The position numbers and the translations under genes are program-made. Shown here one piece after another: positions 1 to 56,348 of a stretch of 56,348 nucleotides of DNA. Each line of letters starts with the position of its first letter. The stretch's first letter is position 1. The DNA lies in contig DVFV01000042.1 of the NCBI GenBank assembly GCA_018713045.1, positions 1-56,348 of the forward strand. Direction: 5' to 3'. Source of the stretch: Candidatus Coprosoma intestinipullorum (GTDB lineage Bacteria > Bacillota_I > Bacilli_A > RF39 > UBA660). A model generated the notes under the pieces. That model had not been told where the DNA came from and did no database searches. It was given only the letters and a program-made list of their open reading frames with translations.

Positions 1-2
1 AT

Positions 3-260
3 AATAAACCTTGTAGATATCTATTACATTTTGAAGATAAAGAAGGAAATAGGATATCTGATGAGTGTACTATAATTGCTAATTATGAAAATACAGAAGT
101 TAAAGATAGATTCTTTAGAGAAAAATTTGTATTTAAAAATATAAAATATGATAAAAATGAACCATATTATCTTGTGATAATTGATGAAGAAACGGGAATT
201 ATAAAAGCTAAAATAAAGTTCTATATAGATATAGTAATTGCCAATAATTTTGATTTCTAG
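3..260 (+). CDS. 3'-terminal fragment (85 codons) of a gene cut by the window edge; its position directly upstream of brxL suggests the BREX PglZ C-terminus
   Basis: Frame open from nt 3 to TAG 258-260 (NKPCRYLLHFEDKEGN...IDIVIANNFDF*). No diagnostic motif is visible; the assignment rests only on canonical type 1 BREX gene order. Confidence 0.4.
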   Translation, partial: NKPCRYLLHFEDKEGNRISDECTIIANYENTEVKDRFFREKFVFKNIKYDKNEPYYLVIIDEETGIIKAKIKFYIDIVIANNFDF

Positions 261-272
261 GAGGTATAATAG

Positions 273-2303
273 ATGGATGAATTAAATGTTAAATTAAATA
301 AATATTTCCCAGGGAAAGTAGTTAGAAAAGATTTAACCAAGAAGATAAAAGAAGGTGCCAATGTACCGGTATATGTTCTTGAATACTTACTAGGAATGTA
401 TTGTGCAACTAACGATGAAAGAGTAATTAATGATGGTGTAGAAAATGTCAAAAGGATTTTAGCAGATAATTTTGTGCGTCCAGATGAAGCAGAAAAAATA
501 AAATCAAAAATAAAAGAAAAAGGAATCTATACAATTATTGATAAAATAAGCGTTAGATTAAATGAACGATTAGATATATACCAGGCTGAATTTTCAAATT
601 TAGGAATTAAAGATGCACTTATTAGTGAAGAATATATAAAAAAATATGAAAAATTATTAGTAGGTGGAATATGGTGCATTATAAAAGTTAGTTATTCATA
701 TGATGAGCAAGATAGACATAAAAGTCCATTTATCATATCTAGTTTAGACCCAATTCAATTACCTAACATGGATTTAAAAGATCTATTTGAAGAAAGAAAA
801 CATTTTAATAAAGATGAATGGATAGATGTATTAATTCGTTCAATGGGGATTGAATCTACTCATTTACAAAATAATCAAAAATGGCATTTTATTGAAAGAG
901 CAGTACCACTTGTAGAAAATAATTATAATTTATGTGAACTAGGTCCTAGAGGTACAGGAAAATCGCATATTTATAAAGAAATATCTCCAAATAGTATTTT
1001 AGTATCTGGTGGTCAAACAACAGTTGCTAATTTATTTTATAATATGAGTCAAAAGAAGATAGGGCTAGTAGGAATGTGGGACTGTGTTGCTTTTGATGAA
1101 GTTGCAGGTATTCATTTTAAAGACAAAGATGGAATTCAAATAATGAAAGATTATATGGCATCAGGATCATTTTCGAGAGGCAAAGAAGAAAAAAATGCTA
1201 ATGCTTCAATGGTGTTTGTAGGAAATATTAATCAGAGTGTAGAAGTACTATTAAAAACATCTAATCTTTTTGAACCATTTCCAACAGAAATGGCAACAGA
1301 TTCAGCATTTTTTGATAGAATGCATTACTATTTACCGGGATGGGAAATCCCTAAAATGAGACCAGAATTAATTACAGATGAATTTGGATTTATTACTGAT
1401 TATTTGTCTGAATTTTTTAGAGAAATGAGAAAAAGAACTTTTTCAGATGCACTAGATAAGTATTTTAAATTAGGCAATAATTTAAATCAACGTGATGTTA
1501 TAGCAGTAAGGAAAACGGTATCAGGATTAATTAAGTTATTATATCCAAATGGAGAATATACTAAAGATGAATTGAAAGAAATATTAGAATATGCTTTAGT
1601 AGGAAGACGTCGTGTAAAAGAGCAACTTAAGAAAATTGGTGGAATGGAATTTTATGATGTTCATTTTTCATATATTGATTTGGATACTATGGAAGAAAAC
1701 TTTGTTTCTGTCCCAGAATGTGGAGGGGGAAAGTTAATACCAGAAGGAATACTCAAAGCTGGACATACATACTTTGTAGGTAGAGGAAGTTCTGGCATGA
1801 TTGGAACTTTTAAAATCGAAGTAGAGTCTCCAAGTGGACATGGTAAATTTAATATTACAGGTGTTGGAGCAGATAGAGAAACAAAAGAAGCTTTAAATAC
1901 GGCATATAATTATTTTAAAGGTAATAAGAAAAATATCAGTGCAAGTATACAAGTAGAAAATGTTGACTATTTATTACATATAGAAGATTTACAGGGTGTA
2001 GGTGCATCTAAAGATGTATCTCTAGCAGCATTTGTTGCTATGTGTAGCAGTGCCTTGAAAAAGTCTATGCAAGGAAGCTTAGTTATTTTAGGTAGTATGA
2101 GTATAGGAGGAACAATTAGTAAAGTAGATGAACTTGCTAATACATTACAAGTGTGTTTTGACTCTGGTGCCAAGAAAATATTATTACCAATGTCATCAGC
2201 AGGAGATATTTCGAATGTTCCTAGTGATTTGTTTTCTAAATTTAATATTTCTTTTTATAATTCTCCAGAAGATGCTGTATATAAAGCCTTAGGAATAGAA
2301 TAA
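273..2303 (+). CDS. brxL: BREX system Lon protease-like protein BrxL
   Basis: 676 aa; AGGAGG 8 nt before the ATG. BrxL-type N-terminus (LNKYFPGKVVRKDLTKKIKEGANVPVYVLEYLLG), Walker A GPRGTGKSH, Lon-protease-like C-terminal region. Length is typical of BrxL. Confidence 0.9.
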   Translation: MDELNVKLNKYFPGKVVRKDLTKKIKEGANVPVYVLEYLLGMYCATNDERVINDGVENVKRILADNFVRPDEAEKIKSKIKEKGIYTIIDKISVRLNERLDIYQAEFSNLGIKDALISEEYIKKYEKLLVGGIWCIIKVSYSYDEQDRHKSPFIISSLDPIQLPNMDLKDLFEERKHFNKDEWIDVLIRSMGIESTHLQNNQKWHFIERAVPLVENNYNLCELGPRGTGKSHIYKEISPNSILVSGGQTTVANLFYNMSQKKIGLVGMWDCVAFDEVAGIHFKDKDGIQIMKDYMASGSFSRGKEEKNANASMVFVGNINQSVEVLLKTSNLFEPFPTEMATDSAFFDRMHYYLPGWEIPKMRPELITDEFGFITDYLSEFFREMRKRTFSDALDKYFKLGNNLNQRDVIAVRKTVSGLIKLLYPNGEYTKDELKEILEYALVGRRRVKEQLKKIGGMEFYDVHFSYIDLDTMEENFVSVPECGGGKLIPEGILKAGHTYFVGRGSSGMIGTFKIEVESPSGHGKFNITGVGADRETKEALNTAYNYFKGNKKNISASIQVENVDYLLHIEDLQGVGASKDVSLAAFVAMCSSALKKSMQGSLVILGSMSIGGTISKVDELANTLQVCFDSGAKKILLPMSSAGDISNVPSDLFSKFNISFYNSPEDAVYKALGIE

Positions 2304-2468
2304 GAAATAATGAATGAGTAAATTTTATTATGTGCTATTCAAGATTTAAAAGAAGTATTAACTAAAATAGAAAACACGGATATTTATATTAAAGAAGATT
2401 GGATAAGACTAGAAAAAGAAATAATTTCTTTTCTAGCTAATTTAAGTAGATATAGACTTTATAATAAA

Positions 2469-2759
2469 ATGAATAATGATTTACTATCAGGATTACAATT
2501 TGCATTTAATTTAACTAAACACGAAAATACTATATTAAGTATTAAAAACGTGGAAGATGGTGGCTTTACTTTTCCAATAGAATTTCCTATTGAGTTTCCA
2601 TGTAATAGAGTTTATTGGTTAGATATTACCGGCTTGGATATAAAATTTAAATATAAAAATCAATATGAAAATTATTTAAAATTTTTGTCTAACAAAAGAA
2701 TAATTAATACTGTTGCACAAATCGAAAAATTAATTTTCAATATGGTAAAAGAACTATGA
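2469..2759 (+). CDS. hypothetical small protein (96 aa from ATG 2469)
   Basis: Overlaps the next gene by ATGA (2756-2759); contains tandem FPIEFPIEFP. The same frame is open back to 2322 and to an ATG at 2310, interrupted only by TAA 2319-2321. No family recognised. Confidence 0.45.
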   Translation: MNNDLLSGLQFAFNLTKHENTILSIKNVEDGGFTFPIEFPIEFPCNRVYWLDITGLDIKFKYKNQYENYLKFLSNKRIINTVAQIEKLIFNMVKEL

Positions 2760-3580
2760 AGCAGAAAAAGATTAAAACATTGATAACTTTGCTTAATGCT
2801 AGAGAAAGAACCAAAAGGGATTTAAAAAGATATGATGAATTATATATTAAACAAGCTTTAAATCTAACTTTTCAATCGGAAATTCAGGATACACTTAACT
2901 ATTTTAAAATTAATTTATATAATTATATAAGAGCGATAAAAGATAAAAAAGAATATTTTGATAAATATCAAAAATTAGAATCTGAGTTAAATAAAAAGGT
3001 TATTCCGCTAAATGCAGAATCATTAAATAGCACATATACTATTTATGAATTATATTCTGTATATAGAAATAGATATGAGCATCCAAATAAAATTGATGAT
3101 GCTGATCAGTATACAATTTTTCATACAAGTATTCCACAAAAAGAATTTATACAACTGTTTCATATTTGTAATAATGTTGTAGATTTTGAACTGAACAAGT
3201 TAACATCAGTTGAAATTAAAAGTATGATTTTAGAAAATCCTGAAACTATAATATCAATTCAGAAGTCAGTTTTACATTTAGACAAACAAAATGAAAAAGA
3301 GAAGGAAGAACATCTTGAATTATATCAACAGAACAAAATGTTATTACAAAAATTAAAAAATATAAATTTTAATAATTTAACAGAAAATTTAATAGATGAA
3401 ATTTATGAAAAGTTTAAAAATTACTTTTTAAACACATATTTTAAAAAAGAATTTGTAGAATATTACGGAGAAACGATGTATAAAAAGTTATTGGAAATAT
3501 ATAGCAATGAAAATGGAAGTACTAAACAAATAGTGCAAGAAATTCAAACTTTTTATCAAACCTTGTTAAAACAATCTTAA
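2756..3580 (+). CDS. hypothetical protein with a candidate HEPN-type RNxxxH motif
   Basis: 274 aa, translationally coupled to the upstream ORF. R104-N-R-Y-E-H109 (nt 3065-3082) in a helix-like context. The HEPN idea is motif-only. Confidence 0.55.
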   Translation: MKQKKIKTLITLLNARERTKRDLKRYDELYIKQALNLTFQSEIQDTLNYFKINLYNYIRAIKDKKEYFDKYQKLESELNKKVIPLNAESLNSTYTIYELYSVYRNRYEHPNKIDDADQYTIFHTSIPQKEFIQLFHICNNVVDFELNKLTSVEIKSMILENPETIISIQKSVLHLDKQNEKEKEEHLELYQQNKMLLQKLKNINFNNLTENLIDEIYEKFKNYFLNTYFKKEFVEYYGETMYKKLLEIYSNENGSTKQIVQEIQTFYQTLLKQS

Positions 3581-3721
3581 AGTTGAAAAATAACTTGCAA
3601 TCCTCCTCAAACAGAGCTAACATACAACACAAGGAATCGATTTTTATCTAATTATTTTAAAAGATGATCCCCATCGCCCCATTTTTGAAAGATTAAACCT
3701 ATATGGTTTTATAATAAAAAG

Positions 3722-3756
3722 ACTAGGAAATTTATTTAAAAATCCTAGTTTTTTTG
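3722..3756 (+). terminator. rho-independent terminator closing the two-gene unit downstream of brxL
   Basis: ACTAGGA (3722-3728) / TCCTAGT (3743-3749) stem with a 14-nt loop, followed by a T run. Confidence 0.6.
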
Positions 3757-3774
3757 TTTAGAAAATGAAAATAT

Positions 3775-3863
3775 TGTACGTATGTCTTTTAAATAAATAA
3801 GATGCAAAACTCATAATTTTTGCATCTTAAAAAATTTTTAACTGCACGTATGTGTCTTAAAAT
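3775..3863. repeat. direct repeat, perfect 12-bp inverted repeat, direct repeat (possible operator or terminator-like element)
   Basis: TGTACGTATGTCTTTTAAAT (3775-3794) and TGCACGTATGTGTCTTAAAAT (3843-3863) flank TAAGATGCAAAA (3798-3809) / TTTTGCATCTTA (3818-3829). Confidence 0.6.
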
Positions 3864-3956
3864 ATAAAAAAAATAAAATTCACTCTACAAATCTTATTTT
3901 TATTATCGTAGAAGGACAAGAAAAAACAAATTTGTTATAATGAATGTAGTAGGTGT

Positions 3957-4871
3957 ATGTTTATGACAATAGAAAAATTAAAGAAATCTTTATTAAAATG
4001 TTATTCTAAAGATTTATGTTACATAAAAGTACAAGATCAATGGAATGATTCAAATAAAACTTTAGGTATGTGTGCAATCACTTCGTTAGTAGTAAATGAT
4101 TATTTTGGTGGAGAAATAGCCAAAATAAAAATTGATGGAATAAGTCATTACTTTAATTTAATACATAATCAAATAGTTGATTTAACAAAAGAACAATTTG
4201 TTAAAGAAATAAATTATGAAAATTACAAAATAATTGATAGAGAAAAAATTTTGACGGAAGATACAAATAATAGATATCAAATACTAAAAAAGAAAGTTGA
4301 AAAGAACTTATTAGAAGAAGTAGATAAAGAAGTATATAATTGCCATAAATGTAGTAATTTAGTTGAAAAGTTTCCAAACTCATCAACTGTATTTTTGGGT
4401 AAAAATAATGATATTGTTTTAATCGGAGAAGCTCCGGCAAACAATGGCTGGCGAAAAAGTCATATGTTGTGGAAAGCTATAAATGGTAAAGTATTACCTA
4501 GTGGAGTTATATTACAAAACCTATTTGATATCATAGATAAAGATATATTTGAAACTACATTTATAGAATCAGTAAAATGTTATCCAGTTGAAAGAAAAAA
4601 TTTAAAGATATGTTCTAATAACTGTAAAAGTATAATGTTTAAACAACTAGAAATATTAAAACCAAAATTAATAATTACCTTAGGAGAATTTCCTACTAGA
4701 AACCTATTAAACTTTAAATTCAAAAAGTTTTCAGATGTTGTAGGTAACATTTATGAAGTAAATGGATATAAAGTACTACCAATATATCACCCTAGTCCAA
4801 TCTCTCCAAAAAGTTATAAAGGGAATCTTCCAATATTTGAAAAGTTAAAAAATCATATGAAAGGAATCTAA
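3957..4871 (+). CDS. fusion protein: N-terminal YunG-like domain plus C-terminal uracil-DNA glycosylase superfamily (family 4/5-like) domain
   Basis: N-terminal LGMCAITSLVVNDYFGGEI...SHYFNL resembles the B. subtilis YunG family. C-terminal CHKC, motif A-like LIGEAPANNGW and motif B-like YHPSPISP. TGtTATAAT at 3933-3941. The AGGTG RBS favours ATG 3963 as the true start. Confidence 0.7.
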   Translation: MFMTIEKLKKSLLKCYSKDLCYIKVQDQWNDSNKTLGMCAITSLVVNDYFGGEIAKIKIDGISHYFNLIHNQIVDLTKEQFVKEINYENYKIIDREKILTEDTNNRYQILKKKVEKNLLEEVDKEVYNCHKCSNLVEKFPNSSTVFLGKNNDIVLIGEAPANNGWRKSHMLWKAINGKVLPSGVILQNLFDIIDKDIFETTFIESVKCYPVERKNLKICSNNCKSIMFKQLEILKPKLIITLGEFPTRNLLNFKFKKFSDVVGNIYEVNGYKVLPIYHPSPISPKSYKGNLPIFEKLKNHMKGI

Positions 4872-4872
4872 C

Positions 4873-5433
4873 GTGAAAGGAATAGTTTTAATTGGTGCTT
4901 CTAGAGCAGGTAAAAGTACGTTTTCACAAATGTTAATGAAAGAACTTAAATCATGTCAGATTATATCAGGTGATTTAGTAAGACTTGCATACAGAGATGA
5001 AATATATAAATATAAAACAGTAAAAGCAGGACTTATGAAAGAAATCCTTGAGTATCGAAAATTCTTAAAATCGTATTTTGATTATAGTGTTAAATATAGT
5101 GAAAGTTTATACGTTATTCTAGATACCGTTGATTTTAAACCGGAAGATTATAAATTGTTTGAAAATAATATTATTATAGTTTTTGGTTACCCGGACTTAA
5201 CTAAAAAAGAATGCCTTTCTAACTGGAGAACTTATCAAAGATTAAAAGATTGGACTAGAAATAAATCAGATGAAACACTTTTAGAAAAAGCTGAAAGAGA
5301 AATTGCTAAAAGCCAACAATTTGAAAAAGATTCAAAAAAATATAAGCTAAAATTTGTAAATACATCATTTAATAGAGAGAAAGTATTAACTGAACTACTT
5401 GGATGGGTAAAAAATGAGCTAAATAAAAAGTAA
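4873..5433 (+). CDS. P-loop NTPase, small-molecule/nucleotide kinase-like
   Basis: 186 aa; GTG start 6 nt after GAAAGGAA and 1 nt after the upstream stop. Walker A GASRAGKST at the extreme N-terminus, as in the (d)NMP/AAA_33 kinase fold. Confidence 0.6.
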   Translation: MKGIVLIGASRAGKSTFSQMLMKELKSCQIISGDLVRLAYRDEIYKYKTVKAGLMKEILEYRKFLKSYFDYSVKYSESLYVILDTVDFKPEDYKLFENNIIIVFGYPDLTKKECLSNWRTYQRLKDWTRNKSDETLLEKAEREIAKSQQFEKDSKKYKLKFVNTSFNREKVLTELLGWVKNELNKK

Positions 5434-5469
5434 TCATTGATATATTGATTTACTAATTATAAATTAACA

Positions 5470-5478
5470 TGCTATAAT
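5470..5478 (+). promoter_or_regulatory. extended -10 promoter element TGcTATAAT
   Basis: Exact TGnTATAAT with a TTTACT-like -35 about 17 nt upstream. Lies 160 nt before the MazG-like gene. Confidence 0.4.
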
Positions 5479-5640
5479 AAATCATAAATATCAGTGGTGA
5501 TTATATGAGTGAAAAAGTCATAAAAAGAGAACGAATTAGGAAAACTAATGATTGATGAAGTAAAAAGGATTTAAAACATTACTATATAGAATAAGAAAAT
5601 AAAACTTAATTATGAAAAAGTTATTTTAGGAGATGTAAAA

Positions 5641-5955
5641 ATGAAAAATCTTATAAAAGAGATAAAACAATTTACTGAAGAACGAGACTGGGATCAATTT
5701 CATAGCCCAGAGAATTTAGCAAAATCAATTTCTATAGAGGCAGGCGAACTATTAGAGTGCTTTCAATGGAACTCTAATTATAATATTGATGAGGTAAAAT
5801 CAGAGCTTGCTGATGTACTTAATTATTCATTATTGCTTGCAGATAAATTAGGCGTAGACCCTGAACAAATTATTTTAGACAAAATGAAGATTACTGCAAA
5901 AAAATATCCCATAGATAAAGCTAATGGAAAAAGTACAAAATATAACAAATTATAG
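5641..5955 (+). CDS. MazG-like nucleotide pyrophosphohydrolase (YpjD/DCTPP1-like small all-alpha NTP-PPase)
   Basis: 104 aa. FTEERDWDQFHSPENLAKSISIEAGELLECFQW...ELADVLNY is the characteristic MazG-like core. TAGGAG RBS. Confidence 0.85.
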   Translation: MKNLIKEIKQFTEERDWDQFHSPENLAKSISIEAGELLECFQWNSNYNIDEVKSELADVLNYSLLLADKLGVDPEQIILDKMKITAKKYPIDKANGKSTKYNKL

Positions 5956-5967
5956 GAGAAGTAAATT

Positions 5968-7692
5968 ATGAATATAAAAACATTAAAATTTAATGATGGA
6001 ACACCAGCAAACTTGAGAAATATGGAATATGGGACAAATTGGCCAGTTGTTTATATTATAAATAACGACAAAGAAGCATACATTGGTGAAACAACAGATG
6101 TTAGTATTAGATCTAATCAACATTTAGCAAATACTGTTAGAAGAAATCTTGACACAATAAATGTTATAACGGATAAAACATTTAACAAATCCGTAATTTT
6201 GGATTTGGAATCATTTCTTATAAAGTATATGGCAGCAGATAAAAAATATAAACTTCAAAATGGTAATGGAGGAATGCAAAACCATAATTATTATCAAAGA
6301 AAAATATATGAAAAAGAATTTAAAAATATATGGATTCAATTAAAATCAAAAGGATTAGTCAAACATGATTTAAAGACAATTGAAAATTCGGATTTGTTTA
6401 AATATTCTCCGTATAAAACTTTAACCGTTGATCAATATATGATTGCAAATGATATATTAAGTGTTCTCTCAAATGATATAAAAAACAAAAAAACTTCACT
6501 TTTCCTAGTTCACGGAGGGTTTGGGACAGGTAAAACAATATTAGGAATTTACTTATTGAAACTATTATCTCAAGCTAAAGATTCAACTCAAATTGAAGTA
6601 GAAGATGAAGAACTAGAATATAATTTATCAGAAATTATAAATAATGAAGCAATAAAAAAATTTAGAATAGGTTTAGTTATTCCTATGAACAATTTAAGGG
6701 CCACCTTGAAAAAAGTATTTAAAGACATTAATGGTTTAGATGCTAAAATGGTACTAAGCCCCAATGATGTGGCTAAAAGTGATAATATATATGACTTGTT
6801 AATTGTGGATGAAGCGCATCGCCTTAGAAGGAGGCAAAATTTAACACAATACAAAAGTTTTGATAACAATAATAAGAAGTTGAACTTAGGAGATAAAGGA
6901 ACAGAATTAGACTGGATTTTACTAAAAAGTAAATATCAAATACTACTTTATGATGAAAACCAATCGATTAAACCAACAGATGTTAGAAAAGAAGATTTTG
7001 AACAACTAATGTTAAGAAAAAATTATCGTCCATATTATCTTGAAACACAATTGCGCTGTTTATTAGGCGGCAATGAATATGTTGATTACATAAAAAATAT
7101 ATTTAGTAATAACCCTCCAGAGAAAAAAGTTAATTTTAAAAAATATGATTTTAAAATTTTTGATAATATAAACGACTTGATAGAAGAAATCAAACAAAAA
7201 GATAAAGAATATGGATTGTGCAGAAATATAGCAGGTTTTGCTTGGCCGTGGAAAAGTAAAGAGAAAAAATTACCATCCCATATTACCAAAAGAGAAATGA
7301 ATAATATAGTTAATAATGGAATTTATGATATCGAAATAGATGGGGAAAAATATATATGGAATACAAAAACAACAGATTGGATTAATTCATCTAATTCAGT
7401 CAATGAGATTGGTAGCATTCATACAATTCAAGGTTATGATTTAAATTATGCAGGGGTAATAATAGGAAATGAATTAAAATATGATAATAAAAAACATAAA
7501 TTTATTGTTGATAGAAAAAAATACTATGATGTAAAAGGTAAATCAGCAACAAGTGATGAAGATTTATTACAATATATATTAAATATATATTGTACAATGT
7601 GTACACGTGGTATGCTAGGGACATATTTATATGTATGTGATAAAGAATTAAAAAAATATTTACAAAAATATGTATCAACAAAACATAAATAA
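5968..7692 (+). CDS. GIY-YIG nuclease domain fused to a DUF2075/Schlafen-type P-loop helicase
   Basis: 574 aa. N-terminal VVYIINNDKEAYIGETTDVSIRSNQH (GIY-YIG), Walker A GGFGTGKT, Walker B LLIVDEAHRL. Starts 12 nt after the MazG-like stop. Confidence 0.75.
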   Translation: MNIKTLKFNDGTPANLRNMEYGTNWPVVYIINNDKEAYIGETTDVSIRSNQHLANTVRRNLDTINVITDKTFNKSVILDLESFLIKYMAADKKYKLQNGNGGMQNHNYYQRKIYEKEFKNIWIQLKSKGLVKHDLKTIENSDLFKYSPYKTLTVDQYMIANDILSVLSNDIKNKKTSLFLVHGGFGTGKTILGIYLLKLLSQAKDSTQIEVEDEELEYNLSEIINNEAIKKFRIGLVIPMNNLRATLKKVFKDINGLDAKMVLSPNDVAKSDNIYDLLIVDEAHRLRRRQNLTQYKSFDNNNKKLNLGDKGTELDWILLKSKYQILLYDENQSIKPTDVRKEDFEQLMLRKNYRPYYLETQLRCLLGGNEYVDYIKNIFSNNPPEKKVNFKKYDFKIFDNINDLIEEIKQKDKEYGLCRNIAGFAWPWKSKEKKLPSHITKREMNNIVNNGIYDIEIDGEKYIWNTKTTDWINSSNSVNEIGSIHTIQGYDLNYAGVIIGNELKYDNKKHKFIVDRKKYYDVKGKSATSDEDLLQYILNIYCTMCTRGMLGTYLYVCDKELKKYLQKYVSTKHK

Positions 7693-7734
7693 TTAGAGTT
7701 CTATAAGTACGTAAAAAATTAGAAAGGATTAAAC

Positions 7735-8979
7735 ATGAAAAAAGGAGCAGAACTATATGGAAGCCTTTTAGAGCAATATGAAATAACTGAGCATATTGCC
7801 AATGGGGGAAATTCAGAAGTATATAAGGTTAAAAATTCAAAAGGCGAAATATATGCGTTAAAATTATTAAATACAGGAATTTCTAAAGAAAAACTTAGAA
7901 GATTTAAAAATGAAATGGCTTTTTGTATTAGAACAGAAAATCCAAATATAATAAAAATAGTTGACAATGGAATTACGGATGACAAAGAACAAATATTTTA
8001 TATAATGCCCTATTATAATAAAACATTGAGAACATATATTAATGAAGAACATACTGCTCAAGATAAGATACAACTTTTTATCCGATTGTTAAAAGGAGTT
8101 TCCTTTTTTCACAAAAAAGAAATAATTCACAGAGATATAAAACCGGAAAATATTTTGCTGTCAAACGACAATTTTCCGATAATTTCTGATTTTGGAATAG
8201 CACATTTCACATCAGAAGAAATGATAACGCAAATTGAAACAAAAATTGGTAGTAAAATGGCAAATTTTCAATATGCAGCACCAGAACAAAGAGAAAAAAA
8301 TGGAATAATAACAAATAAAACAGATATCTATGCACTGGGATTAATATTTAATGAGATGTTTACTCGAAAAATACCCTTTGGCAACTCATACAAAAAAGTG
8401 AAAGATATAAATAAACAATTTGCTTTTTTAGACAAAATAATAGATAAAATGATTTCTCAAAGTCCTGACAATAGACAAAACAGCGTTGACGATGTTATTT
8501 ATGAAATAAAAGCTGAACTTGAGATAAATAAGAGGGAAAAGGAAATAAAAGAATTACAAGAAATAACATACTCTTATGATACAGAAGAAGATATACTAAT
8601 TTTGGAACCACCCAAATTAATTGATTTTAAGTATGATGATATAATTGAAAAGTTATTTTTGTACCTAGATAAAAAAGTAAATCAAGAATGGATAAACTGT
8701 ATGACAGAAAAAAGCTGTATTTCACTATTTGGATATGAACCAAAAAAATTTAGGTTTGAGAATAATGTTGCTTCTGTTAAACTTCCATTTAGTAATTTGG
8801 AAAGGTTACAATTAATTATTGATTATTTTAAAGAATGGATTAATCATGCAAATCAAGAATATCCAGCATATGTTAAAAAGAAAAGAGAACAAGAACAGTT
8901 AAGGCAAGAACAAATAATAATGAAGAAAATTGAAAGAGAGGAAAAAATAAAAAAGGAGTTGGAAAAAGCACATATTTAA
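7735..8979 (+). CDS. Ser/Thr protein kinase with an uncharacterised C-terminal domain
   Basis: 414 aa. Hanks motifs YALK, HRDIKPENILL, SDFG, AAPE. The C-terminal ~130 aa have no recognisable motif. Starts 42 nt after the upstream stop. Confidence 0.85.
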   Translation: MKKGAELYGSLLEQYEITEHIANGGNSEVYKVKNSKGEIYALKLLNTGISKEKLRRFKNEMAFCIRTENPNIIKIVDNGITDDKEQIFYIMPYYNKTLRTYINEEHTAQDKIQLFIRLLKGVSFFHKKEIIHRDIKPENILLSNDNFPIISDFGIAHFTSEEMITQIETKIGSKMANFQYAAPEQREKNGIITNKTDIYALGLIFNEMFTRKIPFGNSYKKVKDINKQFAFLDKIIDKMISQSPDNRQNSVDDVIYEIKAELEINKREKEIKELQEITYSYDTEEDILILEPPKLIDFKYDDIIEKLFLYLDKKVNQEWINCMTEKSCISLFGYEPKKFRFENNVASVKLPFSNLERLQLIIDYFKEWINHANQEYPAYVKKKREQEQLRQEQIIMKKIEREEKIKKELEKAHI

Positions 8980-9006
8980 AAACTATATTAAACATAATCA
9001 AATTCT

Positions 9007-9039
9007 AAACACCATATCAAAATTGGTGTTTTATTTTTA
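9007..9039 (+). terminator. rho-independent terminator after the kinase gene
   Basis: AAACACCA (9007-9014) / TGGTGTTT (9024-9031) stem with a 9-nt loop, then TTATTTTTA. Confidence 0.6.
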
Positions 9040-9073
9040 TTATGATATACTAAAAATGTAATGGAGTTTGTGT

Positions 9074-11566
9074 ATGAGAAGAATTTTGATTGATGGTGTA
9101 GATAAAACAAAAGAGATTGAAAGTATAAAATTAAATAATAATAACTATATTATTAAATTTAAAAATAGTGATAAACAATATAATTATTCAAACGAAAGAA
9201 TAAAAATAGAAAACAATAATTTTGAAAACAATCTAAAATATTTTAAAGAAATAGCTGAAAAAGTGAGCATAGTTGTAGGTGGATATAATGTTCTTGGTTC
9301 AAGATATAAAAAATTAGATAATTTAAATAAAGATAGTATTTTAAATTGTTATTTAAAAGGTACTTTGCCACCAGCATATAGAATAGTTCGGCATGCTAGA
9401 TTTCCTTTTGGTTTCAATCAAAGCCAAAAACTAGCTACAGAAAGAGCTATCACAAATAGAATAAGCGTTATAGAAGGCCCACCAGGAACCGGAAAAACTC
9501 AAACAATCTTAAATATAATATCTAATTTAGTTATGAATGGAGAAACAGTTGCTGTTGTTTCCAATAATAATTCAGCCATTCAAAATGTCTATGATAAGTT
9601 AAAAAGCAATAATTTAGATTTTCTAGTTGCATTTCTAGGCAAAGATAAAAACAAAACAGAATTTATTGAAAATCAAAAAGAATTACTAAACTTAGATGCA
9701 TGGTTAATAACTGATGAAGAAGCTGAAAACAAGATAAACTTTCTAAACAATAAAGAATACGAGTTAAATAGAAAACTAGAAGATCAGAATAAACTTGCTA
9801 AAGATATTCAGTATTTAGAAGCTCTAAGCCTCGAATCAAAACAATTCTCAAAATATTATAAAACGAGAACCAAAAATATTGCCATAAAATGGTGGCGTAA
9901 TCCAAATTATAAAAACCTATTAAAATTATGGCTTGAATTAGAAAATAAATCTACAATCTCAATATATTCAAAAATAAAATATTTTATTAAATATGGTCTT
10001 TTACCATTTGATATTTTTGACAATAACTTAAATGATATAATTTTAGAATTAAAAAATCTTTATTATAAAAATCGTGTTACTAATTTAACAAAAGAAATTA
10101 ACAGATTAAAAACAAGTCTAAATAACTATAATATTAAAGAGGAAATGAAACATTATACAGAAATATCGATGCAAATATTTAAACATAGACTTGCAAAAAG
10201 ATATAAAAAGGTTAAGCGAAAGAAATATGAAAAATCAGATTTAAAAAGAATGTCAGCTGAATTTCTTAAAGACTATCCTGTTATTTTAAGTACAACCTAT
10301 TCTTTAGTATCAAGCTTATCAAAAAATATAATGTATGATTATATAATTGTCGACGAATCATCGCAGGTAGACTTAATAACCGCTGTATTATCACTATCAT
10401 GTGCGAAAAACGTTGTTATTGTTGGTGATTTAAAACAGCTATCCAACGTTGTTACAAATGAAAACGCCATTATAAGTGATCAAATCTGGTTAAAATATAA
10501 TATATCAAACGAATATCGCTATCGGAATCATAATCTATTATCTTCAGTTATAGAACTTTATCCTGATATAACCAAAACTATGTTAAAAGAACATTACCGT
10601 TGCAATCCAAAAATAATAAACTTTTGTAACTTAAAATTTTATAATAATGAATTAATTATCTTATCAAATTCAAATCCATCTAAAGATACGTTACAAATGT
10701 ATGTTACAAGCGTTGGTAACCACGCTCGAGATCACGTAAATAGAAGACAATTAGATATAATCAGAGAAGAAATACTTCCTTCAACATATAATGATGAATC
10801 GATTGGTATTATTTCTCCATATGTAAATCAAAGTAATCTATTAAAACAAGAATTCAAAAACTATTCTAACGTTCAGGCTGACACAGTAGATAAATTTCAA
10901 GGAAGAGAAAAAAATATAATTATATTTTCAAGTGTCGACAATAAAATCAAGAGTTTTACTGATCAACCTAATAGATTAAATGTTGTTGTTTCAAGAGCTA
11001 TAAATAAGTTTATTCTAGTAGTCAATGACTCTGCCATAACTAATACAAATGGTAATATCCAAGATCTAATTAAGTACATAAAGTATCAAGATGGTAAAAT
11101 AGTAAACAGTAAACTACACAGTTGTTTTGATTTGCTATATAAAGAGTATTATAGAGAAAGACAAAAAATAGCTAAAAGAACAGGAATTATAAGTGAAGAT
11201 ATATTTTATGAAGAATTATTAAAAATATTAAACAAAAATCATATAGATGGTTATGATATCATAACTCATGTACCATTAGATGAAATCATTGAAGACTTAG
11301 ATTCACTAACAAAAGAAGAAATGAAATTTAAAAAAAATATTCATTCCCATGTTGACTTCTTAATATTTGATAGAGCATCTTCTGAATATCGTTTAGCTAT
11401 CGAAGTAGATGGTGGTTATCATAATCCATTTAATCAAGAAAACACCCATCAAGTTCATAACGATGAGTTAAAAAACAGAATGTTTGAAAAAGCCGGACTT
11501 CCGTTAATAAGATGTAAAACTGATGGAATACCTGACGAAAAAGAAATAATTAAATATTTAAACTAG
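9074..11566 (+). CDS. Upf1/DNA2-like SF1 helicase fused to a C-terminal DUF2726-type (restriction-endonuclease-fold) domain
   Basis: GPPGTGKTQT, IIVDESSQ, VGDLKQL, HYRCNPKIINFCNLKFY, VDKFQGREKNIIIFS, RLNVVVSRA. C-terminal HVDFLIFD..AIEVDGGYHN..ELKNRMFEKAGLPLIR. ATG 9074 lies 7 nt after GGAG; the ORF track starts at TTG 9068. Confidence 0.8.
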   Translation: MRRILIDGVDKTKEIESIKLNNNNYIIKFKNSDKQYNYSNERIKIENNNFENNLKYFKEIAEKVSIVVGGYNVLGSRYKKLDNLNKDSILNCYLKGTLPPAYRIVRHARFPFGFNQSQKLATERAITNRISVIEGPPGTGKTQTILNIISNLVMNGETVAVVSNNNSAIQNVYDKLKSNNLDFLVAFLGKDKNKTEFIENQKELLNLDAWLITDEEAENKINFLNNKEYELNRKLEDQNKLAKDIQYLEALSLESKQFSKYYKTRTKNIAIKWWRNPNYKNLLKLWLELENKSTISIYSKIKYFIKYGLLPFDIFDNNLNDIILELKNLYYKNRVTNLTKEINRLKTSLNNYNIKEEMKHYTEISMQIFKHRLAKRYKKVKRKKYEKSDLKRMSAEFLKDYPVILSTTYSLVSSLSKNIMYDYIIVDESSQVDLITAVLSLSCAKNVVIVGDLKQLSNVVTNENAIISDQIWLKYNISNEYRYRNHNLLSSVIELYPDITKTMLKEHYRCNPKIINFCNLKFYNNELIILSNSNPSKDTLQMYVTSVGNHARDHVNRRQLDIIREEILPSTYNDESIGIISPYVNQSNLLKQEFKNYSNVQADTVDKFQGREKNIIIFSSVDNKIKSFTDQPNRLNVVVSRAINKFILVVNDSAITNTNGNIQDLIKYIKYQDGKIVNSKLHSCFDLLYKEYYRERQKIAKRTGIISEDIFYEELLKILNKNHIDGYDIITHVPLDEIIEDLDSLTKEEMKFKKNIHSHVDFLIFDRASSEYRLAIEVDGGYHNPFNQENTHQVHNDELKNRMFEKAGLPLIRCKTDGIPDEKEIIKYLN

Positions 11567-11671
11567 AAGAAAAACTATAATATAAATATATACTGTATGT
11601 ATTGATTTGTTAGATAAAAAATGATAATGTAATACATAAATTTTTTTGTTAAAATAAATAAAGGAGATATT

Positions 11672-14600
11672 ATGGACGAAGAAATAAAAAATGAACTTAA
11701 CAAAATATTGAATGAATTACCAACCGAAAATTCTTGGCTAGATTATAAAGCAAAAGCGTATGAAAAATCAGAACTTGCTAGTTTGACAAATGATTTATGT
11801 GCGTTTTTAAACTCGGAACAATCTTTTGGAAGAAATAAATATATAATTTGTGGAATAGGTGATAATAAAGATAGGCTTGAAATAAAAGAAAAAGATATGC
11901 TGGATGACCATTATTTCCAAGATGTTGCTAAAAAAATATATCCAACCCCCAAAATAGAAACAGGTACTTTTAAGCATGTATATAGAGGAAAAGAATATTG
12001 TTATGGTTATATTTTAATATCTAAAGATAATGATGATAGAGTTTATGAAATAGAAAACGGGAAAATAAAAAGAGATGATAATAATCTATATACTATTAAA
12101 CAAATTTGTGAACAGAACGTTTTTGCACCTGTTGCATGGATAAGAATTGGCAGTACAAAAGATATACTTAAAGAACCAACCCGAAGGAGAATCTATGAAT
12201 TTGATAATTTAAAAAAGAAATTCACAGTAAATGATAATATAGGATATCTTCTTGATGACAATAGGGCAAAAAATGATAAAATAATAAAGACAGCTTTATT
12301 ATTTGGTGAATGGAATGAAAATAATATAAATGATAAAAAAATAATAGAAAAATTTTCTGAATTTTCTTATAATGAGTTCATTGAAATTATTAGACAACTT
12401 GCAAAAAATGAAAAAAATTTTTATTTTAAAAATGGAGTCTGGAAAATAAAAAATCGAATTAAATATATTGAATTTTATTCTTTGAATTTTTACAAAGAAG
12501 ATTTAGAAAGTTTTAAAAAAATAATTGTTGAAATTTTAAGTGAAAAACATCCTAAATTTGATTTATCTTCAGACAAAAGGTATTTATATAATATATACAA
12601 TAAAGTCATAAAATACTCGGCCGAAATAAGGAATGGTGTAGCTGAAACATTAGTATTTGTTGAATACTTGAAAAGTAATTTTGAAAATTGTAAAGACGCA
12701 GCAGCAAACTTTTCTGTTCTAACTATTAGAAATATTTTAGAAAGTTCAAATTGGTATACATGGGCAAGTCTTGATAATTTATTGCCACTTTTTGCAGAGG
12801 CGTCTCCATCAGAATATTTACAACAATTAAAAAAATATTTATTTAATGATAAAGAAAAGAAAATATTGATTGAGAAAGAAGAAGGTATAACTACTTATAA
12901 TTATTCAACGTCTATATATTCTAGTTTGGAACTTATTGCATGGAATAAAGAATATTGTGTTAGTGCTTGTATGATTTTATTTGAATTTGCAAAGGAAGAT
13001 AAAAAAGCAATTAATCATATAGTAAATATTATTTTACCATGGCATCCAAATACATTTGCCCCATTATCATACAGATTAGTAATTGTCGAAAATATAATAA
13101 AAAGAGATATTTTAATAGGATGGCAAATCTTAAAAAAACTTATGCCAGAAGAGGTTACTTATGCTATACCAACATATAAACCAAAATATATAAATGTTCC
13201 AAAAGATGATATTTCTGTTACTAATGAAGAATATTTTAATCAAATTGATTTATATTTAGATATAATGATTAAAAATTGTAAAACAAGCAATGATAGATTG
13301 CTTGATCTAATTAACTTATTAAACAAGGTATCTAAGAAAAACTTTTATAAAATATGTAATTATTTAAAGTCCTCAAAAGTTTGTAAAAAGAATGATAGTA
13401 GTAAGTATAAATTATGGGACAATTTAGAGATAACTGTTTCTTGGATAAAAAAACATTCTCAAATAAATGCTGAAGCAAAGAAAGAAATGTTAGAAAAAAT
13501 AAATGAAGTTATAAACTGTTTAAAACCTCAAAACAATTTATATGTCATTTCAAGGTTGTTTAAGAATGATGAGTGGAAATTATTTGATGAATATGATAAT
13601 TATGACGAAGCAGAAAAAAAACTTTCTAAATTACAATTTGACTGCATATTAAATATATATAAGGAAAATGGAATTAAAAAAATAATCGAATTAGCAAAAA
13701 TTGTTGAAGACACATTTTTACTAGGTATCATTACCTCAAAAATAAAAATATCTTATGAGGACGAGAAAAATATAGTGGTTTCCAATTTAGACAAAAGAAA
13801 AAAATTAATTGAATATGCAAAAGGATATGTTTACAATAAATATAACCTTCAAAAAAATAAATATGATAGTGAAATGATTAATAATTTATCTAATAAATCA
13901 AAACTTAATTTTTTGTTGATGTTACCGTATACCATTTTAACATTTAAAAATGTAGAACGATTTTTAGGAAAAGATTATAAAAAATATTGGAAACAAGTTG
14001 ATATAAGAATTATAAATGAAGAAGAAGCATTAAATTATAGCATTATTAAATTAATGGAGGTAAAAAGATATGAAAGAGTGCTTTGGATGTATAGACTTTC
14101 ATTGCAAAGTAATAAACAGATTAAATGTGATAATAATATTATACTAACTTGTCTCGAAAAAATAAAAAGCAATTTTAATAAATATGATATCTGTGAAGCA
14201 ATAAAGGATTTACAAGAAAATAATGCTAATGAAGAAAGATTATTTAATATAGAATGGAAATTTTTACCGTTGCTTAATGATAAAAAATATAGACCAATTA
14301 CAATAGAGAAAGTAATTTCTACGAATGCTAATAAGTATTCTGAAATATTAGAATTAGCATTTAAAGAGAAATCAAAAATAAATACTGAAAGCAACATTAA
14401 TCCAGATGTTGCAACAAATGCGTATAGATTATTACATCAATGGAAATTAGTTCCTGGGACTAATGATGACGGATATATTAATTCAGTTAAACTAAAAGAA
14501 TGGTATGAAGAAATGCAAAATATTTGTAATAAAAAAGATCGACTAGAAGTTGGATTACTATACTTTGGGAAAGTACTATTTTATTCTCCTGAAGATAAAT

Positions 14601-14872
14601 CACATTTTTGGATAGATAAAACTGTTGCGGAGATACTCAACAATAATGAAACAATTAGAAGAGGTTATACAAACGAAGCATTTAATTCAATCGGTATAAT
14701 TAAATGGGATGAAAAGGGCTCAGAGTATTTGAAATACTGCAATGAATATAAAAAGAAAGCAGAGGATACTGAAATAGCCGGTTACTATAATTTTGCAATG
14801 GCATTAAGAGATGTTGCAGATAATTTTAATCGACAAGCAGAATATGTAAAGGATAGATATCATGACTTCTAA
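11672..14872 (+). CDS. 1066-aa protein with an N-terminal AlbA_2/Schlafen-type domain and a long helical region of unknown function
   Basis: AAAGGAG RBS. N-terminal ENSWLDYKAKAY...YIICGIGD fits the AlbA_2 pattern. I recognise no catalytic or NTPase motif in the remaining ~930 aa. Confidence 0.6.
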   Translation: MDEEIKNELNKILNELPTENSWLDYKAKAYEKSELASLTNDLCAFLNSEQSFGRNKYIICGIGDNKDRLEIKEKDMLDDHYFQDVAKKIYPTPKIETGTFKHVYRGKEYCYGYILISKDNDDRVYEIENGKIKRDDNNLYTIKQICEQNVFAPVAWIRIGSTKDILKEPTRRRIYEFDNLKKKFTVNDNIGYLLDDNRAKNDKIIKTALLFGEWNENNINDKKIIEKFSEFSYNEFIEIIRQLAKNEKNFYFKNGVWKIKNRIKYIEFYSLNFYKEDLESFKKIIVEILSEKHPKFDLSSDKRYLYNIYNKVIKYSAEIRNGVAETLVFVEYLKSNFENCKDAAANFSVLTIRNILESSNWYTWASLDNLLPLFAEASPSEYLQQLKKYLFNDKEKKILIEKEEGITTYNYSTSIYSSLELIAWNKEYCVSACMILFEFAKEDKKAINHIVNIILPWHPNTFAPLSYRLVIVENIIKRDILIGWQILKKLMPEEVTYAIPTYKPKYINVPKDDISVTNEEYFNQIDLYLDIMIKNCKTSNDRLLDLINLLNKVSKKNFYKICNYLKSSKVCKKNDSSKYKLWDNLEITVSWIKKHSQINAEAKKEMLEKINEVINCLKPQNNLYVISRLFKNDEWKLFDEYDNYDEAEKKLSKLQFDCILNIYKENGIKKIIELAKIVEDTFLLGIITSKIKISYEDEKNIVVSNLDKRKKLIEYAKGYVYNKYNLQKNKYDSEMINNLSNKSKLNFLLMLPYTILTFKNVERFLGKDYKKYWKQVDIRIINEEEALNYSIIKLMEVKRYERVLWMYRLSLQSNKQIKCDNNIILTCLEKIKSNFNKYDICEAIKDLQENNANEERLFNIEWKFLPLLNDKKYRPITIEKVISTNANKYSEILELAFKEKSKINTESNINPDVATNAYRLLHQWKLVPGTNDDGYINSVKLKEWYEEMQNICNKKDRLEVGLLYFGKVLFYSPEDKSHFWIDKTVAEILNNNETIRRGYTNEAFNSIGIIKWDEKGSEYLKYCNEYKKKAEDTEIAGYYNFAMALRDVADNFNRQAEYVKDRYHDF

Positions 14873-14879
14873 ATTTATT

Positions 14880-15277
14880 TATGAGATTGTAAGGGCAGAA
14901 AACGGTAAAGTATTCTGTCCTTTTTGTCATAGTTTATATATTATTAAGGCTTTGCTAAGAAAAATAATATAAATTTAATACAGATAAAATCTGGAACGTA
15001 AAAAAATGATAGCGGAGATACTTTAGCTGATGTTAATCAACTTCAATCAGGATTAGAATCTTTTTTATCTCATTTTTATGGTGTCTCCTCTAAACACTTA
15101 CAACATTATTTAGACTAGCATTCATTTGATAAATACATAAATTATACTGTTAAAATATTAAATCAAGCACATGACATTGAATCTACAGTCATAACAAAAA
15201 ACACTGATATTTTATATAAAAATAACAGTGGTTTAGACTTTAATGAGTTAGCGTTCATTTTTCAATTAACTTACTAA
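14880..15277 (+). pseudogene. decayed IS1595-family transposase remnant (Zn-ribbon N-terminal fragment plus C-terminal fragment; DDE core deleted; in-frame TAG)
   Basis: 14880-14972 encodes RAENGKVFCPFCHSLYIIK (IS1595-type zinc ribbon). 15002-15277 encodes SGLESFLSHFYGVSSKHLQHYLD*HSFDKY, matching the conserved ...FW..LKR...G.YH.VS.KHLQRYLDEF.F tail, with TAG at 15116-15118. Confidence 0.55.
14892..14926 (+). terminator. probable rho-independent terminator after the 1066-aa gene
   Basis: AGGGCAGAA (14892-14900) / TTCTGTCCT (14913-14921): 9-bp stem with one G-T pair and a 12-nt loop, then TTTTTG. Confidence 0.45.
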
Positions 15278-15641
15278 ATCCAATAATGGTATCACTGAGT
15301 GAATTTTATAAAGTCTAATTTAAATTATTAATAATTTCTGTACTGAGGTTAGACATTCTATTTACGGTTAAATTTAAAAGATAATGACTGCCCATGTATT
15401 AATTGCATTCATCAAATATGGAGTATACATTTTATAAATTTCATGATGTATTCTATTAATCGCCTCAATAAGACTTTTACTCATTATACTAACCAAATTA
15501 GAATAGTATGCATTTACATATTTCTTATCTAATAAATTTATAGATTTGTTGGGATGATTTTTTCATCATTTGGTGGAGTAATGTTTTTGTTTTTTTCATT
15601 TTAAATATCCCTCTCATTCAAAAAGCTCATACAATAACACA

Positions 15642-16877
15642 TTATTCTTCTTTTTCTACAATATTTTCTATTTCTTTACCTATCTTTTCAATTACTCCTA
15701 CAACTAAGGCATTTCCCATCATAAAATATCTTTTTCTATCAGTCATTCCAGTATTAGTCCAATCATCCGGAAAACCATTAATTCGCTCACATTCTTTAGG
15801 CGTTAATAAACGTAATTTTTTAGTTTGATAATCTTCAATAACATGGGTAGTTCTACTAACTCCACTTTCACTAGTAAGCATAGTTCTTGCAGGCGCATCT
15901 AAATTATCTGGAAAAGGCATTGAGCCTTCAGAGTAATAATACGGTTCACCATTAGGTTTAACTCTTGGAATTTTTTTACTTCCTTTTAAAAATTCAAACT
16001 TCTTAATTTGGTCTTTATTTAAAAAATATTTTTTATCCACACCGCCAGTTTCTCTAATTTTTCTTAAAGGATAAATTTTGTCACAGTCAGCTTTGACTTT
16101 AACAGTATATATTCCACCATTCTTCATAACTCCTGCATTATAAAATTGACATTTAAACATATTGCTTACTTCGACTAAATCTTTATATTCCGAAATATCA
16201 GCTTTATTAATAGCTAAATATTCAGATTGAATTGGAAACTCTTTTGAAAAAATTCCTTCGTCAAAAACAATATTTCTATCATTAAGCTTATGCATCTCTT
16301 TATAATATTTTGTTGACTTATGATATGCAAAAATATAAGTTCTTCTTCTTTTCTGAGGAAGTCCATATTCTCCCGCGTTAATAACTCTCCATTGTACATC
16401 ATAACCATTTTCATAAAAACTTCTAAGCATCATTCCAAAATCTCTCCCACGTTGCTTAGCCGGTGAAAGAAGTAATCTATCGACATTTTCAAGCAATACA
16501 AAAGGTGGTTTTTTAATTGATAAAGTTTCTTCTATTGCCCACCATAAAACACCTTTTTTTCCTTCAATACCTTTACTATTTGAAAGAGTTTGCGCAACTG
16601 AATAATCTTGACATGGAAATCCGCCAACTAATAAAGTATGATCTGGTATATCATTTTTATCTACCTCAAATATGTCTACATTAGAAACATCTCCACCAAA
16701 TCTTTTTTTATAACACTCATATGCTTCTTGACTTTTAGTTGCAGGTTCCCATTGATTCGCCCATAAAAACTTCCAATTACCATTTTCAATAACTTTCCCA
16801 TTTTTTAGTTCGACATGATTTAAACCACATCTAAATCCGCCAACACCAGCAAACAATTCTATAGCTGTTTTCTTCAT
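15642..16877 (-). CDS. DNA (cytosine-5)-methyltransferase, M.Sau3AI-like
   Basis: 411 aa. Motif I ELFAGVGGF, motif IV GGFPCQDYS, motif VI ENV, C-terminal GNALVV. AAGGAGGG RBS. Size and partner match M.Sau3AI (412 aa from memory). Confidence 0.9.
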   Translation of the reverse strand: MKKTAIELFAGVGGFRCGLNHVELKNGKVIENGNWKFLWANQWEPATKSQEAYECYKKRFGGDVSNVDIFEVDKNDIPDHTLLVGGFPCQDYSVAQTLSNSKGIEGKKGVLWWAIEETLSIKKPPFVLLENVDRLLLSPAKQRGRDFGMMLRSFYENGYDVQWRVINAGEYGLPQKRRRTYIFAYHKSTKYYKEMHKLNDRNIVFDEGIFSKEFPIQSEYLAINKADISEYKDLVEVSNMFKCQFYNAGVMKNGGIYTVKVKADCDKIYPLRKIRETGGVDKKYFLNKDQIKKFEFLKGSKKIPRVKPNGEPYYYSEGSMPFPDNLDAPARTMLTSESGVSRTTHVIEDYQTKKLRLLTPKECERINGFPDDWTNTGMTDRKRYFMMGNALVVGVIEKIGKEIENIVEKEE

Positions 16878-17050
16878 ATCTATTGCCCTCCTTATTGTTA
16901 TATTGCCATAATTATATTATAATAAAAATAAATAAAAAGATCAACTTTTACTAACTATATTATAAATGTTTTTTGATAATAGATCAACCTCTACACAATA
17001 AATATTTTAAAATAAAATTAGTAAAAAAACAAGATCAAAAGGAGAAATTT
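16878..17050. promoter_or_regulatory. divergent intergenic control region of the R-M pair, carrying three GATC sites
   Basis: GATC at 16938, 16981 and 17032. The first two lie within an identical AGATCAAC octamer. Confidence 0.4.
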
Positions 17051-18439
17051 ATGAAAAAAGGTAGAAGATATAGTAGGCAAGAAATTGAAATAATATCAAA
17101 ATCCGCACTGGGTAAATCATTAAATGATATTTTAAACTCAGAACTTATAACTATTGAAGATAAAGAAGCAAATAAAGGTGGATTAGGTCAATTAATAGAA
17201 AAATATTTATTTGGTATGGATAATAATAGTGATTCAGAGCCCGATTTTATGCCAGCTGGCATAGAATTAAAAGTTACACCATATAAACGAATAAAAGGTG
17301 GCAAACTTTCAGCAAAAGAAAGATTAGTACTCAACATAATTGATTATGAAACAGAATATAAAAATGAATTTAAAAGTAGTCACTTTTGGTATAAAAATAA
17401 TAAAATTGAACTTTTATGGTACCTATGGGAACCAAATAAAGATAAAAAGGACTATATAATAACACATGAAAAATTATTTGAACTAGCTAAAAGTGAAGAT
17501 TTAAATCAAATAGAAAAAGACTGGAATACAATAATAAATAAAATAAGGCAAGGAAAAGCTCATGAAATATCAGAAGCCGACACTATGTATCTTGGTGCGT
17601 GTACAAAGGGTGCAAACTCTAAATCACTGCGTAGTCAGCCATTTAATTCCACCAAAGCAATGCAAAGAGCATTCTGCTTTAAAACATCATATATGACCCA
17701 ATTAGTAAGAAAATATATTGGAGATTATAGTGATGTTGAAAGCATTTTGAAAAATACAAAAGAATCATTTGATGAATTCATTAATAAAGTTATCGATAAA
17801 TATAAAAATAAAACTCAAAAAGAATTAATGGAAGAATTAAAAATCGAAACAAAAGCTAAAAATGTGTTTAGTATGATAATCAGTAGAATGTTTAATGTAA
17901 AATCAAAACTAAAAGAAACTGAAGAGTTTCAAAAAGCAAACATTATTCCAAAAACTATAAGAGTCGAAGAAAACGGTAAAATAAAAGAATCAATGTCATT
18001 TCCTTCTTTTAGCTTTGAAAAGATTTTAAATACCGATTTTGAAAATTCTGATTTAAGAGAAGAGTTAGAAACGACGAAATATATGTTCTTTATCTTTAAA
18101 AAAGAAAATAATGAATATGTGTTTAAAGGGATTAAATTATGGAATATGCCTGAAAGTATTATCAATTCTAAAGTTAAAGATATGTATACCAAAACTCAAA
18201 AGGTCATTGCTGAAGGAAACATAGTAAATCATATTGATAAGTATGGAAAAAGAATCACTAATTTTCCAGGTATGCATGATAATGGAGTTTGCCATGTAAG
18301 ACCTCATGGACGAAACGCTAAAGATACCAATCTATTGCCTGTAAAAGATAAACTAACAAACGCTACTGAATACACTAAGCAATGTTTTTGGCTTAATAAT
18401 AGTTACATAAAGGAAATTATAAGTGAATTTATAAAATAA
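17051..18439 (+). CDS. type II restriction endonuclease, MutH/Sau3AI family (probable GATC specificity)
   Basis: GGLGQLIEKYLFG...DSEPDFMPAGIELKVTP is the MutH/Sau3AI catalytic D..(E)LK signature. ATG 17051 follows AAGGAG; the track start at TTG 16973 is probably an artefact. Two-domain length is close to R.Sau3AI. Confidence 0.85.
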   Translation: MKKGRRYSRQEIEIISKSALGKSLNDILNSELITIEDKEANKGGLGQLIEKYLFGMDNNSDSEPDFMPAGIELKVTPYKRIKGGKLSAKERLVLNIIDYETEYKNEFKSSHFWYKNNKIELLWYLWEPNKDKKDYIITHEKLFELAKSEDLNQIEKDWNTIINKIRQGKAHEISEADTMYLGACTKGANSKSLRSQPFNSTKAMQRAFCFKTSYMTQLVRKYIGDYSDVESILKNTKESFDEFINKVIDKYKNKTQKELMEELKIETKAKNVFSMIISRMFNVKSKLKETEEFQKANIIPKTIRVEENGKIKESMSFPSFSFEKILNTDFENSDLREELETTKYMFFIFKKENNEYVFKGIKLWNMPESIINSKVKDMYTKTQKVIAEGNIVNHIDKYGKRITNFPGMHDNGVCHVRPHGRNAKDTNLLPVKDKLTNATEYTKQCFWLNNSYIKEIISEFIK

Positions 18440-18487
18440 TATAGAAAATCAATATATATATGTTTATAAACGAAAAGAGGAATTACT

Positions 18488-19081
18488 ATGGGAAAAATAT
18501 CTAATGCCATTAAAATGTTAAACTATTTAAATACAGGTAACAAATATAATGTTAAACAGTTATCAGAAAAATTAGGTATATCTGAAAGAATGGTTAGGTA
18601 TTATAAAAATGAATTAGAAGAGGCAGGCATTCCCATAGAAACATTTATGGGCCCAGATGGTGGATATTACATCTTAAAAACAAATGAACCATATAATCAG
18701 TTTAATAAATATGACCTTGAACTACTAGAAGATGTTTACAACAAATTAAAAGAAATAAACTACTCAAACATAGATAAACTAGAAAAACTAATATCTAAAA
18801 TAAAACATCTAAGTGACATCGAAGAAGAAAAAAGTAAATACTTTATTACTAATAAAATAGAAGATAATTCTAAAATGTATTTCACCTTAAATAAAGCAAT
18901 TGCTAACAAAGAAAGAATATTAATCTTATATAAAAACCTTAAAGGAGTATTGAAAGAAAGATACATTCATCCCATGCACATATTTAAATATGATAATAAA
19001 TTTTATGTCACTGCCTTTTGTGAACTAAGGAATGACATAAGACACTTTGAATTTAGTAGAATAAAAATAGTAGAAAAATAA
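18488..19081 (+). CDS. HTH plus WYL-domain transcriptional regulator
   Basis: 197 aa. N-terminal HTH_11-like YNVKQLSEKLGISERMVRYYKNELEEAGIPIE. C-terminal WYL-type ERYIHPMHIFKYDNKFYVTAFCELRNDIRHFEFSRIK. Confidence 0.75.
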   Translation: MGKISNAIKMLNYLNTGNKYNVKQLSEKLGISERMVRYYKNELEEAGIPIETFMGPDGGYYILKTNEPYNQFNKYDLELLEDVYNKLKEINYSNIDKLEKLISKIKHLSDIEEEKSKYFITNKIEDNSKMYFTLNKAIANKERILILYKNLKGVLKERYIHPMHIFKYDNKFYVTAFCELRNDIRHFEFSRIKIVEK

Positions 19082-19093
19082 AGACATAATATT

Positions 19094-19143
19094 TCCTACA
19101 TAAACGTTATAATGAAATTGAAAACGTTATGTAGGATTTTTTT
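19094..19143 (+). terminator. strong rho-independent terminator after the WYL regulator
   Basis: TCCTACATAAACGTT (19094-19108) / AACGTTATGTAGGA (19123-19136): 14 bp with a one-base bulge, then a T7 run. A TATAAT sits at 19108-19113, spanning the last base of the 5' stem arm and the start of the loop. Confidence 0.7.
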
Positions 19144-19160
19144 ATGAAAGGAATATATAA

Positions 19161-21125
19161 ATGAGAGTAGTAAGTATAGGAGATTTAGTAACAGATTATT
19201 ACTATAAAAACGGCAAACTAATTGGTGTAAGTGGTGGCATGAGTTCCCATAATATAATTGCAAATATTACTAAAATGAAATTAGATACAGCCGTATTTGG
19301 CGTTTGTGGTAACGATATAACTGGACGTATATCTATAAAAAGCTTAAAAGATATCGGAGTAAATGTAGATAATATAGAAATAAAAAAAGACCTAAAAACA
19401 AGATGCTTCCACGTATCATATTTTGATAATGATGGCAAACTAGAATTTAAATCTAAAAAAAGATGTCCGTTATGTAATGAAAAAAGATGGTATGAACCAA
19501 GTAAAATTGATTCAAATAAAATCTTAACCAAAATAAAAGAGGATGACATCCTCGTATTTGATAACCTAAATAACGAAAATCAAAATATCATCGATAACTG
19601 CCAAAATAGAAAAATGCTAGACATAGGTCAGTACTTTGAATTTGAAAATTATAATAATGAAGAAATAGTAAATAAACTATACAACAAATTTGATATTATT
19701 AATTTAAACGAAAGAGTAGAACAATATTTAATAAACAGATTTCATTTAAATAATTCAAAAGATATTTTCAATATGCTAAAGCCGAATTTAATCATCATAA
19801 CTAGAGGCCAAAGAGGTTCAGATTTTATCTGCCAAGAATTTAATATAAATATGAAACTAGAAAACCCAGCCGAAGAAATAGATCCAACCGGTGCCGGAGA
19901 TGCCTTCTTCGCATTATTTATTAGTGAATACATAAAAAACAAATTTATAGTCAGTCGAAGATTTATTGAAATAACATTCGAAAAAGCAACGAAACTAACT
20001 AAAAAAGTAGTAAAATCATTTGGTGCAAGAGGGCATATTAATTCCTTATATAAAATAAAGAAATTAAATAATTACTGTACCTGTCAAAACTTTGAAATAA
20101 AAGCTCCTAGAAAAAACAAGACATGTAATATAAATATTAATAATCTAGAAACAAGAGTCATAAATGCCCTGAATAGTAATGCATATCATAAACTAGAAAA
20201 AATAAATTTTAATGAAATAAAAAATAGTTTATTTATTGGAACTGGTGGTTCACTTGCTGGAACCACATTCGCATCCAAAGTCATTAATAATTTATATGGA
20301 ACAAATATCATTTCAAGCCTTCCAAGAGACGTATATTACCGTAATAACAAACAAATAGATAAAGTATTTTTGTTCTCATACTCGGGAACTACCAGTGACC
20401 TATTAACAGGAACAGCTAATATAGATAATTCAAAAAAATATATAATAACTAAGGGACCTATTAAAAAAATTAATACTACCATGAACATTCCCAAAACGAA
20501 TATAATAACATATAGAACAAACAATAATAAAAGCAGAGAAAGAGGATTTTTATCTTTTGAGGGAGTTCTTTCACCAGCAAGTTTATTTTTAAAACTATAT
20601 TTAAAACAAACCACAAAAGATGATGAAATAAAGTTTATAAAAAATAGATTTAAATATTGGAAAGAACATTTTAAAACATACTTTAAAGATAACAAACAAG
20701 AGCTACAAAACTTTTTTACCAAAGAAAACATATTTAGCATATTCACCGGTGATTATACAGAAGCTGCATCCACCGATTTAGAAAGCAAAATAACAGAGTC
20801 TGGCATATTCAATTGTATACTCCATGAAAAGAAAAACTTTTCTCATGGCAGATTTATAAACTATGAGTACTTAAGTAAAAAGAAAAATATATATTTTAAA
20901 CAGAAGACAACTGGTCCATACGAAGAAGGGCTGCTAAATTATCTAAAAGACGGCGATAATCTAATTATTGAAAGTAATTATGATGGAATACTTTGTGAAT
21001 ACGATTTATTAATTGCTACTCAGTATTTAATATACTATATCGCAAAACTTCTAGATATTGACATTTCTAAACCAGCATATAGTGAGGAAGCTATGAAAAT
21101 ATATTTTTACAAAGGAAACTTATAA
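19161..21125 (+). CDS. fusion of a PfkB/ribokinase-family kinase (N-terminal) and a SIS-like phosphosugar-binding region (C-terminal)
   Basis: 654 aa. PfkB signature DPTGAGDAF and N-terminal IGDLVTD...GG; inserted CPLCNEK element. C-terminal half has GTGGSLAGTTFA and FSYSGTTSDLL, reminiscent of SIS domains. Confidence 0.65.
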   Translation: MRVVSIGDLVTDYYYKNGKLIGVSGGMSSHNIIANITKMKLDTAVFGVCGNDITGRISIKSLKDIGVNVDNIEIKKDLKTRCFHVSYFDNDGKLEFKSKKRCPLCNEKRWYEPSKIDSNKILTKIKEDDILVFDNLNNENQNIIDNCQNRKMLDIGQYFEFENYNNEEIVNKLYNKFDIINLNERVEQYLINRFHLNNSKDIFNMLKPNLIIITRGQRGSDFICQEFNINMKLENPAEEIDPTGAGDAFFALFISEYIKNKFIVSRRFIEITFEKATKLTKKVVKSFGARGHINSLYKIKKLNNYCTCQNFEIKAPRKNKTCNININNLETRVINALNSNAYHKLEKINFNEIKNSLFIGTGGSLAGTTFASKVINNLYGTNIISSLPRDVYYRNNKQIDKVFLFSYSGTTSDLLTGTANIDNSKKYIITKGPIKKINTTMNIPKTNIITYRTNNNKSRERGFLSFEGVLSPASLFLKLYLKQTTKDDEIKFIKNRFKYWKEHFKTYFKDNKQELQNFFTKENIFSIFTGDYTEAASTDLESKITESGIFNCILHEKKNFSHGRFINYEYLSKKKNIYFKQKTTGPYEEGLLNYLKDGDNLIIESNYDGILCEYDLLIATQYLIYYIAKLLDIDISKPAYSEEAMKIYFYKGNL

Positions 21126-21170
21126 AAAATTAAATATCCAATTTTTAATTCATTAGACACCATAATCATC

Positions 21171-21223
21171 ATACCGATAACGGAATAATACAACTTGACA
21201 AACTATACCGGAAACGGTATAAT
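21171..21223 (+). promoter_or_regulatory. consensus sigma-A promoter with two palindromic operator-like sites
   Basis: TTGACA (21195-21200), 17 nt, TATAAT (21218-21223). ATACCGgaaaCGGTAT (21205-21220, perfect) overlaps the spacer and -10. ATACCGataaCGGAAT (21171-21186, one mismatch) lies upstream of the -35. Confidence 0.65.
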
Positions 21224-21243
21224 CATATATAGAGGTGGTATAT

Positions 21244-22167
21244 ATGAAATATATGACAACTAAAGAAGCTGTAATCAAATGGAATATAAGTGAAAGAAGA
21301 ATTAGAAAACTGCTTCAAGATGGAAGAATTGAAGGAGCTGTTAAAGTTGGAAATACGTGGAATATTCCAGTTGATGCTAGTAAACCGATAGATAAAAGAA
21401 ATATTAAAAACGATAACGATTTTAAATTTAATCTTGGTAAAACATATTTTGATAAAGTAGATGAGTTAAATAATAAATTAAATAGTAAAAGACCGTTTTC
21501 CAAGGAAACGCTTAAATCTCTAAGAAATTCGATTAATCTTGAATGGACATATAATAGTAATGGTATAGAAGGAAACACCCTAACTCTAAGAGAAACTCAA
21601 ATCGTTCTAGAAGGAATAACTGTTGGTGGCAAAACCTTAAGAGAACATTTAGAAGTCATTAATCATGAAAAAGCAATCGAATATATTGAAGACCTAGTCA
21701 AAGAAAAAAATCCTGTTACAGAGTGGAATATTAAAAATATTCATCAGTTAGTCTTAAAAGAAATAGATGACAAAAATGCTGGAAAATATCGAAGTGAAAA
21801 TGTTGCAATAATGGGAGCCACTCATACTCCTCCAGACCATTTAATTGTTCCGGAGCTGATGGAAAAACTGATTTTAAATTACCAAAAATGGAATAAATAC
21901 CATCCAATCATTAAAGCCGCTCTTATTCATGGAGAACTAGTTAAGATACACCCATTCATCGATGGCAACGGCAGGACCTCCAGACTAGTTATGAATCTCT
22001 CTCTAATGAATAGTGGATATTTACCCGTAATTATTAAAAAAGAAAATAGATTGGAATATTATAATGCCCTAGATAAAGCCCACACTACCGGTGATTATAC
22101 TGACTTTGTTAAACTAGTAACAAACTTAGAAATTGAAATGATTAACAAGTATTTAAATTTGTTATAA
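21244..22167 (+). CDS. Fic family protein (AMPylase-type) with an N-terminal excisionase/MerR-like HTH
   Basis: Canonical Fic motif HPFIDGNGRTSR. N-terminal TTKEAVIKWNISERRIRKLLQDGRIEGAVKVGNTWNIP. ATG 21244 follows GAGGTGG; the track starts at GTG 21235. Confidence 0.9.
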   Translation: MKYMTTKEAVIKWNISERRIRKLLQDGRIEGAVKVGNTWNIPVDASKPIDKRNIKNDNDFKFNLGKTYFDKVDELNNKLNSKRPFSKETLKSLRNSINLEWTYNSNGIEGNTLTLRETQIVLEGITVGGKTLREHLEVINHEKAIEYIEDLVKEKNPVTEWNIKNIHQLVLKEIDDKNAGKYRSENVAIMGATHTPPDHLIVPELMEKLILNYQKWNKYHPIIKAALIHGELVKIHPFIDGNGRTSRLVMNLSLMNSGYLPVIIKKENRLEYYNALDKAHTTGDYTDFVKLVTNLEIEMINKYLNLL

Positions 22168-22173
22168 AAATAT

Positions 22174-22206
22174 AAAACATTAGACTCAAACTAATGTTTT
22201 TCTTTT
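22174..22206. terminator. bidirectional terminator between the convergent Fic and GNAT genes
   Basis: AAAACATTAG (22174-22183) / CTAATGTTTT (22191-22200): perfect 10-bp stem with a 7-nt loop, an A-rich 5' flank and a T-rich 3' flank. Confidence 0.6.
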
Positions 22207-22670
22207 AAATCAAGTAGATATAAAGTATATTCACTAGGATCAAACTCGGTTCCACTTCCATGATCTATTTTCTTAGTAAACCCATATTTAAAATAAATAT
22301 GTTTGGCAACCTCATTATCATCTTCAACCCCAATAGAAAATTCCGTGTAACCTTTATTCTTAAAATAATCTATCACATCTTTCATTAATTTCTGACCGAT
22401 ACCTTGCTTTTGCATTCCTTTCTTAACCCTAAATGATTCTAAATAAACCCTAACATTTGGTATAGTTTCCGCTTGTAAATTGTGATTTACATAATTAACT
22501 GTAAGTTCTATAGCAAACTCATTATCCCTTTCTAACACAAAAATATCCAGTTCGTGATTATCCATTCTTGAAAAAACTTGCTTTCTGTATTTCTCCCAAT
22601 TTGAACCATTAGGAGCTAAAGATTTAAGCTTATCAAATTCATCTTTTGAAATACATTTAAATCTGTCCAT
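22191..22670 (-). CDS. GNAT family N-acetyltransferase
   Basis: Motif A MQKQGIGQKLM and C-terminal N..A..IYFKYGF. ATG 22670 lies 8 nt after AGGTGA; the track starts at GTG 22682. Confidence 0.8.
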   Translation of the reverse strand: MDRFKCISKDEFDKLKSLAPNGSNWEKYRKQVFSRMDNHELDIFVLERDNEFAIELTVNYVNHNLQAETIPNVRVYLESFRVKKGMQKQGIGQKLMKDVIDYFKNKGYTEFSIGVEDDNEVAKHIYFKYGFTKKIDHGSGTEFDPSEYTLYLLDLKEKH

Positions 22671-22737
22671 ATAAATCATCACCTAATTCTAATATATATT
22701 TTACCATAAAATTTAAAACCATATTTATGTAAATGTT

Positions 22738-22811
22738 CTAGGTTAAATAGAACATAATAATAAATAGAACTTAATTCATTTATTTAAACTGTAATTTTTA
22801 ATTTAACCTAG
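22738..22811. repeat. 11-bp perfect inverted repeat enclosing a short direct repeat
   Basis: CTAGGTTAAAT (22738-22748) and ATTTAACCTAG (22801-22811). AAATAGAAC occurs twice inside (22745-22753 and 22762-22770). Confidence 0.5.
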
Positions 22812-23009
22812 TTAATTGTTGAATTAGCAAAAACAGGAAAAATGTGAAAAAAACATAAAAAACACCAGGAATTTTGTGATAGGACAAAAAAAGATAGAAA
22901 ATTTTATGCTAAAAAACAAACTAACTGCTATTTAATCAAATAGAAAACAAATTAATATATTTTTCACTCAAAGAATACTTTTAATCGTATATCTTTTAGT
23001 AAAATTACA

Positions 23010-23018
23010 TGATATAAT
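23010..23018 (+). promoter_or_regulatory. extended -10 promoter element TGaTATAAT upstream of the 148-aa ORF and the Wadjet operon
   Basis: Exact TGnTATAAT 52 nt before ATG 23070. I found no other promoter-like element before jetA. Confidence 0.4.
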
Positions 23019-23069
23019 AAAATTAAACATTAAATATTTTGAAATTGAATAATAAGGAGTATTAATACA

Positions 23070-23516
23070 ATGAATGATAATCTATTTAACTTTTTAGTTG
23101 CTACAGATACCCTAGATAAATTTTTAGGAAAAGAGCCAAATCAAACAAATAATGAAGGGTTAGATTATGAAAAATATTCAGTAAAAAAGAGCAAAACAGA
23201 TTTAACCTCATCTCTCATGGCCTTAGATAAAAATTTACTTCAAGAAAAAATATTAGAGTCAAACGTTCATAATATCAATGAGCTAAAAGAACAAATATTA
23301 AATAATTTTGAGAAAACGTTAAATATAACCGAAGATAACAAGTTTTCCAAAAAGTATTTAGAAAACCTATTAGAACATGAAAATACCGATTTTATGTCCG
23401 CAAGTAAGCAAGATATCGAAAATCTAACAGTATTTATATATAAAAATAGTGAATATTACTCATATTACATACCAGATGAAATAAAAGAGATAATCGAAAA
23501 AAACTTAAAAAATTAA
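23070..23516 (+). CDS. hypothetical protein (148 aa), possibly co-transcribed with jetABCD
   Basis: AAGGAG RBS; acidic and helical; no family recognised. No terminator in the 98 nt before jetA. Confidence 0.5.
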   Translation: MNDNLFNFLVATDTLDKFLGKEPNQTNNEGLDYEKYSVKKSKTDLTSSLMALDKNLLQEKILESNVHNINELKEQILNNFEKTLNITEDNKFSKKYLENLLEHENTDFMSASKQDIENLTVFIYKNSEYYSYYIPDEIKEIIEKNLKN

Positions 23517-23614
23517 TATATTGTACCCTCTGGCCAAAAAACTCCAAACAATTTTACAATAATTGGCAAAAAAGCTTTTCAATTAATAAATAAAATGTTA
23601 AAATAAACCACAAA

Positions 23615-25105
23615 TTGAAGGACGTGTTGTATTTGAATATAAGTAACAAATTAGTAAAACCGATAACTGAAACCGCATATCTCAATACCGAAAACACTAA
23701 TCGGTATCGTCCAATTATGCGTTTTTTTTATCATAAATACGAACAAGCCGAAAACTGGCTTTATAAAGAAGACGTATATAATGCCCTAAAAGACCAAATT
23801 GATGGCTACACAATAGAAGATTGCCAAAGAGATTTGGATTTTCTTGTGGAAAAATTATCTCTTGCAACCGTTCAAGATACCGAAAACGCATCAACCTTAG
23901 AAAAATTCAAATTTAAAAATTATCGCTATCAAATGACCGACTATGCCATCGAAATTGAACGAATGACTATTAGACTTGAAGAAATGGAAGTTAAAGTTGC
24001 TTCTCTCGAGCCAAGACTATTTGAAAGAATCAAACTAAGACTTGAAAAATTTCTTAAAATCAAAACCATGCCCGAACAAGAAATATATGAAAATTGGACT
24101 GACCTCATGCAAGATTTCACTAACCTTAACCAAAGCTATCAAGATTTTCTAAAAAAATTTAGTGAACCCAAAACCGAAGAACTACTTCAAAGCAAACTCT
24201 TTATCCAGCACAAAAACTCTTTAGTTAGTTACCTTAGAAACTTCATTAAAGAATATATTTCTGCTAGCTCAGAAATATCAAACATTTTAAAACAAATAAC
24301 TGAGGAAGATTCAAACTATTTAATGGATAGCTTAATCTCTCATCAAAAGAAAGCCCCAAAAATAAGACCTGATTTTGACTTTGACTATTTAAAACTCGTT
24401 AATACCGGTAAATGGAATAGCCTTAGAAAATGGTTTGTCGCATGTGAAAGTGATATTAGCGAAGGTGATAGATTACTCAAAGCCACCAACAATATAATCT
24501 CTAAAATAACCAAATACGCTTCCAGCCTAATTGAACTTCACGGAAACATGGTAAATCGTAAAGAAGAATATAAATATCTCTGCCATCTCTTTGACTCCAA
24601 GGAAAACCTAGAAGAAGCTCATACCTTAGCGGGGACCATTTTAGGAGTTCAAGTAGTCAGACATTTCAAAGGAAATACCCCATTAAATAGTGATTCAATA
24701 ATCAAAACCTTAGAAGTAAAGCCAAACTTTATCAAAGTTGAACCTATGAAAAAAAGTTTAAAAATTGCTCAGTCACGTATACCAATTAAAGATAAAACTA
24801 AGGAAAAAGAAGAAATCCTAAAGAAATATGAAGAAGAAGAGAAGCGCAAAAAAGCAGTTCTTCATAGCTTAATAAGTCAAGGTCATATCGACCTAACTGG
24901 CGAAGTTACCCTTACTAAAGAAGAAAGAAACTATGTCCTATCCATATTAACCAAAAATCGTAATGGCGTTCATCAAGACCCAGTCTTTGGCCTTCCATAT
25001 AAAATTGAAAGAAAAGAAGGCACATGTCAAATAAAATCCGAAGACGGAACATTCCAAATGGATAGTCTATATATAACACTAGGTGGTGATGCAAATGGAA
25101 GATGA
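23615..25105 (+). CDS. jetA: Wadjet JetA (TIGR02677/DUF2397-type kleisin-like subunit)
   Basis: 496 aa. N-terminal TETAYLNTENTNRYRPIMRFFY matches the family's YL....YR.I.R.F start. First gene of an overlapping four-gene cassette with the expected sizes. Start uncertain (TTG 23615, or GTG/TTG at 23624-23633). Confidence 0.8.
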   Translation: MKDVLYLNISNKLVKPITETAYLNTENTNRYRPIMRFFYHKYEQAENWLYKEDVYNALKDQIDGYTIEDCQRDLDFLVEKLSLATVQDTENASTLEKFKFKNYRYQMTDYAIEIERMTIRLEEMEVKVASLEPRLFERIKLRLEKFLKIKTMPEQEIYENWTDLMQDFTNLNQSYQDFLKKFSEPKTEELLQSKLFIQHKNSLVSYLRNFIKEYISASSEISNILKQITEEDSNYLMDSLISHQKKAPKIRPDFDFDYLKLVNTGKWNSLRKWFVACESDISEGDRLLKATNNIISKITKYASSLIELHGNMVNRKEEYKYLCHLFDSKENLEEAHTLAGTILGVQVVRHFKGNTPLNSDSIIKTLEVKPNFIKVEPMKKSLKIAQSRIPIKDKTKEKEEILKKYEEEEKRKKAVLHSLISQGHIDLTGEVTLTKEERNYVLSILTKNRNGVHQDPVFGLPYKIERKEGTCQIKSEDGTFQMDSLYITLGGDANGR

Positions 25106-26291
25106 AAATTTAAGCAAAGAAATGGACCTTTTATTAAATAATTACTGGATAACTAAAGATGAATCACCAGAAGACTACTACCTTTTAAAAAGAAAACAAA
25201 CACCTCTTCGAAAGTTCATCTCTAAAAATCTTGGTAGTAACCTCCTTGTCCATGATCGCTTTATCAAACTTGAAAAAATATCCAGTATACCTTCAAAAGA
25301 CCAAGGAATTGAAGAATTCTTAAACACTATGGATTATGTTCTTTTGTTCATCATGCTAATCTACCTCGAAGATAAACCACGTGGTGAAAAATTTATTCTC
25401 TCATCCCTTATAGAATACGTCAAAAACACCGCTATAACTCTTGAACTTTCAAACATCCCAGATTGGAACTATGCCTCACATCGCCGAAACCTAGTCAGAG
25501 TAATCAATTATCTTCTAGAAAAACACATAATAATCCTCAAAGACGAAGACAAAATAAGCTTTCAAGAAGACAAAACTGCCGATGCCTTATATGAAGTAAC
25601 CGGTATATCCAATTACCTAATTCCTCACTTTGGAACAGATATCTATAACCTTAAAACACCAGAAGAATTTCTCGAAATTCAGTGGGTTGGCCAAGACCAA
25701 GCCCATGGTGATATCAGGCGTTACAAAGTATATAGAAACCTTTTATACTTGCCGGCAATTTACCGTGAAAATATCTCAGATAGTGAAGACGATTACTTAA
25801 GGAAGATGCACAAAAACATTGAAAAAGAACTCCTTGACAATCTAGATCTGACAACCGAAATAACCAAAAATATGGCTCTCATATATACAGATGAATCATC
25901 TATTCAAAAAGATTATTTTCCAAACAATAAAAGAATTACCGATATTATCCTTTTAATAAACAAAGAAATAGCTGATTACATAAACCGTGCAAATATTAAA
26001 CAAAGTCCTTTAGAAACATTTACTATAAACTCGGATACCTTAAAACAAATCATAACCGAATCACGTGAAAAACTAAAACCATACTTTAGTAAAGCATACC
26101 TTAACCTAACCCCTAAAAAATATTTGGAAGAAATTATTCAAACTATGGAAGACTATCATTTCATCAAAGAAAATATAAGTACATTTACAGTCTATCCTCT
26201 TATCTATCGTTTCCTTGGTGACCCAGAACCAGTAAAAAAAGAAAATAATGAACAAATAGAAATATTCGGAGGTGAAGAATATGAATTATAA
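25095..26291 (+). CDS. jetB: Wadjet JetB (TIGR02678/DUF2398-type)
   Basis: ~398 aa. Overlaps the end of jetA; AGGTGGTG RBS 6 nt before ATG 25095 (track start GTG 25083). Assignment is by size and position in the cassette. Confidence 0.75.
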   Translation: MEDENLSKEMDLLLNNYWITKDESPEDYYLLKRKQTPLRKFISKNLGSNLLVHDRFIKLEKISSIPSKDQGIEEFLNTMDYVLLFIMLIYLEDKPRGEKFILSSLIEYVKNTAITLELSNIPDWNYASHRRNLVRVINYLLEKHIIILKDEDKISFQEDKTADALYEVTGISNYLIPHFGTDIYNLKTPEEFLEIQWVGQDQAHGDIRRYKVYRNLLYLPAIYRENISDSEDDYLRKMHKNIEKELLDNLDLTTEITKNMALIYTDESSIQKDYFPNNKRITDIILLINKEIADYINRANIKQSPLETFTINSDTLKQIITESREKLKPYFSKAYLNLTPKKYLEEIIQTMEDYHFIKENISTFTVYPLIYRFLGDPEPVKKENNEQIEIFGGEEYEL

Positions 26292-29200
26292 ACCAAATCG
26301 TATTGGCTTTATCAATTTCTGGCTATATGATGAAGAAGAATATTACTTTGAAGATGGTAAACTTTTATTAACCGGACTTAACGCCAGTGGAAAATCCGTA
26401 ACCATGCAATCATTTATTCCTCTAATTTTAGACGGCAATAAAGCTCCATCTAGATTAGACCCCTTTGGTGGAAAAGAAAAGCGAATAGAAGATTATCTAA
26501 TTGGAAGCTCGGATGGCCCGCAAAAAGATGAATCGACAGGTTACCTTTATCTCGAACTATATCACCTGGAAAAGAAAAAATACATGACAATCGGTTTAGG
26601 TCTTCATGCTAAAAAAGGAAGACCAACTGATTCGTGGGGATTCATCATTCAAGACGGAAAAAGAGTTGGTAAAGATATCTTTCTCTATAAAAGCCTATCA
26701 GATAAAATTCCCTGTACTAGAAAAGAATTACGTGCCAAACTAGGACCTGACAATATTTTTGCCGAAAATGCTAAAGAATATAAAGCCGCCGTTAACAAAG
26801 CATTATTTGGTTTCCCTAACCTCGATATGTATGATGAGTTTATCAATCTTCTTTTGCAACTTCGTAGTCCAAAACTATCTAAAGATTATAAACCAACAAA
26901 ACTCATGGGAATCCTAAGCGGAGTTCTAAAACCACTAACTGAAGAAGACTTAAGACCATTGTCTGAGGCCATCGAAGAAATGGATAAAACCAAAGAAAAA
27001 ATCGAAAAACTTGAGTTTGACGTTAAACAATTATCTAACCTGTTAATTACCTATAATAATTACAATGAAACCATGCTTTATAAAAAAGCCGAAAACTATC
27101 TAGCTGGGTTAACTGACGAGGAAGACGCTCGCCAAAATTTAGATAATCTAAAAAAAGAAATTGAAATAGCAACTAAAAATTTCGAAGAAAATAAAACAAA
27201 ATCACAAAACCTTGAAATAGAAAAAGAATCATTAGAAACGAAAAGAGCTAATCTAGATAGTCGTGACCTTGAAGCCAAATTAAATAGGTTTCAAAATCTA
27301 AATGGTGAAATCGAAGCTGAAACGCAAAGAAAAGAAGAAGTTCAAAATGATTTAAACAATCAGCTCAATAAAATAAAAGATATCCAAAACAAAATTTCAT
27401 CTCTTACTAAAGATAAAGAAAAGAGAGAAATAGAATGTGCCGAAACATATAGTGACATTAAAGATTTGTCCGAAGAAATCAAATTTGAAGAATGTGCGGA
27501 TGTCTTAGAAGATTATAATGAAAATAAAGACATTTTAAATCAGTTTACCGCCCTTAAGACAAGACTAAATAATTATAAAAATAAACTCGAAAACATCAAA
27601 AAAGAAATAGAAACAAAAGAAAAACTTGAAACAAAACGTAACGAAATAGATGAAGAATTAAACCTTCAAAATAAAAACTATTCAGAAATTATTCAAAAAT
27701 TAGATAAAAACAAAGATGAAATATCCGAAGAAATTCTCAATATCAAAGATAAAATTGCCTACCTTGGAAAAACAAACGAAATAATCAAACTAACTTCTGA
27801 CGAAGTCCAAGATATAATAAAACCATTTGAAATTTATGAAAAAACATCATATCAAAATTCCAAACAAAAATATCTAAACTTATCTACCAAAATTAGAGAA
27901 AACTTAATAAGTGAACTATATAAAATTCAAAATAAAATTGAAAATCAAACTGCTAAAATCAAAGAAATAAGTGAAAAATTAGATGAATTAAAATCTACTA
28001 GGGAACTTACATTAAATAGAGATGAAGAAGAAAAACAAACAATTTTAGCTCTAAATGAAAGAAAAATAAAATATGTTGAATTTTATAAGGCTATTGAATT
28101 TAAGGATAACTTAGAAGAAAAAACAAAAGACAAACTAGAATCAAACCTTCTTTCATCTGGACTCTTAAACGCCTTTATTATCAGTGATTTATCACAAGTC
28201 AAAGACTTAAAAGGAATCTTTATTACTAAAGGAAAAAAACTAGAAAATAATTTAACCAAATACTTTAAACCGGTTCACAATGCCGAAATAAACGAAAATG
28301 AAATAATTAAAATCTTAGAAAGCATAAGTACTGACCAAAATGCCGAAATAACTTTAAATGAAAATTATTTCCAAGTAAACTTTATGCGCGTTCAAGGATC
28401 ATCTCGTCATAAAAGTGCCTACATCGGTATTCTTGCCCGCGAGAAAGCTAAAGAACTTAAAATTAAAGAAATTGAAAAACAAAAAGAAACCGAAGAAGAC
28501 ATTTTGAAAAACCTTGAAAAAATAAAATCCGCAAAAGAAATAGAAATAACAAAATCTGAAGCCGAAGAAAAGTTATTCCCGCAACCTGACACCTTAGATA
28601 ACTTAAATCAAAATCTATATAATCTAAATATTCATCTAGAAATAATAACCAAGCAGAAGGCCGCAACCGAAACAAAACTCGAAAACATCGAAACTCAAAT
28701 AGAGACTATCTTTAAAAGATTAATGGAATTAAAGAAAGACCTAAACTTTCCACTTTATTTAGAAACATTTACCGAAGCAATCGAGAATACAAATATTCTA
28801 ATAAATACGGTATCTGACTTTGCTGTTAGGTTAAATAGCCTAAATACCCTTGCCGAACAAATTGCTTCCGCAAATGAACAAATATCTGAAAGAACATCTA
28901 TGGCTGATGATTTAAGTCAAAATCTCGCGCATATAACCTCATCGTTAACTAAAAAAGAGTATGAAAGACAAGAACTAGATAAGATTCTAAATTCAGATGA
29001 ATATAAAGATTTATCTGCTCAAATAATAAAGTTAGATAAAAGACTTAAAGAAATTGACGAAGAAAGACTAAATATAAAAGAAAGCTGTGGAAAACTTGCT
29101 GAATCTTTAGAAATAAAAAAACAAAGGCAAACACTACAAGAACAGGAAATTGAAAAAGTTCATTTTCTTACAACTCTTAAAGAAGAATTTTTCAAAAAAG

Positions 29201-30345
29201 AATACGAGTTACACTACGTCGAAGACCTTCCTTTTGAAAACCATAAGATATTAGCCAAAAAAATTATTACAAAATTATCCGCACGGAAATACAGTGATAG
29301 TCAAAACGTTACCGATAATTATTATAAAGCTTATAATGATTACCGCACTGCGTTAAACGATTATCATTTAAATAGTAAAATTATCTTTACCAAGGAAGAG
29401 GTAAATTCGAGATTCTTAGATGTTAAAACCTTAAATGAATTATATTCTCAAAATACTCGTGCTGATTTAACTGCTATGTATCAAGGTAAAATTTTAAATA
29501 TCTACTCCCTTTCTAAGGCTCTAACCGATGCCATTGATGAAAACAATCAGATAATTAGTGAACAAGATCGTCACTTATTTGAGGAAATTTTACTTAAAAC
29601 TGTAGGGGCTAAAATCAGAGAGCGAATTGAATCAAGTCGTAACTGGGTTAAAGAAATAAATCAAATTATGAAGAAAATGCAAGAAGGAAGTAGTCTTTCA
29701 TTCGGCCTTGAATGGCGAAGTAAAAGCGCTGAATCGATGGACGAACTTGAAACTAAAGAACTTGTAAGAATCTTCCAAATTGATGCTAGTATGGTTACCA
29801 AAGAAGACAGTGATAAACTCATAAACCACTTCCGTTCAAAATTAAAAAGACTTACTGAAATGAACAATGATAGTGATACCTATTCATCTGTAATATTTGA
29901 AGTCTTAGACTATCGTAACTGGTTTGAGTTTAAAATGAATTACCAAAGAACTGGTGATACTCGCAAAGAACTAACTGATAAAGTATTCTCAATCTTTAGT
30001 GGTGGTGAAAAAGCCAAAACCATGTATATTCCTCTGTTTGCCGCTGTTTATGCGAAACTTATGAGTGCTAAAAAAGATGCCCCAAGATTAATCGCCCTAG
30101 ATGAAGCATTTGCCGGAGTAGACGATACTAATATTAGAGAAATGTTTGGAATCTTAGCTTCATTAAGCCTCGATTATATCTTAACCTCACAAGCTTTATG
30201 GGGTGACTATGACACAATAAAGGGTCTTGCCATCGCTGAACTTATAAGACCAGATAATGCTCAAGTCGTTAGTGTTAGGTGGTACCGCTGGAATGGAAAA
30301 ACGAGAGAAAGAATTAACGACAAGGAAATCTTAGATGCTTCATGA
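26281..30345 (+). CDS. jetC: Wadjet JetC (TIGR02680-type SMC-like ATPase)
   Basis: ~1354 aa. Walker A GLNASGKSV, very long coiled-coil middle, C-terminal FSGGEKAKTMY signature and Walker B RLIALDEAFAGVDD. GGAGGTG RBS before ATG 26281 (track start GTG 26272). Confidence 0.9.
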   Translation: MNYKPNRIGFINFWLYDEEEYYFEDGKLLLTGLNASGKSVTMQSFIPLILDGNKAPSRLDPFGGKEKRIEDYLIGSSDGPQKDESTGYLYLELYHLEKKKYMTIGLGLHAKKGRPTDSWGFIIQDGKRVGKDIFLYKSLSDKIPCTRKELRAKLGPDNIFAENAKEYKAAVNKALFGFPNLDMYDEFINLLLQLRSPKLSKDYKPTKLMGILSGVLKPLTEEDLRPLSEAIEEMDKTKEKIEKLEFDVKQLSNLLITYNNYNETMLYKKAENYLAGLTDEEDARQNLDNLKKEIEIATKNFEENKTKSQNLEIEKESLETKRANLDSRDLEAKLNRFQNLNGEIEAETQRKEEVQNDLNNQLNKIKDIQNKISSLTKDKEKREIECAETYSDIKDLSEEIKFEECADVLEDYNENKDILNQFTALKTRLNNYKNKLENIKKEIETKEKLETKRNEIDEELNLQNKNYSEIIQKLDKNKDEISEEILNIKDKIAYLGKTNEIIKLTSDEVQDIIKPFEIYEKTSYQNSKQKYLNLSTKIRENLISELYKIQNKIENQTAKIKEISEKLDELKSTRELTLNRDEEEKQTILALNERKIKYVEFYKAIEFKDNLEEKTKDKLESNLLSSGLLNAFIISDLSQVKDLKGIFITKGKKLENNLTKYFKPVHNAEINENEIIKILESISTDQNAEITLNENYFQVNFMRVQGSSRHKSAYIGILAREKAKELKIKEIEKQKETEEDILKNLEKIKSAKEIEITKSEAEEKLFPQPDTLDNLNQNLYNLNIHLEIITKQKAATETKLENIETQIETIFKRLMELKKDLNFPLYLETFTEAIENTNILINTVSDFAVRLNSLNTLAEQIASANEQISERTSMADDLSQNLAHITSSLTKKEYERQELDKILNSDEYKDLSAQIIKLDKRLKEIDEERLNIKESCGKLAESLEIKKQRQTLQEQEIEKVHFLTTLKEEFFKKEYELHYVEDLPFENHKILAKKIITKLSARKYSDSQNVTDNYYKAYNDYRTALNDYHLNSKIIFTKEEVNSRFLDVKTLNELYSQNTRADLTAMYQGKILNIYSLSKALTDAIDENNQIISEQDRHLFEEILLKTVGAKIRERIESSRNWVKEINQIMKKMQEGSSLSFGLEWRSKSAESMDELETKELVRIFQIDASMVTKEDSDKLINHFRSKLKRLTEMNNDSDTYSSVIFEVLDYRNWFEFKMNYQRTGDTRKELTDKVFSIFSGGEKAKTMYIPLFAAVYAKLMSAKKDAPRLIALDEAFAGVDDTNIREMFGILASLSLDYILTSQALWGDYDTIKGLAIAELIRPDNAQVVSVRWYRWNGKTRERINDKEILDAS

Positions 30346-31567
30346 ATATTTTCAAAGCCATAAAGGTTTTGCTAGATTATTTAACCTTTTAAAACAAAAA
30401 TACATCTCTCTAAATCGTTTCTCCGGAACAGTCACTTTAAAAGACGTAACTAAAGAAGAAAGTATAGATTTAAGTAATTTCTTTGGTAAAATGGTAAAAG
30501 AAGGAACTGACTTTAGAACCTCATTTTCTAAAATTGAGAAAAAACTAAAAGAAACTAAATATGCAAATTTTACTTGGGAAGAACTATTTAATAATTACTT
30601 TGAAGAAAAAATAATAACAAAAAAAGATCTAAAACAAAAATTTAATGTCGAAGAAGATAAGTTTTATCAAAACGTATTATCAAATACTCCTGTAAATTTA
30701 AAAGAATGGTTTAAAAACATCTTAAAAGATAAAAATATTCATCAAACGTTTGTTAAAAATTATAAACAAAACAAATCAAAATTTTATGAAGAACTTCTAA
30801 ATGTCTTGAAAATAATTAATTTCACTCTAAAAAAAGAACCCATTTCATTAGTAATGCTCGCATCATATTCTCTAAATCCCCATTTCTTAGACTTTGGAAC
30901 TAAAACAAGTAACCTTTATTTTAAACTACTTTCAAACCTTACAAATAAAGAAGAACCAAAAACATCTGGCGAAAAAATAAAGTTCTTATCCTTATTTAAT
31001 ATTTATATCGATACAATATCCAATTACGTTACTATTTATAACTTAGAAAGTGATAGTCCCCTTATAAATAACTTTACTAAAGAAAAAGAACCATTAAACT
31101 TAAGCTTAAGTAATCTTTCTAAAATAACTAAAATCGATACTAAATTAAAAAAAGTCTTTGTCTTTGAAAACCCCTCTATTCTTCCTTACTTAAAAAAATA
31201 TGATATTCCTATAGTTATTGGTTCAGGAAACCCTAATTATGCTTTTTATAAAGTCATTGAAAAATTAGTAGAAAGTAAAAACGAAATATACTATAACGGT
31301 GACCTAGACCCAGAAGGTCTAATTATTGCCAGTAATATCTATCAAAATTTTCCTCAAACAAATTTTTTTGGCTATAACAAAGCAGATTATCAAACCTCTA
31401 AGTCCAAAAATAAAATATCAGAAAGCAGGTTAAAAAAACTAGATAATATTAATATTCCAAACCTACAAGAAATAAAAGAACTATTAAAAAAAGAAAAATA
31501 TGCGGCTTATGAAGAAAAAAACATTCAAAATATTGAGAAATTCATAAAACAAAATCTAGGTAAATAA
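30335..31567 (+). CDS. jetD: Wadjet JetD (TIGR02679/DUF2399-type Toprim nuclease subunit)
   Basis: 410 aa; overlaps jetC by 11 nt. C-terminal Toprim-like VFVFENPS ... YYNGDLDPEGLIIA. Confidence 0.85.
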   Translation: MLHEYFQSHKGFARLFNLLKQKYISLNRFSGTVTLKDVTKEESIDLSNFFGKMVKEGTDFRTSFSKIEKKLKETKYANFTWEELFNNYFEEKIITKKDLKQKFNVEEDKFYQNVLSNTPVNLKEWFKNILKDKNIHQTFVKNYKQNKSKFYEELLNVLKIINFTLKKEPISLVMLASYSLNPHFLDFGTKTSNLYFKLLSNLTNKEEPKTSGEKIKFLSLFNIYIDTISNYVTIYNLESDSPLINNFTKEKEPLNLSLSNLSKITKIDTKLKKVFVFENPSILPYLKKYDIPIVIGSGNPNYAFYKVIEKLVESKNEIYYNGDLDPEGLIIASNIYQNFPQTNFFGYNKADYQTSKSKNKISESRLKKLDNINIPNLQEIKELLKKEKYAAYEEKNIQNIEKFIKQNLGK

Positions 31568-31579
31568 ACCCAGATTTTA

Positions 31580-31608
31580 TTGTTAATTATATATATATTC
31601 TGTATAAT
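31580..31608 (+). promoter_or_regulatory. sigma-A promoter for the cluster downstream of Wadjet
   Basis: TTGTTA (31580-31585), 17 nt, TATAAT (31603-31608), directly preceded by TG. Confidence 0.55.
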
Positions 31609-31626
31609 TAAATTGAGGAGATGCCT

Positions 31627-31989
31627 ATGTCTAAATCAGATTATTTCTATATTTATAATGACCAAAAACAACAAGAAGAATTAAACAAAGTCTATGATGC
31701 CACTGAAAAAAGATTAAAACCCTATTATAAAGAAAATGAAAAATATCTTGATACGTTTAAAATTTTTCTTGAAAAAAAGAAATTAGGAAAAGACTCAGCC
31801 GAAGACATGCTAAGCCATGCCGTATTATATATTGATAACTTTTTAAACTATTATGGTCATATTAGAATGGAAGATGGCATGAGTGAAATATCTAACTTTT
31901 TTGAAAAAAGGATTTATGAGATAGATATTGACTTAACTGATATTTCCTTAAAAAAATATCAAAAATTGTGTAAAACAATAAAAAAATAA
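31627..31989 (+). CDS. hypothetical protein, a stand-alone paralogue of the N-terminal domain of the next gene
   Basis: ~120 aa; GAGGAG 6 nt before ATG 31627. YLDTFKIFLEKKKL..NFLNYYGHIRMEDGMS..KKYQKLCKTIKK aligns with YIEQFEMWLKENKI..NYLTANGIVKMEDGPS..KTYTNMCDTIDK of ORF 32100. Confidence 0.55.
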   Translation: MSKSDYFYIYNDQKQQEELNKVYDATEKRLKPYYKENEKYLDTFKIFLEKKKLGKDSAEDMLSHAVLYIDNFLNYYGHIRMEDGMSEISNFFEKRIYEIDIDLTDISLKKYQKLCKTIKK

Positions 31990-32099
31990 TATGTCCAATT
32001 GGATTAAAAAATAAGAAGATTTTCGAAAAAAGGTATAATTAAGATAAGTTAAATATATTTTTAAATTATTTTGGGATAATGGGAAAGAAGGAGTAAATA

Positions 32100-33044
32100 A
32101 TGACATTTGAAAGTTACCGGAAAAAAGTTATGAAAAATGATAGGAGAAATTATAAATATATTGAACAGTTTGAAATGTGGTTAAAAGAAAACAAAATTTC
32201 TGCAAGACAAATAGATGATTATTTTAGCTTAAATTTATTTCTTAATAATTATTTAACTGCTAACGGAATTGTCAAAATGGAAGATGGTCCAAGCAAAGTC
32301 CCATATTATTTGGAAGTATGGTTTTGGAAATATGCCTATCAACCTAATGAAAAAAATTTTAAAAATTCAATTGAAACTCTAAAAATTTTTTATGAATATA
32401 TATGCACATTAGGTAAAATTGATGAAAAAACATATACAAATATGTGTGACACAATAGATAAAAACATGGCCATATGGTTAAAACAAAAAGGTAAAATCAA
32501 ACAGTCCCTAATTACTAAAAAAACATTAAAACCTCAAAAGTATAAAATAACAGCTTACCTTCATGAATATAAAAAAGAAATATATCGAATATATATGGTT
32601 AATGATAATATGACGATAAGTAATTTTTGTGAAGCCGTAATTTTAAGTATGAATGGTGACCTTAGTCACTTATATGAAATGAATTATAAGTATGGAATCT
32701 ATATCTGTGACTATATGAATGAAGAAATGCCTTATGAGCACAAAATGGAAAATATAACCTTAAAAGATTTATCTTTAAAGTCCCAGCAAAGATTATACAT
32801 AAGATATGATTTTGGTGACGAATGGATATTTGAAATAAAAATCAATAAAGTATTTGATGGCCATGATTCTAAACAAATAATCTTACTTGAAGGCAAAGGC
32901 TGTGGCATTGAAGAAGACAGTGGTGGGCCACATAATCTATATGAACTCATTAGTGATAAAGATAATGAATGGGGATATAACTATAACTCTTTTAACTTGG
33001 ATGAAATCAATAAAATGTTAGATAAAAGATATAATAAATCTTAA
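32100..33044 (+). CDS. plasmid pRiA4b ORF-3-like (PRiA4_ORF3 / IS1096 TnpR-passenger type) domain protein
   Basis: 314 aa. The C-terminal half carries the family hallmark YIRYDFGDEWIFEIKI. The N-terminal domain is shared with ORF 31627. AAGGAG RBS. Confidence 0.7.
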   Translation: MTFESYRKKVMKNDRRNYKYIEQFEMWLKENKISARQIDDYFSLNLFLNNYLTANGIVKMEDGPSKVPYYLEVWFWKYAYQPNEKNFKNSIETLKIFYEYICTLGKIDEKTYTNMCDTIDKNMAIWLKQKGKIKQSLITKKTLKPQKYKITAYLHEYKKEIYRIYMVNDNMTISNFCEAVILSMNGDLSHLYEMNYKYGIYICDYMNEEMPYEHKMENITLKDLSLKSQQRLYIRYDFGDEWIFEIKINKVFDGHDSKQIILLEGKGCGIEEDSGGPHNLYELISDKDNEWGYNYNSFNLDEINKMLDKRYNKS

Positions 33045-33080
33045 CAATTACTAAACATAAATGTTACAAGGAGAACTATA

Positions 33081-33740
33081 ATGGAAAATAAAATAAGTGA
33101 CATTCAAAAATTAAAACAAATATATACTAATAAATTAGAAAATATAAGAAAAAGTAAGCTAAGTGAAAACACAATTAAAGATTATGCCGCCTTTGTAAAC
33201 CAAACGCTTGAAAATGTAAACACCGAAAGTAAAGATGAAAAGTACAGATTTTTCGAATATCTTACCATTGAAGTTTGTAATATAGGCCTTTACAATAGCT
33301 TAAGCGAAAAAGAAGAAATCATTGAAAATATATATAAACATTTTAAACAAATATTTACTGATGATAAAATCTTTGAAAAATATCTAAATTTAATCAAAGA
33401 AATATTTATTGAAAATAAATATCCTTACTTTGAAATGCAAGATAAAATATTAGGTTTATTACTTGAAATGCTAAAACAAAATGGTAAAGTAGATAAAACA
33501 ATAAACTTTTTAAAAAAAGAATTAAATCAAAAAGAGTCAGATGCTTTAGCTATTTTTCTCCTTAAATTGATAAAAAAATATAAAGGAAAAAATAAAGCCG
33601 TAATTGAAGCTGAAAAATATCTATATTCACCGCAGATTTGTGATTACCTTATAAAATACTACCAAACCAATCCAAACAAACTACGGCAAATACTTGCAAG
33701 AATAATAAAAGAAGGAAGTGATGAATTACATGAAAAATAA
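33081..33740 (+). CDS. hypothetical helical protein (219 aa)
   Basis: AAGGAG RBS; overlaps the next gene. No family recognised. Confidence 0.5.
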   Translation: MENKISDIQKLKQIYTNKLENIRKSKLSENTIKDYAAFVNQTLENVNTESKDEKYRFFEYLTIEVCNIGLYNSLSEKEEIIENIYKHFKQIFTDDKIFEKYLNLIKEIFIENKYPYFEMQDKILGLLLEMLKQNGKVDKTINFLKKELNQKESDALAIFLLKLIKKYKGKNKAVIEAEKYLYSPQICDYLIKYYQTNPNKLRQILARIIKEGSDELHEK

Positions 33741-34542
33741 ATATAAGTCAAATATTTTAAAAAAATATAATAACCTATTTAATGAAACAATAAAAAAACG
33801 TGGACTTGATTATTACAAAGAAAATAAAGTTATTTACTGTCAAAAAATACATAATAAATACATTGCTAAAGTCTATGGCTCATATGATAATAATTATAAA
33901 GTAATTATTGAATTTGTCGGAAATACCTTAAACCTATCATGTACATGTCCTTGTGAATTTAATTGTAAACACGAATACGCTACTCTTTTGACAATTAAAA
34001 ACCGCGAATATCAAATAGTTAAATTGAAAAAAGAGATAAATAAATATCGCGAATCACTTTATAATGAAATTCAAAAAATACCAGCTAATGAATTAAAAGA
34101 ATATTTTAGCAAAAATCTTTCAAACCTAGTTAATTTTAATAAAAACAATTTCGAAGAAACTTTCTCAAAATACTTGAAAGGTCAAAGTTATAATTACTAT
34201 TATAATAACCTTTATAATGCAATCATTACAAACGAAAATTATTCACTACTAATTTATAAATATAAAGATGATATCATAAACCGATTAGTTGGGCATAATT
34301 ATCGTGATGCTTATAATATAATAAAAGCTATAATAAATGCCTTCATTGATACAGATAAAATAAATAGTATAGATGTATTTAAAACAATAGAATCATTATC
34401 CTCATATCAATATCTAATAGTTAAAGAAGCGGATTTTAAATTAATTCAAGATATTAAATCATGGTATAAATATATTAAAAGAAATAAATACTTCAATAGT
34501 CCAGTCTTAAATATATTTGTTTTAAAAAATTATAATAAATAA
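33718..34542 (+). CDS. SWIM zinc-finger protein
   Basis: CTCPCEFNCKHEYA fits the SWIM CxCxnCxH signature. The start is ambiguous (GTG 33718, ATG 33721 or ATG 33730). Confidence 0.7.
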   Translation: MMNYMKNKYKSNILKKYNNLFNETIKKRGLDYYKENKVIYCQKIHNKYIAKVYGSYDNNYKVIIEFVGNTLNLSCTCPCEFNCKHEYATLLTIKNREYQIVKLKKEINKYRESLYNEIQKIPANELKEYFSKNLSNLVNFNKNNFEETFSKYLKGQSYNYYYNNLYNAIITNENYSLLIYKYKDDIINRLVGHNYRDAYNIIKAIINAFIDTDKINSIDVFKTIESLSSYQYLIVKEADFKLIQDIKSWYKYIKRNKYFNSPVLNIFVLKNYNK

Positions 34543-34597
34543 AAAATGACAAAAGGTTATCATAAAAACTGATTTATAACTATAATATTTTAAGCAA

Positions 34598-34639
34598 TAA
34601 AAAAGGACGAGGTACGGGCATTAGCACCGTAGCAAGTCC
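34598..34639 (-). terminator. minus-strand rho-independent terminator in the long intergenic region upstream of metK
   Basis: GC-rich hairpin GGAC..TACGG/CCGTA..GTCC (34605-34639). On the minus strand it is followed by TTTTTTATT (plus-strand A run 34599-34604). There is no T run on the plus strand. Confidence 0.55.
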
Positions 34640-34715
34640 AAATATAATGTATCACAATCTTATACCAATTTCAAGTTCAATATTTTTAATAATCTAATTA
34701 ATTTCCAAAATAAAT

Positions 34716-34892
34716 TTAAATACTAGTTGGAGCTAAAAATGAAAAGTAAGGAATATTTCTTAAAATAACATATACAATAAGTAACACAATTATAATATAC
34801 CAGGCAACCTCCGGTATTTTTCTATAAAATGACTTGTCTTTTCTAACAATACAATCAAAATATAAGACTAATGCAAAAGTTGTACATGACAT
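34716..34892 (-). CDS. possible 58-aa hydrophobic peptide (weak call)
   Basis: MSCTTFALVLYFDCIVRKDKSFYRKIPEVAWYIIIVLLIVYVILRNIPYFSFLAPTSI. One clear TM segment, and it lies upstream of the minus-strand terminator, but has no Shine-Dalgarno. Confidence 0.25.
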   Translation of the reverse strand: MSCTTFALVLYFDCIVRKDKSFYRKIPEVAWYIIIVLLIVYVILRNIPYFSFLAPTSI

Positions 34893-35117
34893 TCTAATTA
34901 AAAATTATTATGAAATTGTAATAAAAATTTAAACATACTTGTAATCACGCAGCCTGGGCAATATAACCTTGTTAACTATTTTATCGAACATGGTATATAA
35001 ATATCAAAATAATTACCTGTAATCAAATATAAGCCAAATATAAAAAAATTAGACATGTTAATAACTAAAAAAGTAACAAACATAAATAAAAATGCTATAA
35101 TGATAAAGAAAGGTAAG

Positions 35118-36149
35118 ATGTATATGAAGTTATATAGTAATGAAATAGTCTTTCGTGGACATCCTGATAAAGTCTGCGATCAAATAAGTGATGCCTTGTT
35201 AGATGCATACTTAAAAGGTGATAAAAATTCCAGATGTGCTATTGAAGTAATGGGTGGCAAAGGAAAAATATTTATCACCGGAGAAGTCACCAGTAACTCT
35301 ATAGTAGATATTGAAAGTGTAGTCAAAAGAGTCTTAAGAGATATTGGTTATAAAGATAATTATGAAATAGTAAATAATTTAGGTCATCAAAGTAGAGATA
35401 TTGCCCTAGGTACTAATGACGCTGTAGGTGGTGCCGGTGACCAAGGCATGATGTTTGGCTATGCCTGTGACGACACCAAGGAATTACTTCCCAAAGCTAT
35501 GGTTATTCTCCAAAAACTATCTTGGAAATATGATGAGCTAAGAAAAAAATATCCGGACATCTATTATCCAGATGGTAAAGCCCAAATAACAGGTTATTAT
35601 GATAATGAAATGAAACTAAAAAAAATCAAAACATTCACTGTATCTTATAATAACTGCGAATGTAGAAGAGAAGAAACTGATAACCAAATAAAACAAATAT
35701 GTGATGAAATATGTAATGAATATCATGTTGAAGTTGAAAATTACCTCATAAATCCAACCGGTAAATTTCTAATTGGTGGATTTGAAGGAGATGCTGGACT
35801 AACGGGAAGAAAAATAGTCGTTGATAGTTATCAATCATTCGCCCCAGTAGGTGGAGGTGCCTTTAGTGGCAAAGACCCAACAAAAGTTGATCGTAGTGGT
35901 GCCTATATGGCTAGAGAAATTGCCAAATCATACTTAAGAGAATATCATCTTAAATGGTGTGAAGTTCAGCTTAGCTACGCTATTGGCATTGCTAGACCTT
36001 TAGCTATCTATATAAATAGTAATAAAGGTAACATTGAACCCCCAGAAGAACTATATGCCATGTGTACCCCACAAAACATCATTGCATCACTAAATTTAAA
36101 AAATATAAAATATGAAGATACCGCTAAATTTGGTCATTTTCAAAACTAG
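35118..36149 (+). CDS. metK: S-adenosylmethionine synthetase (compact form)
   Basis: GHPDKVCDQISDA, GAGDQGMMFGYA, GGGAFSGKDPTKVDRSGAY. Real start is ATG 35118 or 35124 (the track's 35055 start has no RBS), giving ~341-343 aa versus ~385-400 for typical MetK. Confidence 0.9.
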   Translation: MYMKLYSNEIVFRGHPDKVCDQISDALLDAYLKGDKNSRCAIEVMGGKGKIFITGEVTSNSIVDIESVVKRVLRDIGYKDNYEIVNNLGHQSRDIALGTNDAVGGAGDQGMMFGYACDDTKELLPKAMVILQKLSWKYDELRKKYPDIYYPDGKAQITGYYDNEMKLKKIKTFTVSYNNCECRREETDNQIKQICDEICNEYHVEVENYLINPTGKFLIGGFEGDAGLTGRKIVVDSYQSFAPVGGGAFSGKDPTKVDRSGAYMAREIAKSYLREYHLKWCEVQLSYAIGIARPLAIYINSNKGNIEPPEELYAMCTPQNIIASLNLKNIKYEDTAKFGHFQN

Positions 36150-36165
36150 ATAGAAAGGAATAATC

Positions 36166-36543
36166 ATGGTAGATTTTAAAAATAAAGCCCTAATTAAACT
36201 AGGACATATTCCAAATGAAAGAGGAAAAGAAATCGTCAAAGACATCATAATAAAAAATGAAGAAATAATCGCTTCATTTGAATCCATGCGCGATAAACTA
36301 ATATTCACCGACAAAAGAATAATTTCTGTAAATGTCCAAGGACTAACCGGTAAAAAAATCGACTACACATCTATTCCGTATTCGAAAATCCAAGCCTACT
36401 CAGTTGAAACTGCCGGCATGATGGATATGGACGCTGAAATTGACATAACCATAAGTGGCCTTGGAACCGTTAGATTCGAATTAACCGGAACAACCGATAT
36501 CAAAGAAATATGCCGGGAAATATCTGAAAAAATCTTAGATTAA
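36166..36543 (+). CDS. bacterial PH-domain protein (YokE-like)
   Basis: 125 aa. DKLIFTDKRIISVNVQGLTGKKIDYTSIPYSKIQAYSVETAG fits the bPH pattern. Confidence 0.6.
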   Translation: MVDFKNKALIKLGHIPNERGKEIVKDIIIKNEEIIASFESMRDKLIFTDKRIISVNVQGLTGKKIDYTSIPYSKIQAYSVETAGMMDMDAEIDITISGLGTVRFELTGTTDIKEICREISEKILD

Positions 36544-36571
36544 CAACCAAAGTTAATCTTTTTTGTATCTA

Positions 36572-36601
36572 TTGACGAACGCATGTTTACTTTGCTAAAA
36601 T
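36572..36601 (+). promoter_or_regulatory. sigma-A promoter for the nuclease gene
   Basis: TTGACG (36572-36577), 18 nt, TAAAAT (36596-36601). Confidence 0.5.
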
Positions 36602-36620
36602 AAAATAAGAAGGTGACCAT

Positions 36621-37367
36621 ATGAAAAAAAGAAAATTCAAAACCCAAAATGCCATAATAACCCTAGCTCTTTTAATTATTTTAGGCCTAGGAGGCTTTTA
36701 TCAAGATGACATAAAAAGTATAATCATCCCAGATGAACCTGAAACCAAAGACGAAGCACAAACAGTATCTCATTCATATGACATTGGAAATATTCCTGAA
36801 TATAGTGGTGAACCTGTCATAGCCATTAATAATAGTAAACCAGAATTTACAAAAGAAGAATTACAAATCAAATCACTTGAAGAATATAGTGACTTAGATT
36901 CCCTTGGTCGCTGCGGACAAGCTATTGCTTTAGTTGGTAAAGAAACCATGCCTACCGAAGAAAGAGGCTCAATCGGTATGATAAAACCAACCGGGTGGCA
37001 CACTGTTAAATATGAAATCGTCGACGGTAAATACCTATACAACAGATGCCACCTAATCGGTTATCAACTAACTGGTGAAAACGCCAATGAAAAAAATCTC
37101 ATAACATGTACCAGATACATGAACGCCACCAGCATGCTTAAATATGAAAACGAAGTAGCCGATTATATAGAAGAGACTAAAAATCACGTTCTATACAGGG
37201 TAACCCCAATTTTTGAAGGAGATAATCTTTTAGCAACCGGCGTCCAAATGGAAGCCGAGTCGATCGAAGATGGTGGTAAAGGTATTTCATTCAACATCTT
37301 CGTTTATAATATTCAAGATGGAATCACAATTGATTATAAAACTGGAGATAGTCATTTAAATCAGTAA
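36621..37367 (+). CDS. secreted or membrane-anchored DNA/RNA non-specific endonuclease (Endonuclease_NS_2 / streptodornase-like)
   Basis: N-terminal TM or signal sequence; LDSLGRCGQA...YNRCHLIGYQLTGENANEKNLITCTRYMN. Confidence 0.8.
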   Translation: MKKRKFKTQNAIITLALLIILGLGGFYQDDIKSIIIPDEPETKDEAQTVSHSYDIGNIPEYSGEPVIAINNSKPEFTKEELQIKSLEEYSDLDSLGRCGQAIALVGKETMPTEERGSIGMIKPTGWHTVKYEIVDGKYLYNRCHLIGYQLTGENANEKNLITCTRYMNATSMLKYENEVADYIEETKNHVLYRVTPIFEGDNLLATGVQMEAESIEDGGKGISFNIFVYNIQDGITIDYKTGDSHLNQ

Positions 37368-37385
37368 AAAATACTGATTTTTTTA
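37361..37385 (+). terminator. rho-independent terminator
   Basis: TCAGTA / TACTGA stem with a 5-nt loop, then a T7 run. Confidence 0.5.
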
Positions 37386-37454
37386 ATAAAAAAAAGGAAA
37401 TTTGAGGTCGACACACTATGATTATCTATGAAGGGGCCAGAAAGGAAGATATAT

Positions 37455-38252
37455 ATGTACACAATTACCAAATATTTAACCCTAATCATCACTATGTTAA
37501 CCGGAGGTCTTACAAGCATAAATACTCATGGTCTAGAAATACCCATAGTCAAGCAAAATAGCGGACTCTACTTAAGTACGCCAAACCGTTACGTCTATAA
37601 AGGAATAAACCCTAATAACTATCTAAAATTTAATAATGAACTTTGGCGAATTATTTCCTTTGAACCAGATGATACAATAAAGATAATTAAAGCCGAAAAT
37701 CTCAAAAACATCCCTTTTGACGAAAATAATCAAAACAACTGGGAAACATCAACCCTAAACAAATATCTAAATCAAAACTTTTATCTAAGCCTTCCTAAAG
37801 ACATTCAGGACCAAATAGTAAATCACACTTGGAATATTGGCGCCGTCTATAAAACCCAAAAATCTGGCATAGCTTTAAAATATACGGTTGAAGAAGAAAA
37901 AGAACAAATAACTACCTCAAAAATTGGTCTCATAAGTATGAGTGAATATATTGAGGCTATGGATAACTCTAAAACCTGTGGAAACATCAGCCTCATCTTC
38001 AAAAATGAAACCAAATGTCAAAATTATCTAGACAAAATAGTTAAACAAAACAACCTTGAAGCCGCTTGGACAATCTCTAAAGATGAATACTCCGAAAGTA
38101 CCGTTTACTATATCGGCAATACATATTTCCCTGATAATATGGCAAATAGTAATTTTATTGCCGCGATGCCCGCACTTTACCTAAATAAAAACATCACTCT
38201 AATAGGTGATGGTACAAAACAAAATCCATATCAAATTACCAAAACAAACTGA
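37455..38252 (+). CDS. secreted protein of unknown function, paralogue of ORF 50068
   Basis: N-terminal hydrophobic segment. GINPNNYLKFNNELWRIISFEPDDTIKIIK matches GANPDNYIKFNSELWRIISLENDGVIKIIK in the other copy. ATG 37455 follows AAAGGAAG (track start 37428). Confidence 0.6.
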   Translation: MYTITKYLTLIITMLTGGLTSINTHGLEIPIVKQNSGLYLSTPNRYVYKGINPNNYLKFNNELWRIISFEPDDTIKIIKAENLKNIPFDENNQNNWETSTLNKYLNQNFYLSLPKDIQDQIVNHTWNIGAVYKTQKSGIALKYTVEEEKEQITTSKIGLISMSEYIEAMDNSKTCGNISLIFKNETKCQNYLDKIVKQNNLEAAWTISKDEYSESTVYYIGNTYFPDNMANSNFIAAMPALYLNKNITLIGDGTKQNPYQITKTN

Positions 38253-39012
38253 TTATTTTAGTAAACATATTCTGGCTAAACGGCGCACTATAAATAAATT
38301 TTGGATTATCACTATAAATTGCCTGGCAAATCTTATTCACAATTGAAGTCAAAGCTCTTTGTTCAAAAAATAAAACAAACTTGTCATAACTATGAATAAA
38401 ATCTAATTGATATTCAAAAAAAGAATTAACATCCATAAAATCGTATTTCTTATCCATTGCCAGCTTATTAAAACCAGTATCATAAAGCCCAGGCAAAATA
38501 AGAGAAACCTTAATATCCGAGTCCAGTAATAAAAGTTCAAACCTCAAAGCCTCAGTCATCTTGATCAAACTAGCCTTACTTCCGCTATAGGCACCCAAAA
38601 AAGGCATTGGAATCTTTCCAGCCAAAGACCCCATAATTATAACCTTACCCCTTCCTTTTTTTATCATCTTTTGTAAAACCCGTTGTAGCACCTTAAAATT
38701 ACTAAACACATTTGTCTCAAAATTATCGCGAATTCTATCTACCGGCATCTCAATCATCGAACCACTTTCCGCAATCGCCGCATTAGCAATATAAATATCG
38801 ATATCTATATTCTCAATCTTCCGGTAATCATATTCATTTGTAATATCTAATTTCATACAAGTAACATTCTTATAATTCTTGTACTTATCCTTCATCGCCC
38901 GAACCTGACTATCCGTATGAACAGTTAAATATAACTCGTAATCATTTATTATATTATCTATAACCTTTGAAATAATCCCACTTCGTGCTCCTGTAATTAA
39001 AACTTTTTTCAT
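38236..39012 (-). CDS. SDR family oxidoreductase
   Basis: TGARSGI cofactor motif, NAAI, and catalytic YSGSK. Confidence 0.85.
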   Translation of the reverse strand: MKKVLITGARSGIISKVIDNIINDYELYLTVHTDSQVRAMKDKYKNYKNVTCMKLDITNEYDYRKIENIDIDIYIANAAIAESGSMIEMPVDRIRDNFETNVFSNFKVLQRVLQKMIKKGRGKVIIMGSLAGKIPMPFLGAYSGSKASLIKMTEALRFELLLLDSDIKVSLILPGLYDTGFNKLAMDKKYDFMDVNSFFEYQLDFIHSYDKFVLFFEQRALTSIVNKICQAIYSDNPKFIYSAPFSQNMFTKIISLFW

Positions 39013-39113
39013 AAATAATCACCAATTATATCCTAACCCATTAAACTGTAATTATACTGTAATTGACAACCAAAATTAAAAATGATAATCTTAAAAAGTA
39101 AGGAAATGATAAT

Positions 39114-39587
39114 ATGAAATGTAACTTTTTAAATAATCGCGCCATTCATTCGCTAAGCGTCGCCAAACTCATGTCCAAATTTTCTCACATGATAAATCGT
39201 CATCCCGAAGACATGTTTTTACTCGGATACATTCATGACATAGGTTACGCCATAGGTGGTGAAAACTCTAATCATAATTTATATGGTGGAAAACTTTTGA
39301 TGCAAAATAATTATCCATATTCCAAAGAAATATTAAACCACGGAATAATCACAGATTATAATTCAGATGAACTCACCTTACTAAATATCTGTGATATGTC
39401 GGTAAGTAGTAAAGGTGAAATCGTCACCTTTGAAAATCGTAAAAAGGATATCGCCGAAAGATACGGAATCAACTCTAAAGAAATTCAAACATTCGATGCT
39501 CTTCGAACTAAAATCGAAAAAACAGAAATATATAAAAAGATAAAAGAAACCTTAGAAAAGGAGAATCTTTATGGAAACCAAATCTAA
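39114..39587 (+). CDS. HD-domain phosphohydrolase-like protein
   Basis: HSLSVAKLM ... LLGYIHDIGY (H...HD pattern). Confidence 0.6.
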   Translation: MKCNFLNNRAIHSLSVAKLMSKFSHMINRHPEDMFLLGYIHDIGYAIGGENSNHNLYGGKLLMQNNYPYSKEILNHGIITDYNSDELTLLNICDMSVSSKGEIVTFENRKKDIAERYGINSKEIQTFDALRTKIEKTEIYKKIKETLEKENLYGNQI

Positions 39588-39903
39588 ATTTACAATGATA
39601 GATGAGCCATTTATTTGTGACGTTTGTGGTAGAGAAGTAAAACCCTTAGGATATACTGCCAGAGATCACTGTCCTTATTGTCTTTCATCCAAACACGTCG
39701 ATATAAATCCTGGCGACCGTGCAGAAAAATGTCACGGAACCTTAAAACCAATTGCCATTGAACCATCAAAAAAAGGAACACATAAAATAGTCTATAAATG
39801 TCTTAAATGTGGCATGCAAAAAAAGAATATTGCGGCCAAAGATGATAACTTTGATCTAATCCTTAAAATAATGTCAAATCCAGTATCTTTCAATCAAAAG
39901 TAA
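39571..39903 (+). CDS. RNHCP domain protein
   Basis: CDVCGREV...ARDHCPYCLSSKHVD...CHG...YKCLKCG. AAGGAG RBS; overlaps the HD gene by 17 nt. Confidence 0.7.
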   Translation: METKSKFTMIDEPFICDVCGREVKPLGYTARDHCPYCLSSKHVDINPGDRAEKCHGTLKPIAIEPSKKGTHKIVYKCLKCGMQKKNIAAKDDNFDLILKIMSNPVSFNQK

Positions 39904-39950
39904 CATTATTAAAAAATAATAAACCAAACGTCAACCATGACTTTTTTTCT

Positions 39951-39979
39951 TTACTACAGTCTAAAAGACGTGATATAAT
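39951..39979 (+). promoter_or_regulatory. sigma-A promoter with an extended -10
   Basis: TTACTA (39951-39956), 17 nt including TG, TATAAT (39974-39979). Confidence 0.5.
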
Positions 39980-40002
39980 AAAAACAAGAATAGAGGGATA
40001 AA

Positions 40003-40425
40003 ATGTTTGAAAAAAGAAGTCAAGCCCTGTTTGCCGGTTGTGTTTTCGCCACAACAACAGTTATATACATGGCCGCATACTATGGCGCTTATCTATTAAT
40101 TACAGGTTTATATGTTCCATATGAATTATTTATTATAATGCCTATGCTTTTCCTTTTAGGCTTTGGTGCGGTATTTGCTTGGATAGGCTTCGTTACATCT
40201 AAAAAATCATACGCCATAATCGGGACCTTACTTTGCTTCGTTGGTTCATTCTTATTACTTCCAATAAATCCATTATTAATTGCCTATACAATTGTTCTCG
40301 AAATTGTCGGTTGTATTGAACTAAATAAATGTGAACCAGTTCCCGATTTAATTACCGAAGATAGTCAAATGGAAATAAAACCTAAAGAAACAAAAAAGAA
40401 AACTAAAAAAGCCAAAACAAAATAA
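40003..40425 (+). CDS. small multi-pass membrane protein
   Basis: 140 aa, 3-4 hydrophobic spans, Lys-rich tail. The N-terminus MFEKRSQALF parallels the next ORF. Confidence 0.5.
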   Translation: MFEKRSQALFAGCVFATTTVIYMAAYYGAYLLITGLYVPYELFIIMPMLFLLGFGAVFAWIGFVTSKKSYAIIGTLLCFVGSFLLLPINPLLIAYTIVLEIVGCIELNKCEPVPDLITEDSQMEIKPKETKKKTKKAKTK

Positions 40426-40458
40426 ATTTGGCTTTTAATATATAGAAAGGAACCAAAT

Positions 40459-40839
40459 ATGTTTAAAAAAAGAAGTAAAATTCTGTTTATTGCCAATATA
40501 ATTGCCACTATTTATTTCTTATATACATTATACAAAATAAATATTCCTGGCCTCCTAAGCAATTCAGGCCAAGAAATAGCCATTTCATCCATGAATATTT
40601 ATAATAATTCCTATTATCTTATATTTACCTGCTTTGGCGTTATCTTTGGCTGGCTCGGATTCTTCCTCCACCTACCGGCATTTATAATGATTGCCTTCAT
40701 CATGTATTATATTCCGGCCTTTACTTTCCTTTTCGAAAAAGATTTTCTTTTGTTACCTCAAATAATTTTAACCGGTGTAAGTTATGTCTTCCAAAAAATG
40801 ATAAACGCAAGACAGAAACTTCAAATGCAAAATCCATAG
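40459..40839 (+). CDS. small multi-pass membrane protein (tandem paralogue)
   Basis: 126 aa. N-terminal MFKKRSKILF and a hydrophobic pattern similar to ORF 40003. Confidence 0.5.
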   Translation: MFKKRSKILFIANIIATIYFLYTLYKINIPGLLSNSGQEIAISSMNIYNNSYYLIFTCFGVIFGWLGFFLHLPAFIMIAFIMYYIPAFTFLFEKDFLLLPQIILTGVSYVFQKMINARQKLQMQNP

Positions 40840-40885
40840 TCTGATGTAAAAGTTATCCGAAACATCAAATCTATGGATTTTTTAT
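40834..40885 (+). terminator. rho-independent terminator
   Basis: CCATAG..TGATGT / ACATCA..CTATGG compound stem, then ATTTTTTA. Confidence 0.6.
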
Positions 40886-41079
40886 ATCGTCAAATAAATT
40901 ATCATTTTCTAAGCACTCTATTCGGCGTTAAAAAGTTATATCGGTTATAAATTATTCAAAATTAACATATCGTATAAAAACCTTTTATTTTACACTTTCT
41001 ATCAAAAATAAAAAAATAAAATTAACATCAACACTACCACTTTTCTAATGCGTGCTATAATTAAAAAGAAGGTGACCTT

Positions 41080-43698
41080 ATGAGTGCAAAATTAAAAAAC
41101 ATAAAAAAACAAATTAAAAATTTTTCAGAAAAAGAACTTTACGAAGAATATAAAAATATATCATCACTCACTAAAGAAGAACTCTTAAAAAAATATAATA
41201 CCAAAGAAACCGGTTTAACCGAAGAAGAAGCTAAGCAAAGACTAATTAAAAATGGTAAAAACATAATCAAAGAAGAAAAAGTAAAAAAATGGTATAACTT
41301 TTTAATTGCCTCATGTGCTGATCCGTTTGTCTATATTTTAGCTGTTCTTTCAATTATTAATTTTTTATTAGGAGATGCTCTAGGAGCTTTTATAATTATT
41401 ATACTCGCGGCAATTAGTATCATCATTCGTTTACTTCAAGATTATTCTGCGTACCGCTTTGACCAAAAATTAAAAAATCATATCTATACAACAACTAATG
41501 TTTTAAGACAGAAAATCACTAAAGAAGTAAAAACAACAAATATTACTATAGGTGATATTATTGAATTAAATGCCGGTTCCTTAATCCCTGCTGACCTTAT
41601 ACTGTTAGAAACCAAAGATTTATTTGTTAACGAATCAGTCTTCACAGGAGAAAGTGTCCCAGTTGAGAAAAAAGCTGGCGCAAAAATTGGCAAGACACTT
41701 TTAACCTCAGAAAATATTTGCCTTATGAACTCTAGCGTTGTTAGCGGAAGTGCCAAAGGTTTAGTAATCAAGACAGGCAAAGAAACATACATTGGTCAAA
41801 TGTCTGCCACTATGGATGAAAAACCACCTTTAACTAACTTTCAAATTGGAATGAACGCAGTCAGTAAAACTCTGATAACTTATATGGTTGTTATAACTGT
41901 AGCCGTATTTATTCTAAACTCTTTACTTCATCATGACCTACTTCAAGCTCTATTTTTTGCAATCTCCGTTGCCGTTGGAATAACCCCAGGTATGCTTCCG
42001 ATGATTGTCAATGTTAACCTTTCTAAAGGAAGTAAAACTCTTGCAAAAAAGAAAACCTTAGTCAAACATATGGAAGCTATCGAAAACTTAGGAGCTATCG
42101 ATACCTTGTGTACAGATAAAACTGGAACCTTAACTCAAAACAAAATAACTTTACAGTACTACCGCAATATTGCCGGTAAAGATGATGAAACAATTCTTAA
42201 ATATGCATACCTTAATAGTAATTACAGTACCGGAATAAAAAATATAATCGATCGAGCTATCCTTAGTTATTCCAATGAACATAATATACCAAATAAGGTT
42301 CAAAATTATAAAAAAATCGATGAAATACCATTTGACTATGATCGAAGACTTGCCAGTGTCGTTGTCAAAAATGGTAATAATACTTATATTTTAACCAAAG
42401 GAGCCGTAACGGAAGTCTTAAATAAATGTACTAAAGTTAAATACCAAAATAAAATATCAGATATTACAGATGATATCAGAGAAAAAGTTAAATCAGATGT
42501 CGGCAGGCTTATAAGCGATGGCATGCAAGTAATTGCCCTAGCAGCCAAAAAAGAATACACCGGTGAAGACGTTTTTGGCCCGCAAGACGAAAACAATCTT
42601 ACTTTACTAGGTTATATTGCATTTCTAGATCCACCAAAAAAAGAAGTAAAAACAGTACTTAAAGAAATAACCAAAGCCAAAGTTCAAATAAAAATATTAA
42701 CTGGTGATAACCCAGATGCCACCAGAGCCGTTTGTAAAGAAGGTGGCCTAAACGCTGACGTAATATTAACTGGAAATGAAATTGATAATATGTCTGATGA
42801 AATATTATCTAAAAAAGTTGAAACAGTTAATGTCTTTGCTAGACTTACACCACTTCAAAAAGAAAGAATTGTTAAAATTTTAAGACAAAAAGGACACGTA
42901 GTCGGTTATATGGGAGATGGAGTTAACGATGCCCCATCTTTATCTGAAGCAGACGTTGGAATAAGTGTCAATACGGCTACTGATATTGCCAAAGAAGCCA
43001 GTGATATCTTATTACTTGAAAAAAGCTTAAAAGTTGTCTACGACGGTATAATCGAAGGCAGAAAAGTTTATGGAAATATTATGAAATATATGAAAATGGC
43101 CTTATCGGCAGGCTTTGGTGATGTCTTCAGCGTATTTCTTGCAAGTATTTGCTTACCTTTCCTTCCGATGGTTCCAATTCAATTATTATTGGAAGACCTA
43201 ATCTATGACATAAGTCAAATTGCTATCCCCTTTGATAACGTTGATAGAGAATTCCTAGAAAAACCACATAAGTGGGATACATCTGATCTTAAAAAATTCA
43301 TGAACGTTATGGGAATAACCGCCTCATCAGTTGACCTAATTGCCTTTGCAATATTCTGGTTTGTTCTTGGATTTAACTCAGTATCAGATCAATATTCATT
43401 CCAAACAGCTTGGTTTATCGAAGGTGTAATCTCTCAAACCATGATCGTGCACTTCATTAGAACTGAAAAAATTCCGTTTATTCAATCCACAGCTAGTAAA
43501 TGGTTATTATTATCAACCACTTTTAGTATTGTAATGGCTTTAATCGTCCCACTTATTCTCAAAAATATTACAGAATTTCACTTTACAACTTTACCATTTG
43601 AATTCTACATGTATCTAATATTACTGATGTTTATCTATGCCGTCCTTGCCGAAATAGTCAAACGATTATACATAAAAAAATACCACAGATGGTTATAA
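41080..43698 (+). CDS. mgtA: magnesium-translocating P-type ATPase
   Basis: 872 aa. LCTDKTGTLTQNKI, MGDGVNDAPSL, and MgtA-typical VHFIRTEKIPFIQS. TGcTATAAT at 41053-41061. Confidence 0.9.
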   Translation: MSAKLKNIKKQIKNFSEKELYEEYKNISSLTKEELLKKYNTKETGLTEEEAKQRLIKNGKNIIKEEKVKKWYNFLIASCADPFVYILAVLSIINFLLGDALGAFIIIILAAISIIIRLLQDYSAYRFDQKLKNHIYTTTNVLRQKITKEVKTTNITIGDIIELNAGSLIPADLILLETKDLFVNESVFTGESVPVEKKAGAKIGKTLLTSENICLMNSSVVSGSAKGLVIKTGKETYIGQMSATMDEKPPLTNFQIGMNAVSKTLITYMVVITVAVFILNSLLHHDLLQALFFAISVAVGITPGMLPMIVNVNLSKGSKTLAKKKTLVKHMEAIENLGAIDTLCTDKTGTLTQNKITLQYYRNIAGKDDETILKYAYLNSNYSTGIKNIIDRAILSYSNEHNIPNKVQNYKKIDEIPFDYDRRLASVVVKNGNNTYILTKGAVTEVLNKCTKVKYQNKISDITDDIREKVKSDVGRLISDGMQVIALAAKKEYTGEDVFGPQDENNLTLLGYIAFLDPPKKEVKTVLKEITKAKVQIKILTGDNPDATRAVCKEGGLNADVILTGNEIDNMSDEILSKKVETVNVFARLTPLQKERIVKILRQKGHVVGYMGDGVNDAPSLSEADVGISVNTATDIAKEASDILLLEKSLKVVYDGIIEGRKVYGNIMKYMKMALSAGFGDVFSVFLASICLPFLPMVPIQLLLEDLIYDISQIAIPFDNVDREFLEKPHKWDTSDLKKFMNVMGITASSVDLIAFAIFWFVLGFNSVSDQYSFQTAWFIEGVISQTMIVHFIRTEKIPFIQSTASKWLLLSTTFSIVMALIVPLILKNITEFHFTTLPFEFYMYLILLMFIYAVLAEIVKRLYIKKYHRWL

Positions 43699-43773
43699 AT
43701 TAAACATAGGGAGTATCGTTTTAAAATGCCTCATCATATAGTATTGAAATTATTTCAGAAAAGAGAGTAAATA

Positions 43774-44241
43774 ATGATTAAAGTAAATGAAAAAAATGAA
43801 AAAGTATTAAACCAAATGTATAATATACTTATTCAAAATTTATTTATAAATTATCCAAAATTTTTGAAAGAAAAAGAAAAACACGATAATAACGAAAATT
43901 ATCAAAAATGGATAAACCTGATAAAAGAAACACCCAATTATAATATTATTACGGAAGAAGAAAACGAAAAAGTTTTAGGATTCTTAAACTATCAAATCGA
44001 AAATAATAAGTTGTGGATTTGTGAAGTTCAAATAAGAGATGAAAATAAACAATCTCATATATTGAAAAAGTTATTAAAAAAATTTGTTTCCTTAAATAAT
44101 AATTATAAAACGGTAACAATTCATATAAACAAAAATAATACAGTTTCAAAAAAAGTATTTATTCATATCGGTTTTAAATATATAGGTAATACCTTATATA
44201 AGATAAACATGAAAGCACTTGAAAACTATACAAAAAATTAA
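43774..44241 (+). CDS. hypothetical protein, weakly GNAT-like
   Basis: 155 aa. Only the C-terminal N..S..VFIHIGFKY resembles a GNAT; there is no clear motif A. Confidence 0.35.
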   Translation: MIKVNEKNEKVLNQMYNILIQNLFINYPKFLKEKEKHDNNENYQKWINLIKETPNYNIITEEENEKVLGFLNYQIENNKLWICEVQIRDENKQSHILKKLLKKFVSLNNNYKTVTIHINKNNTVSKKVFIHIGFKYIGNTLYKINMKALENYTKN

Positions 44242-44330
44242 TTTAAACAAAAAAAGAACAAAAGTTCTCTTTTTTTGTCCTTAAAACCATTAAAGTCATG
44301 CTATAATTAAAAAGGAAAGAATGTGGTCTT

Positions 44331-46628
44331 ATGCTTGAAAAAATACCTAATCATAGTTTAGTAATTATAAAAAATAATCTTAAAATAAAACTCTTAAAAG
44401 AAATATCTCAAAATAAAAAACTTCTTAATATCAAAATGATGACCAAAGAAGAATTTATTCAAAACTACTATGGCAAAGTAAAACCAGAAGCCATCTATTT
44501 TTTGATGAAAAAATTTTCTTTAAATTATTCCGTCGCCAAAAAATACCTAAAAAACATCTTTATCCCGCACCCAGAAATAAAAAAATACTATGATTATTTA
44601 GATAAAAATAATCTAATCGAAAAAAATCCCTTGTTTAAACCCGAAAACATTACTCTTATCGGTTACCCTGATATCGAACCATATCTTTTAGACGAATTAA
44701 AAAAATATAACTTAACCGTTATAACTGAAGAAGAAAAAAATTATACCCCAAAAGTTTATGAATTCACATCTATGCAAGATGAAATTGCCTATGTTGCCTC
44801 AAGAATATCCGAAGATTTAAAAACCAAATCACCGAATGACATCTTTATCTCCGGTATAACTAAAGATTATATTCCTGAACTTAAAAGAATCTTTTCGTTA
44901 TATCAAGTTCCCCTTAACCTAAACAATAATATTCCAATCTACAGTACATCTTCAGTCCAAACCTTTTTAAAAAACTTAAGTGAAGAAAAAGATTTAGAAA
45001 ACGCCTTAGAGAAAACACCTAACGGTGATGTAAAAAATAAAATAATAAACCTCTTAAATAAATATGACCTTCCACTAGACGAAACATACCTAACCATCAT
45101 CAAAGAAGAATTAAAACAACTAACCATCCCTTCTGAAAAAAGAGATAATGCCATTAACGTTATATCTCTAGGTGAAATAACTGAAGAAGATAAAATCTAT
45201 TATATTTTAGGTTTTAACCAAGAAATAATTCCTAAAATATACAAAGATGACGACTTGATTGAAGATGATGAAAAACCCAAATATAGATTACTCTCATCTA
45301 CAGAAAAAAACATCATAGAGAAAAAAACTATCACAAATCTAATCAAATCATCTCCAAATATAACTATCACTTATAAATTAAAAGATACCTTCAGTACCTA
45401 TTATCCATCATCTCTAATCTCTGAATTAAATCTAGATGTAATCAAAAACCCAGAAATAAAATTTACCTATTCAAATATATTTAATAAACTAACCCTCGGA
45501 CAGTATTTAGATAATTATTTAAATTATAACGAAAAAGATAAAAATCTAGGTCTTCTATGGTCTAACTACCCAGAAATTGACTATGGAACCTTTGACAATA
45601 AATATCAAAAAATAAACAAAGATAGTCTCAAAACATACCTCAAAGAAAACCTAACCTTATCATATACAAGCTTAAATAATTACTACCTTTGTCCATTCAA
45701 ATATTACGTAAATAACATTCTTAAACTAGACCCTTACGAAGAAACCTTTCCAATACTAATCGGTAACCTCTTCCATGCCTGCCTTTCACACATGTATGAT
45801 GAAAACTTTGACTTAGAAAAAGAATATCAAGCATACTTAAAAGACAAAAACCTTTCTCCAAAAGAAAAATTCTTCCTAAAAAAACTCTATCAAGTTCTTG
45901 AAAAAGACATCGAAATAATCAAAGAAAATGAGACTCATACGACCTACCAAAACCATCTTACCGAAAAAAGAATTACTTTAAATAAGGAAGGGGACATAAA
46001 TATAAACTTTACTGGCATCATCGATAAGATAAGCCATAATGATAGTCATGCCATCATAACCGATTATAAAACTGGCTCTGTCTCATCAACTCTTGATAAC
46101 CTAAACTATGGCTTAAACATGCAGCTTCCTGTCTATCTTTATCTTATAAAAAACAGTCAAGAACTAAATTTTGAAGTTACTGGACTATACCTCCAAAAAC
46201 TTTTAAATACCCCGTCCTTAGATAGCCAAAACCCAGACAAAGAAATAAAAGATAGCCTTAAATTATCGGGTTACACCATAGACGATGAAAACATCATCGA
46301 AGAAATCGACGATACCTATGAAAACAGTGAAATAATCAAAGGCCTCAAAAAAACCAAAAACGGCTTCTCCAGTTATAGTAAACTCTTAAGTTATGAAGAC
46401 TTCGGTAAAATCTATCAAATAACTGAGGGCAACATAAACAAAGCTATCCAAAACATCTTAAACTGTGACTTTGAAATAAAACCTAAAAGAATCGACAATG
46501 AAAATATAAGCTGCAAAAACTGTATTTTCAAAGATTTGTGCTTTAAAAAAGAAGAAGACATTCAAAACCTTAAAAATACTAAAATATCTGAAATATTAGG
46601 AGGTGAAGAAGATGCCCAAATGGACTAA
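44331..46628 (+). CDS. addB: helicase-exonuclease AddAB subunit AddB (short form lacking an N-terminal P-loop)
   Basis: C-terminal RecB-type nuclease (GIIDKI..DYKTG) with the Fe-S cysteines YYLC... and CKNCIFKDLC (CxxCx5C). Immediately precedes and overlaps addA. Confidence 0.8.
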   Translation: MLEKIPNHSLVIIKNNLKIKLLKEISQNKKLLNIKMMTKEEFIQNYYGKVKPEAIYFLMKKFSLNYSVAKKYLKNIFIPHPEIKKYYDYLDKNNLIEKNPLFKPENITLIGYPDIEPYLLDELKKYNLTVITEEEKNYTPKVYEFTSMQDEIAYVASRISEDLKTKSPNDIFISGITKDYIPELKRIFSLYQVPLNLNNNIPIYSTSSVQTFLKNLSEEKDLENALEKTPNGDVKNKIINLLNKYDLPLDETYLTIIKEELKQLTIPSEKRDNAINVISLGEITEEDKIYYILGFNQEIIPKIYKDDDLIEDDEKPKYRLLSSTEKNIIEKKTITNLIKSSPNITITYKLKDTFSTYYPSSLISELNLDVIKNPEIKFTYSNIFNKLTLGQYLDNYLNYNEKDKNLGLLWSNYPEIDYGTFDNKYQKINKDSLKTYLKENLTLSYTSLNNYYLCPFKYYVNNILKLDPYEETFPILIGNLFHACLSHMYDENFDLEKEYQAYLKDKNLSPKEKFFLKKLYQVLEKDIEIIKENETHTTYQNHLTEKRITLNKEGDININFTGIIDKISHNDSHAIITDYKTGSVSSTLDNLNYGLNMQLPVYLYLIKNSQELNFEVTGLYLQKLLNTPSLDSQNPDKEIKDSLKLSGYTIDDENIIEEIDDTYENSEIIKGLKKTKNGFSSYSKLLSYEDFGKIYQITEGNINKAIQNILNCDFEIKPKRIDNENISCKNCIFKDLCFKKEEDIQNLKNTKISEILGGEEDAQMD

Positions 46629-49600
46629 CGAACAATCTTTAGCCATCAATGAAAAAGGAACAAATATTATTGTCTCAGCTGGAGCCGGTTCAGGAAAAAC
46701 TGCCGTTTTATCGGAAAGAGTATTAACTCACCTAAAAAACGGGGTCCACATCGATGAACTTTTAATTCTGACCTTTACCAATGCTGCCGCTGCCGAAATG
46801 AAACAGAGAATCAGAAAAAAAATCAAAGACGTAGACTCTCTAAAACCCGAACTAGATAAAATCGACTCGGCTCCGATAACCACCTTTGATGCCTACGCCT
46901 TATCCTTAGTTAAAAAATATAGTCATCTTCTGAACATTTCCTCTAATATTTCTATAATTGATAGTAGTATCATCAGTATTCAAAAATCTCATTACCTAGA
47001 TGAAATATTTGAATCTTATTATGAAAAAGAAGACCCCAAATTTCTTAAATTTATTGGTGACTTCTCCCTAAAAGACGATGAATCCATCAAGAAAAACATT
47101 TTAAAACTAAACTCCAAACTAGATAACCTCTATAATAAAGATGAATATTTAAAAATATACCTAGATAATTATTTTACCGAAGAAAAATTAAATGAATACC
47201 TAGAAACTTACCTAAAACTTATAAACCACAAAAAAGATGACCTTAAATATCAAATTAAAAATCTAAGCTATTACTTAGATGGAGACTATATAACTAAATT
47301 AGAAGAAACCTTAATAAACCTTTTAAACGCAAAAACCTATGATGAAATTAAAAAATCTATCCCCGAAAGACTTCCAAACCTTCCAAGAGGCAGTGAAGAG
47401 GAAGCTAAAGCCCTTAAGAAAAACCTCTCCGAAACCTTAAAAGAAATATCTGAACTTACTAAATATGAAAACGAAGAAGAAATAATAAACTCTATCGCTA
47501 AAACTAAAGATTATATCTCAGTTATCATTGAAATCATCTTAAAACTAGATGAAAAAGTAAATAAATATAAACAAGAAGAAAACATGTATGAGTTTATAGA
47601 TATCTCGAGAAAAGCTATAAACCTCTTAGAAACCCACCCAGAAGTCTGCGAAAGCCTAAAAAACAAATACTATGAAATCCTTATCGACGAGTACCAGGAT
47701 ACCAATGACCTTCAAGAACTGTTTACCTCATACATCTCTAAAAATAATACCTATATGGTTGGTGACATTAAACAATCTATTTATCGTTTTCGAAACACTA
47801 ATCCCGAACTCTTTAAATCAAAATATGAAAAATATTCTAAAAAAGATAACGGTATCAAAATCGATTTAAATAAAAACTTCCGTTCTAGAAGTACAGTCCT
47901 AAATGATATAAATCAAATGTTTAACCAAATCATGGATACTAAAATTGGTGGAGCCGATTACATCGAAAGCCATCAAATGATTTTCGGAAACACGAGTTAT
48001 GAAAGTATTAATAAAGAAAACTATGACCTTGAAATTCTAAACTATCCCCTTCCTGAAGATAAAAAGTTTTCAAACGAAGAAATCGAAATCTTTACCATTG
48101 CGAAGGACATCAAAAATAAAATAAATAATAATTTTGAAATAATGGACCCAGATACAAATAATCCAAGACCAGTTACTTATAGTGATTTTGTTATCTTAAT
48201 TGACCGGGCAACCGCCTTTGAAAACTATAAAAAAGTCTTTGAATATCTAAATATTCCCCTAACCATTTACCGTGATAAAGCTATAACCTCATCCTTAGAA
48301 ATAACCTTACTTAAAAACATCTATAATTTAATCTTAAAAATCAAAAACCATAAATATGATGCCGAGTTTAAACACTCATTTATATCTTTATCTAGAAGTT
48401 ACCTCTTTGAAATAGATGATAATACTATTTTCAATACCATTTTAAACAAAAACTATCGCGATACCGAAATCTATCAAAAATGTCTAAATCTTCTTCAAAA
48501 CATCGAAGAAAAAACCAACGAACAACTCATCTATGAAATAATAAAGGAATTTAACTTCTATGAAAAATCGATCAAAGTAGGGGACATCGAATCCCATTTA
48601 AGTGTTTTAGAAGCAATAATTAAAATATCTGAAAACTGTGATAGCCTAGGTTATACAATTGAAGACTTCTATAATTACCTAAGTGAAGTCTTGGAAACAG
48701 GCTTAGATATTAAACTATCATTTAGTAAAGGTGAGTCTGAATCTGTTAAAATTATGACTATTCACGCTTCTAAAGGACTAGAATTCCCAGTCTGTTACTA
48801 TAGTGGCCTCTCTAAAAAATTCAATATCGATGACCTTAAAAGTCCCTTTTACTTCTCAGAAAAATATGGCTTTATCGTTCCATACTTTGATAAAACGCCT
48901 AAAAATACCATTTTAAAAACCTTACTTAAAAATGAATACATCGAAGATGAAATATCTGAAAAACTAAGACTATTCTATGTTGCCCTAACTAGAGCTAGAG
49001 AAAAAATGATCATCGTAACCCACCTTAATTTAGAATCACTATCTTATAAAGACGGTGGAATTATCTCCGATGAAATAAGACTTAAATACCACTCATTCCT
49101 AGACTTTTTAAACTCCATTGTACACTCTTTAGACAAAAACATTACACCAGTTGATGTATCTTCCATAAATCTTACCAAAGATTACAATTTATCAAGTAAA
49201 ACTCTAACTAAAGAGAAGCCAGAAATAACTGAAAAGTTAAATGTCAGAGAGTTAAATATAAAGTCTAACATAATTGAAACTTCTCATTTTTCTAAAAATG
49301 TAAATAAATTAGAAACCAAAGAAGAAAAGAAAAATATTGAAATGGGACTTCACATGCATAAAATATTCGAGGATATTAACCTTCTAAATCCCGATTATTC
49401 TAAATTATCAGAATTTTCCCAAAATAAAGTCAAAGCCTTTATAAACACAAAAATACTAGATGGTGCCTTAGATATATATAAAGAATATGAATTTATTTAT
49501 CTTGATCAAGATGAAGAAAAACATGGAATTATCGACCTTTTAATAACTAAAAAAGATAAAAATATCATAGTCGATTATAAACTTAAAAACATTTCAGATG

Positions 49601-49728
49601 AAGCCTATATATCACAGCTTAATGGATATAAAAAATATATCGAAAGTATTACTAATAAACAAACTGAAATATATTTGTATTCTATCTTAGATGAAACCCT
49701 TCAAGATATGACAAAAGTTCCAAATTAA
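46612..49728 (+). CDS. addA: helicase-exonuclease AddAB subunit AddA
   Basis: UvrD-type GAGSGKT, DEYQDTN and C-terminal nuclease GIIDLL..VDYK. ATG 46612 lies 6 nt after GGAGGTG (track start GTG 46603). Confidence 0.9.
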   Translation: MPKWTNEQSLAINEKGTNIIVSAGAGSGKTAVLSERVLTHLKNGVHIDELLILTFTNAAAAEMKQRIRKKIKDVDSLKPELDKIDSAPITTFDAYALSLVKKYSHLLNISSNISIIDSSIISIQKSHYLDEIFESYYEKEDPKFLKFIGDFSLKDDESIKKNILKLNSKLDNLYNKDEYLKIYLDNYFTEEKLNEYLETYLKLINHKKDDLKYQIKNLSYYLDGDYITKLEETLINLLNAKTYDEIKKSIPERLPNLPRGSEEEAKALKKNLSETLKEISELTKYENEEEIINSIAKTKDYISVIIEIILKLDEKVNKYKQEENMYEFIDISRKAINLLETHPEVCESLKNKYYEILIDEYQDTNDLQELFTSYISKNNTYMVGDIKQSIYRFRNTNPELFKSKYEKYSKKDNGIKIDLNKNFRSRSTVLNDINQMFNQIMDTKIGGADYIESHQMIFGNTSYESINKENYDLEILNYPLPEDKKFSNEEIEIFTIAKDIKNKINNNFEIMDPDTNNPRPVTYSDFVILIDRATAFENYKKVFEYLNIPLTIYRDKAITSSLEITLLKNIYNLILKIKNHKYDAEFKHSFISLSRSYLFEIDDNTIFNTILNKNYRDTEIYQKCLNLLQNIEEKTNEQLIYEIIKEFNFYEKSIKVGDIESHLSVLEAIIKISENCDSLGYTIEDFYNYLSEVLETGLDIKLSFSKGESESVKIMTIHASKGLEFPVCYYSGLSKKFNIDDLKSPFYFSEKYGFIVPYFDKTPKNTILKTLLKNEYIEDEISEKLRLFYVALTRAREKMIIVTHLNLESLSYKDGGIISDEIRLKYHSFLDFLNSIVHSLDKNITPVDVSSINLTKDYNLSSKTLTKEKPEITEKLNVRELNIKSNIIETSHFSKNVNKLETKEEKKNIEMGLHMHKIFEDINLLNPDYSKLSEFSQNKVKAFINTKILDGALDIYKEYEFIYLDQDEEKHGIIDLLITKKDKNIIVDYKLKNISDEAYISQLNGYKKYIESITNKQTEIYLYSILDETLQDMTKVPN

Positions 49729-49741
49729 TGGAACTTTTTTA
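49717..49741. terminator. terminator between the convergent addA and XRE genes
   Basis: GTTCCA / TGGAAC stem with a 6-nt loop, then a T6 run. Confidence 0.55.
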
Positions 49742-49999
49742 TATTTTATTCTTTGGATAAGGCTTTTTAATATTGGTTCTTCCGACAATATAATCGATTG
49801 AAGTTTTATAAAAATCAGCTAATATATTTAATTTATCAATAGGAATTAATCTTATACCAATTTCGTATTTTGAGTACTGTTGCTGAGTTGTTTTAAGAAC
49901 CTTCGCAATTTCACTTTGATTTAAATCCTTATCTTCCCTTAAATCTTTTAATCTATTAAAATTCACCTTATCACATCCTAAATACATTTTCCCATACAT
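49739..49999 (-). CDS. XRE-family HTH transcriptional regulator
   Basis: LNQSEIAKVLKTTQQQYSKYEIGIRLIPIDKLNILADFYKTSIDYIVG. The true start is possibly GTG 49966 (AGGA 9 nt upstream), which gives the usual MNFNRLKDLR-type N-terminus. Confidence 0.75.
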   Translation of the reverse strand: MYGKMYLGCDKVNFNRLKDLREDKDLNQSEIAKVLKTTQQQYSKYEIGIRLIPIDKLNILADFYKTSIDYIVGRTNIKKPYPKNKI

Positions 50000-50012
50000 T
50001 CAAACAAGTGTA

Positions 50013-50041
50013 TTGACATCACACTCAAATGAATGTAAAAT
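50013..50041 (+). promoter_or_regulatory. sigma-A promoter for ORF 50068
   Basis: TTGACA (50013-50018), 17 nt, TAAAAT (50036-50041). Confidence 0.55.
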
Positions 50042-50067
50042 AATTTATATAATCAGGATGTGGTATA

Positions 50068-50955
50068 ATGCGGAAAATTAAACGAAGAAAAGAAAAAAAT
50101 AAAATGAGAATAATAGTTATAAGTTTATTTCTGTTTTTAATAATCATGACTAGTGGGTATGCTGCCTTTAATACAAATATAAGTTTACATGCGAAAGGAA
50201 ACATAAAATGTAATCCTCAAAATATCGAAGAAAAAATAAAAAAAGACATAACTACTGAAGGTGATGGATTATATAAGGATGAATATACAGAAGGAAGATA
50301 TATATACCGTGGAGCAAATCCAGATAACTATATTAAATTTAATAGTGAATTATGGAGAATAATATCATTAGAAAATGACGGGGTAATAAAAATAATTAAA
50401 AGCAACGCAATAAATGATATGGCGTGGGACGAACAAAATTCAAATGATTGGTTAAAGCCGGCAACAATTAATATATACCTTAATGAAAGTTATTATGAAA
50501 GTTTATCTGAAGAATCTCAAAATCTAATAATCACACACAATTGGGAAGTGGGAATGGTTTCATCAGATAATGATAATATGCAACTCGAATTACAAGAAGA
50601 GGAAAAAAAGACATGGAATGGGAAAATAGGTCTTATCAGCCATAGTGAATACTTAAGAGCTAATAGTAACATCAAATTATGTGGTACAGACAAAAAAAAT
50701 GATGAAAACCATATCACGTGTAATCAAACCAATTGGTTATATTCTTTAGGCTTATATTGGTGGACTATATCTGGAAGAATCGACAGTAATTTTTTAGTAT
50801 GGGATGTTAATGGAGGAGGAACATTTAGTGATGCATTTCCAGCTGCCGGAAACGAAAACCATTATAGATATGTATTCCCAGTATTACACTTATCAAAAGA
50901 CATAAAAATATGTGGTGAAGGTACCCATGACAATCCCTATATAATAAAAAATTAA
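50068..50955 (+). CDS. secreted protein of unknown function, paralogue of ORF 37455
   Basis: Basic N-terminus plus a TM or signal segment (IIVISLFLFLIIMTSGYAAF). Shares the NP.NY.KFN.ELWRIIS...IKIIK, W..S.LN.YLN..FY and KIGLIS.SEY blocks. Confidence 0.6.
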   Translation: MRKIKRRKEKNKMRIIVISLFLFLIIMTSGYAAFNTNISLHAKGNIKCNPQNIEEKIKKDITTEGDGLYKDEYTEGRYIYRGANPDNYIKFNSELWRIISLENDGVIKIIKSNAINDMAWDEQNSNDWLKPATINIYLNESYYESLSEESQNLIITHNWEVGMVSSDNDNMQLELQEEEKKTWNGKIGLISHSEYLRANSNIKLCGTDKKNDENHITCNQTNWLYSLGLYWWTISGRIDSNFLVWDVNGGGTFSDAFPAAGNENHYRYVFPVLHLSKDIKICGEGTHDNPYIIKN

Positions 50956-51162
50956 ATTTAATAGAATACACAAATAATTTTATTAATCAGAAAAATTAAT
51001 AAAATATATAAAAGACACTATAATCTTTATTTCTATATATAACTTTGATTAAAAATATAAAAAATATGTAAAGTTTTCTTTAAAAAAGATAACTTTTTTC
51101 TTTTGAAAAACACTATTAGAGTATAATAAAAACAGAAGATAAAAATAGAAAGAGGATAATTG

Positions 51163-53763
51163 ATGGAAAAAGCATACCAAAAAACTACTGAAGAAATATA
51201 TAAAGAATTAGAAACATCTGAAAAAGGTTTGACCAATGAAGAAGCTAAAAAAAGACTTCGGACATATGGTCAAAATATTCTTGCTGAAAAACCAAAAAAA
51301 ACTAAATTACAAATATTTTTAAGCCAGTTCAAAAATATGATGGTCATCCTTTTACTAGTCGTTGGCCTTCTTTCGCTAATTTATTCTATCGTAACTGGCG
51401 AAGATTTTCTTGAACCCCTAGTAATCTTAGGTACAACCCTAGTTAACTGTATAATGGGATATCTTCAGGAATCAAAGGCCGAAGATGCCACTGAAAAGTT
51501 AAAAAAATATACTGCTAATTATGTTACCGTTAAAAGAAATAATGTAAGTAGAGAATTGAATTCTAAATATTTAGTTCCCGGTGATTATATTATCTTAGAA
51601 GCTGGTGATAAAGTTCCTGCGGATGCTAGAATCGTTCAAAGTTATTTTGCCAAAACCGATGAATCAATTCTTACCGGTGAAAGTGCGAATGTCGATAAAA
51701 TAGACGAAGTAATAACTAAAGATGCCATCCTAGCTGAAACTTATAATATGATTTATTCAGGAACCGTTGTAACTGCTGGGAAAATTGAAGCCATAGTTGT
51801 AAACACTGGTATGAATACCGAACTTGGAAAAATAGCTGGAGCCATAGATACCAAAGAAGAACCAGTAACCCCACTTCAAATGAAAGTAGCCAAAGTAAGC
51901 CGTTTCATTACGGGTGTTGCCTTTATTCTTATTGCCTTCGTTCTATTATATGGTCTAATCAATCATTATACATTCTTAAACATAGTTATGCTTTGTATCT
52001 CGATGGTCGTTGCCAGTGTTCCAGAAAGTTTGACCATTGCCATAACCGCAACCTTATCAATTGGAGTAAGTCAAATGGCCAAGAAAAAATCCATCGTTAA
52101 AAACTTAGCTGCCATCGAAACCTTAGGTGCGACCGAAGTCATCTGCACCGATAAAACTGGAACCCTAACTGAAAACAAAATGCACCTAACAAAAATATAT
52201 ACAGATGAAAAAGAAATACCTCTAAACGAACTAAAAAATTATCAAACACTTATTGATGTCATGGATGGATCTAACTCCGCAACCCTAAGTGACAATGGTT
52301 CATATACTGGTGATGCCGTTGACGTTGCCATTAAAAATCATTTAAAAGAAGACAAATTAAAACCGAGTAAAGTCAAAAAAATAACCGAATTACCATTCGA
52401 TTCAGACCGCAAAATGATGAGCGGTGTTTATGAAAAAGACGGAGAAATATATCTTTATACCAAAGGAAGTTTAGAGTCACTTATTGCCCGAAGCAAATCG
52501 ATCCAAATAAGCAACGAAAATAAACCATTAACTGATGAAATCATAAATAAATACAAAGAAATTGAAACTAATATGTCTGAAGAATCTTTAAAAGTTCTGG
52601 CCTTTGCCTTTAAAAAAGTAACAAAAGAGATAAAAGACGAAGATGATTACTTTAAAGAAGAAAAAGATTTCACTCTAGTTGGTCTTGCTGGATTCAAAGA
52701 TCCAATTAGAAAAAATATCAAAGAATCTATAGATAAATGTAAAGAGGCGGGAATCAATGTTATTATGCTTACAGGTGATAACCTGCAAACTGCCATGACA
52801 ATTGCTAAAGAAGCCGGAATTTGCGCAAAAGAAGATGAATGCATTAACGCTTCCACTTTAACCAAAGAAGACATAAGTAAAAATATAAACAAATATAAAG
52901 TCTATGCCAGAGTTAGTCCTGAAACTAAACTCCAAATAGTCAAAGCCTTCCAAAAAAGACATAAAGTCGTTGCCATGACTGGTGATGGAGTTAATGATGC
53001 CCCGGCTATTAAATTAGCTAACGTCGGAATCGGTATGGGTAAAGCCGGAACCGATGTAACCAAAGACGTATCAGATATCATTTTACTAAACGATAGCTTT
53101 GAAACTATTACAACTGCTGTCTCTGAAGGAAGAAGAATCTATGATAACGTTATATCCAATATTTTGTATAACCTATCTAGTAATTTTACTGAAATATTGA
53201 TTATCTTATTTGGTATGCTTACCGGAAATACGATTATTTCTGCCATTCACGTTTTATACATCGACCTAGTTGCCGATACCGTTCCTTCAATCGCCCTAGC
53301 TTATGAAGGCGCATCTAAAAACGTGATGAAGCAAAAGCCAAATGGTTTAAACCGTAAAATATTTACCAAATTCTTTAGTGCCTTTCTAATTTTATCCGTA
53401 ATCTTAGAAACTCTAATCAGTATGATTGTGTACTATCATTTCTTACCAAATGGCGAAAATATCGCTCAAACTCTTGCTTTGCTTAGTATAGTTGTAAATG
53501 AATTTGTCTTTGCTTATAACTGTAGATCATTAAAAGAACAAATTCACACAAGAGGGTTCTTTAGAAACAAACAATTAAACATTGGAATACTAGCCTTATT
53601 AGTAGTTCAAGTAATCGTCTTCTTTAGTCCAGTCGGTAAAATATTTGGTTTAACAACTGTAACTGTTACCGAGTTTATCTATGTAATAGTTATCAATATA
53701 ATCTCTTTAGTAATTATTGAAATGTTAAAACCATGGATAGTAAAACATTTTAAAGACGAATAA
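51163..53763 (+). CDS. cation-transporting P-type ATPase, Ca2+ (PMCA/SERCA/YloB)-like
   Basis: N-terminal Cation_ATPase_N (GLTNEEAKKRLRTYGQN), ICTDKTGTLTENKM and TGDGVNDAPAI. ATG 51163 follows AGAGGA. Confidence 0.85.
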   Translation: MEKAYQKTTEEIYKELETSEKGLTNEEAKKRLRTYGQNILAEKPKKTKLQIFLSQFKNMMVILLLVVGLLSLIYSIVTGEDFLEPLVILGTTLVNCIMGYLQESKAEDATEKLKKYTANYVTVKRNNVSRELNSKYLVPGDYIILEAGDKVPADARIVQSYFAKTDESILTGESANVDKIDEVITKDAILAETYNMIYSGTVVTAGKIEAIVVNTGMNTELGKIAGAIDTKEEPVTPLQMKVAKVSRFITGVAFILIAFVLLYGLINHYTFLNIVMLCISMVVASVPESLTIAITATLSIGVSQMAKKKSIVKNLAAIETLGATEVICTDKTGTLTENKMHLTKIYTDEKEIPLNELKNYQTLIDVMDGSNSATLSDNGSYTGDAVDVAIKNHLKEDKLKPSKVKKITELPFDSDRKMMSGVYEKDGEIYLYTKGSLESLIARSKSIQISNENKPLTDEIINKYKEIETNMSEESLKVLAFAFKKVTKEIKDEDDYFKEEKDFTLVGLAGFKDPIRKNIKESIDKCKEAGINVIMLTGDNLQTAMTIAKEAGICAKEDECINASTLTKEDISKNINKYKVYARVSPETKLQIVKAFQKRHKVVAMTGDGVNDAPAIKLANVGIGMGKAGTDVTKDVSDIILLNDSFETITTAVSEGRRIYDNVISNILYNLSSNFTEILIILFGMLTGNTIISAIHVLYIDLVADTVPSIALAYEGASKNVMKQKPNGLNRKIFTKFFSAFLILSVILETLISMIVYYHFLPNGENIAQTLALLSIVVNEFVFAYNCRSLKEQIHTRGFFRNKQLNIGILALLVVQVIVFFSPVGKIFGLTTVTVTEFIYVIVINIISLVIIEMLKPWIVKHFKDE

Positions 53764-53798
53764 AAAGAAGTTATCCACCATAATAACTTCTTTTAATT
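53764..53798. terminator. bidirectional terminator
   Basis: AAAGAAGTTAT (53764-53774) / ATAACTTCTTT (53783-53793): perfect 11-bp stem with A/T-rich flanks. Confidence 0.65.
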
Positions 53799-54035
53799 TT
53801 CAAATAAAAGTCTAATATCAATACCGAGTGCATCAGCAATTCTACCAATAACTACGAGTGTAAAATATTTATTAGGATTCGCACTTTCGATTTGTGAAAT
53901 ATAATGCATCGAAACCCCAACTCTATCTGCCAGTTCTTGTTGTGTAATACCGGCTATTCTCCGGTATTTTTTTATGTTTTTTCTTACAATATCATAGTAG
54001 TAATAATCATCGTGAAACTTTATTTCTTTATCCAT
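53793..54035 (-). CDS. XRE-family HTH transcriptional regulator
   Basis: 80 aa. ITQQELADRVGVSMHYISQIES. GGGTGA RBS. Confidence 0.8.
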   Translation of the reverse strand: MDKEIKFHDDYYYYDIVRKNIKKYRRIAGITQQELADRVGVSMHYISQIESANPNKYFTLVVIGRIADALGIDIRLLFEN

Positions 54036-54137
54036 TTTTTATCACCCAATTACATTATTTCAAACTGGCAGTGATAATTATATGCGCTGGTAGTTCGAAT
54101 TTATGATATAATTAGGATAAGATGGGAGGAAACATAA

Positions 54138-55454
54138 ATGAAAAAGATAATAATTGTAGGTATATTTATATTAGGTATGATTTTACCGAATATAAATGTC
54201 AAAGCTGTAGATGTAGCAAACGAAGAAGAACTTAGAACAGCTATTGAACAAGGAGGAGATATTACTTTAACTAAAGATATCGAAGTAACCCAGCCACTTG
54301 TCATAGATAAAGACGTGAATATACATAGTGATAATTGGAGATATATTATGATGCAAGGTGATAATACACTTATGACTGTAAATAGTGGGAATGTAGCAAT
54401 TGATGAAAACATTGGGTTATTTGCTGGATGGAATGGTGAATATAATGAATATGATGAACCAGATAATGTTGTAAAAGGTCAAGGAACAGCATTAGTAGTA
54501 AATGGTGGTAATGTATATGGAATATGGTTAGTTACTTGTGGTGGAAAAGTTGGAATGATAATAAATGGTGGTAATGTTCGAACTTCTGGATATATAAAAG
54601 CTGGTGTATATAATGAAAACAATGATACATATTCTTCGGGAGGAAATGCATTAATTATAAATGGTGGTTCATTTGTTAAAGGAAATGAATTACATCTTTT
54701 GTCAGGAGGTACTGCATTAACTTTAAACAAAGGTTCTAATATAACATTAAATTGTGAAGATTCATATTCTATAATTGGTAGTTTTGAAGAAAATGGAATT
54801 GAAGTAAATGATGGTTCAGTAGTAAATATTAATTCTAGCAAAAGATTGTTTATATTTGGTTCACAAAATGCAATATATTTAAATGGAGGAACAGCTAATT
54901 TAAATGGTAAATTTGGACTTAGTTCAAGTGATACTGGACATGGAATATATATAAATAAAGGAATAAATACAAATACTAAAGGTGATGTACTTAATTTAAA
55001 AAACAATTCTATATTTATGTATGGAGAATCAACATCAAACTTTAGTATATATGTAAATCCTGAAATAGCAGTTGTTAAAGTAATTGATGAAAAAAATTTC
55101 TTTAGTTTCGAAGATAATAAATTAAAGTTAGATTTTTGTAGTAATTATTCATCTGCCGCAAATACTGATTCTGAAGAAGGCCCAAAAATATGTAATAATT
55201 TAAGTAGTTATTATGATGGACCTATTGAGTCAAATGAACTAGGTAAATGTATGGTTGTATACATAAATGGAGAAAAACAAAATGAAGTAGATGCTTCATG
55301 TAATCCAGTAAGTGAGGAAGGAAATAATAATCCACAAGTAGTAGAAGTACCTGCTACATCTGCTTATGGGTCATTAATAATTGCTACTCTTGGAATTATA
55401 TGTGTAATTGTATCAATTATTGTAACAAGAAAAGTAATTAAAAAAGCAAATTAA
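54138..55454 (+). CDS. surface-anchored repeat protein (signal peptide, NGG-repeat beta-helix-like region, C-terminal TM anchor)
   Basis: MKKIIIVGIFILGMILPNINVKA signal. Repeated (V/I/L)NGG(N/S/T) units (VNGGNVYG, INGGNVRTSG, INGGSFVKG, LNGGTANLNG). C-terminal LIIATLGIICVIVSIIVTRKVIKK. Confidence 0.6.
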   Translation: MKKIIIVGIFILGMILPNINVKAVDVANEEELRTAIEQGGDITLTKDIEVTQPLVIDKDVNIHSDNWRYIMMQGDNTLMTVNSGNVAIDENIGLFAGWNGEYNEYDEPDNVVKGQGTALVVNGGNVYGIWLVTCGGKVGMIINGGNVRTSGYIKAGVYNENNDTYSSGGNALIINGGSFVKGNELHLLSGGTALTLNKGSNITLNCEDSYSIIGSFEENGIEVNDGSVVNINSSKRLFIFGSQNAIYLNGGTANLNGKFGLSSSDTGHGIYINKGINTNTKGDVLNLKNNSIFMYGESTSNFSIYVNPEIAVVKVIDEKNFFSFEDNKLKLDFCSNYSSAANTDSEEGPKICNNLSSYYDGPIESNELGKCMVVYINGEKQNEVDASCNPVSEEGNNNPQVVEVPATSAYGSLIIATLGIICVIVSIIVTRKVIKKAN

Positions 55455-55522
55455 AATCTATAATTAATTTGTTTTTTTGTATTATTTTCATAAAATAATC
55501 AATCATAATAATAGGTGATTTT

Positions 55523-56041
55523 ATGTCCAAACGTGATAAAAAAGAAATAGTTCAAATGATTCTTCATCAAAATTTAGAAAAGAAAGACAAAGAAGAAATA
55601 ATTGATATGTTAGCTGATTCTCCTATAGCTATCGATGTCGATAAAGAAGAAGAAAAAAATCTCACCTTTAGTGAGAAATTAGCCGACAAAATATCTGAAA
55701 TAGCTGGAAGCTGGGGTTTTATTGTAATATTTAGTTTGTTTTTAATCCTGTGGATAATCCTAAATACTATATATAAACATTTAGACCCTTATCCATTTAT
55801 TTTATTAAACCTAATTTTATCTTGCCTAACTGCCCTGCAAGCGCCTATAATCATGATGAGTCAAAATAGAGCTTCTAAAAAAGATAGCTTAAGAAATCAA
55901 AATGATTATCAAGTTGATTTAAAAAGTGAATTAATATTAGAAGATCTGCACAATAAAATAGAATTAATACTTAAAAACCAGCAAAAATTAGCGGATATAA
56001 TAGATAAAATAATTGAAGAAACAAATAAGGAAAAGCCCTAA
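55523..56041 (+). CDS. DUF1003 domain membrane protein
   Basis: FSEKLADKISEIAGSWGFIV...DPYPFILLNLILSCLTALQAPIIMMSQNR...D is the DUF1003 pattern. Confidence 0.75.
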   Translation: MSKRDKKEIVQMILHQNLEKKDKEEIIDMLADSPIAIDVDKEEEKNLTFSEKLADKISEIAGSWGFIVIFSLFLILWIILNTIYKHLDPYPFILLNLILSCLTALQAPIIMMSQNRASKKDSLRNQNDYQVDLKSELILEDLHNKIELILKNQQKLADIIDKIIEETNKEKP

Positions 56042-56058
56042 AACTTTTCCTTATTTAA
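56027..56058. terminator. terminator shared by convergent genes
   Basis: AAGGAAAAG (56027-56035) / CTTTTCCTT (56044-56052): perfect 9-bp stem. Confidence 0.55.
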
Positions 56059-56102
56059 TTATAAATTTATCATTCTGAACATCAATTGTTACAGTTGAAA
56101 GA

Positions 56103-56264
56103 TTATTTTTTTCTTAAATTATTAATTCGTAATTTTAAAGATTTAACAAATTTTTGCTCTACAAAAGGCCTTGCAAATTGTTTTTCTAAAGTTATGACAC
56201 CATTTTTATCTGTGGTAACCCTTATCCACGTACCACCTTTTGTTTGTTTAGCATCTTCGCTCAT
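56103..56264 (-). CDS. possible small protein (53 aa)
   Basis: MSEDAKQTKGGTWIRVTTDKNGVITLEKQFARPFVEQKFVKSLKLRINNLRKK. GGAAG 7 nt upstream. More protein-like than the plus-strand ORF 56086-56337, which it replaces. Confidence 0.3.
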   Translation of the reverse strand: MSEDAKQTKGGTWIRVTTDKNGVITLEKQFARPFVEQKFVKSLKLRINNLRKK

Positions 56265-56285
56265 AAAATTCTTCCATATCATATA

Positions 56286-56348
56286 TCATTTTTTATTTTT
56301 TAATATTTCTTCTGTCAATTCAAGTACTCCATACTGAACGTCTTCGGC
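56286..56348 (-). CDS. 3' end of a minus-strand gene cut by the window edge
   Basis: Open frame ...AEDVQYGVLELTEEILKNKK* ending at TGA (complement of 56286-56288). Confidence 0.25.
   Translation of the reverse strand, partial: AEDVQYGVLELTEEILKNKK

Follow-up and report, generated by a model that had tools for sequence, protein, structure and literature searches.

Among the described systems close to the present locus is Nhi, the nuclease-helicase immunity of S. epidermidis (SERP2475), in which a nuclease is combined with an SF1B helicase (Bari et al., bioRxiv 10.1101/776245) and phage replication intermediates are attacked (bioRxiv 10.1101/776245). A 'Nhi-like' protein is also on record from B. 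cereus (Millman et al. 2022). Other points of comparison are the dNTP-depleting defences (dCTP deaminase and dGTPase, following the logic of SAMHD1), the Hanks-type kinases PD-T4-6, Stk2 and MAD6 of MADS, and the Schlafen proteins, for which the papers on bacterial defence concern the RNase domain and not the SLFN-g3_helicase domain.

The window analysed here, 56,348 nucleotides from Candidatus Coprosoma intestinipullorum, lies in a defence island, with BREX upstream of the genes of interest and, downstream of them, Wadjet-like genes, an SF1 helicase-DUF2726 gene, an AlbA_2 gene and a Dcm/MutH-type restriction-modification (R-M) pair. A sequence-only reading had proposed three consecutive genes at 5470-9039 as a candidate defence operon under kinase control. 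The interpretation that we favour, with a probability of about 0.6, is that they constitute two independent units, the first of which, a pair of genes, would most likely act against phage or other mobile DNA at the level of DNA replication. The features concerned are as follows.

5449-5478, plus strand: candidate sigma-70-type promoter of the MazG/GIY-YIG pair (TTTACT, 18-nt spacer, TGcTATAAT)
5641-5955, plus strand: MazG-like gene (gene 1), ORF of 104 aa
5968-7692, plus strand: GIY-YIG/DUF2075 gene (gene 2), ORF of 574 aa
6040-6267, plus strand: GIY-YIG nuclease domain of gene 2, about aa 25-100
6496-7641, plus strand: SF1B helicase of DUF2075/Schlafen-group-3 type in gene 2, about aa 177-558
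7675-7734, no strand: module boundary, a homology break followed by the 42-nt spacer that precedes gene 3
7735-8979, plus strand: kinase gene (gene 3), ORF of 414 aa
Product of 7735-8979, aa 1-277, plus strand: Hanks-type Ser/Thr kinase domain
Same product, about aa 280-414: family-specific C-terminal domain, a small beta domain and a long helix
9007-9039, plus strand: hairpin and T-run with an AACACCA/TGGTGTT stem, a weak candidate terminator

Profile searches with Pfam upheld the three domain assignments made earlier, and all of the motifs then described as intact are present in the translations (EAGELLE in the first protein; VVYII..AYIGE, GFGTGKT and VDEAH in the second; YALK, HRD, DFG and APE in the third). 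The product of gene 1 belongs to the MazG-like family PF12643 (7.8e-20; 71.4 bits, the cut-off being 27), and its sequence matches in the PDB include the pyrophosphatase 4qgp (3e-16) and dCTP pyrophosphatase 1 (2a3q and 6sqw, 9e-16). Homology to DCTPP1/RS21-C6 is clear: the EExxE(12-28)ExxD motif that binds the metal is conserved, as is the KYP...KY tail at the C-terminus. The acids of this motif, E33, E36, E39, E55 and D58 in the window protein, are retained by 96% or more of the 68 partner proteins. The protein is thus predicted to be an all-alpha nucleoside-triphosphate pyrophosphohydrolase of the DCTPP1/RS21-C6 type. Known members of this type are stand-alone house-cleaning enzymes, whereas gene 1 lies beside a nuclease-helicase gene, and our literature searches returned no PF12643/DCTPP1-type enzyme coupled to a nuclease-helicase.

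The 574-aa product of gene 2 covers 354 of the 354 profile positions of SLFN-g3_helicase/DUF2075 (PF09848, 3.4e-61), and its assignment as an SF1B helicase of this kind draws on profile, Walker A and B motifs and fold alike, the top Foldseek matches of its AF2 model (pLDDT 79.5) being Upf1, RecD, RecD2, Dda and Dna2. The N-terminal GIY-YIG domain (PF01541) scores 22.3 bits in the window protein, slightly below the cut-off of 22.6, and exceeds that cut-off in six homologues (23.2-29.7 bits); with a profile of the family's N-terminal region, the top PDB matches are all GIY-YIG nucleases, namely T4 EndoII, UvrC and I-TevI. Profile, the Y...Y-I-G pattern and the Arg, Glu and Asn set together place the gene 2 family in the GIY-YIG superfamily. 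Across 76 sequences the conserved residues comprise Y29, Y38, G40, R48, H52, E81 and N98 in the nuclease and GTGKT190, D281, E282, R419 and R547 in the helicase, where both GTGKT and DEAH are kept. The same Pfam helicase family contains the helicase domain of the group III Schlafens (SLFN5/11/13); these differ in that the window protein has a GIY-YIG nuclease and no Schlafen/AlbA_2 RNase domain. At about a third of the loci (27/77), and in 8 of 10 long representatives, the protein ends in a LexA-type S24 peptidase domain, which suggests that this part of the family is controlled by RecA-ssDNA filaments.

The association of genes 1 and 2 is nearly constant. In a set of loci whose DUF2075 proteins range from 100% down to 33% identity, a MazG-like gene adjoins the GIY-YIG/DUF2075 gene in 75 of 80 species-level genomes and in all eight Bacillus-plasmid and viral loci, giving 83 of 88 in total. 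The intervening gap has a median of 3 nt, and 55 of the 59 gaps measured are of 30 nt or fewer or are overlaps. Pairwise identities of the two proteins are correlated (Mantel r = 0.51, a value reached in none of 999 permutations), so the functional coupling already supposed for these two genes is borne out by both adjacency and co-evolution. The five loci with no adjacent MazG-like gene (L031, L040, L049, L078 and one more) show that the helicase-nuclease can occur without it. No third constant partner emerged: 147 immediate neighbours were spread over 114 Pfam families of at most four members each. The gene 2 family comprises 410 clusters at 50% identity (E <= 1e-30), and the pair occurs in at least 573 species of Bacillota, Bacteroidota, Patescibacteria and other groups. 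Consistent with the earlier failure to recognise a named system, the pair matched none in PADLOC v2, nor was it met in the literature searched. The stretch 5641-7692 is therefore best described as a tightly coupled and apparently undescribed two-gene operon, which appears to be accessory and horizontally spread.

Transcription signals agree in part with a longer unit. The three ORFs do lie on one strand as first described, with gaps of 12 nt (5956-5967) and 42 nt (7693-7734) and RBS-like sequences (AGGAG, AGGAG and AAAGGA, respectively) 6-9 nt 5' of their ATGs. The extended -10 reported at 5470-5478 is present (TGCTATAAT) and is coupled by the promoter scan to TTTACT at 5449-5454 across an 18-nt spacer, with 10 of 12 hexamer matches and the TG; in DNA of 26% GC such as this, however, sites of the kind are about as frequent as chance predicts (65 found against 63.6 expected). 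Promoter and leader are kept only in the closest relative, the 91%-identical L002, and not in remoter ones. At the other end, 9007-9039 has the form AACACCA-N9-TGGTGTT followed by TTTATTTTTATT, and the region folds with -13.1 kcal/mol (z = -2.76). The hairpin and T-run proposed there are thus real, but the terminator scan did not call them, the G-C pairs being too few and the loop 9 nt long; a weak terminator is plausible. Since the 42-nt gap contains no terminator, transcripts from the upstream promoter could possibly extend into the kinase gene in this window, and to that extent a single transcription unit is tenable here; as a three-gene arrangement it is not conserved.

This bears directly on the proposal that the kinase controls the MazG-like protein and the nuclease-helicase, or is controlled by them, which we consider very improbable. 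It could appeal to the shared strand, the terminator-free 42-nt gap, the position of the only plausible hairpin 3' of the kinase gene, and the recurrence of the same gene order in the diverged relatives L009-L011 (76-82% identity). The window lineage has this order, with no terminator in between, in two variants that have diverged, and a lineage-specific functional link may exist. Yet when co-occurrence was examined, a kinase homologue adjoined the GIY-YIG/DUF2075 gene at 0 of the 80 species-level loci, against 75 for the MazG-like gene, and no family of kinases is among the pair's recurrent neighbours; the real unit is therefore the two-gene module. The boundary is sharp. Homology to the kinase-less L002 runs to 7674 and ends 18 nt short of the stop codon of gene 2, blastn aligning the window with it over 3912-7674 (91%) and again from 15643 (99%), and in relatives of about 87-91% identity Hachiman (HamA/HamB) and a transposase occupy the place of the kinase block. 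Conversely, kinase homologues of 38-67% identity occur away from the pair in five other contexts, with recombinases, integrases or R-M genes beside them (L012-L017, L108-L112). A second boundary lies at 8994-8996, just 5' of the hairpin, where L009 carries an inserted R-M block of 4.7 kb that parts the kinase gene from the downstream helicase gene. The same insertion, found throughout L009-L011, tells against joining the kinase to that SF1 helicase-DUF2726 gene (9068-11566) as a split kinase-helicase system resembling Mokosh type I, in which MkoA unites kinase and helicase in one protein (Millman 2022 supplement). The MkoA model PDLC03920 (1112 positions) does match the kinase over 7-286 (3e-33) and, through positions 616-1099, the downstream helicase (4.5e-46), but the hairpin and T-run separate the two genes, no helicase of this kind lies near the kinase homologues of L012-L017 and L108-L111, a Pfam search of the window revealed no PLD MkoB-like gene, and the helicase has a DUF2726 nuclease-like domain of its own. 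With the genes so separable, we give this arrangement hardly any credence.

The kinase gene, 7735-8979, is accordingly an independent single-gene Hanks-type cassette of the PD-T4-6/Stk2 kind, which would have landed in a variable slot downstream of the pair with no functional tie to it. Its 414-aa product matches Pkinase (PF00069, 3.5e-37) and has PknB as best fold match (AF2 pLDDT 89); the catalytic K43, E60, HRD132-134, N139, DFG152-154 and APE do not vary among 43 homologues. Its PADLOC matches, to mad6 (2e-46), PD-T4-6 (1e-44), the MkoA N-terminus and Stk2 (1.7e-26), are with the kinase domain. Like PD-T4-6, Stk2 and MAD6 it has a complete Hanks domain, and in defence islands its behaviour is that of a mobile single gene; its conserved C-terminal domain (aa 280-414), however, matches none of the three. 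The PD-T4-6 models align with aa 9-282 only and do not establish membership, because they also flag housekeeping PknB-type kinases (PMC11514479), and the Stk2 model covers aa 11-277 only, the generic PknB match being stronger (8e-45). As a MAD6 protein of MADS the kinase falls well short (NCBIfam 135 bits, where the cut-off is 460), and no other mad genes are adjacent. The Pfam and PADLOC checks thus confirmed the domains of all three proteins while yielding no named system, the kinase matches being at domain level only.

The pair can be compared with Nhi. Both have an N-terminal nuclease fused to an SF1B helicase overlapping DUF2075/PF09848, share the fold relatives Dda, Upf1 and Dna2, and are found at defence-island loci. 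The nucleases differ, being PD-(D/E)XK/NERD in Nhi and GIY-YIG in the window protein, and Nhi is a single gene whereas the pair family has its near-obligate MazG and often the C-terminal S24 domain. No Nhi-named PADLOC model matched gene 2 at E <= 0.01, and in a BLASTP comparison the Nhi-like protein of B. cereus aligned over the P-loop region only (E = 0.03). By analogy, the two probably have in common an effector logic of attacking phage replication DNA: the helicase would load on replication intermediates, foreign or aberrant, for the GIY-YIG domain to cut, as in Nhi. The MazG-like protein, probably bound to the large protein in a complex, would hydrolyse deoxynucleotides as its presumed substrates, and might remove non-canonical or phage-modified dNTPs, deplete dCTP, or restrain the nuclease-helicase. 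It could in this way starve phage DNA synthesis, like the dNTP-depleting defences; those, however, are single genes of an enzyme family unrelated to the MazG-like protein. A more ambitious version, in which the pair is a widespread anti-phage system that combines the stripping of dNTPs, whether phage-specific modified ones or ones that are required, with destruction of replicating phage DNA and is switched in many variants by RecA-ssDNA through S24, we advance tentatively, as possible but doubtful.

The same components might instead serve DNA-damage housekeeping, the MazG-like protein sanitising damaged or non-canonical dNTPs while a UvrC- or Dna2-like GIY-YIG-helicase processes damaged DNA and stalled forks; we judge this unlikely, and its corollary of SOS wiring through S24 in many lineages unlikely to the same degree. 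The nearest solved MazG relatives are indeed house-cleaning enzymes (DCTPP1), GIY-YIG is the nuclease fold of UvrC, the fold matches include Dna2 and RecD, and the LexA-type S24 fusions, like the DCTPP1 nature of the partner, fit a part in DNA damage or repair equally well. The pair is, moreover, frequent in the small, reduced genomes of Patescibacteria, and in some genomes (L005-L008) core genes (ClpP, gap, pgk) form one flank. Against this stands a distribution that is patchy over phyla with 45-70% identity between them, which points to horizontal transfer, and flanks that are strongly heterogeneous even within Saccharibacteria and often contain defence genes. In raw counts the recurrent neighbours are Cas9, Mrr, NERD, HNH, DpnI, SoFic/Fic and mad and PDC models, the copy studied here lies in the BREX/Wadjet island, and the Bacillus megaplasmid copies are found beside HNH, DEAD-box helicase and TOPRIM genes. 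Experiments have, furthermore, shown defence by DUF2075 proteins that carry other nucleases (Nhi, Nhi-like). Defence might also take the form of a toxin-antitoxin or abortive infection device, in which a nuclease-helicase toxin is restrained by the MazG-like protein, or by a nucleotide that this destroys, until infection frees the toxin and the cell dies. A small gene directly 5' of a large nuclease gene at a spacing of 0-12 nt is the typical antitoxin-toxin order, the two proteins co-evolve, and over-expression of Nhi slows host growth (bioRxiv 10.1101/776245). We nevertheless regard such a device as distinctly improbable: the strong conservation of the MazG catalytic acids argues for an enzymatic and not merely steric role, a few loci carry the large gene with no MazG beside it, and the gene order is reversed or divergent in L054, L084, L039, L050 and L083.

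If the anti-phage reading of the pair is correct, a common system has been missed by the current PADLOC v2 models, and the nuclease-helicase design of Nhi has a second, non-homologous solution, one needing a nucleotide-hydrolysing partner. Relatives of human DCTPP1 and of the SLFN5/11/13 helicase domain, from families that are antiviral or nucleotide-sanitising in humans, would then be joined in one bacterial immune module. The pair is also among the few candidate modules of this sort that are frequent in Patescibacteria. The partnership of MazG and nuclease-helicase offers an experimental handle on how nucleotide-pool enzymes cooperate with DNA-targeting effectors, and the recurrent S24 fusion a testable sensing mechanism through RecA-ssDNA. 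Cloning 5.4-9.1 kb as one 'system' would combine two units that are unrelated and so confound the phenotypes. In viruses the gene 2 family is rare, occurring on 5 of 2.9 million IMG/VR contigs and giving one strong match among 50,697 phage records.

Three genes of the window had been grouped, in the sequence-only reading, into one candidate defence operon under kinase control. The open reading frames, gaps and motifs of that reading all stand, every quoted motif being found in the window, and its domain calls were confirmed by a Pfam search (MazG-like, 7.8e-20; SLFN-g3_helicase/DUF2075, 3.4e-61; Pkinase, 3.5e-37).

5641-5955, + strand: MazG-like gene, 104 aa, Shine-Dalgarno-like motif 5'
5968-7692, + strand: GIY-YIG/DUF2075 gene, 574 aa, Shine-Dalgarno-like motif 5'
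7735-8979, + strand: kinase gene, 414 aa, Shine-Dalgarno-like motif 5'

The genes are separated by 12 nt and 42 nt, with AGGAG or AAAGGA as start-proximal motifs. A candidate promoter lies at 5470-5478 (TGCTATAAT), with a -35-like TTTACT 18 nt 5' of it. Since promoter-like sites are not in excess here over shuffled sequence (65 against 63.6), this call is based on where the site lies and on its being kept in one close relative. At 9007-9039, 3' of the kinase gene, a 7-8 bp hairpin is followed by a T-run (region -13.1 kcal/mol, z = -2.76); its G-C pairs are too few for a terminator scan to accept it. A regulatory RNA, whether in the 160-nt leader or outside it, was rejected, an Rfam family search of the whole window, leader included, having given no match and the leader being kept in the closest relative only.

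Close homologues of the 574-aa protein number in the thousands, its family comprising about 410 clusters at 50% identity (E <= 1e-30), and with one genome scanned per species, a relative was seen in at least 573 species. Synteny was assessed by tblastn in the best 80 loci of these at least 573 species (44-72% identity), which come from Bacilli, Clostridia, Bacteroidota, many Saccharibacteria and other Patescibacteria, Gammaproteobacteria and one archaeal MAG. A MazG-like gene adjoins the DUF2075 gene in 75 of the 80, nearly always directly 5' and on the same strand, sometimes 3' or divergent, whereas a kinase related to that of the window occurs in none. Adjacent MazG was also seen in eight extra loci: two Bacillus megaplasmids, one GenBank phage-like scaffold and five IMG/VR contigs. 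The megaplasmid copies, at 33% identity, are annotated 'nucleotide pyrophosphohydrolase' and 'DUF2075 domain-containing protein'. Between the stop of one gene and the start of the other the median spacing is 3 nt, and in 55 of 59 measured cases the genes overlap or lie 30 nt or less apart. The identities of the two proteins correlate across loci (Mantel r = 0.51, reached by 0 of 999 permutations). No conserved third gene stands beside the pair, the 147 immediate neighbours falling into 114 Pfam families of at most four members each. Recurrent neighbours include Cas9, Mrr, NERD, HNH, DpnI, Fic/SoFic, NYN and DUF3800, joined in PADLOC by MADS, type IV restriction and PDC candidate models. The two genes are co-inherited and co-evolving, and the pair is accessory, horizontally distributed and sited among defence genes. 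A phage origin was rejected, the pair being very rare in viral collections, from which the GIY-YIG/DUF2075 family is almost absent.

Two Clostridia MAG loci, L024 and L025, carry an extra gene between the MazG and DUF2075 genes.

L024, 5840-6970: 376-aa Hypoth_Ymh-domain protein
L025, 860-1246: 128-aa protein without family assignment

On the megaplasmids, L098 (Bacillus mycoides p419) and L099 (B. thuringiensis pIS56-233), an HNH endonuclease gene lies just 5' of MazG, and in L098 the pair is followed by another HNH, a DEAD/DEAH helicase and a TOPRIM protein. The genes around the pair there may form a larger, lineage-specific cluster.

Comparison with close relatives locates the edge of the module. 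Against the relative with the 87%-identical DUF2075 protein, the window aligns over 3912-7674 (91%) and again from 15643 (99%), and flanks so unequal mark the locus as a mosaic. The intervening 7675-15642 holds the kinase, an SF1 helicase-DUF2726 gene and the gene for a 1066-aa AlbA_2 protein; in the closest relatives without the kinase (L001-L004) this block is swapped for HamA/HamB (Hachiman) and a Mutator-type transposase. In a diverged variant (L009-L011) the kinase is still 3' of the pair, and a 4.7-kb R-M block is inserted exactly between window positions 8994 and 8996, splitting kinase from helicase-DUF2726. From these alignments, 7675-15642 is a variable slot of the island. Census and homology breakpoints together rule out the trio as a conserved system and speak strongly against the proposal that the three genes act as one unit. 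What survives of the three-gene interpretation is its domains, its context and the coupling of MazG to the nuclease-helicase, which the 75 of 80 adjacencies and the correlated identities bear out; what falls is the kinase, missing from all 80 loci and sited in the swapped block. The object of interest becomes the MazG/GIY-YIG-DUF2075 two-gene module, which is widespread, cleanly defined and easy to test, with a putative role in defence.

The first gene encodes a member of the all-alpha MazG-like family; among solved structures, an archaeal pyrophosphatase (4qgp) and mammalian dCTP pyrophosphatase 1/RS21-C6 come closest to it (E about 1e-15 to 1e-16). At least 96% of 68 partner proteins share its five metal-binding acids (E33, E36, E39, E55 and D58) and its C-terminal KYP..K..G...KY tail, and the predicted enzyme activity is therefore under selection. 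The N-terminus of the second protein is a GIY-YIG domain. Its own Pfam score is borderline (22.3 bits against a threshold of 22.6); six homologues exceed the threshold, and the N-terminal family profile has T4 endonuclease II, UvrC and I-TevI as top PDB matches. The conserved GIY-YIG residues are Y29, Y38, G40, R48, H52, E81 and N98. The rest of the protein is a DUF2075 helicase, in which the Walker A/B and arginine motifs are conserved; the 574-aa protein has no direct sequence relatives in the PDB, and the best fold matches of its AlphaFold model (pLDDT 79.5) are the SF1B helicases Upf1, RecD, RecD2, Dda and Dna2. The pair is a two-gene operon for a predicted dNTP pyrophosphohydrolase and a predicted nuclease-SF1B helicase, both with intact active sites.

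In 27 of 77 species loci, the majority of them from Saccharibacteria or other Patescibacteria, the large protein ends in a Peptidase_S24 domain of the LexA/CI autopeptidase type (L068:6995-9016 and 26 others among L041-L097; Pfam down to 1.9e-19), with MazG still directly 5'. The domain is present in eight of ten sampled long representatives; representatives that carry it include P0243, P0246, P0252, P0258, P0272, P0287 and P0326. Of the representatives P0345 (700 aa) and P0288 (730 aa), one has a C-terminal HTH_3 domain (cI/XRE-type) in place of S24, and the other an extra N-terminal HSDR_N nuclease domain (PD-(D/E)XK) before GIY-YIG. The window's 574-aa protein is without S24, HTH_3 or HSDR_N additions.

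The closest known systems are Nhi (nuclease-helicase immunity) and Nhi-like enzymes, which share the architecture class of a nuclease joined to a DUF2075 SF1B helicase. Nhi is a single PD-(D/E)XK-DUF2075 enzyme, which acts at replication intermediates and so keeps phage DNA from accumulating (bioRxiv 10.1101/776245), whereas the pair has a GIY-YIG nuclease and a near-obligate second gene, MazG. Membership of Nhi or Nhi-like was rejected for the 574-aa protein, there being no detectable sequence relationship past the P-loop. PF09848 is a family long regarded as defence-associated (PMC10121019), and fusions of GIY-YIG with DUF2075 have received brief mention (PMC6765204); no paper combining DUF2075 or Nhi with MazG was found in the literature searched. 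PADLOC v2 models gave the 574-aa protein only weak partial matches, to PDC-S14 and PDC-S41. The earlier view that no named system matches holds for these models and this literature, and within that scope the pair is provisionally termed 'undescribed'.

By analogy with Nhi, we infer a defence function for the pair. The large protein would be the effector, unwinding and cutting foreign or aberrant replicating DNA. MazG would preferably hydrolyse non-canonical or phage-modified dNTPs, or dCTP, so that phage DNA synthesis is hit at the precursor level, a role that fits because DCTPP1 prefers dCTP and 5-modified dCTP. Next in preference, it could be a regulatory or antitoxin-like partner restraining the nuclease, and after that an enzyme of nucleotide-signal removal. 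The S24 fusions suggest that activity is gated by RecA-ssDNA filaments in many lineages. Such gating suits the sensing of phage replication and SOS-linked repair equally, and the main rival explanation, in which the pair serves SOS-linked DNA repair or house-cleaning, accommodates the fusions just as well. We nevertheless consider that explanation unlikely, given the patchy, cross-phylum distribution of the pair, its heterogeneous flanks, its carriage on plasmids and neighbourhoods rich in defence genes.

The kinase has a separate history. Homologues with 38-67% identity are found without the pair or the other genes of the block, in the following settings.

At the margin of a type I R-M/Hachiman island, next to a serine recombinase
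With MutS2 on one side and an integrase/Mob element on the other
Next to a Dcm/MutH R-M pair
After SNF2-PLD and an MmeI-type methylase

Block swap, insertion and homologues without the pair make the kinase an independent cassette in the variable slot, and the claim that it belongs to the pair's system was wrong. In the window, incidental read-through from the pair's upstream promoter may well reach it, since the 42-nt gap contains nothing terminator-like. The Hanks catalytic core is complete, with K43, E60, HRD, N139, DFG and APE invariant in 43 homologues, and the best fold match is PknB. The C-terminal domain, a small beta unit and a long helix, is family-specific; it has no match in Pfam or PADLOC, and a global Foldseek search gave it no fold assignment, all matches being to kinase domains. 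PADLOC models for PD-T4-6, mad6, MkoA and Stk2 cover the kinase domain only, and in NCBIfam the protein's MAD6 score falls well short of the cut-off. As the matches are domain-only and housekeeping kinases, too, are known to score against PD-T4-6 models (PMC11514479), the protein is assigned to neither PD-T4-6 nor Stk2; it is a PD-T4-6/Stk2-like candidate single-gene defence kinase. In PADLOC model PDLC03920 (MkoA, Mokosh type I) the N-terminal kinase part matches the kinase (7735-8979) and the C-terminal helicase part the next gene (9068-11566). Mokosh type I has a PLD gene as partner, whereas this helicase ends in a DUF2726 nuclease-like domain; a split Mokosh was rejected, the two genes being separable in relatives and a PLD gene absent. 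At defence-island edges, stand-alone kinases repeatedly have a serine recombinase gene (313-554 aa) directly 5' of them (L012-L017, L110-L111), which recalls a report that serine recombinases serve to mark defence loci (PMC13552941).

The window lies within an extensive defence island, on a 170-kb metagenomic contig of a low-GC, Bacillota-like organism, with BREX 5' and Wadjet-type genes 3' of the trio.

Within 273-2303: BrxL, marking the end of a BREX type 1 system
Within 23615-30345: Wadjet-type JetABC set (DUF2397, DUF2398 and a 1357-aa SbcC-like protein)

Directly 5' of BrxL, the source contig carries the BREX type 1 genes for a PglX-type methylase, HEPN and PglZ. BrxL is followed by two genes without assigned function, a YunG-UDG fusion, a 186-aa P-loop protein and then the trio. 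The SF1 helicase-DUF2726 and the 1066-aa protein, with its AlbA_2/Schlafen-type N-terminus, come next, and farther 3' lie a Dcm methylase with a MutH/Sau3AI-like endonuclease, a WYL regulator, a 654-aa PfkB-domain protein and a Fic protein. GC is uniform (24-29% over 1-24 kb), so composition gives no sign of recent transfer.

At 3957-5433, the YunG-UDG fusion (304 aa, family 4 uracil-DNA glycosylase) and the adenylate-kinase-like 186-aa P-loop protein are separated by a 1-nt gap and may be another nucleotide- or base-directed defence pair. They were rejected as components of the MazG/GIY-YIG-DUF2075 module, being conserved with it only in the nearest relatives (L001-L004) and in 0-1 of 80 other loci. 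Inside the swapped block, the 1066-aa protein (11672-14872), with no PADLOC or NCBIfam match and an N-terminal SLFN_AlbA_2 domain (2e-7) as its sole match, is a large candidate defence gene.

Follow-up and report, generated by a model that had tools for sequence, protein, structure and literature searches.

HheA joins a DUF4011 domain, an Upf1-like helicase, and a nuclease of the Vsr/DUF559 type, and in staphylococcal Nhi the nuclease is N-terminal and the SF1 helicase C-terminal. Mokosh occurs as type I, with MkoA and the PLD nuclease MkoB, and as type II, in which MkoC is a helicase–PLD fusion (10.1101/2022.12.12.520048), while type III-B CoCoNuTs encode CnuH, an Upf1-like helicase to which a Vsr-like nuclease is fused (PMC11090510). 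Prokaryotic Schlafens (pSlfns) are defined by the catalytic motif Ex4(E/D)xK (PMC13056530), the catalytic residues being E17 and D22 in CbCash (PMC13462974), and the published mechanism for pSlfn and Cash proteins is trigger-dependent tRNA cleavage with growth arrest (PMC13056530, PMC13462974). In DSR2, an α-solenoid coupled to a SIR2 domain serves as the sensor and recognizes a structural protein of the phage (PMC11263360, PMC11850899). Finally, Vulcan (WP_050009967.1) is a NIR/DUF4062 NADase with C-terminal HEAT repeats that senses a small phage protein and responds with abortive infection (bioRxiv 10.64898/2026.09.04.749371).

The locus analyzed here occupies a variable slot in a defence island of a gut Bacillota genome with low GC content. 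The window, that is, the whole stretch of DNA analyzed, is 56,348 nucleotides long, and all coordinates below refer to its forward strand. A Ser/Thr protein kinase gene (7735–8979, 414 aa) is followed by a helicase–DUF2726 gene (module A, 9074–11566) and, as had been noted from the sequence, by a 1066-aa ORF 105 nt further downstream (module B, 11672–14872; spacer, 11567–11671), whose product we call the giant. The first-pass annotation had proposed a new variant or a new two-gene system, possibly with the kinase as a third member; the helicase is indeed unnamed and both genes have the appearance of defence genes, but the pairing did not hold. Probably, the helicase and the giant are two separate single-gene immune modules, adjacent by chance, with mechanisms that we infer below.

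The helicase ORF runs from a TTG codon (9068–11566, 832 aa) and contains an ATG at 9074, with GGAG 7 nt 5′ of it, that gives 830 aa rather than the 831 aa first annotated. The full SF1 motif set, in contrast, was read correctly, and its elements are invariant among 26 homologues (alignment A3): the Walker A motif GPPGTGKTQ (residues 135–143, 9476–9502), the Walker B sequence DESSQVD (motif II, residues 427–433, 10352–10372), GDxxQL (451–456), EHYRC (506–510), TVDKFQGxE (604–612), and RLNVxxSRA (634–642). Pfam detects AAA_11 (6.5e-24), AAA_12 (1.3e-24), and DUF2726, a restriction-endonuclease-fold domain, at residues 710–831 (11195–11560; E 2.7e-16, 59.9 bits against a cut-off of 24.7). The stretches HVDFLIFD, EVDGGYH, and AGLPLIR, from which this C-terminal module had been recognized, are all present in the translation, and H759, D761, E777, D779, Q793, D797, and K800, in the pattern H759-x-D761, E777-V-D779-G, and K800, are invariant in the same 26 homologues. 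A phmmer search against the PDB returned IGHMBP2 (2e-18), UPF1 (4e-17), and DNA2 (8e-17), and also SEN1; the AF2 model (pLDDT 83.6) is best matched in Foldseek by SETX (4e-21), IGHMBP2, and UPF1, with E-values from 1e-21 to 1e-17. In the model, Walker A is followed by a long coiled-coil insertion, and residues 727–830 form an α/β fold. Motifs I–VI, the two RecA domains, and the fold identify module A as a UPF1-like SF1B helicase, and the domain score above gathering, together with the conserved residues, points to a C-terminal PD-(D/E)xK nuclease of the DUF2726 type. More than 7,400 homologues were found; in the best 120, AAA_11, AAA_12, and DUF2726 are always present, and nearly every one of these proteins is full-length (~850 aa). 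On sequence evidence, helicase–DUF2726 proteins thus form a very large, unnamed, stand-alone family across phyla. Searches against PADLOC v2.0.0 and NCBIfam gave this architecture no full-length or above-cut-off match, and a literature search for DUF2726 with a helicase found no defence paper.

The annotation had described the helicase as Mokosh/Nhi-like but unnamed, with a different nuclease fold. It is indeed of the Mokosh/Hhe class and outside any named system: in our profile searches, the Mokosh and Hhe models gave only partial matches, those of MkoA and MkoC being confined to the helicase core. Like Hhe proteins, module A combines a helicase of this clade with a C-terminal nuclease of the PD-(D/E)xK superfamily in one polypeptide. 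It is, however, half as long (830 aa against models of ~1,800–1,900 positions), reaches 81.4 bits on NCBIfam Hhe_antiphage (cut-off 2000), matches the PADLOC Hhe model at residues 118–234 only (2.7e-18), and has no Pfam match to DUF4011; its nuclease is DUF2726, whereas the Hhe-type DUF559/MTES_1575 models reach only 0.003–0.005 (Pfam). With Mokosh it shares the logic of helicase plus nuclease, and its core aligns with both MkoA and MkoC in PADLOC (E ~1e-46), the MkoC alignment covering positions 600–962 of 1136 (8.7e-46). Nevertheless, its C-terminus is DUF2726 and no PLD domain was detected by Pfam, as opposed to type II, and the genes tested from 273 to 19081 contain no PLD/MkoB match, as opposed to type I. 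The domain order is the reverse of that in Nhi, with the nuclease C-terminal, and no Nhi model is among its PADLOC matches, although the library may contain none. The modelled helical/coiled-coil insertion after Walker A is large, as in CnuH, which also has a fused PD-(D/E)xK nuclease (PMC11090510), but no McrB/McrC (CnuB/CnuC) domains occur in nearby genes and no N-terminal Sul7s-like wHTH of the CnuH kind was detected. The NCBIfam models ProA, PLuB, and IGHMBP2 score far below their cut-offs.

The giant begins with an AlbA_2/Schlafen nuclease domain (residues 19–128, 11726–12055; Pfam E 2e-7, 32 bits against a cut-off of 25.3), as had been suspected from the sequence ENSWLDYK. Within this sequence, E19, D24, Y25, and K26 do not vary among 16 sequences with identities as low as 35% (alignment A1), and the resulting motif Ex4DxK (E19-x4-D24-x-K26) equals the experimentally validated catalytic residues of pSlfn and Cash proteins, namely the Ex4(E/D)xK of pSlfns and E17/D22 of CbCash (PMC13056530, PMC13462974). 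The giant therefore has both marks of a pSlfn, an AlbA_2/Schlafen domain and the motif; the earlier remark that the protein lacks a recognizable catalytic motif is valid for the C-terminal 870 aa but not for AlbA_2 itself. The AF2 model has a pLDDT of 82 overall and of 63–79 in the AlbA_2 part, that is, moderate confidence, and the N-terminal 200 aa have no sequence match in the PDB. Full-length homologues fall into 65 clusters at 35–69% identity, and when 185,579 species genomes were scanned from a pattern seed, the closer relatives were confirmed in only 12 loci. A second 1066-aa ORF, in locus L028, was considered as a relative and rejected, being unrelated by BLASTP.

Through AlphaFold and Foldseek, as the first-pass annotation had suggested, the rest of the 1066-aa protein emerged as an all-α HEAT-like solenoid of ~870 aa (12263–14869), helical throughout with a pLDDT mostly around 90. 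This part has no Pfam, NCBIfam, or PADLOC match, and the profile of the giant family has no PDB sequence match at E ≤ 1. The top 50 Foldseek matches are exclusively eukaryotic HEAT/ARM proteins (E ~1e-3, TM 0.15–0.25); being generic, they support the predicted fold class and say nothing of function. A solenoid-only profile (A2) mostly recovered close relatives and contributed little. Profile searching matched 5,744 clusters (50% identity), aligned from about position 200 onwards, and the N-termini are swapped: the solenoid homologues bear SIR2 (PADLOC pAgo-SIR2, 1e-101), PNP_UDP_1, GT4-conflict, Metallophos, DUF4062 (family member P0276), TIR_2 (twice), FRG, SMEK_N, Abi_C, or HTH_3 domains, and in a split form the N-domain is a separate gene overlapping the solenoid gene. 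On sequence and model together, the giant is thus best described as a prokaryotic Schlafen with an intact motif joined to a HEAT-like α-solenoid and encoded by a stand-alone gene.

The closest analogues of the giant are pSlfn5, DSR2, and probably Vulcan. Like pSlfn and Cash proteins, it has an N-terminal AlbA_2/Schlafen domain with Ex4(E/D)xK followed by a large non-catalytic C-terminal domain, and like pSlfn genes its gene adjoins R-M and other defence genes. The C-terminus, however, is a HEAT-like solenoid as opposed to the Ig-like (pSlfn5), Csx15 (Cash), GHKL, HTH, and DUF262 domains of pSlfns, of which the published survey has 558 ‘unannotated’ clusters that could include the present architecture (PMC13056530). 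DSR2 likewise combines an effector and an α-solenoid sensor in one chain of roughly 1000 aa, but the effector differs and there is no sequence similarity; DSR2 is outside the Foldseek top 50 and, at E ≤ 1, no PDB match was obtained. Vulcan is alike by description, with an N-terminal effector and C-terminal HEAT repeats in one chain, but its effector is a NADase rather than a Schlafen nuclease, and the N-terminus of the giant is AlbA_2 with no DUF4062 match in Pfam. The existence of P0276, in which DUF4062 is joined to the solenoid, makes a link between Vulcan and this solenoid plausible. Because the structural matches are to generic HEAT repeats, it is by analogy that we predict the solenoid to be the sensor or regulatory part of the giant. 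More tentatively, at somewhat less than even odds, the solenoid may define a very large class of NTPase-free single-chain immune receptors that the libraries and papers searched do not describe as a family, of which Vulcan would be the first characterized member and the giant the Schlafen (tRNase) version. This class may comprise a HEAT-like scaffold that carries, as a fusion or as an overlapping upstream gene, twelve or more exchangeable N-terminal domains: Schlafen, TIR, SEFIR-like TIR, SIR2, PNP, NIR/DUF4062, HEPN-like Abi_C, FRG, SMEK, metallophosphatase, GT4, and HTH.

The setting and the domains resemble those of defence genes, as had been claimed. The window also encodes BrxL, a type II R-M pair, WYL, a SoFic-like protein, and Wadjet II, and the immediate surroundings of the helicase comprise the kinase, a DUF2075 protein, the Schlafen giant, and R-M genes. 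The slot, a hotspot, is bordered by conserved genes, YunG-UDG and P-loop to the left and WYL-PfkB to the right. Could one or both genes nevertheless have a non-immune role, with their island position incidental? A part in DNA repair or RNA decay is conceivable for the helicase–nuclease, as is a scaffolding or regulatory one for the solenoid protein; for both genes, certain homologues do have housekeeping surroundings (L004, L054), and many solenoid relatives with an HTH_3 N-terminus are annotated as transcriptional regulators. We consider this unlikely, as the distribution is patchy (the giant's closer relatives being limited to the 12 loci of the scan), slot content differs between near-identical strains (blastn), R-M methylases and integrases are the commonest neighbours of giant homologues (11 genome loci), and the N-termini found on the solenoid represent the standard abortive-infection effector set. 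The 714-bp gene-free stretch 3′ of the giant has no plasmid match. Genetic code 4 was suspected because one called gene of locus L037 reads through two TGA codons; it was rejected for the window, where 4 of 36 long ORFs end in TGA, including Wadjet genes of 1357 aa and 496 aa.

That the helicase and the giant act as one cooperative two-gene system is, in our estimation, very unlikely. They are on the same strand with only the 105-nt spacer between them, and in a cooperative version the Schlafen protein might be activated by ssDNA or RNA ends that the helicase–nuclease produces, as human SLFN11 is by ssDNA. Among ~40 related loci sampled, many of them near-duplicates from gut metagenomes, the two were never adjacent elsewhere: none of 8 distinct helicase contexts has the giant or the kinase beside the helicase orthologue, and none of ~15 distinct giant contexts has an orthologous helicase nearby. 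Helicase orthologues without giant or kinase adjoining include those at 96, 85, and 74–75% identity, as well as distant ones at 34–45%. The blastn homology blocks stop at the gene borders (kinase, 7741–8985; helicase, 8994–11568; giant, 11658–14873), with the helicase block shared by L037, L038, L016, and L021 (96, 83, 76, and 77% identity) and the giant block by L024, L025, L012, and L026 (72–77%); spacer positions 11569–11657 have no match in the related loci compared. Indeed, the two genes alternate in one slot: the sister loci L016 and L024 share a frame of type I R-M genes and, further on, WYL, 160-aa, 771-aa, CAT, and PfkB genes, and the same position is occupied by the helicase in L016 and by the giant in L024. 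Elsewhere, a GmrSD_N gene lies downstream of the helicase (L038), MazG and DUF2075 genes accompany the giant without kinase or helicase (L025), and distant helicase relatives adjoin Gabija (L052) or a methylase and a TIR protein (L051).

Two loci appear at first to favor cooperation. In L037, where the helicase is 96% identical and the 110 residues of a WYL protein present on the contig are 99% identical, the kinase is missing and the giant is replaced by a DUF2441 gene and a different, 484-aa Schlafen, two genes past the helicase, whose AlbA_2 domain is 33% identical to that of the giant. Schlafen genes are, however, common near defence genes in general (PMC13056530, PMC13462974). In L026, a distant helicase with a restriction-endonuclease-like C-terminus lies ~1.2 kb upstream of the giant homologue with one gene between, but it is only 28% identical and on the opposite strand.

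The arrangement of transcription signals had also spoken for a unit. The terminator-like hairpin seen earlier 3′ of the giant (14891–14926) is a stem at 14891–14922 followed by UUUUUG (ΔG −15 kcal/mol, z = −4.9; none of 200 shuffles folds as well); a consensus terminator scan missed it, probably because the loop of the main stem exceeds the 3–8 nt limit. Since the spacer between helicase and giant contains a weak AT-rich hairpin only (fold z −1.6), with no convincing terminator between these co-oriented genes 105 nt apart, they may be co-transcribed here. A promoter scan gave 121 sites against 114 expected in this AT-rich DNA and was uninformative, so nothing is claimed here about promoters in the spacer. 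On the 5′ side of the helicase start, a hairpin at 9007–9031 (ΔG −8.9 kcal/mol, z −2.3) is followed by a U-rich run. In L037, L038, and L021, the helicase block begins at 8994–9000 and therefore contains this hairpin, whereas in L016 it begins at 9021; the hairpin travels with the helicase block.

The kinase immediately upstream, likewise present as annotated (Pkinase 3.5e-37, Pfam), is a third independent module outside the helicase and giant units. In PADLOC it matches mad6 (2e-46), PD-T4-6 (1e-44), and the N-terminus of MkoA (3.4e-33). It is highly improbable that kinase and helicase represent a split MkoA, with DUF2726 replacing the PLD nuclease MkoB in a type I Mokosh-like system: although the two are adjacent and co-oriented and the 1112-position PADLOC MkoA model matches both (kinase, 7–286; helicase, 616–1099, 4.5e-46), the helicase orthologues lack the kinase, the kinase orthologues (67–72% identity) are flanked by a serine recombinase gene and a LysM/amidase gene, the helicase being absent from all 6 close kinase loci, the hairpin and U-run stand between the genes, the kinase scores higher on the stand-alone models PD-T4-6 and mad6, and no PLD or MkoB protein is nearby.

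The helicase and the giant are thus separately mobile genes rather than a two-gene system, and both are anti-phage candidates. Module A would use ATP to translocate 5′ to 3′ along single-stranded phage nucleic acid, possibly DNA replication intermediates or RNA, and its own DUF2726 nuclease would cleave in a manner coupled to translocation, resembling the helicase–nucleases Hhe, type II Mokosh, and Nhi. Module B may be read as a sensor–effector that cleaves tRNA upon phage detection. In this protein, a disordered linker ties the AlbA_2 domain to the ~870-aa solenoid, which would bind a phage protein or sense infection in some other way; binding would release or oligomerize the Schlafen domain, which would then cleave tRNA and stop translation, the proposed outcome being abortive infection or growth arrest.

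If these two modules are indeed separate, adjacency in a defence island is no proof of partnership and operon-style inference misleads, the three consecutive co-oriented genes described here being three separate cassettes. The abundant helicase–DUF2726 architecture, with its thousands of ~850-aa proteins, would be a cheap single-gene candidate, and the recently validated bacterial Schlafen effectors would be linked to a huge helical module that also bears TIR, SIR2, PNP, and NIR domains. Should the solenoid be a phage-protein sensor, the family would represent natural effector swaps on one sensor scaffold and would be useful for learning how NTPase-free receptors switch on.

In this low-GC DNA (~27% across the window), an open reading frame at 9068–11566, likely initiated at an ATG at position 9074 with a GGAG sequence upstream, encodes an 830-residue helicase-nuclease and is followed, after a spacer of 105 nt, by a frame of 1066 residues at 11672–14872, here called the giant. 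A hairpin and U-run at 14891–14922 (ΔG −15 kcal/mol, z −4.9) folds far better than shuffled sequences. The first-pass annotation had described these elements as a helicase-nuclease, a 105-nt spacer, a 1066-residue AlbA_2 protein, and a hairpin, all of which were confirmed by analysis of the reading frames, Pfam, and folding.

The helicase protein contains the Pfam domains AAA_11, AAA_12, and DUF2726, the last of which has a restriction-endonuclease fold (PMC3710099, PMC3424549). Across 26 aligned homologues, every SF1 motif is invariant, as are the nuclease residues H759, D761, E777, D779, and K800. Sequence searches matched the solved structures of IGHMBP2, UPF1, DNA2, and SEN1, and the same helicases were the top Foldseek matches of the AlphaFold model (pLDDT 83.6), which consists of a small N-terminal β domain, two RecA domains, and a C-terminal α/β nuclease domain, with a long coiled-coil insertion at about residues 214–377. 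More than 7,400 homologues were recovered; the top 120 all share the three Pfam domains, are nearly all full-length (~850 residues), and come from Bacteroidota, Spirochaetota, Bacillota, and other taxa. No NCBIfam model reached its cut-off (IGHMBP2, score 145 against 349; PLuB, 102 against 999; ProA, 95 against 1500; Hhe, 81 against 2000), the matches to the PADLOC models MkoA, MkoC, PDC-S37, and Hhe are confined to the helicase core, and the protein has no PLD domain. The closest described logic is that of Hhe and of CnuH from CoCoNuT type III-B, in which a PD-(D/E)xK nuclease is fused directly to an Upf1-like helicase; CnuH also carries a helical insertion after Walker A, as does the present protein (PMC11090510). 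In the present locus, however, the gene stands alone. It is an unnamed yet very common variant on the helicase-nuclease theme, and we infer that its product could act as an ATP-driven translocating nuclease on phage single-stranded nucleic acid.

In the giant, Pfam recognizes AlbA_2 (residues 19–128) and no other domain. Sixteen family members, with identities down to 35%, align over their full length with E19, D24, Y25, and K26 invariant. Residues E19, D24, and K26 form the Ex4(E/D)xK motif by which prokaryotic Schlafen nucleases are defined (PMC13056530) and which matches catalytic E17/D22 in CbCash (PMC13462974). In the AlphaFold model (pLDDT 82), confidence is moderate for the N-terminal domain and high for an all-helical body that runs from ~198 to the end, the two being joined by a disordered linker (residues 130–196). 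Foldseek returned only HEAT/ARM solenoids (Pds5, transportins, CAND1) with weak scores. Searching 1.84 billion representatives with the family profile yielded 5,744 clusters (2,961 below 1e-30), most of which align only from around position 200 onwards. Among the best 148 solenoid hits, the N-terminus is an unknown domain of ~285 residues in 56, of AlbA_2 type in 32, a ~370-residue domain in 18, and SIR2 in four, while 21 have no N-terminal domain; further N-termini include PNP_UDP_1, GT4-conflict, Metallophos, DUF4062, two kinds of TIR, FRG, SMEK_N, Abi_C, a weak DUF4145, and HTH_3. A split form occurs in a Nitrospira MAG (locus L055, 4046–7592), where a 321-residue gene homologous to the commonest, 285-residue type of N-terminal domain overlaps an 863-residue solenoid gene by 11 nt, and conjugative plasmids carry solenoid relatives as single genes. 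One large conserved non-enzymatic module combined with exchangeable toxic N-termini is the typical pattern of single-chain sensor-effector immune proteins. The solenoid family has no model in the Pfam, NCBIfam, and PADLOC copies searched. Architecturally, the giant is a new variant among the bacterial Schlafen effectors validated in recent work.

It had also been proposed that the helicase and the giant form a paired system. This is not supported, as their orthologues are never neighbours in the loci examined and blocks of DNA homology end between the two genes. Giant homologues of 35–69% identity were compared in about 15 distinct contexts, and tblastn with the window's proteins as queries found a helicase orthologue in none of them. 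Their upstream neighbours are instead an integrase, a DUF2207 gene, Fic and SNF2, type I HsdR, a 233-residue unknown protein, or MazG with a DUF2075 helicase, and their commonest neighbours overall are R-M methylases and integrases (11 genome loci). The sole helicase-nuclease near a giant outside the window is a distant, 1005-residue SF1 helicase (28% identity; L026, 5752–8766, opposite strand) with a restriction-endonuclease-like C-terminus (EFDVVLY...IELQGGEH), one gene away from the giant homologue.

The helicase orthologues tell the same story, since neither the giant nor the kinase lies beside any relative at 96, 85, 74–75, or 34–45% identity. Those in L016–L020 (74–75%) lie downstream of type I R-M and a SieB-like gene and upstream of WYL, those in L021–L023 (75%) lie between an MwoI-like R-M pair and Peptidase_M78/HTH genes, and that in L038 (85%) precedes a GmrSD_N gene. 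The closest (96%, L037) is followed by DUF2441, a different, 484-residue AlbA_2 protein, and a WYL gene 99% identical to the window's over the 110 residues on the contig. Among the distant relatives (34–45%), one from Chryseobacterium is downstream of Gabija, one from Parabacteroides is preceded by a methylase and a TIR protein, one is on an E. coli plasmid, and a spirochaete one is surrounded by housekeeping genes. In L037 (2817–4862), the 484-residue Schlafen has the motif ENEFLDFK and an N-terminus matching PADLOC PDC-S50, and the DUF2441 gene, as annotated in the database, runs through two in-frame TGA codons.

The homology blocks cover the kinase (7741–8985), the helicase (8994–11568), and the giant (11658–14873), and positions 11569–11657 within the spacer have no match in any locus compared. 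L016 and L024 share a frame running from type I R-M to WYL, 160-residue, 771-residue, CAT, hydrolase, and PfkB genes, with one slot that holds the helicase in one locus and the giant in the other. The alternative occupants and the block borders indicate independent cassettes in a hotspot. The interval comprises two distinct candidate defence genes and is adjoined by a third candidate, the Ser/Thr kinase gene (7735–8979, forward strand).

Because the N-terminal part of one PADLOC MkoA model matches this kinase and its C-terminal part the helicase, the two genes might be read as a split Mokosh type I, but this fails on context. Each kinase orthologue (67–72% identity, L039–L044) has a large serine recombinase on one side and a LysM/amidase gene on the other, without any helicase, as if it were terminal cargo of an integrative element. 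Furthermore, the kinase scores higher with PD-T4-6 and mad6, which model stand-alone kinases, than with MkoA, and between the two genes lies a hairpin followed by a U-run (z −2.3), which falls inside the helicase block in three of four related loci.

These separate candidates sit in a defence hotspot framed by a YunG-UDG fusion and a P-loop gene on the left (3957–5433) and by WYL and a 654-residue PfkB-domain protein on the right (18488–21125). The frame genes are conserved in related genomes (L021, L016, L024; 72–84% protein identity), and everything between them varies. A BrxL gene lies near the left edge (273–2303, PADLOC bit score 1142), and the window probably starts where a BREX system ends. 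A MazG-like gene followed by a GIY-YIG and DUF2075 (Schlafen group-3-type) helicase occupies 5641–7692, and the same pair is found directly upstream of a giant homologue in L025 (4968–7071), where MazG is 76% identical but the DUF2075 helicase only 30%; the pair may constitute a separate two-gene module. The type II R-M pair at 15642–18439 is divergent and comprises a cytosine-5 methyltransferase on the reverse strand (MTase_II, 1.5e-160) and a restriction enzyme (REase_II, 3e-108). The stretch between it and the giant (14927–15640) has no genes and no blastn match to plasmids; a short frame there ends in ...SHFYGVSSKHLQHYLD*, which resembles the C-terminus of IS1595/ISXO2-type transposases; it may be what is left of a transposase at this junction. 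Beyond the frame lie a Fic-domain protein (21235–22167; SoFic, 4e-37; PDC-S04, 3e-38) and a complete type II Wadjet operon (JetA2, JetB2, JetC2, and JetD2; 23615–31567; PADLOC E-values from 1e-100 down to 0).

Effectors joined to helical-repeat sensors without an NTPase have precedents in DSR2, a SIR2-solenoid protein (PMC11263360), and in Vulcan, which combines NIR/DUF4062 with HEAT repeats, also lacks an NTPase, and has a small lambda protein as its activator (10.64898/2026.09.04.749371). Since the solenoid family contains a DUF4062 member (P0276), Vulcan may belong to it as well. The motif and architecture of the giant are observed directly, and its proposed trigger, substrate, and phenotype follow those of pSlfn5 and Cash: by analogy, the solenoid would recognize a phage product and thereby free or oligomerize the Schlafen domain, which would cleave tRNA and arrest translation. 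Nothing here is categorically new, but the helicase and the giant are clean single-gene candidates, and the solenoid of the giant indicates a large family, which merits systematic study.
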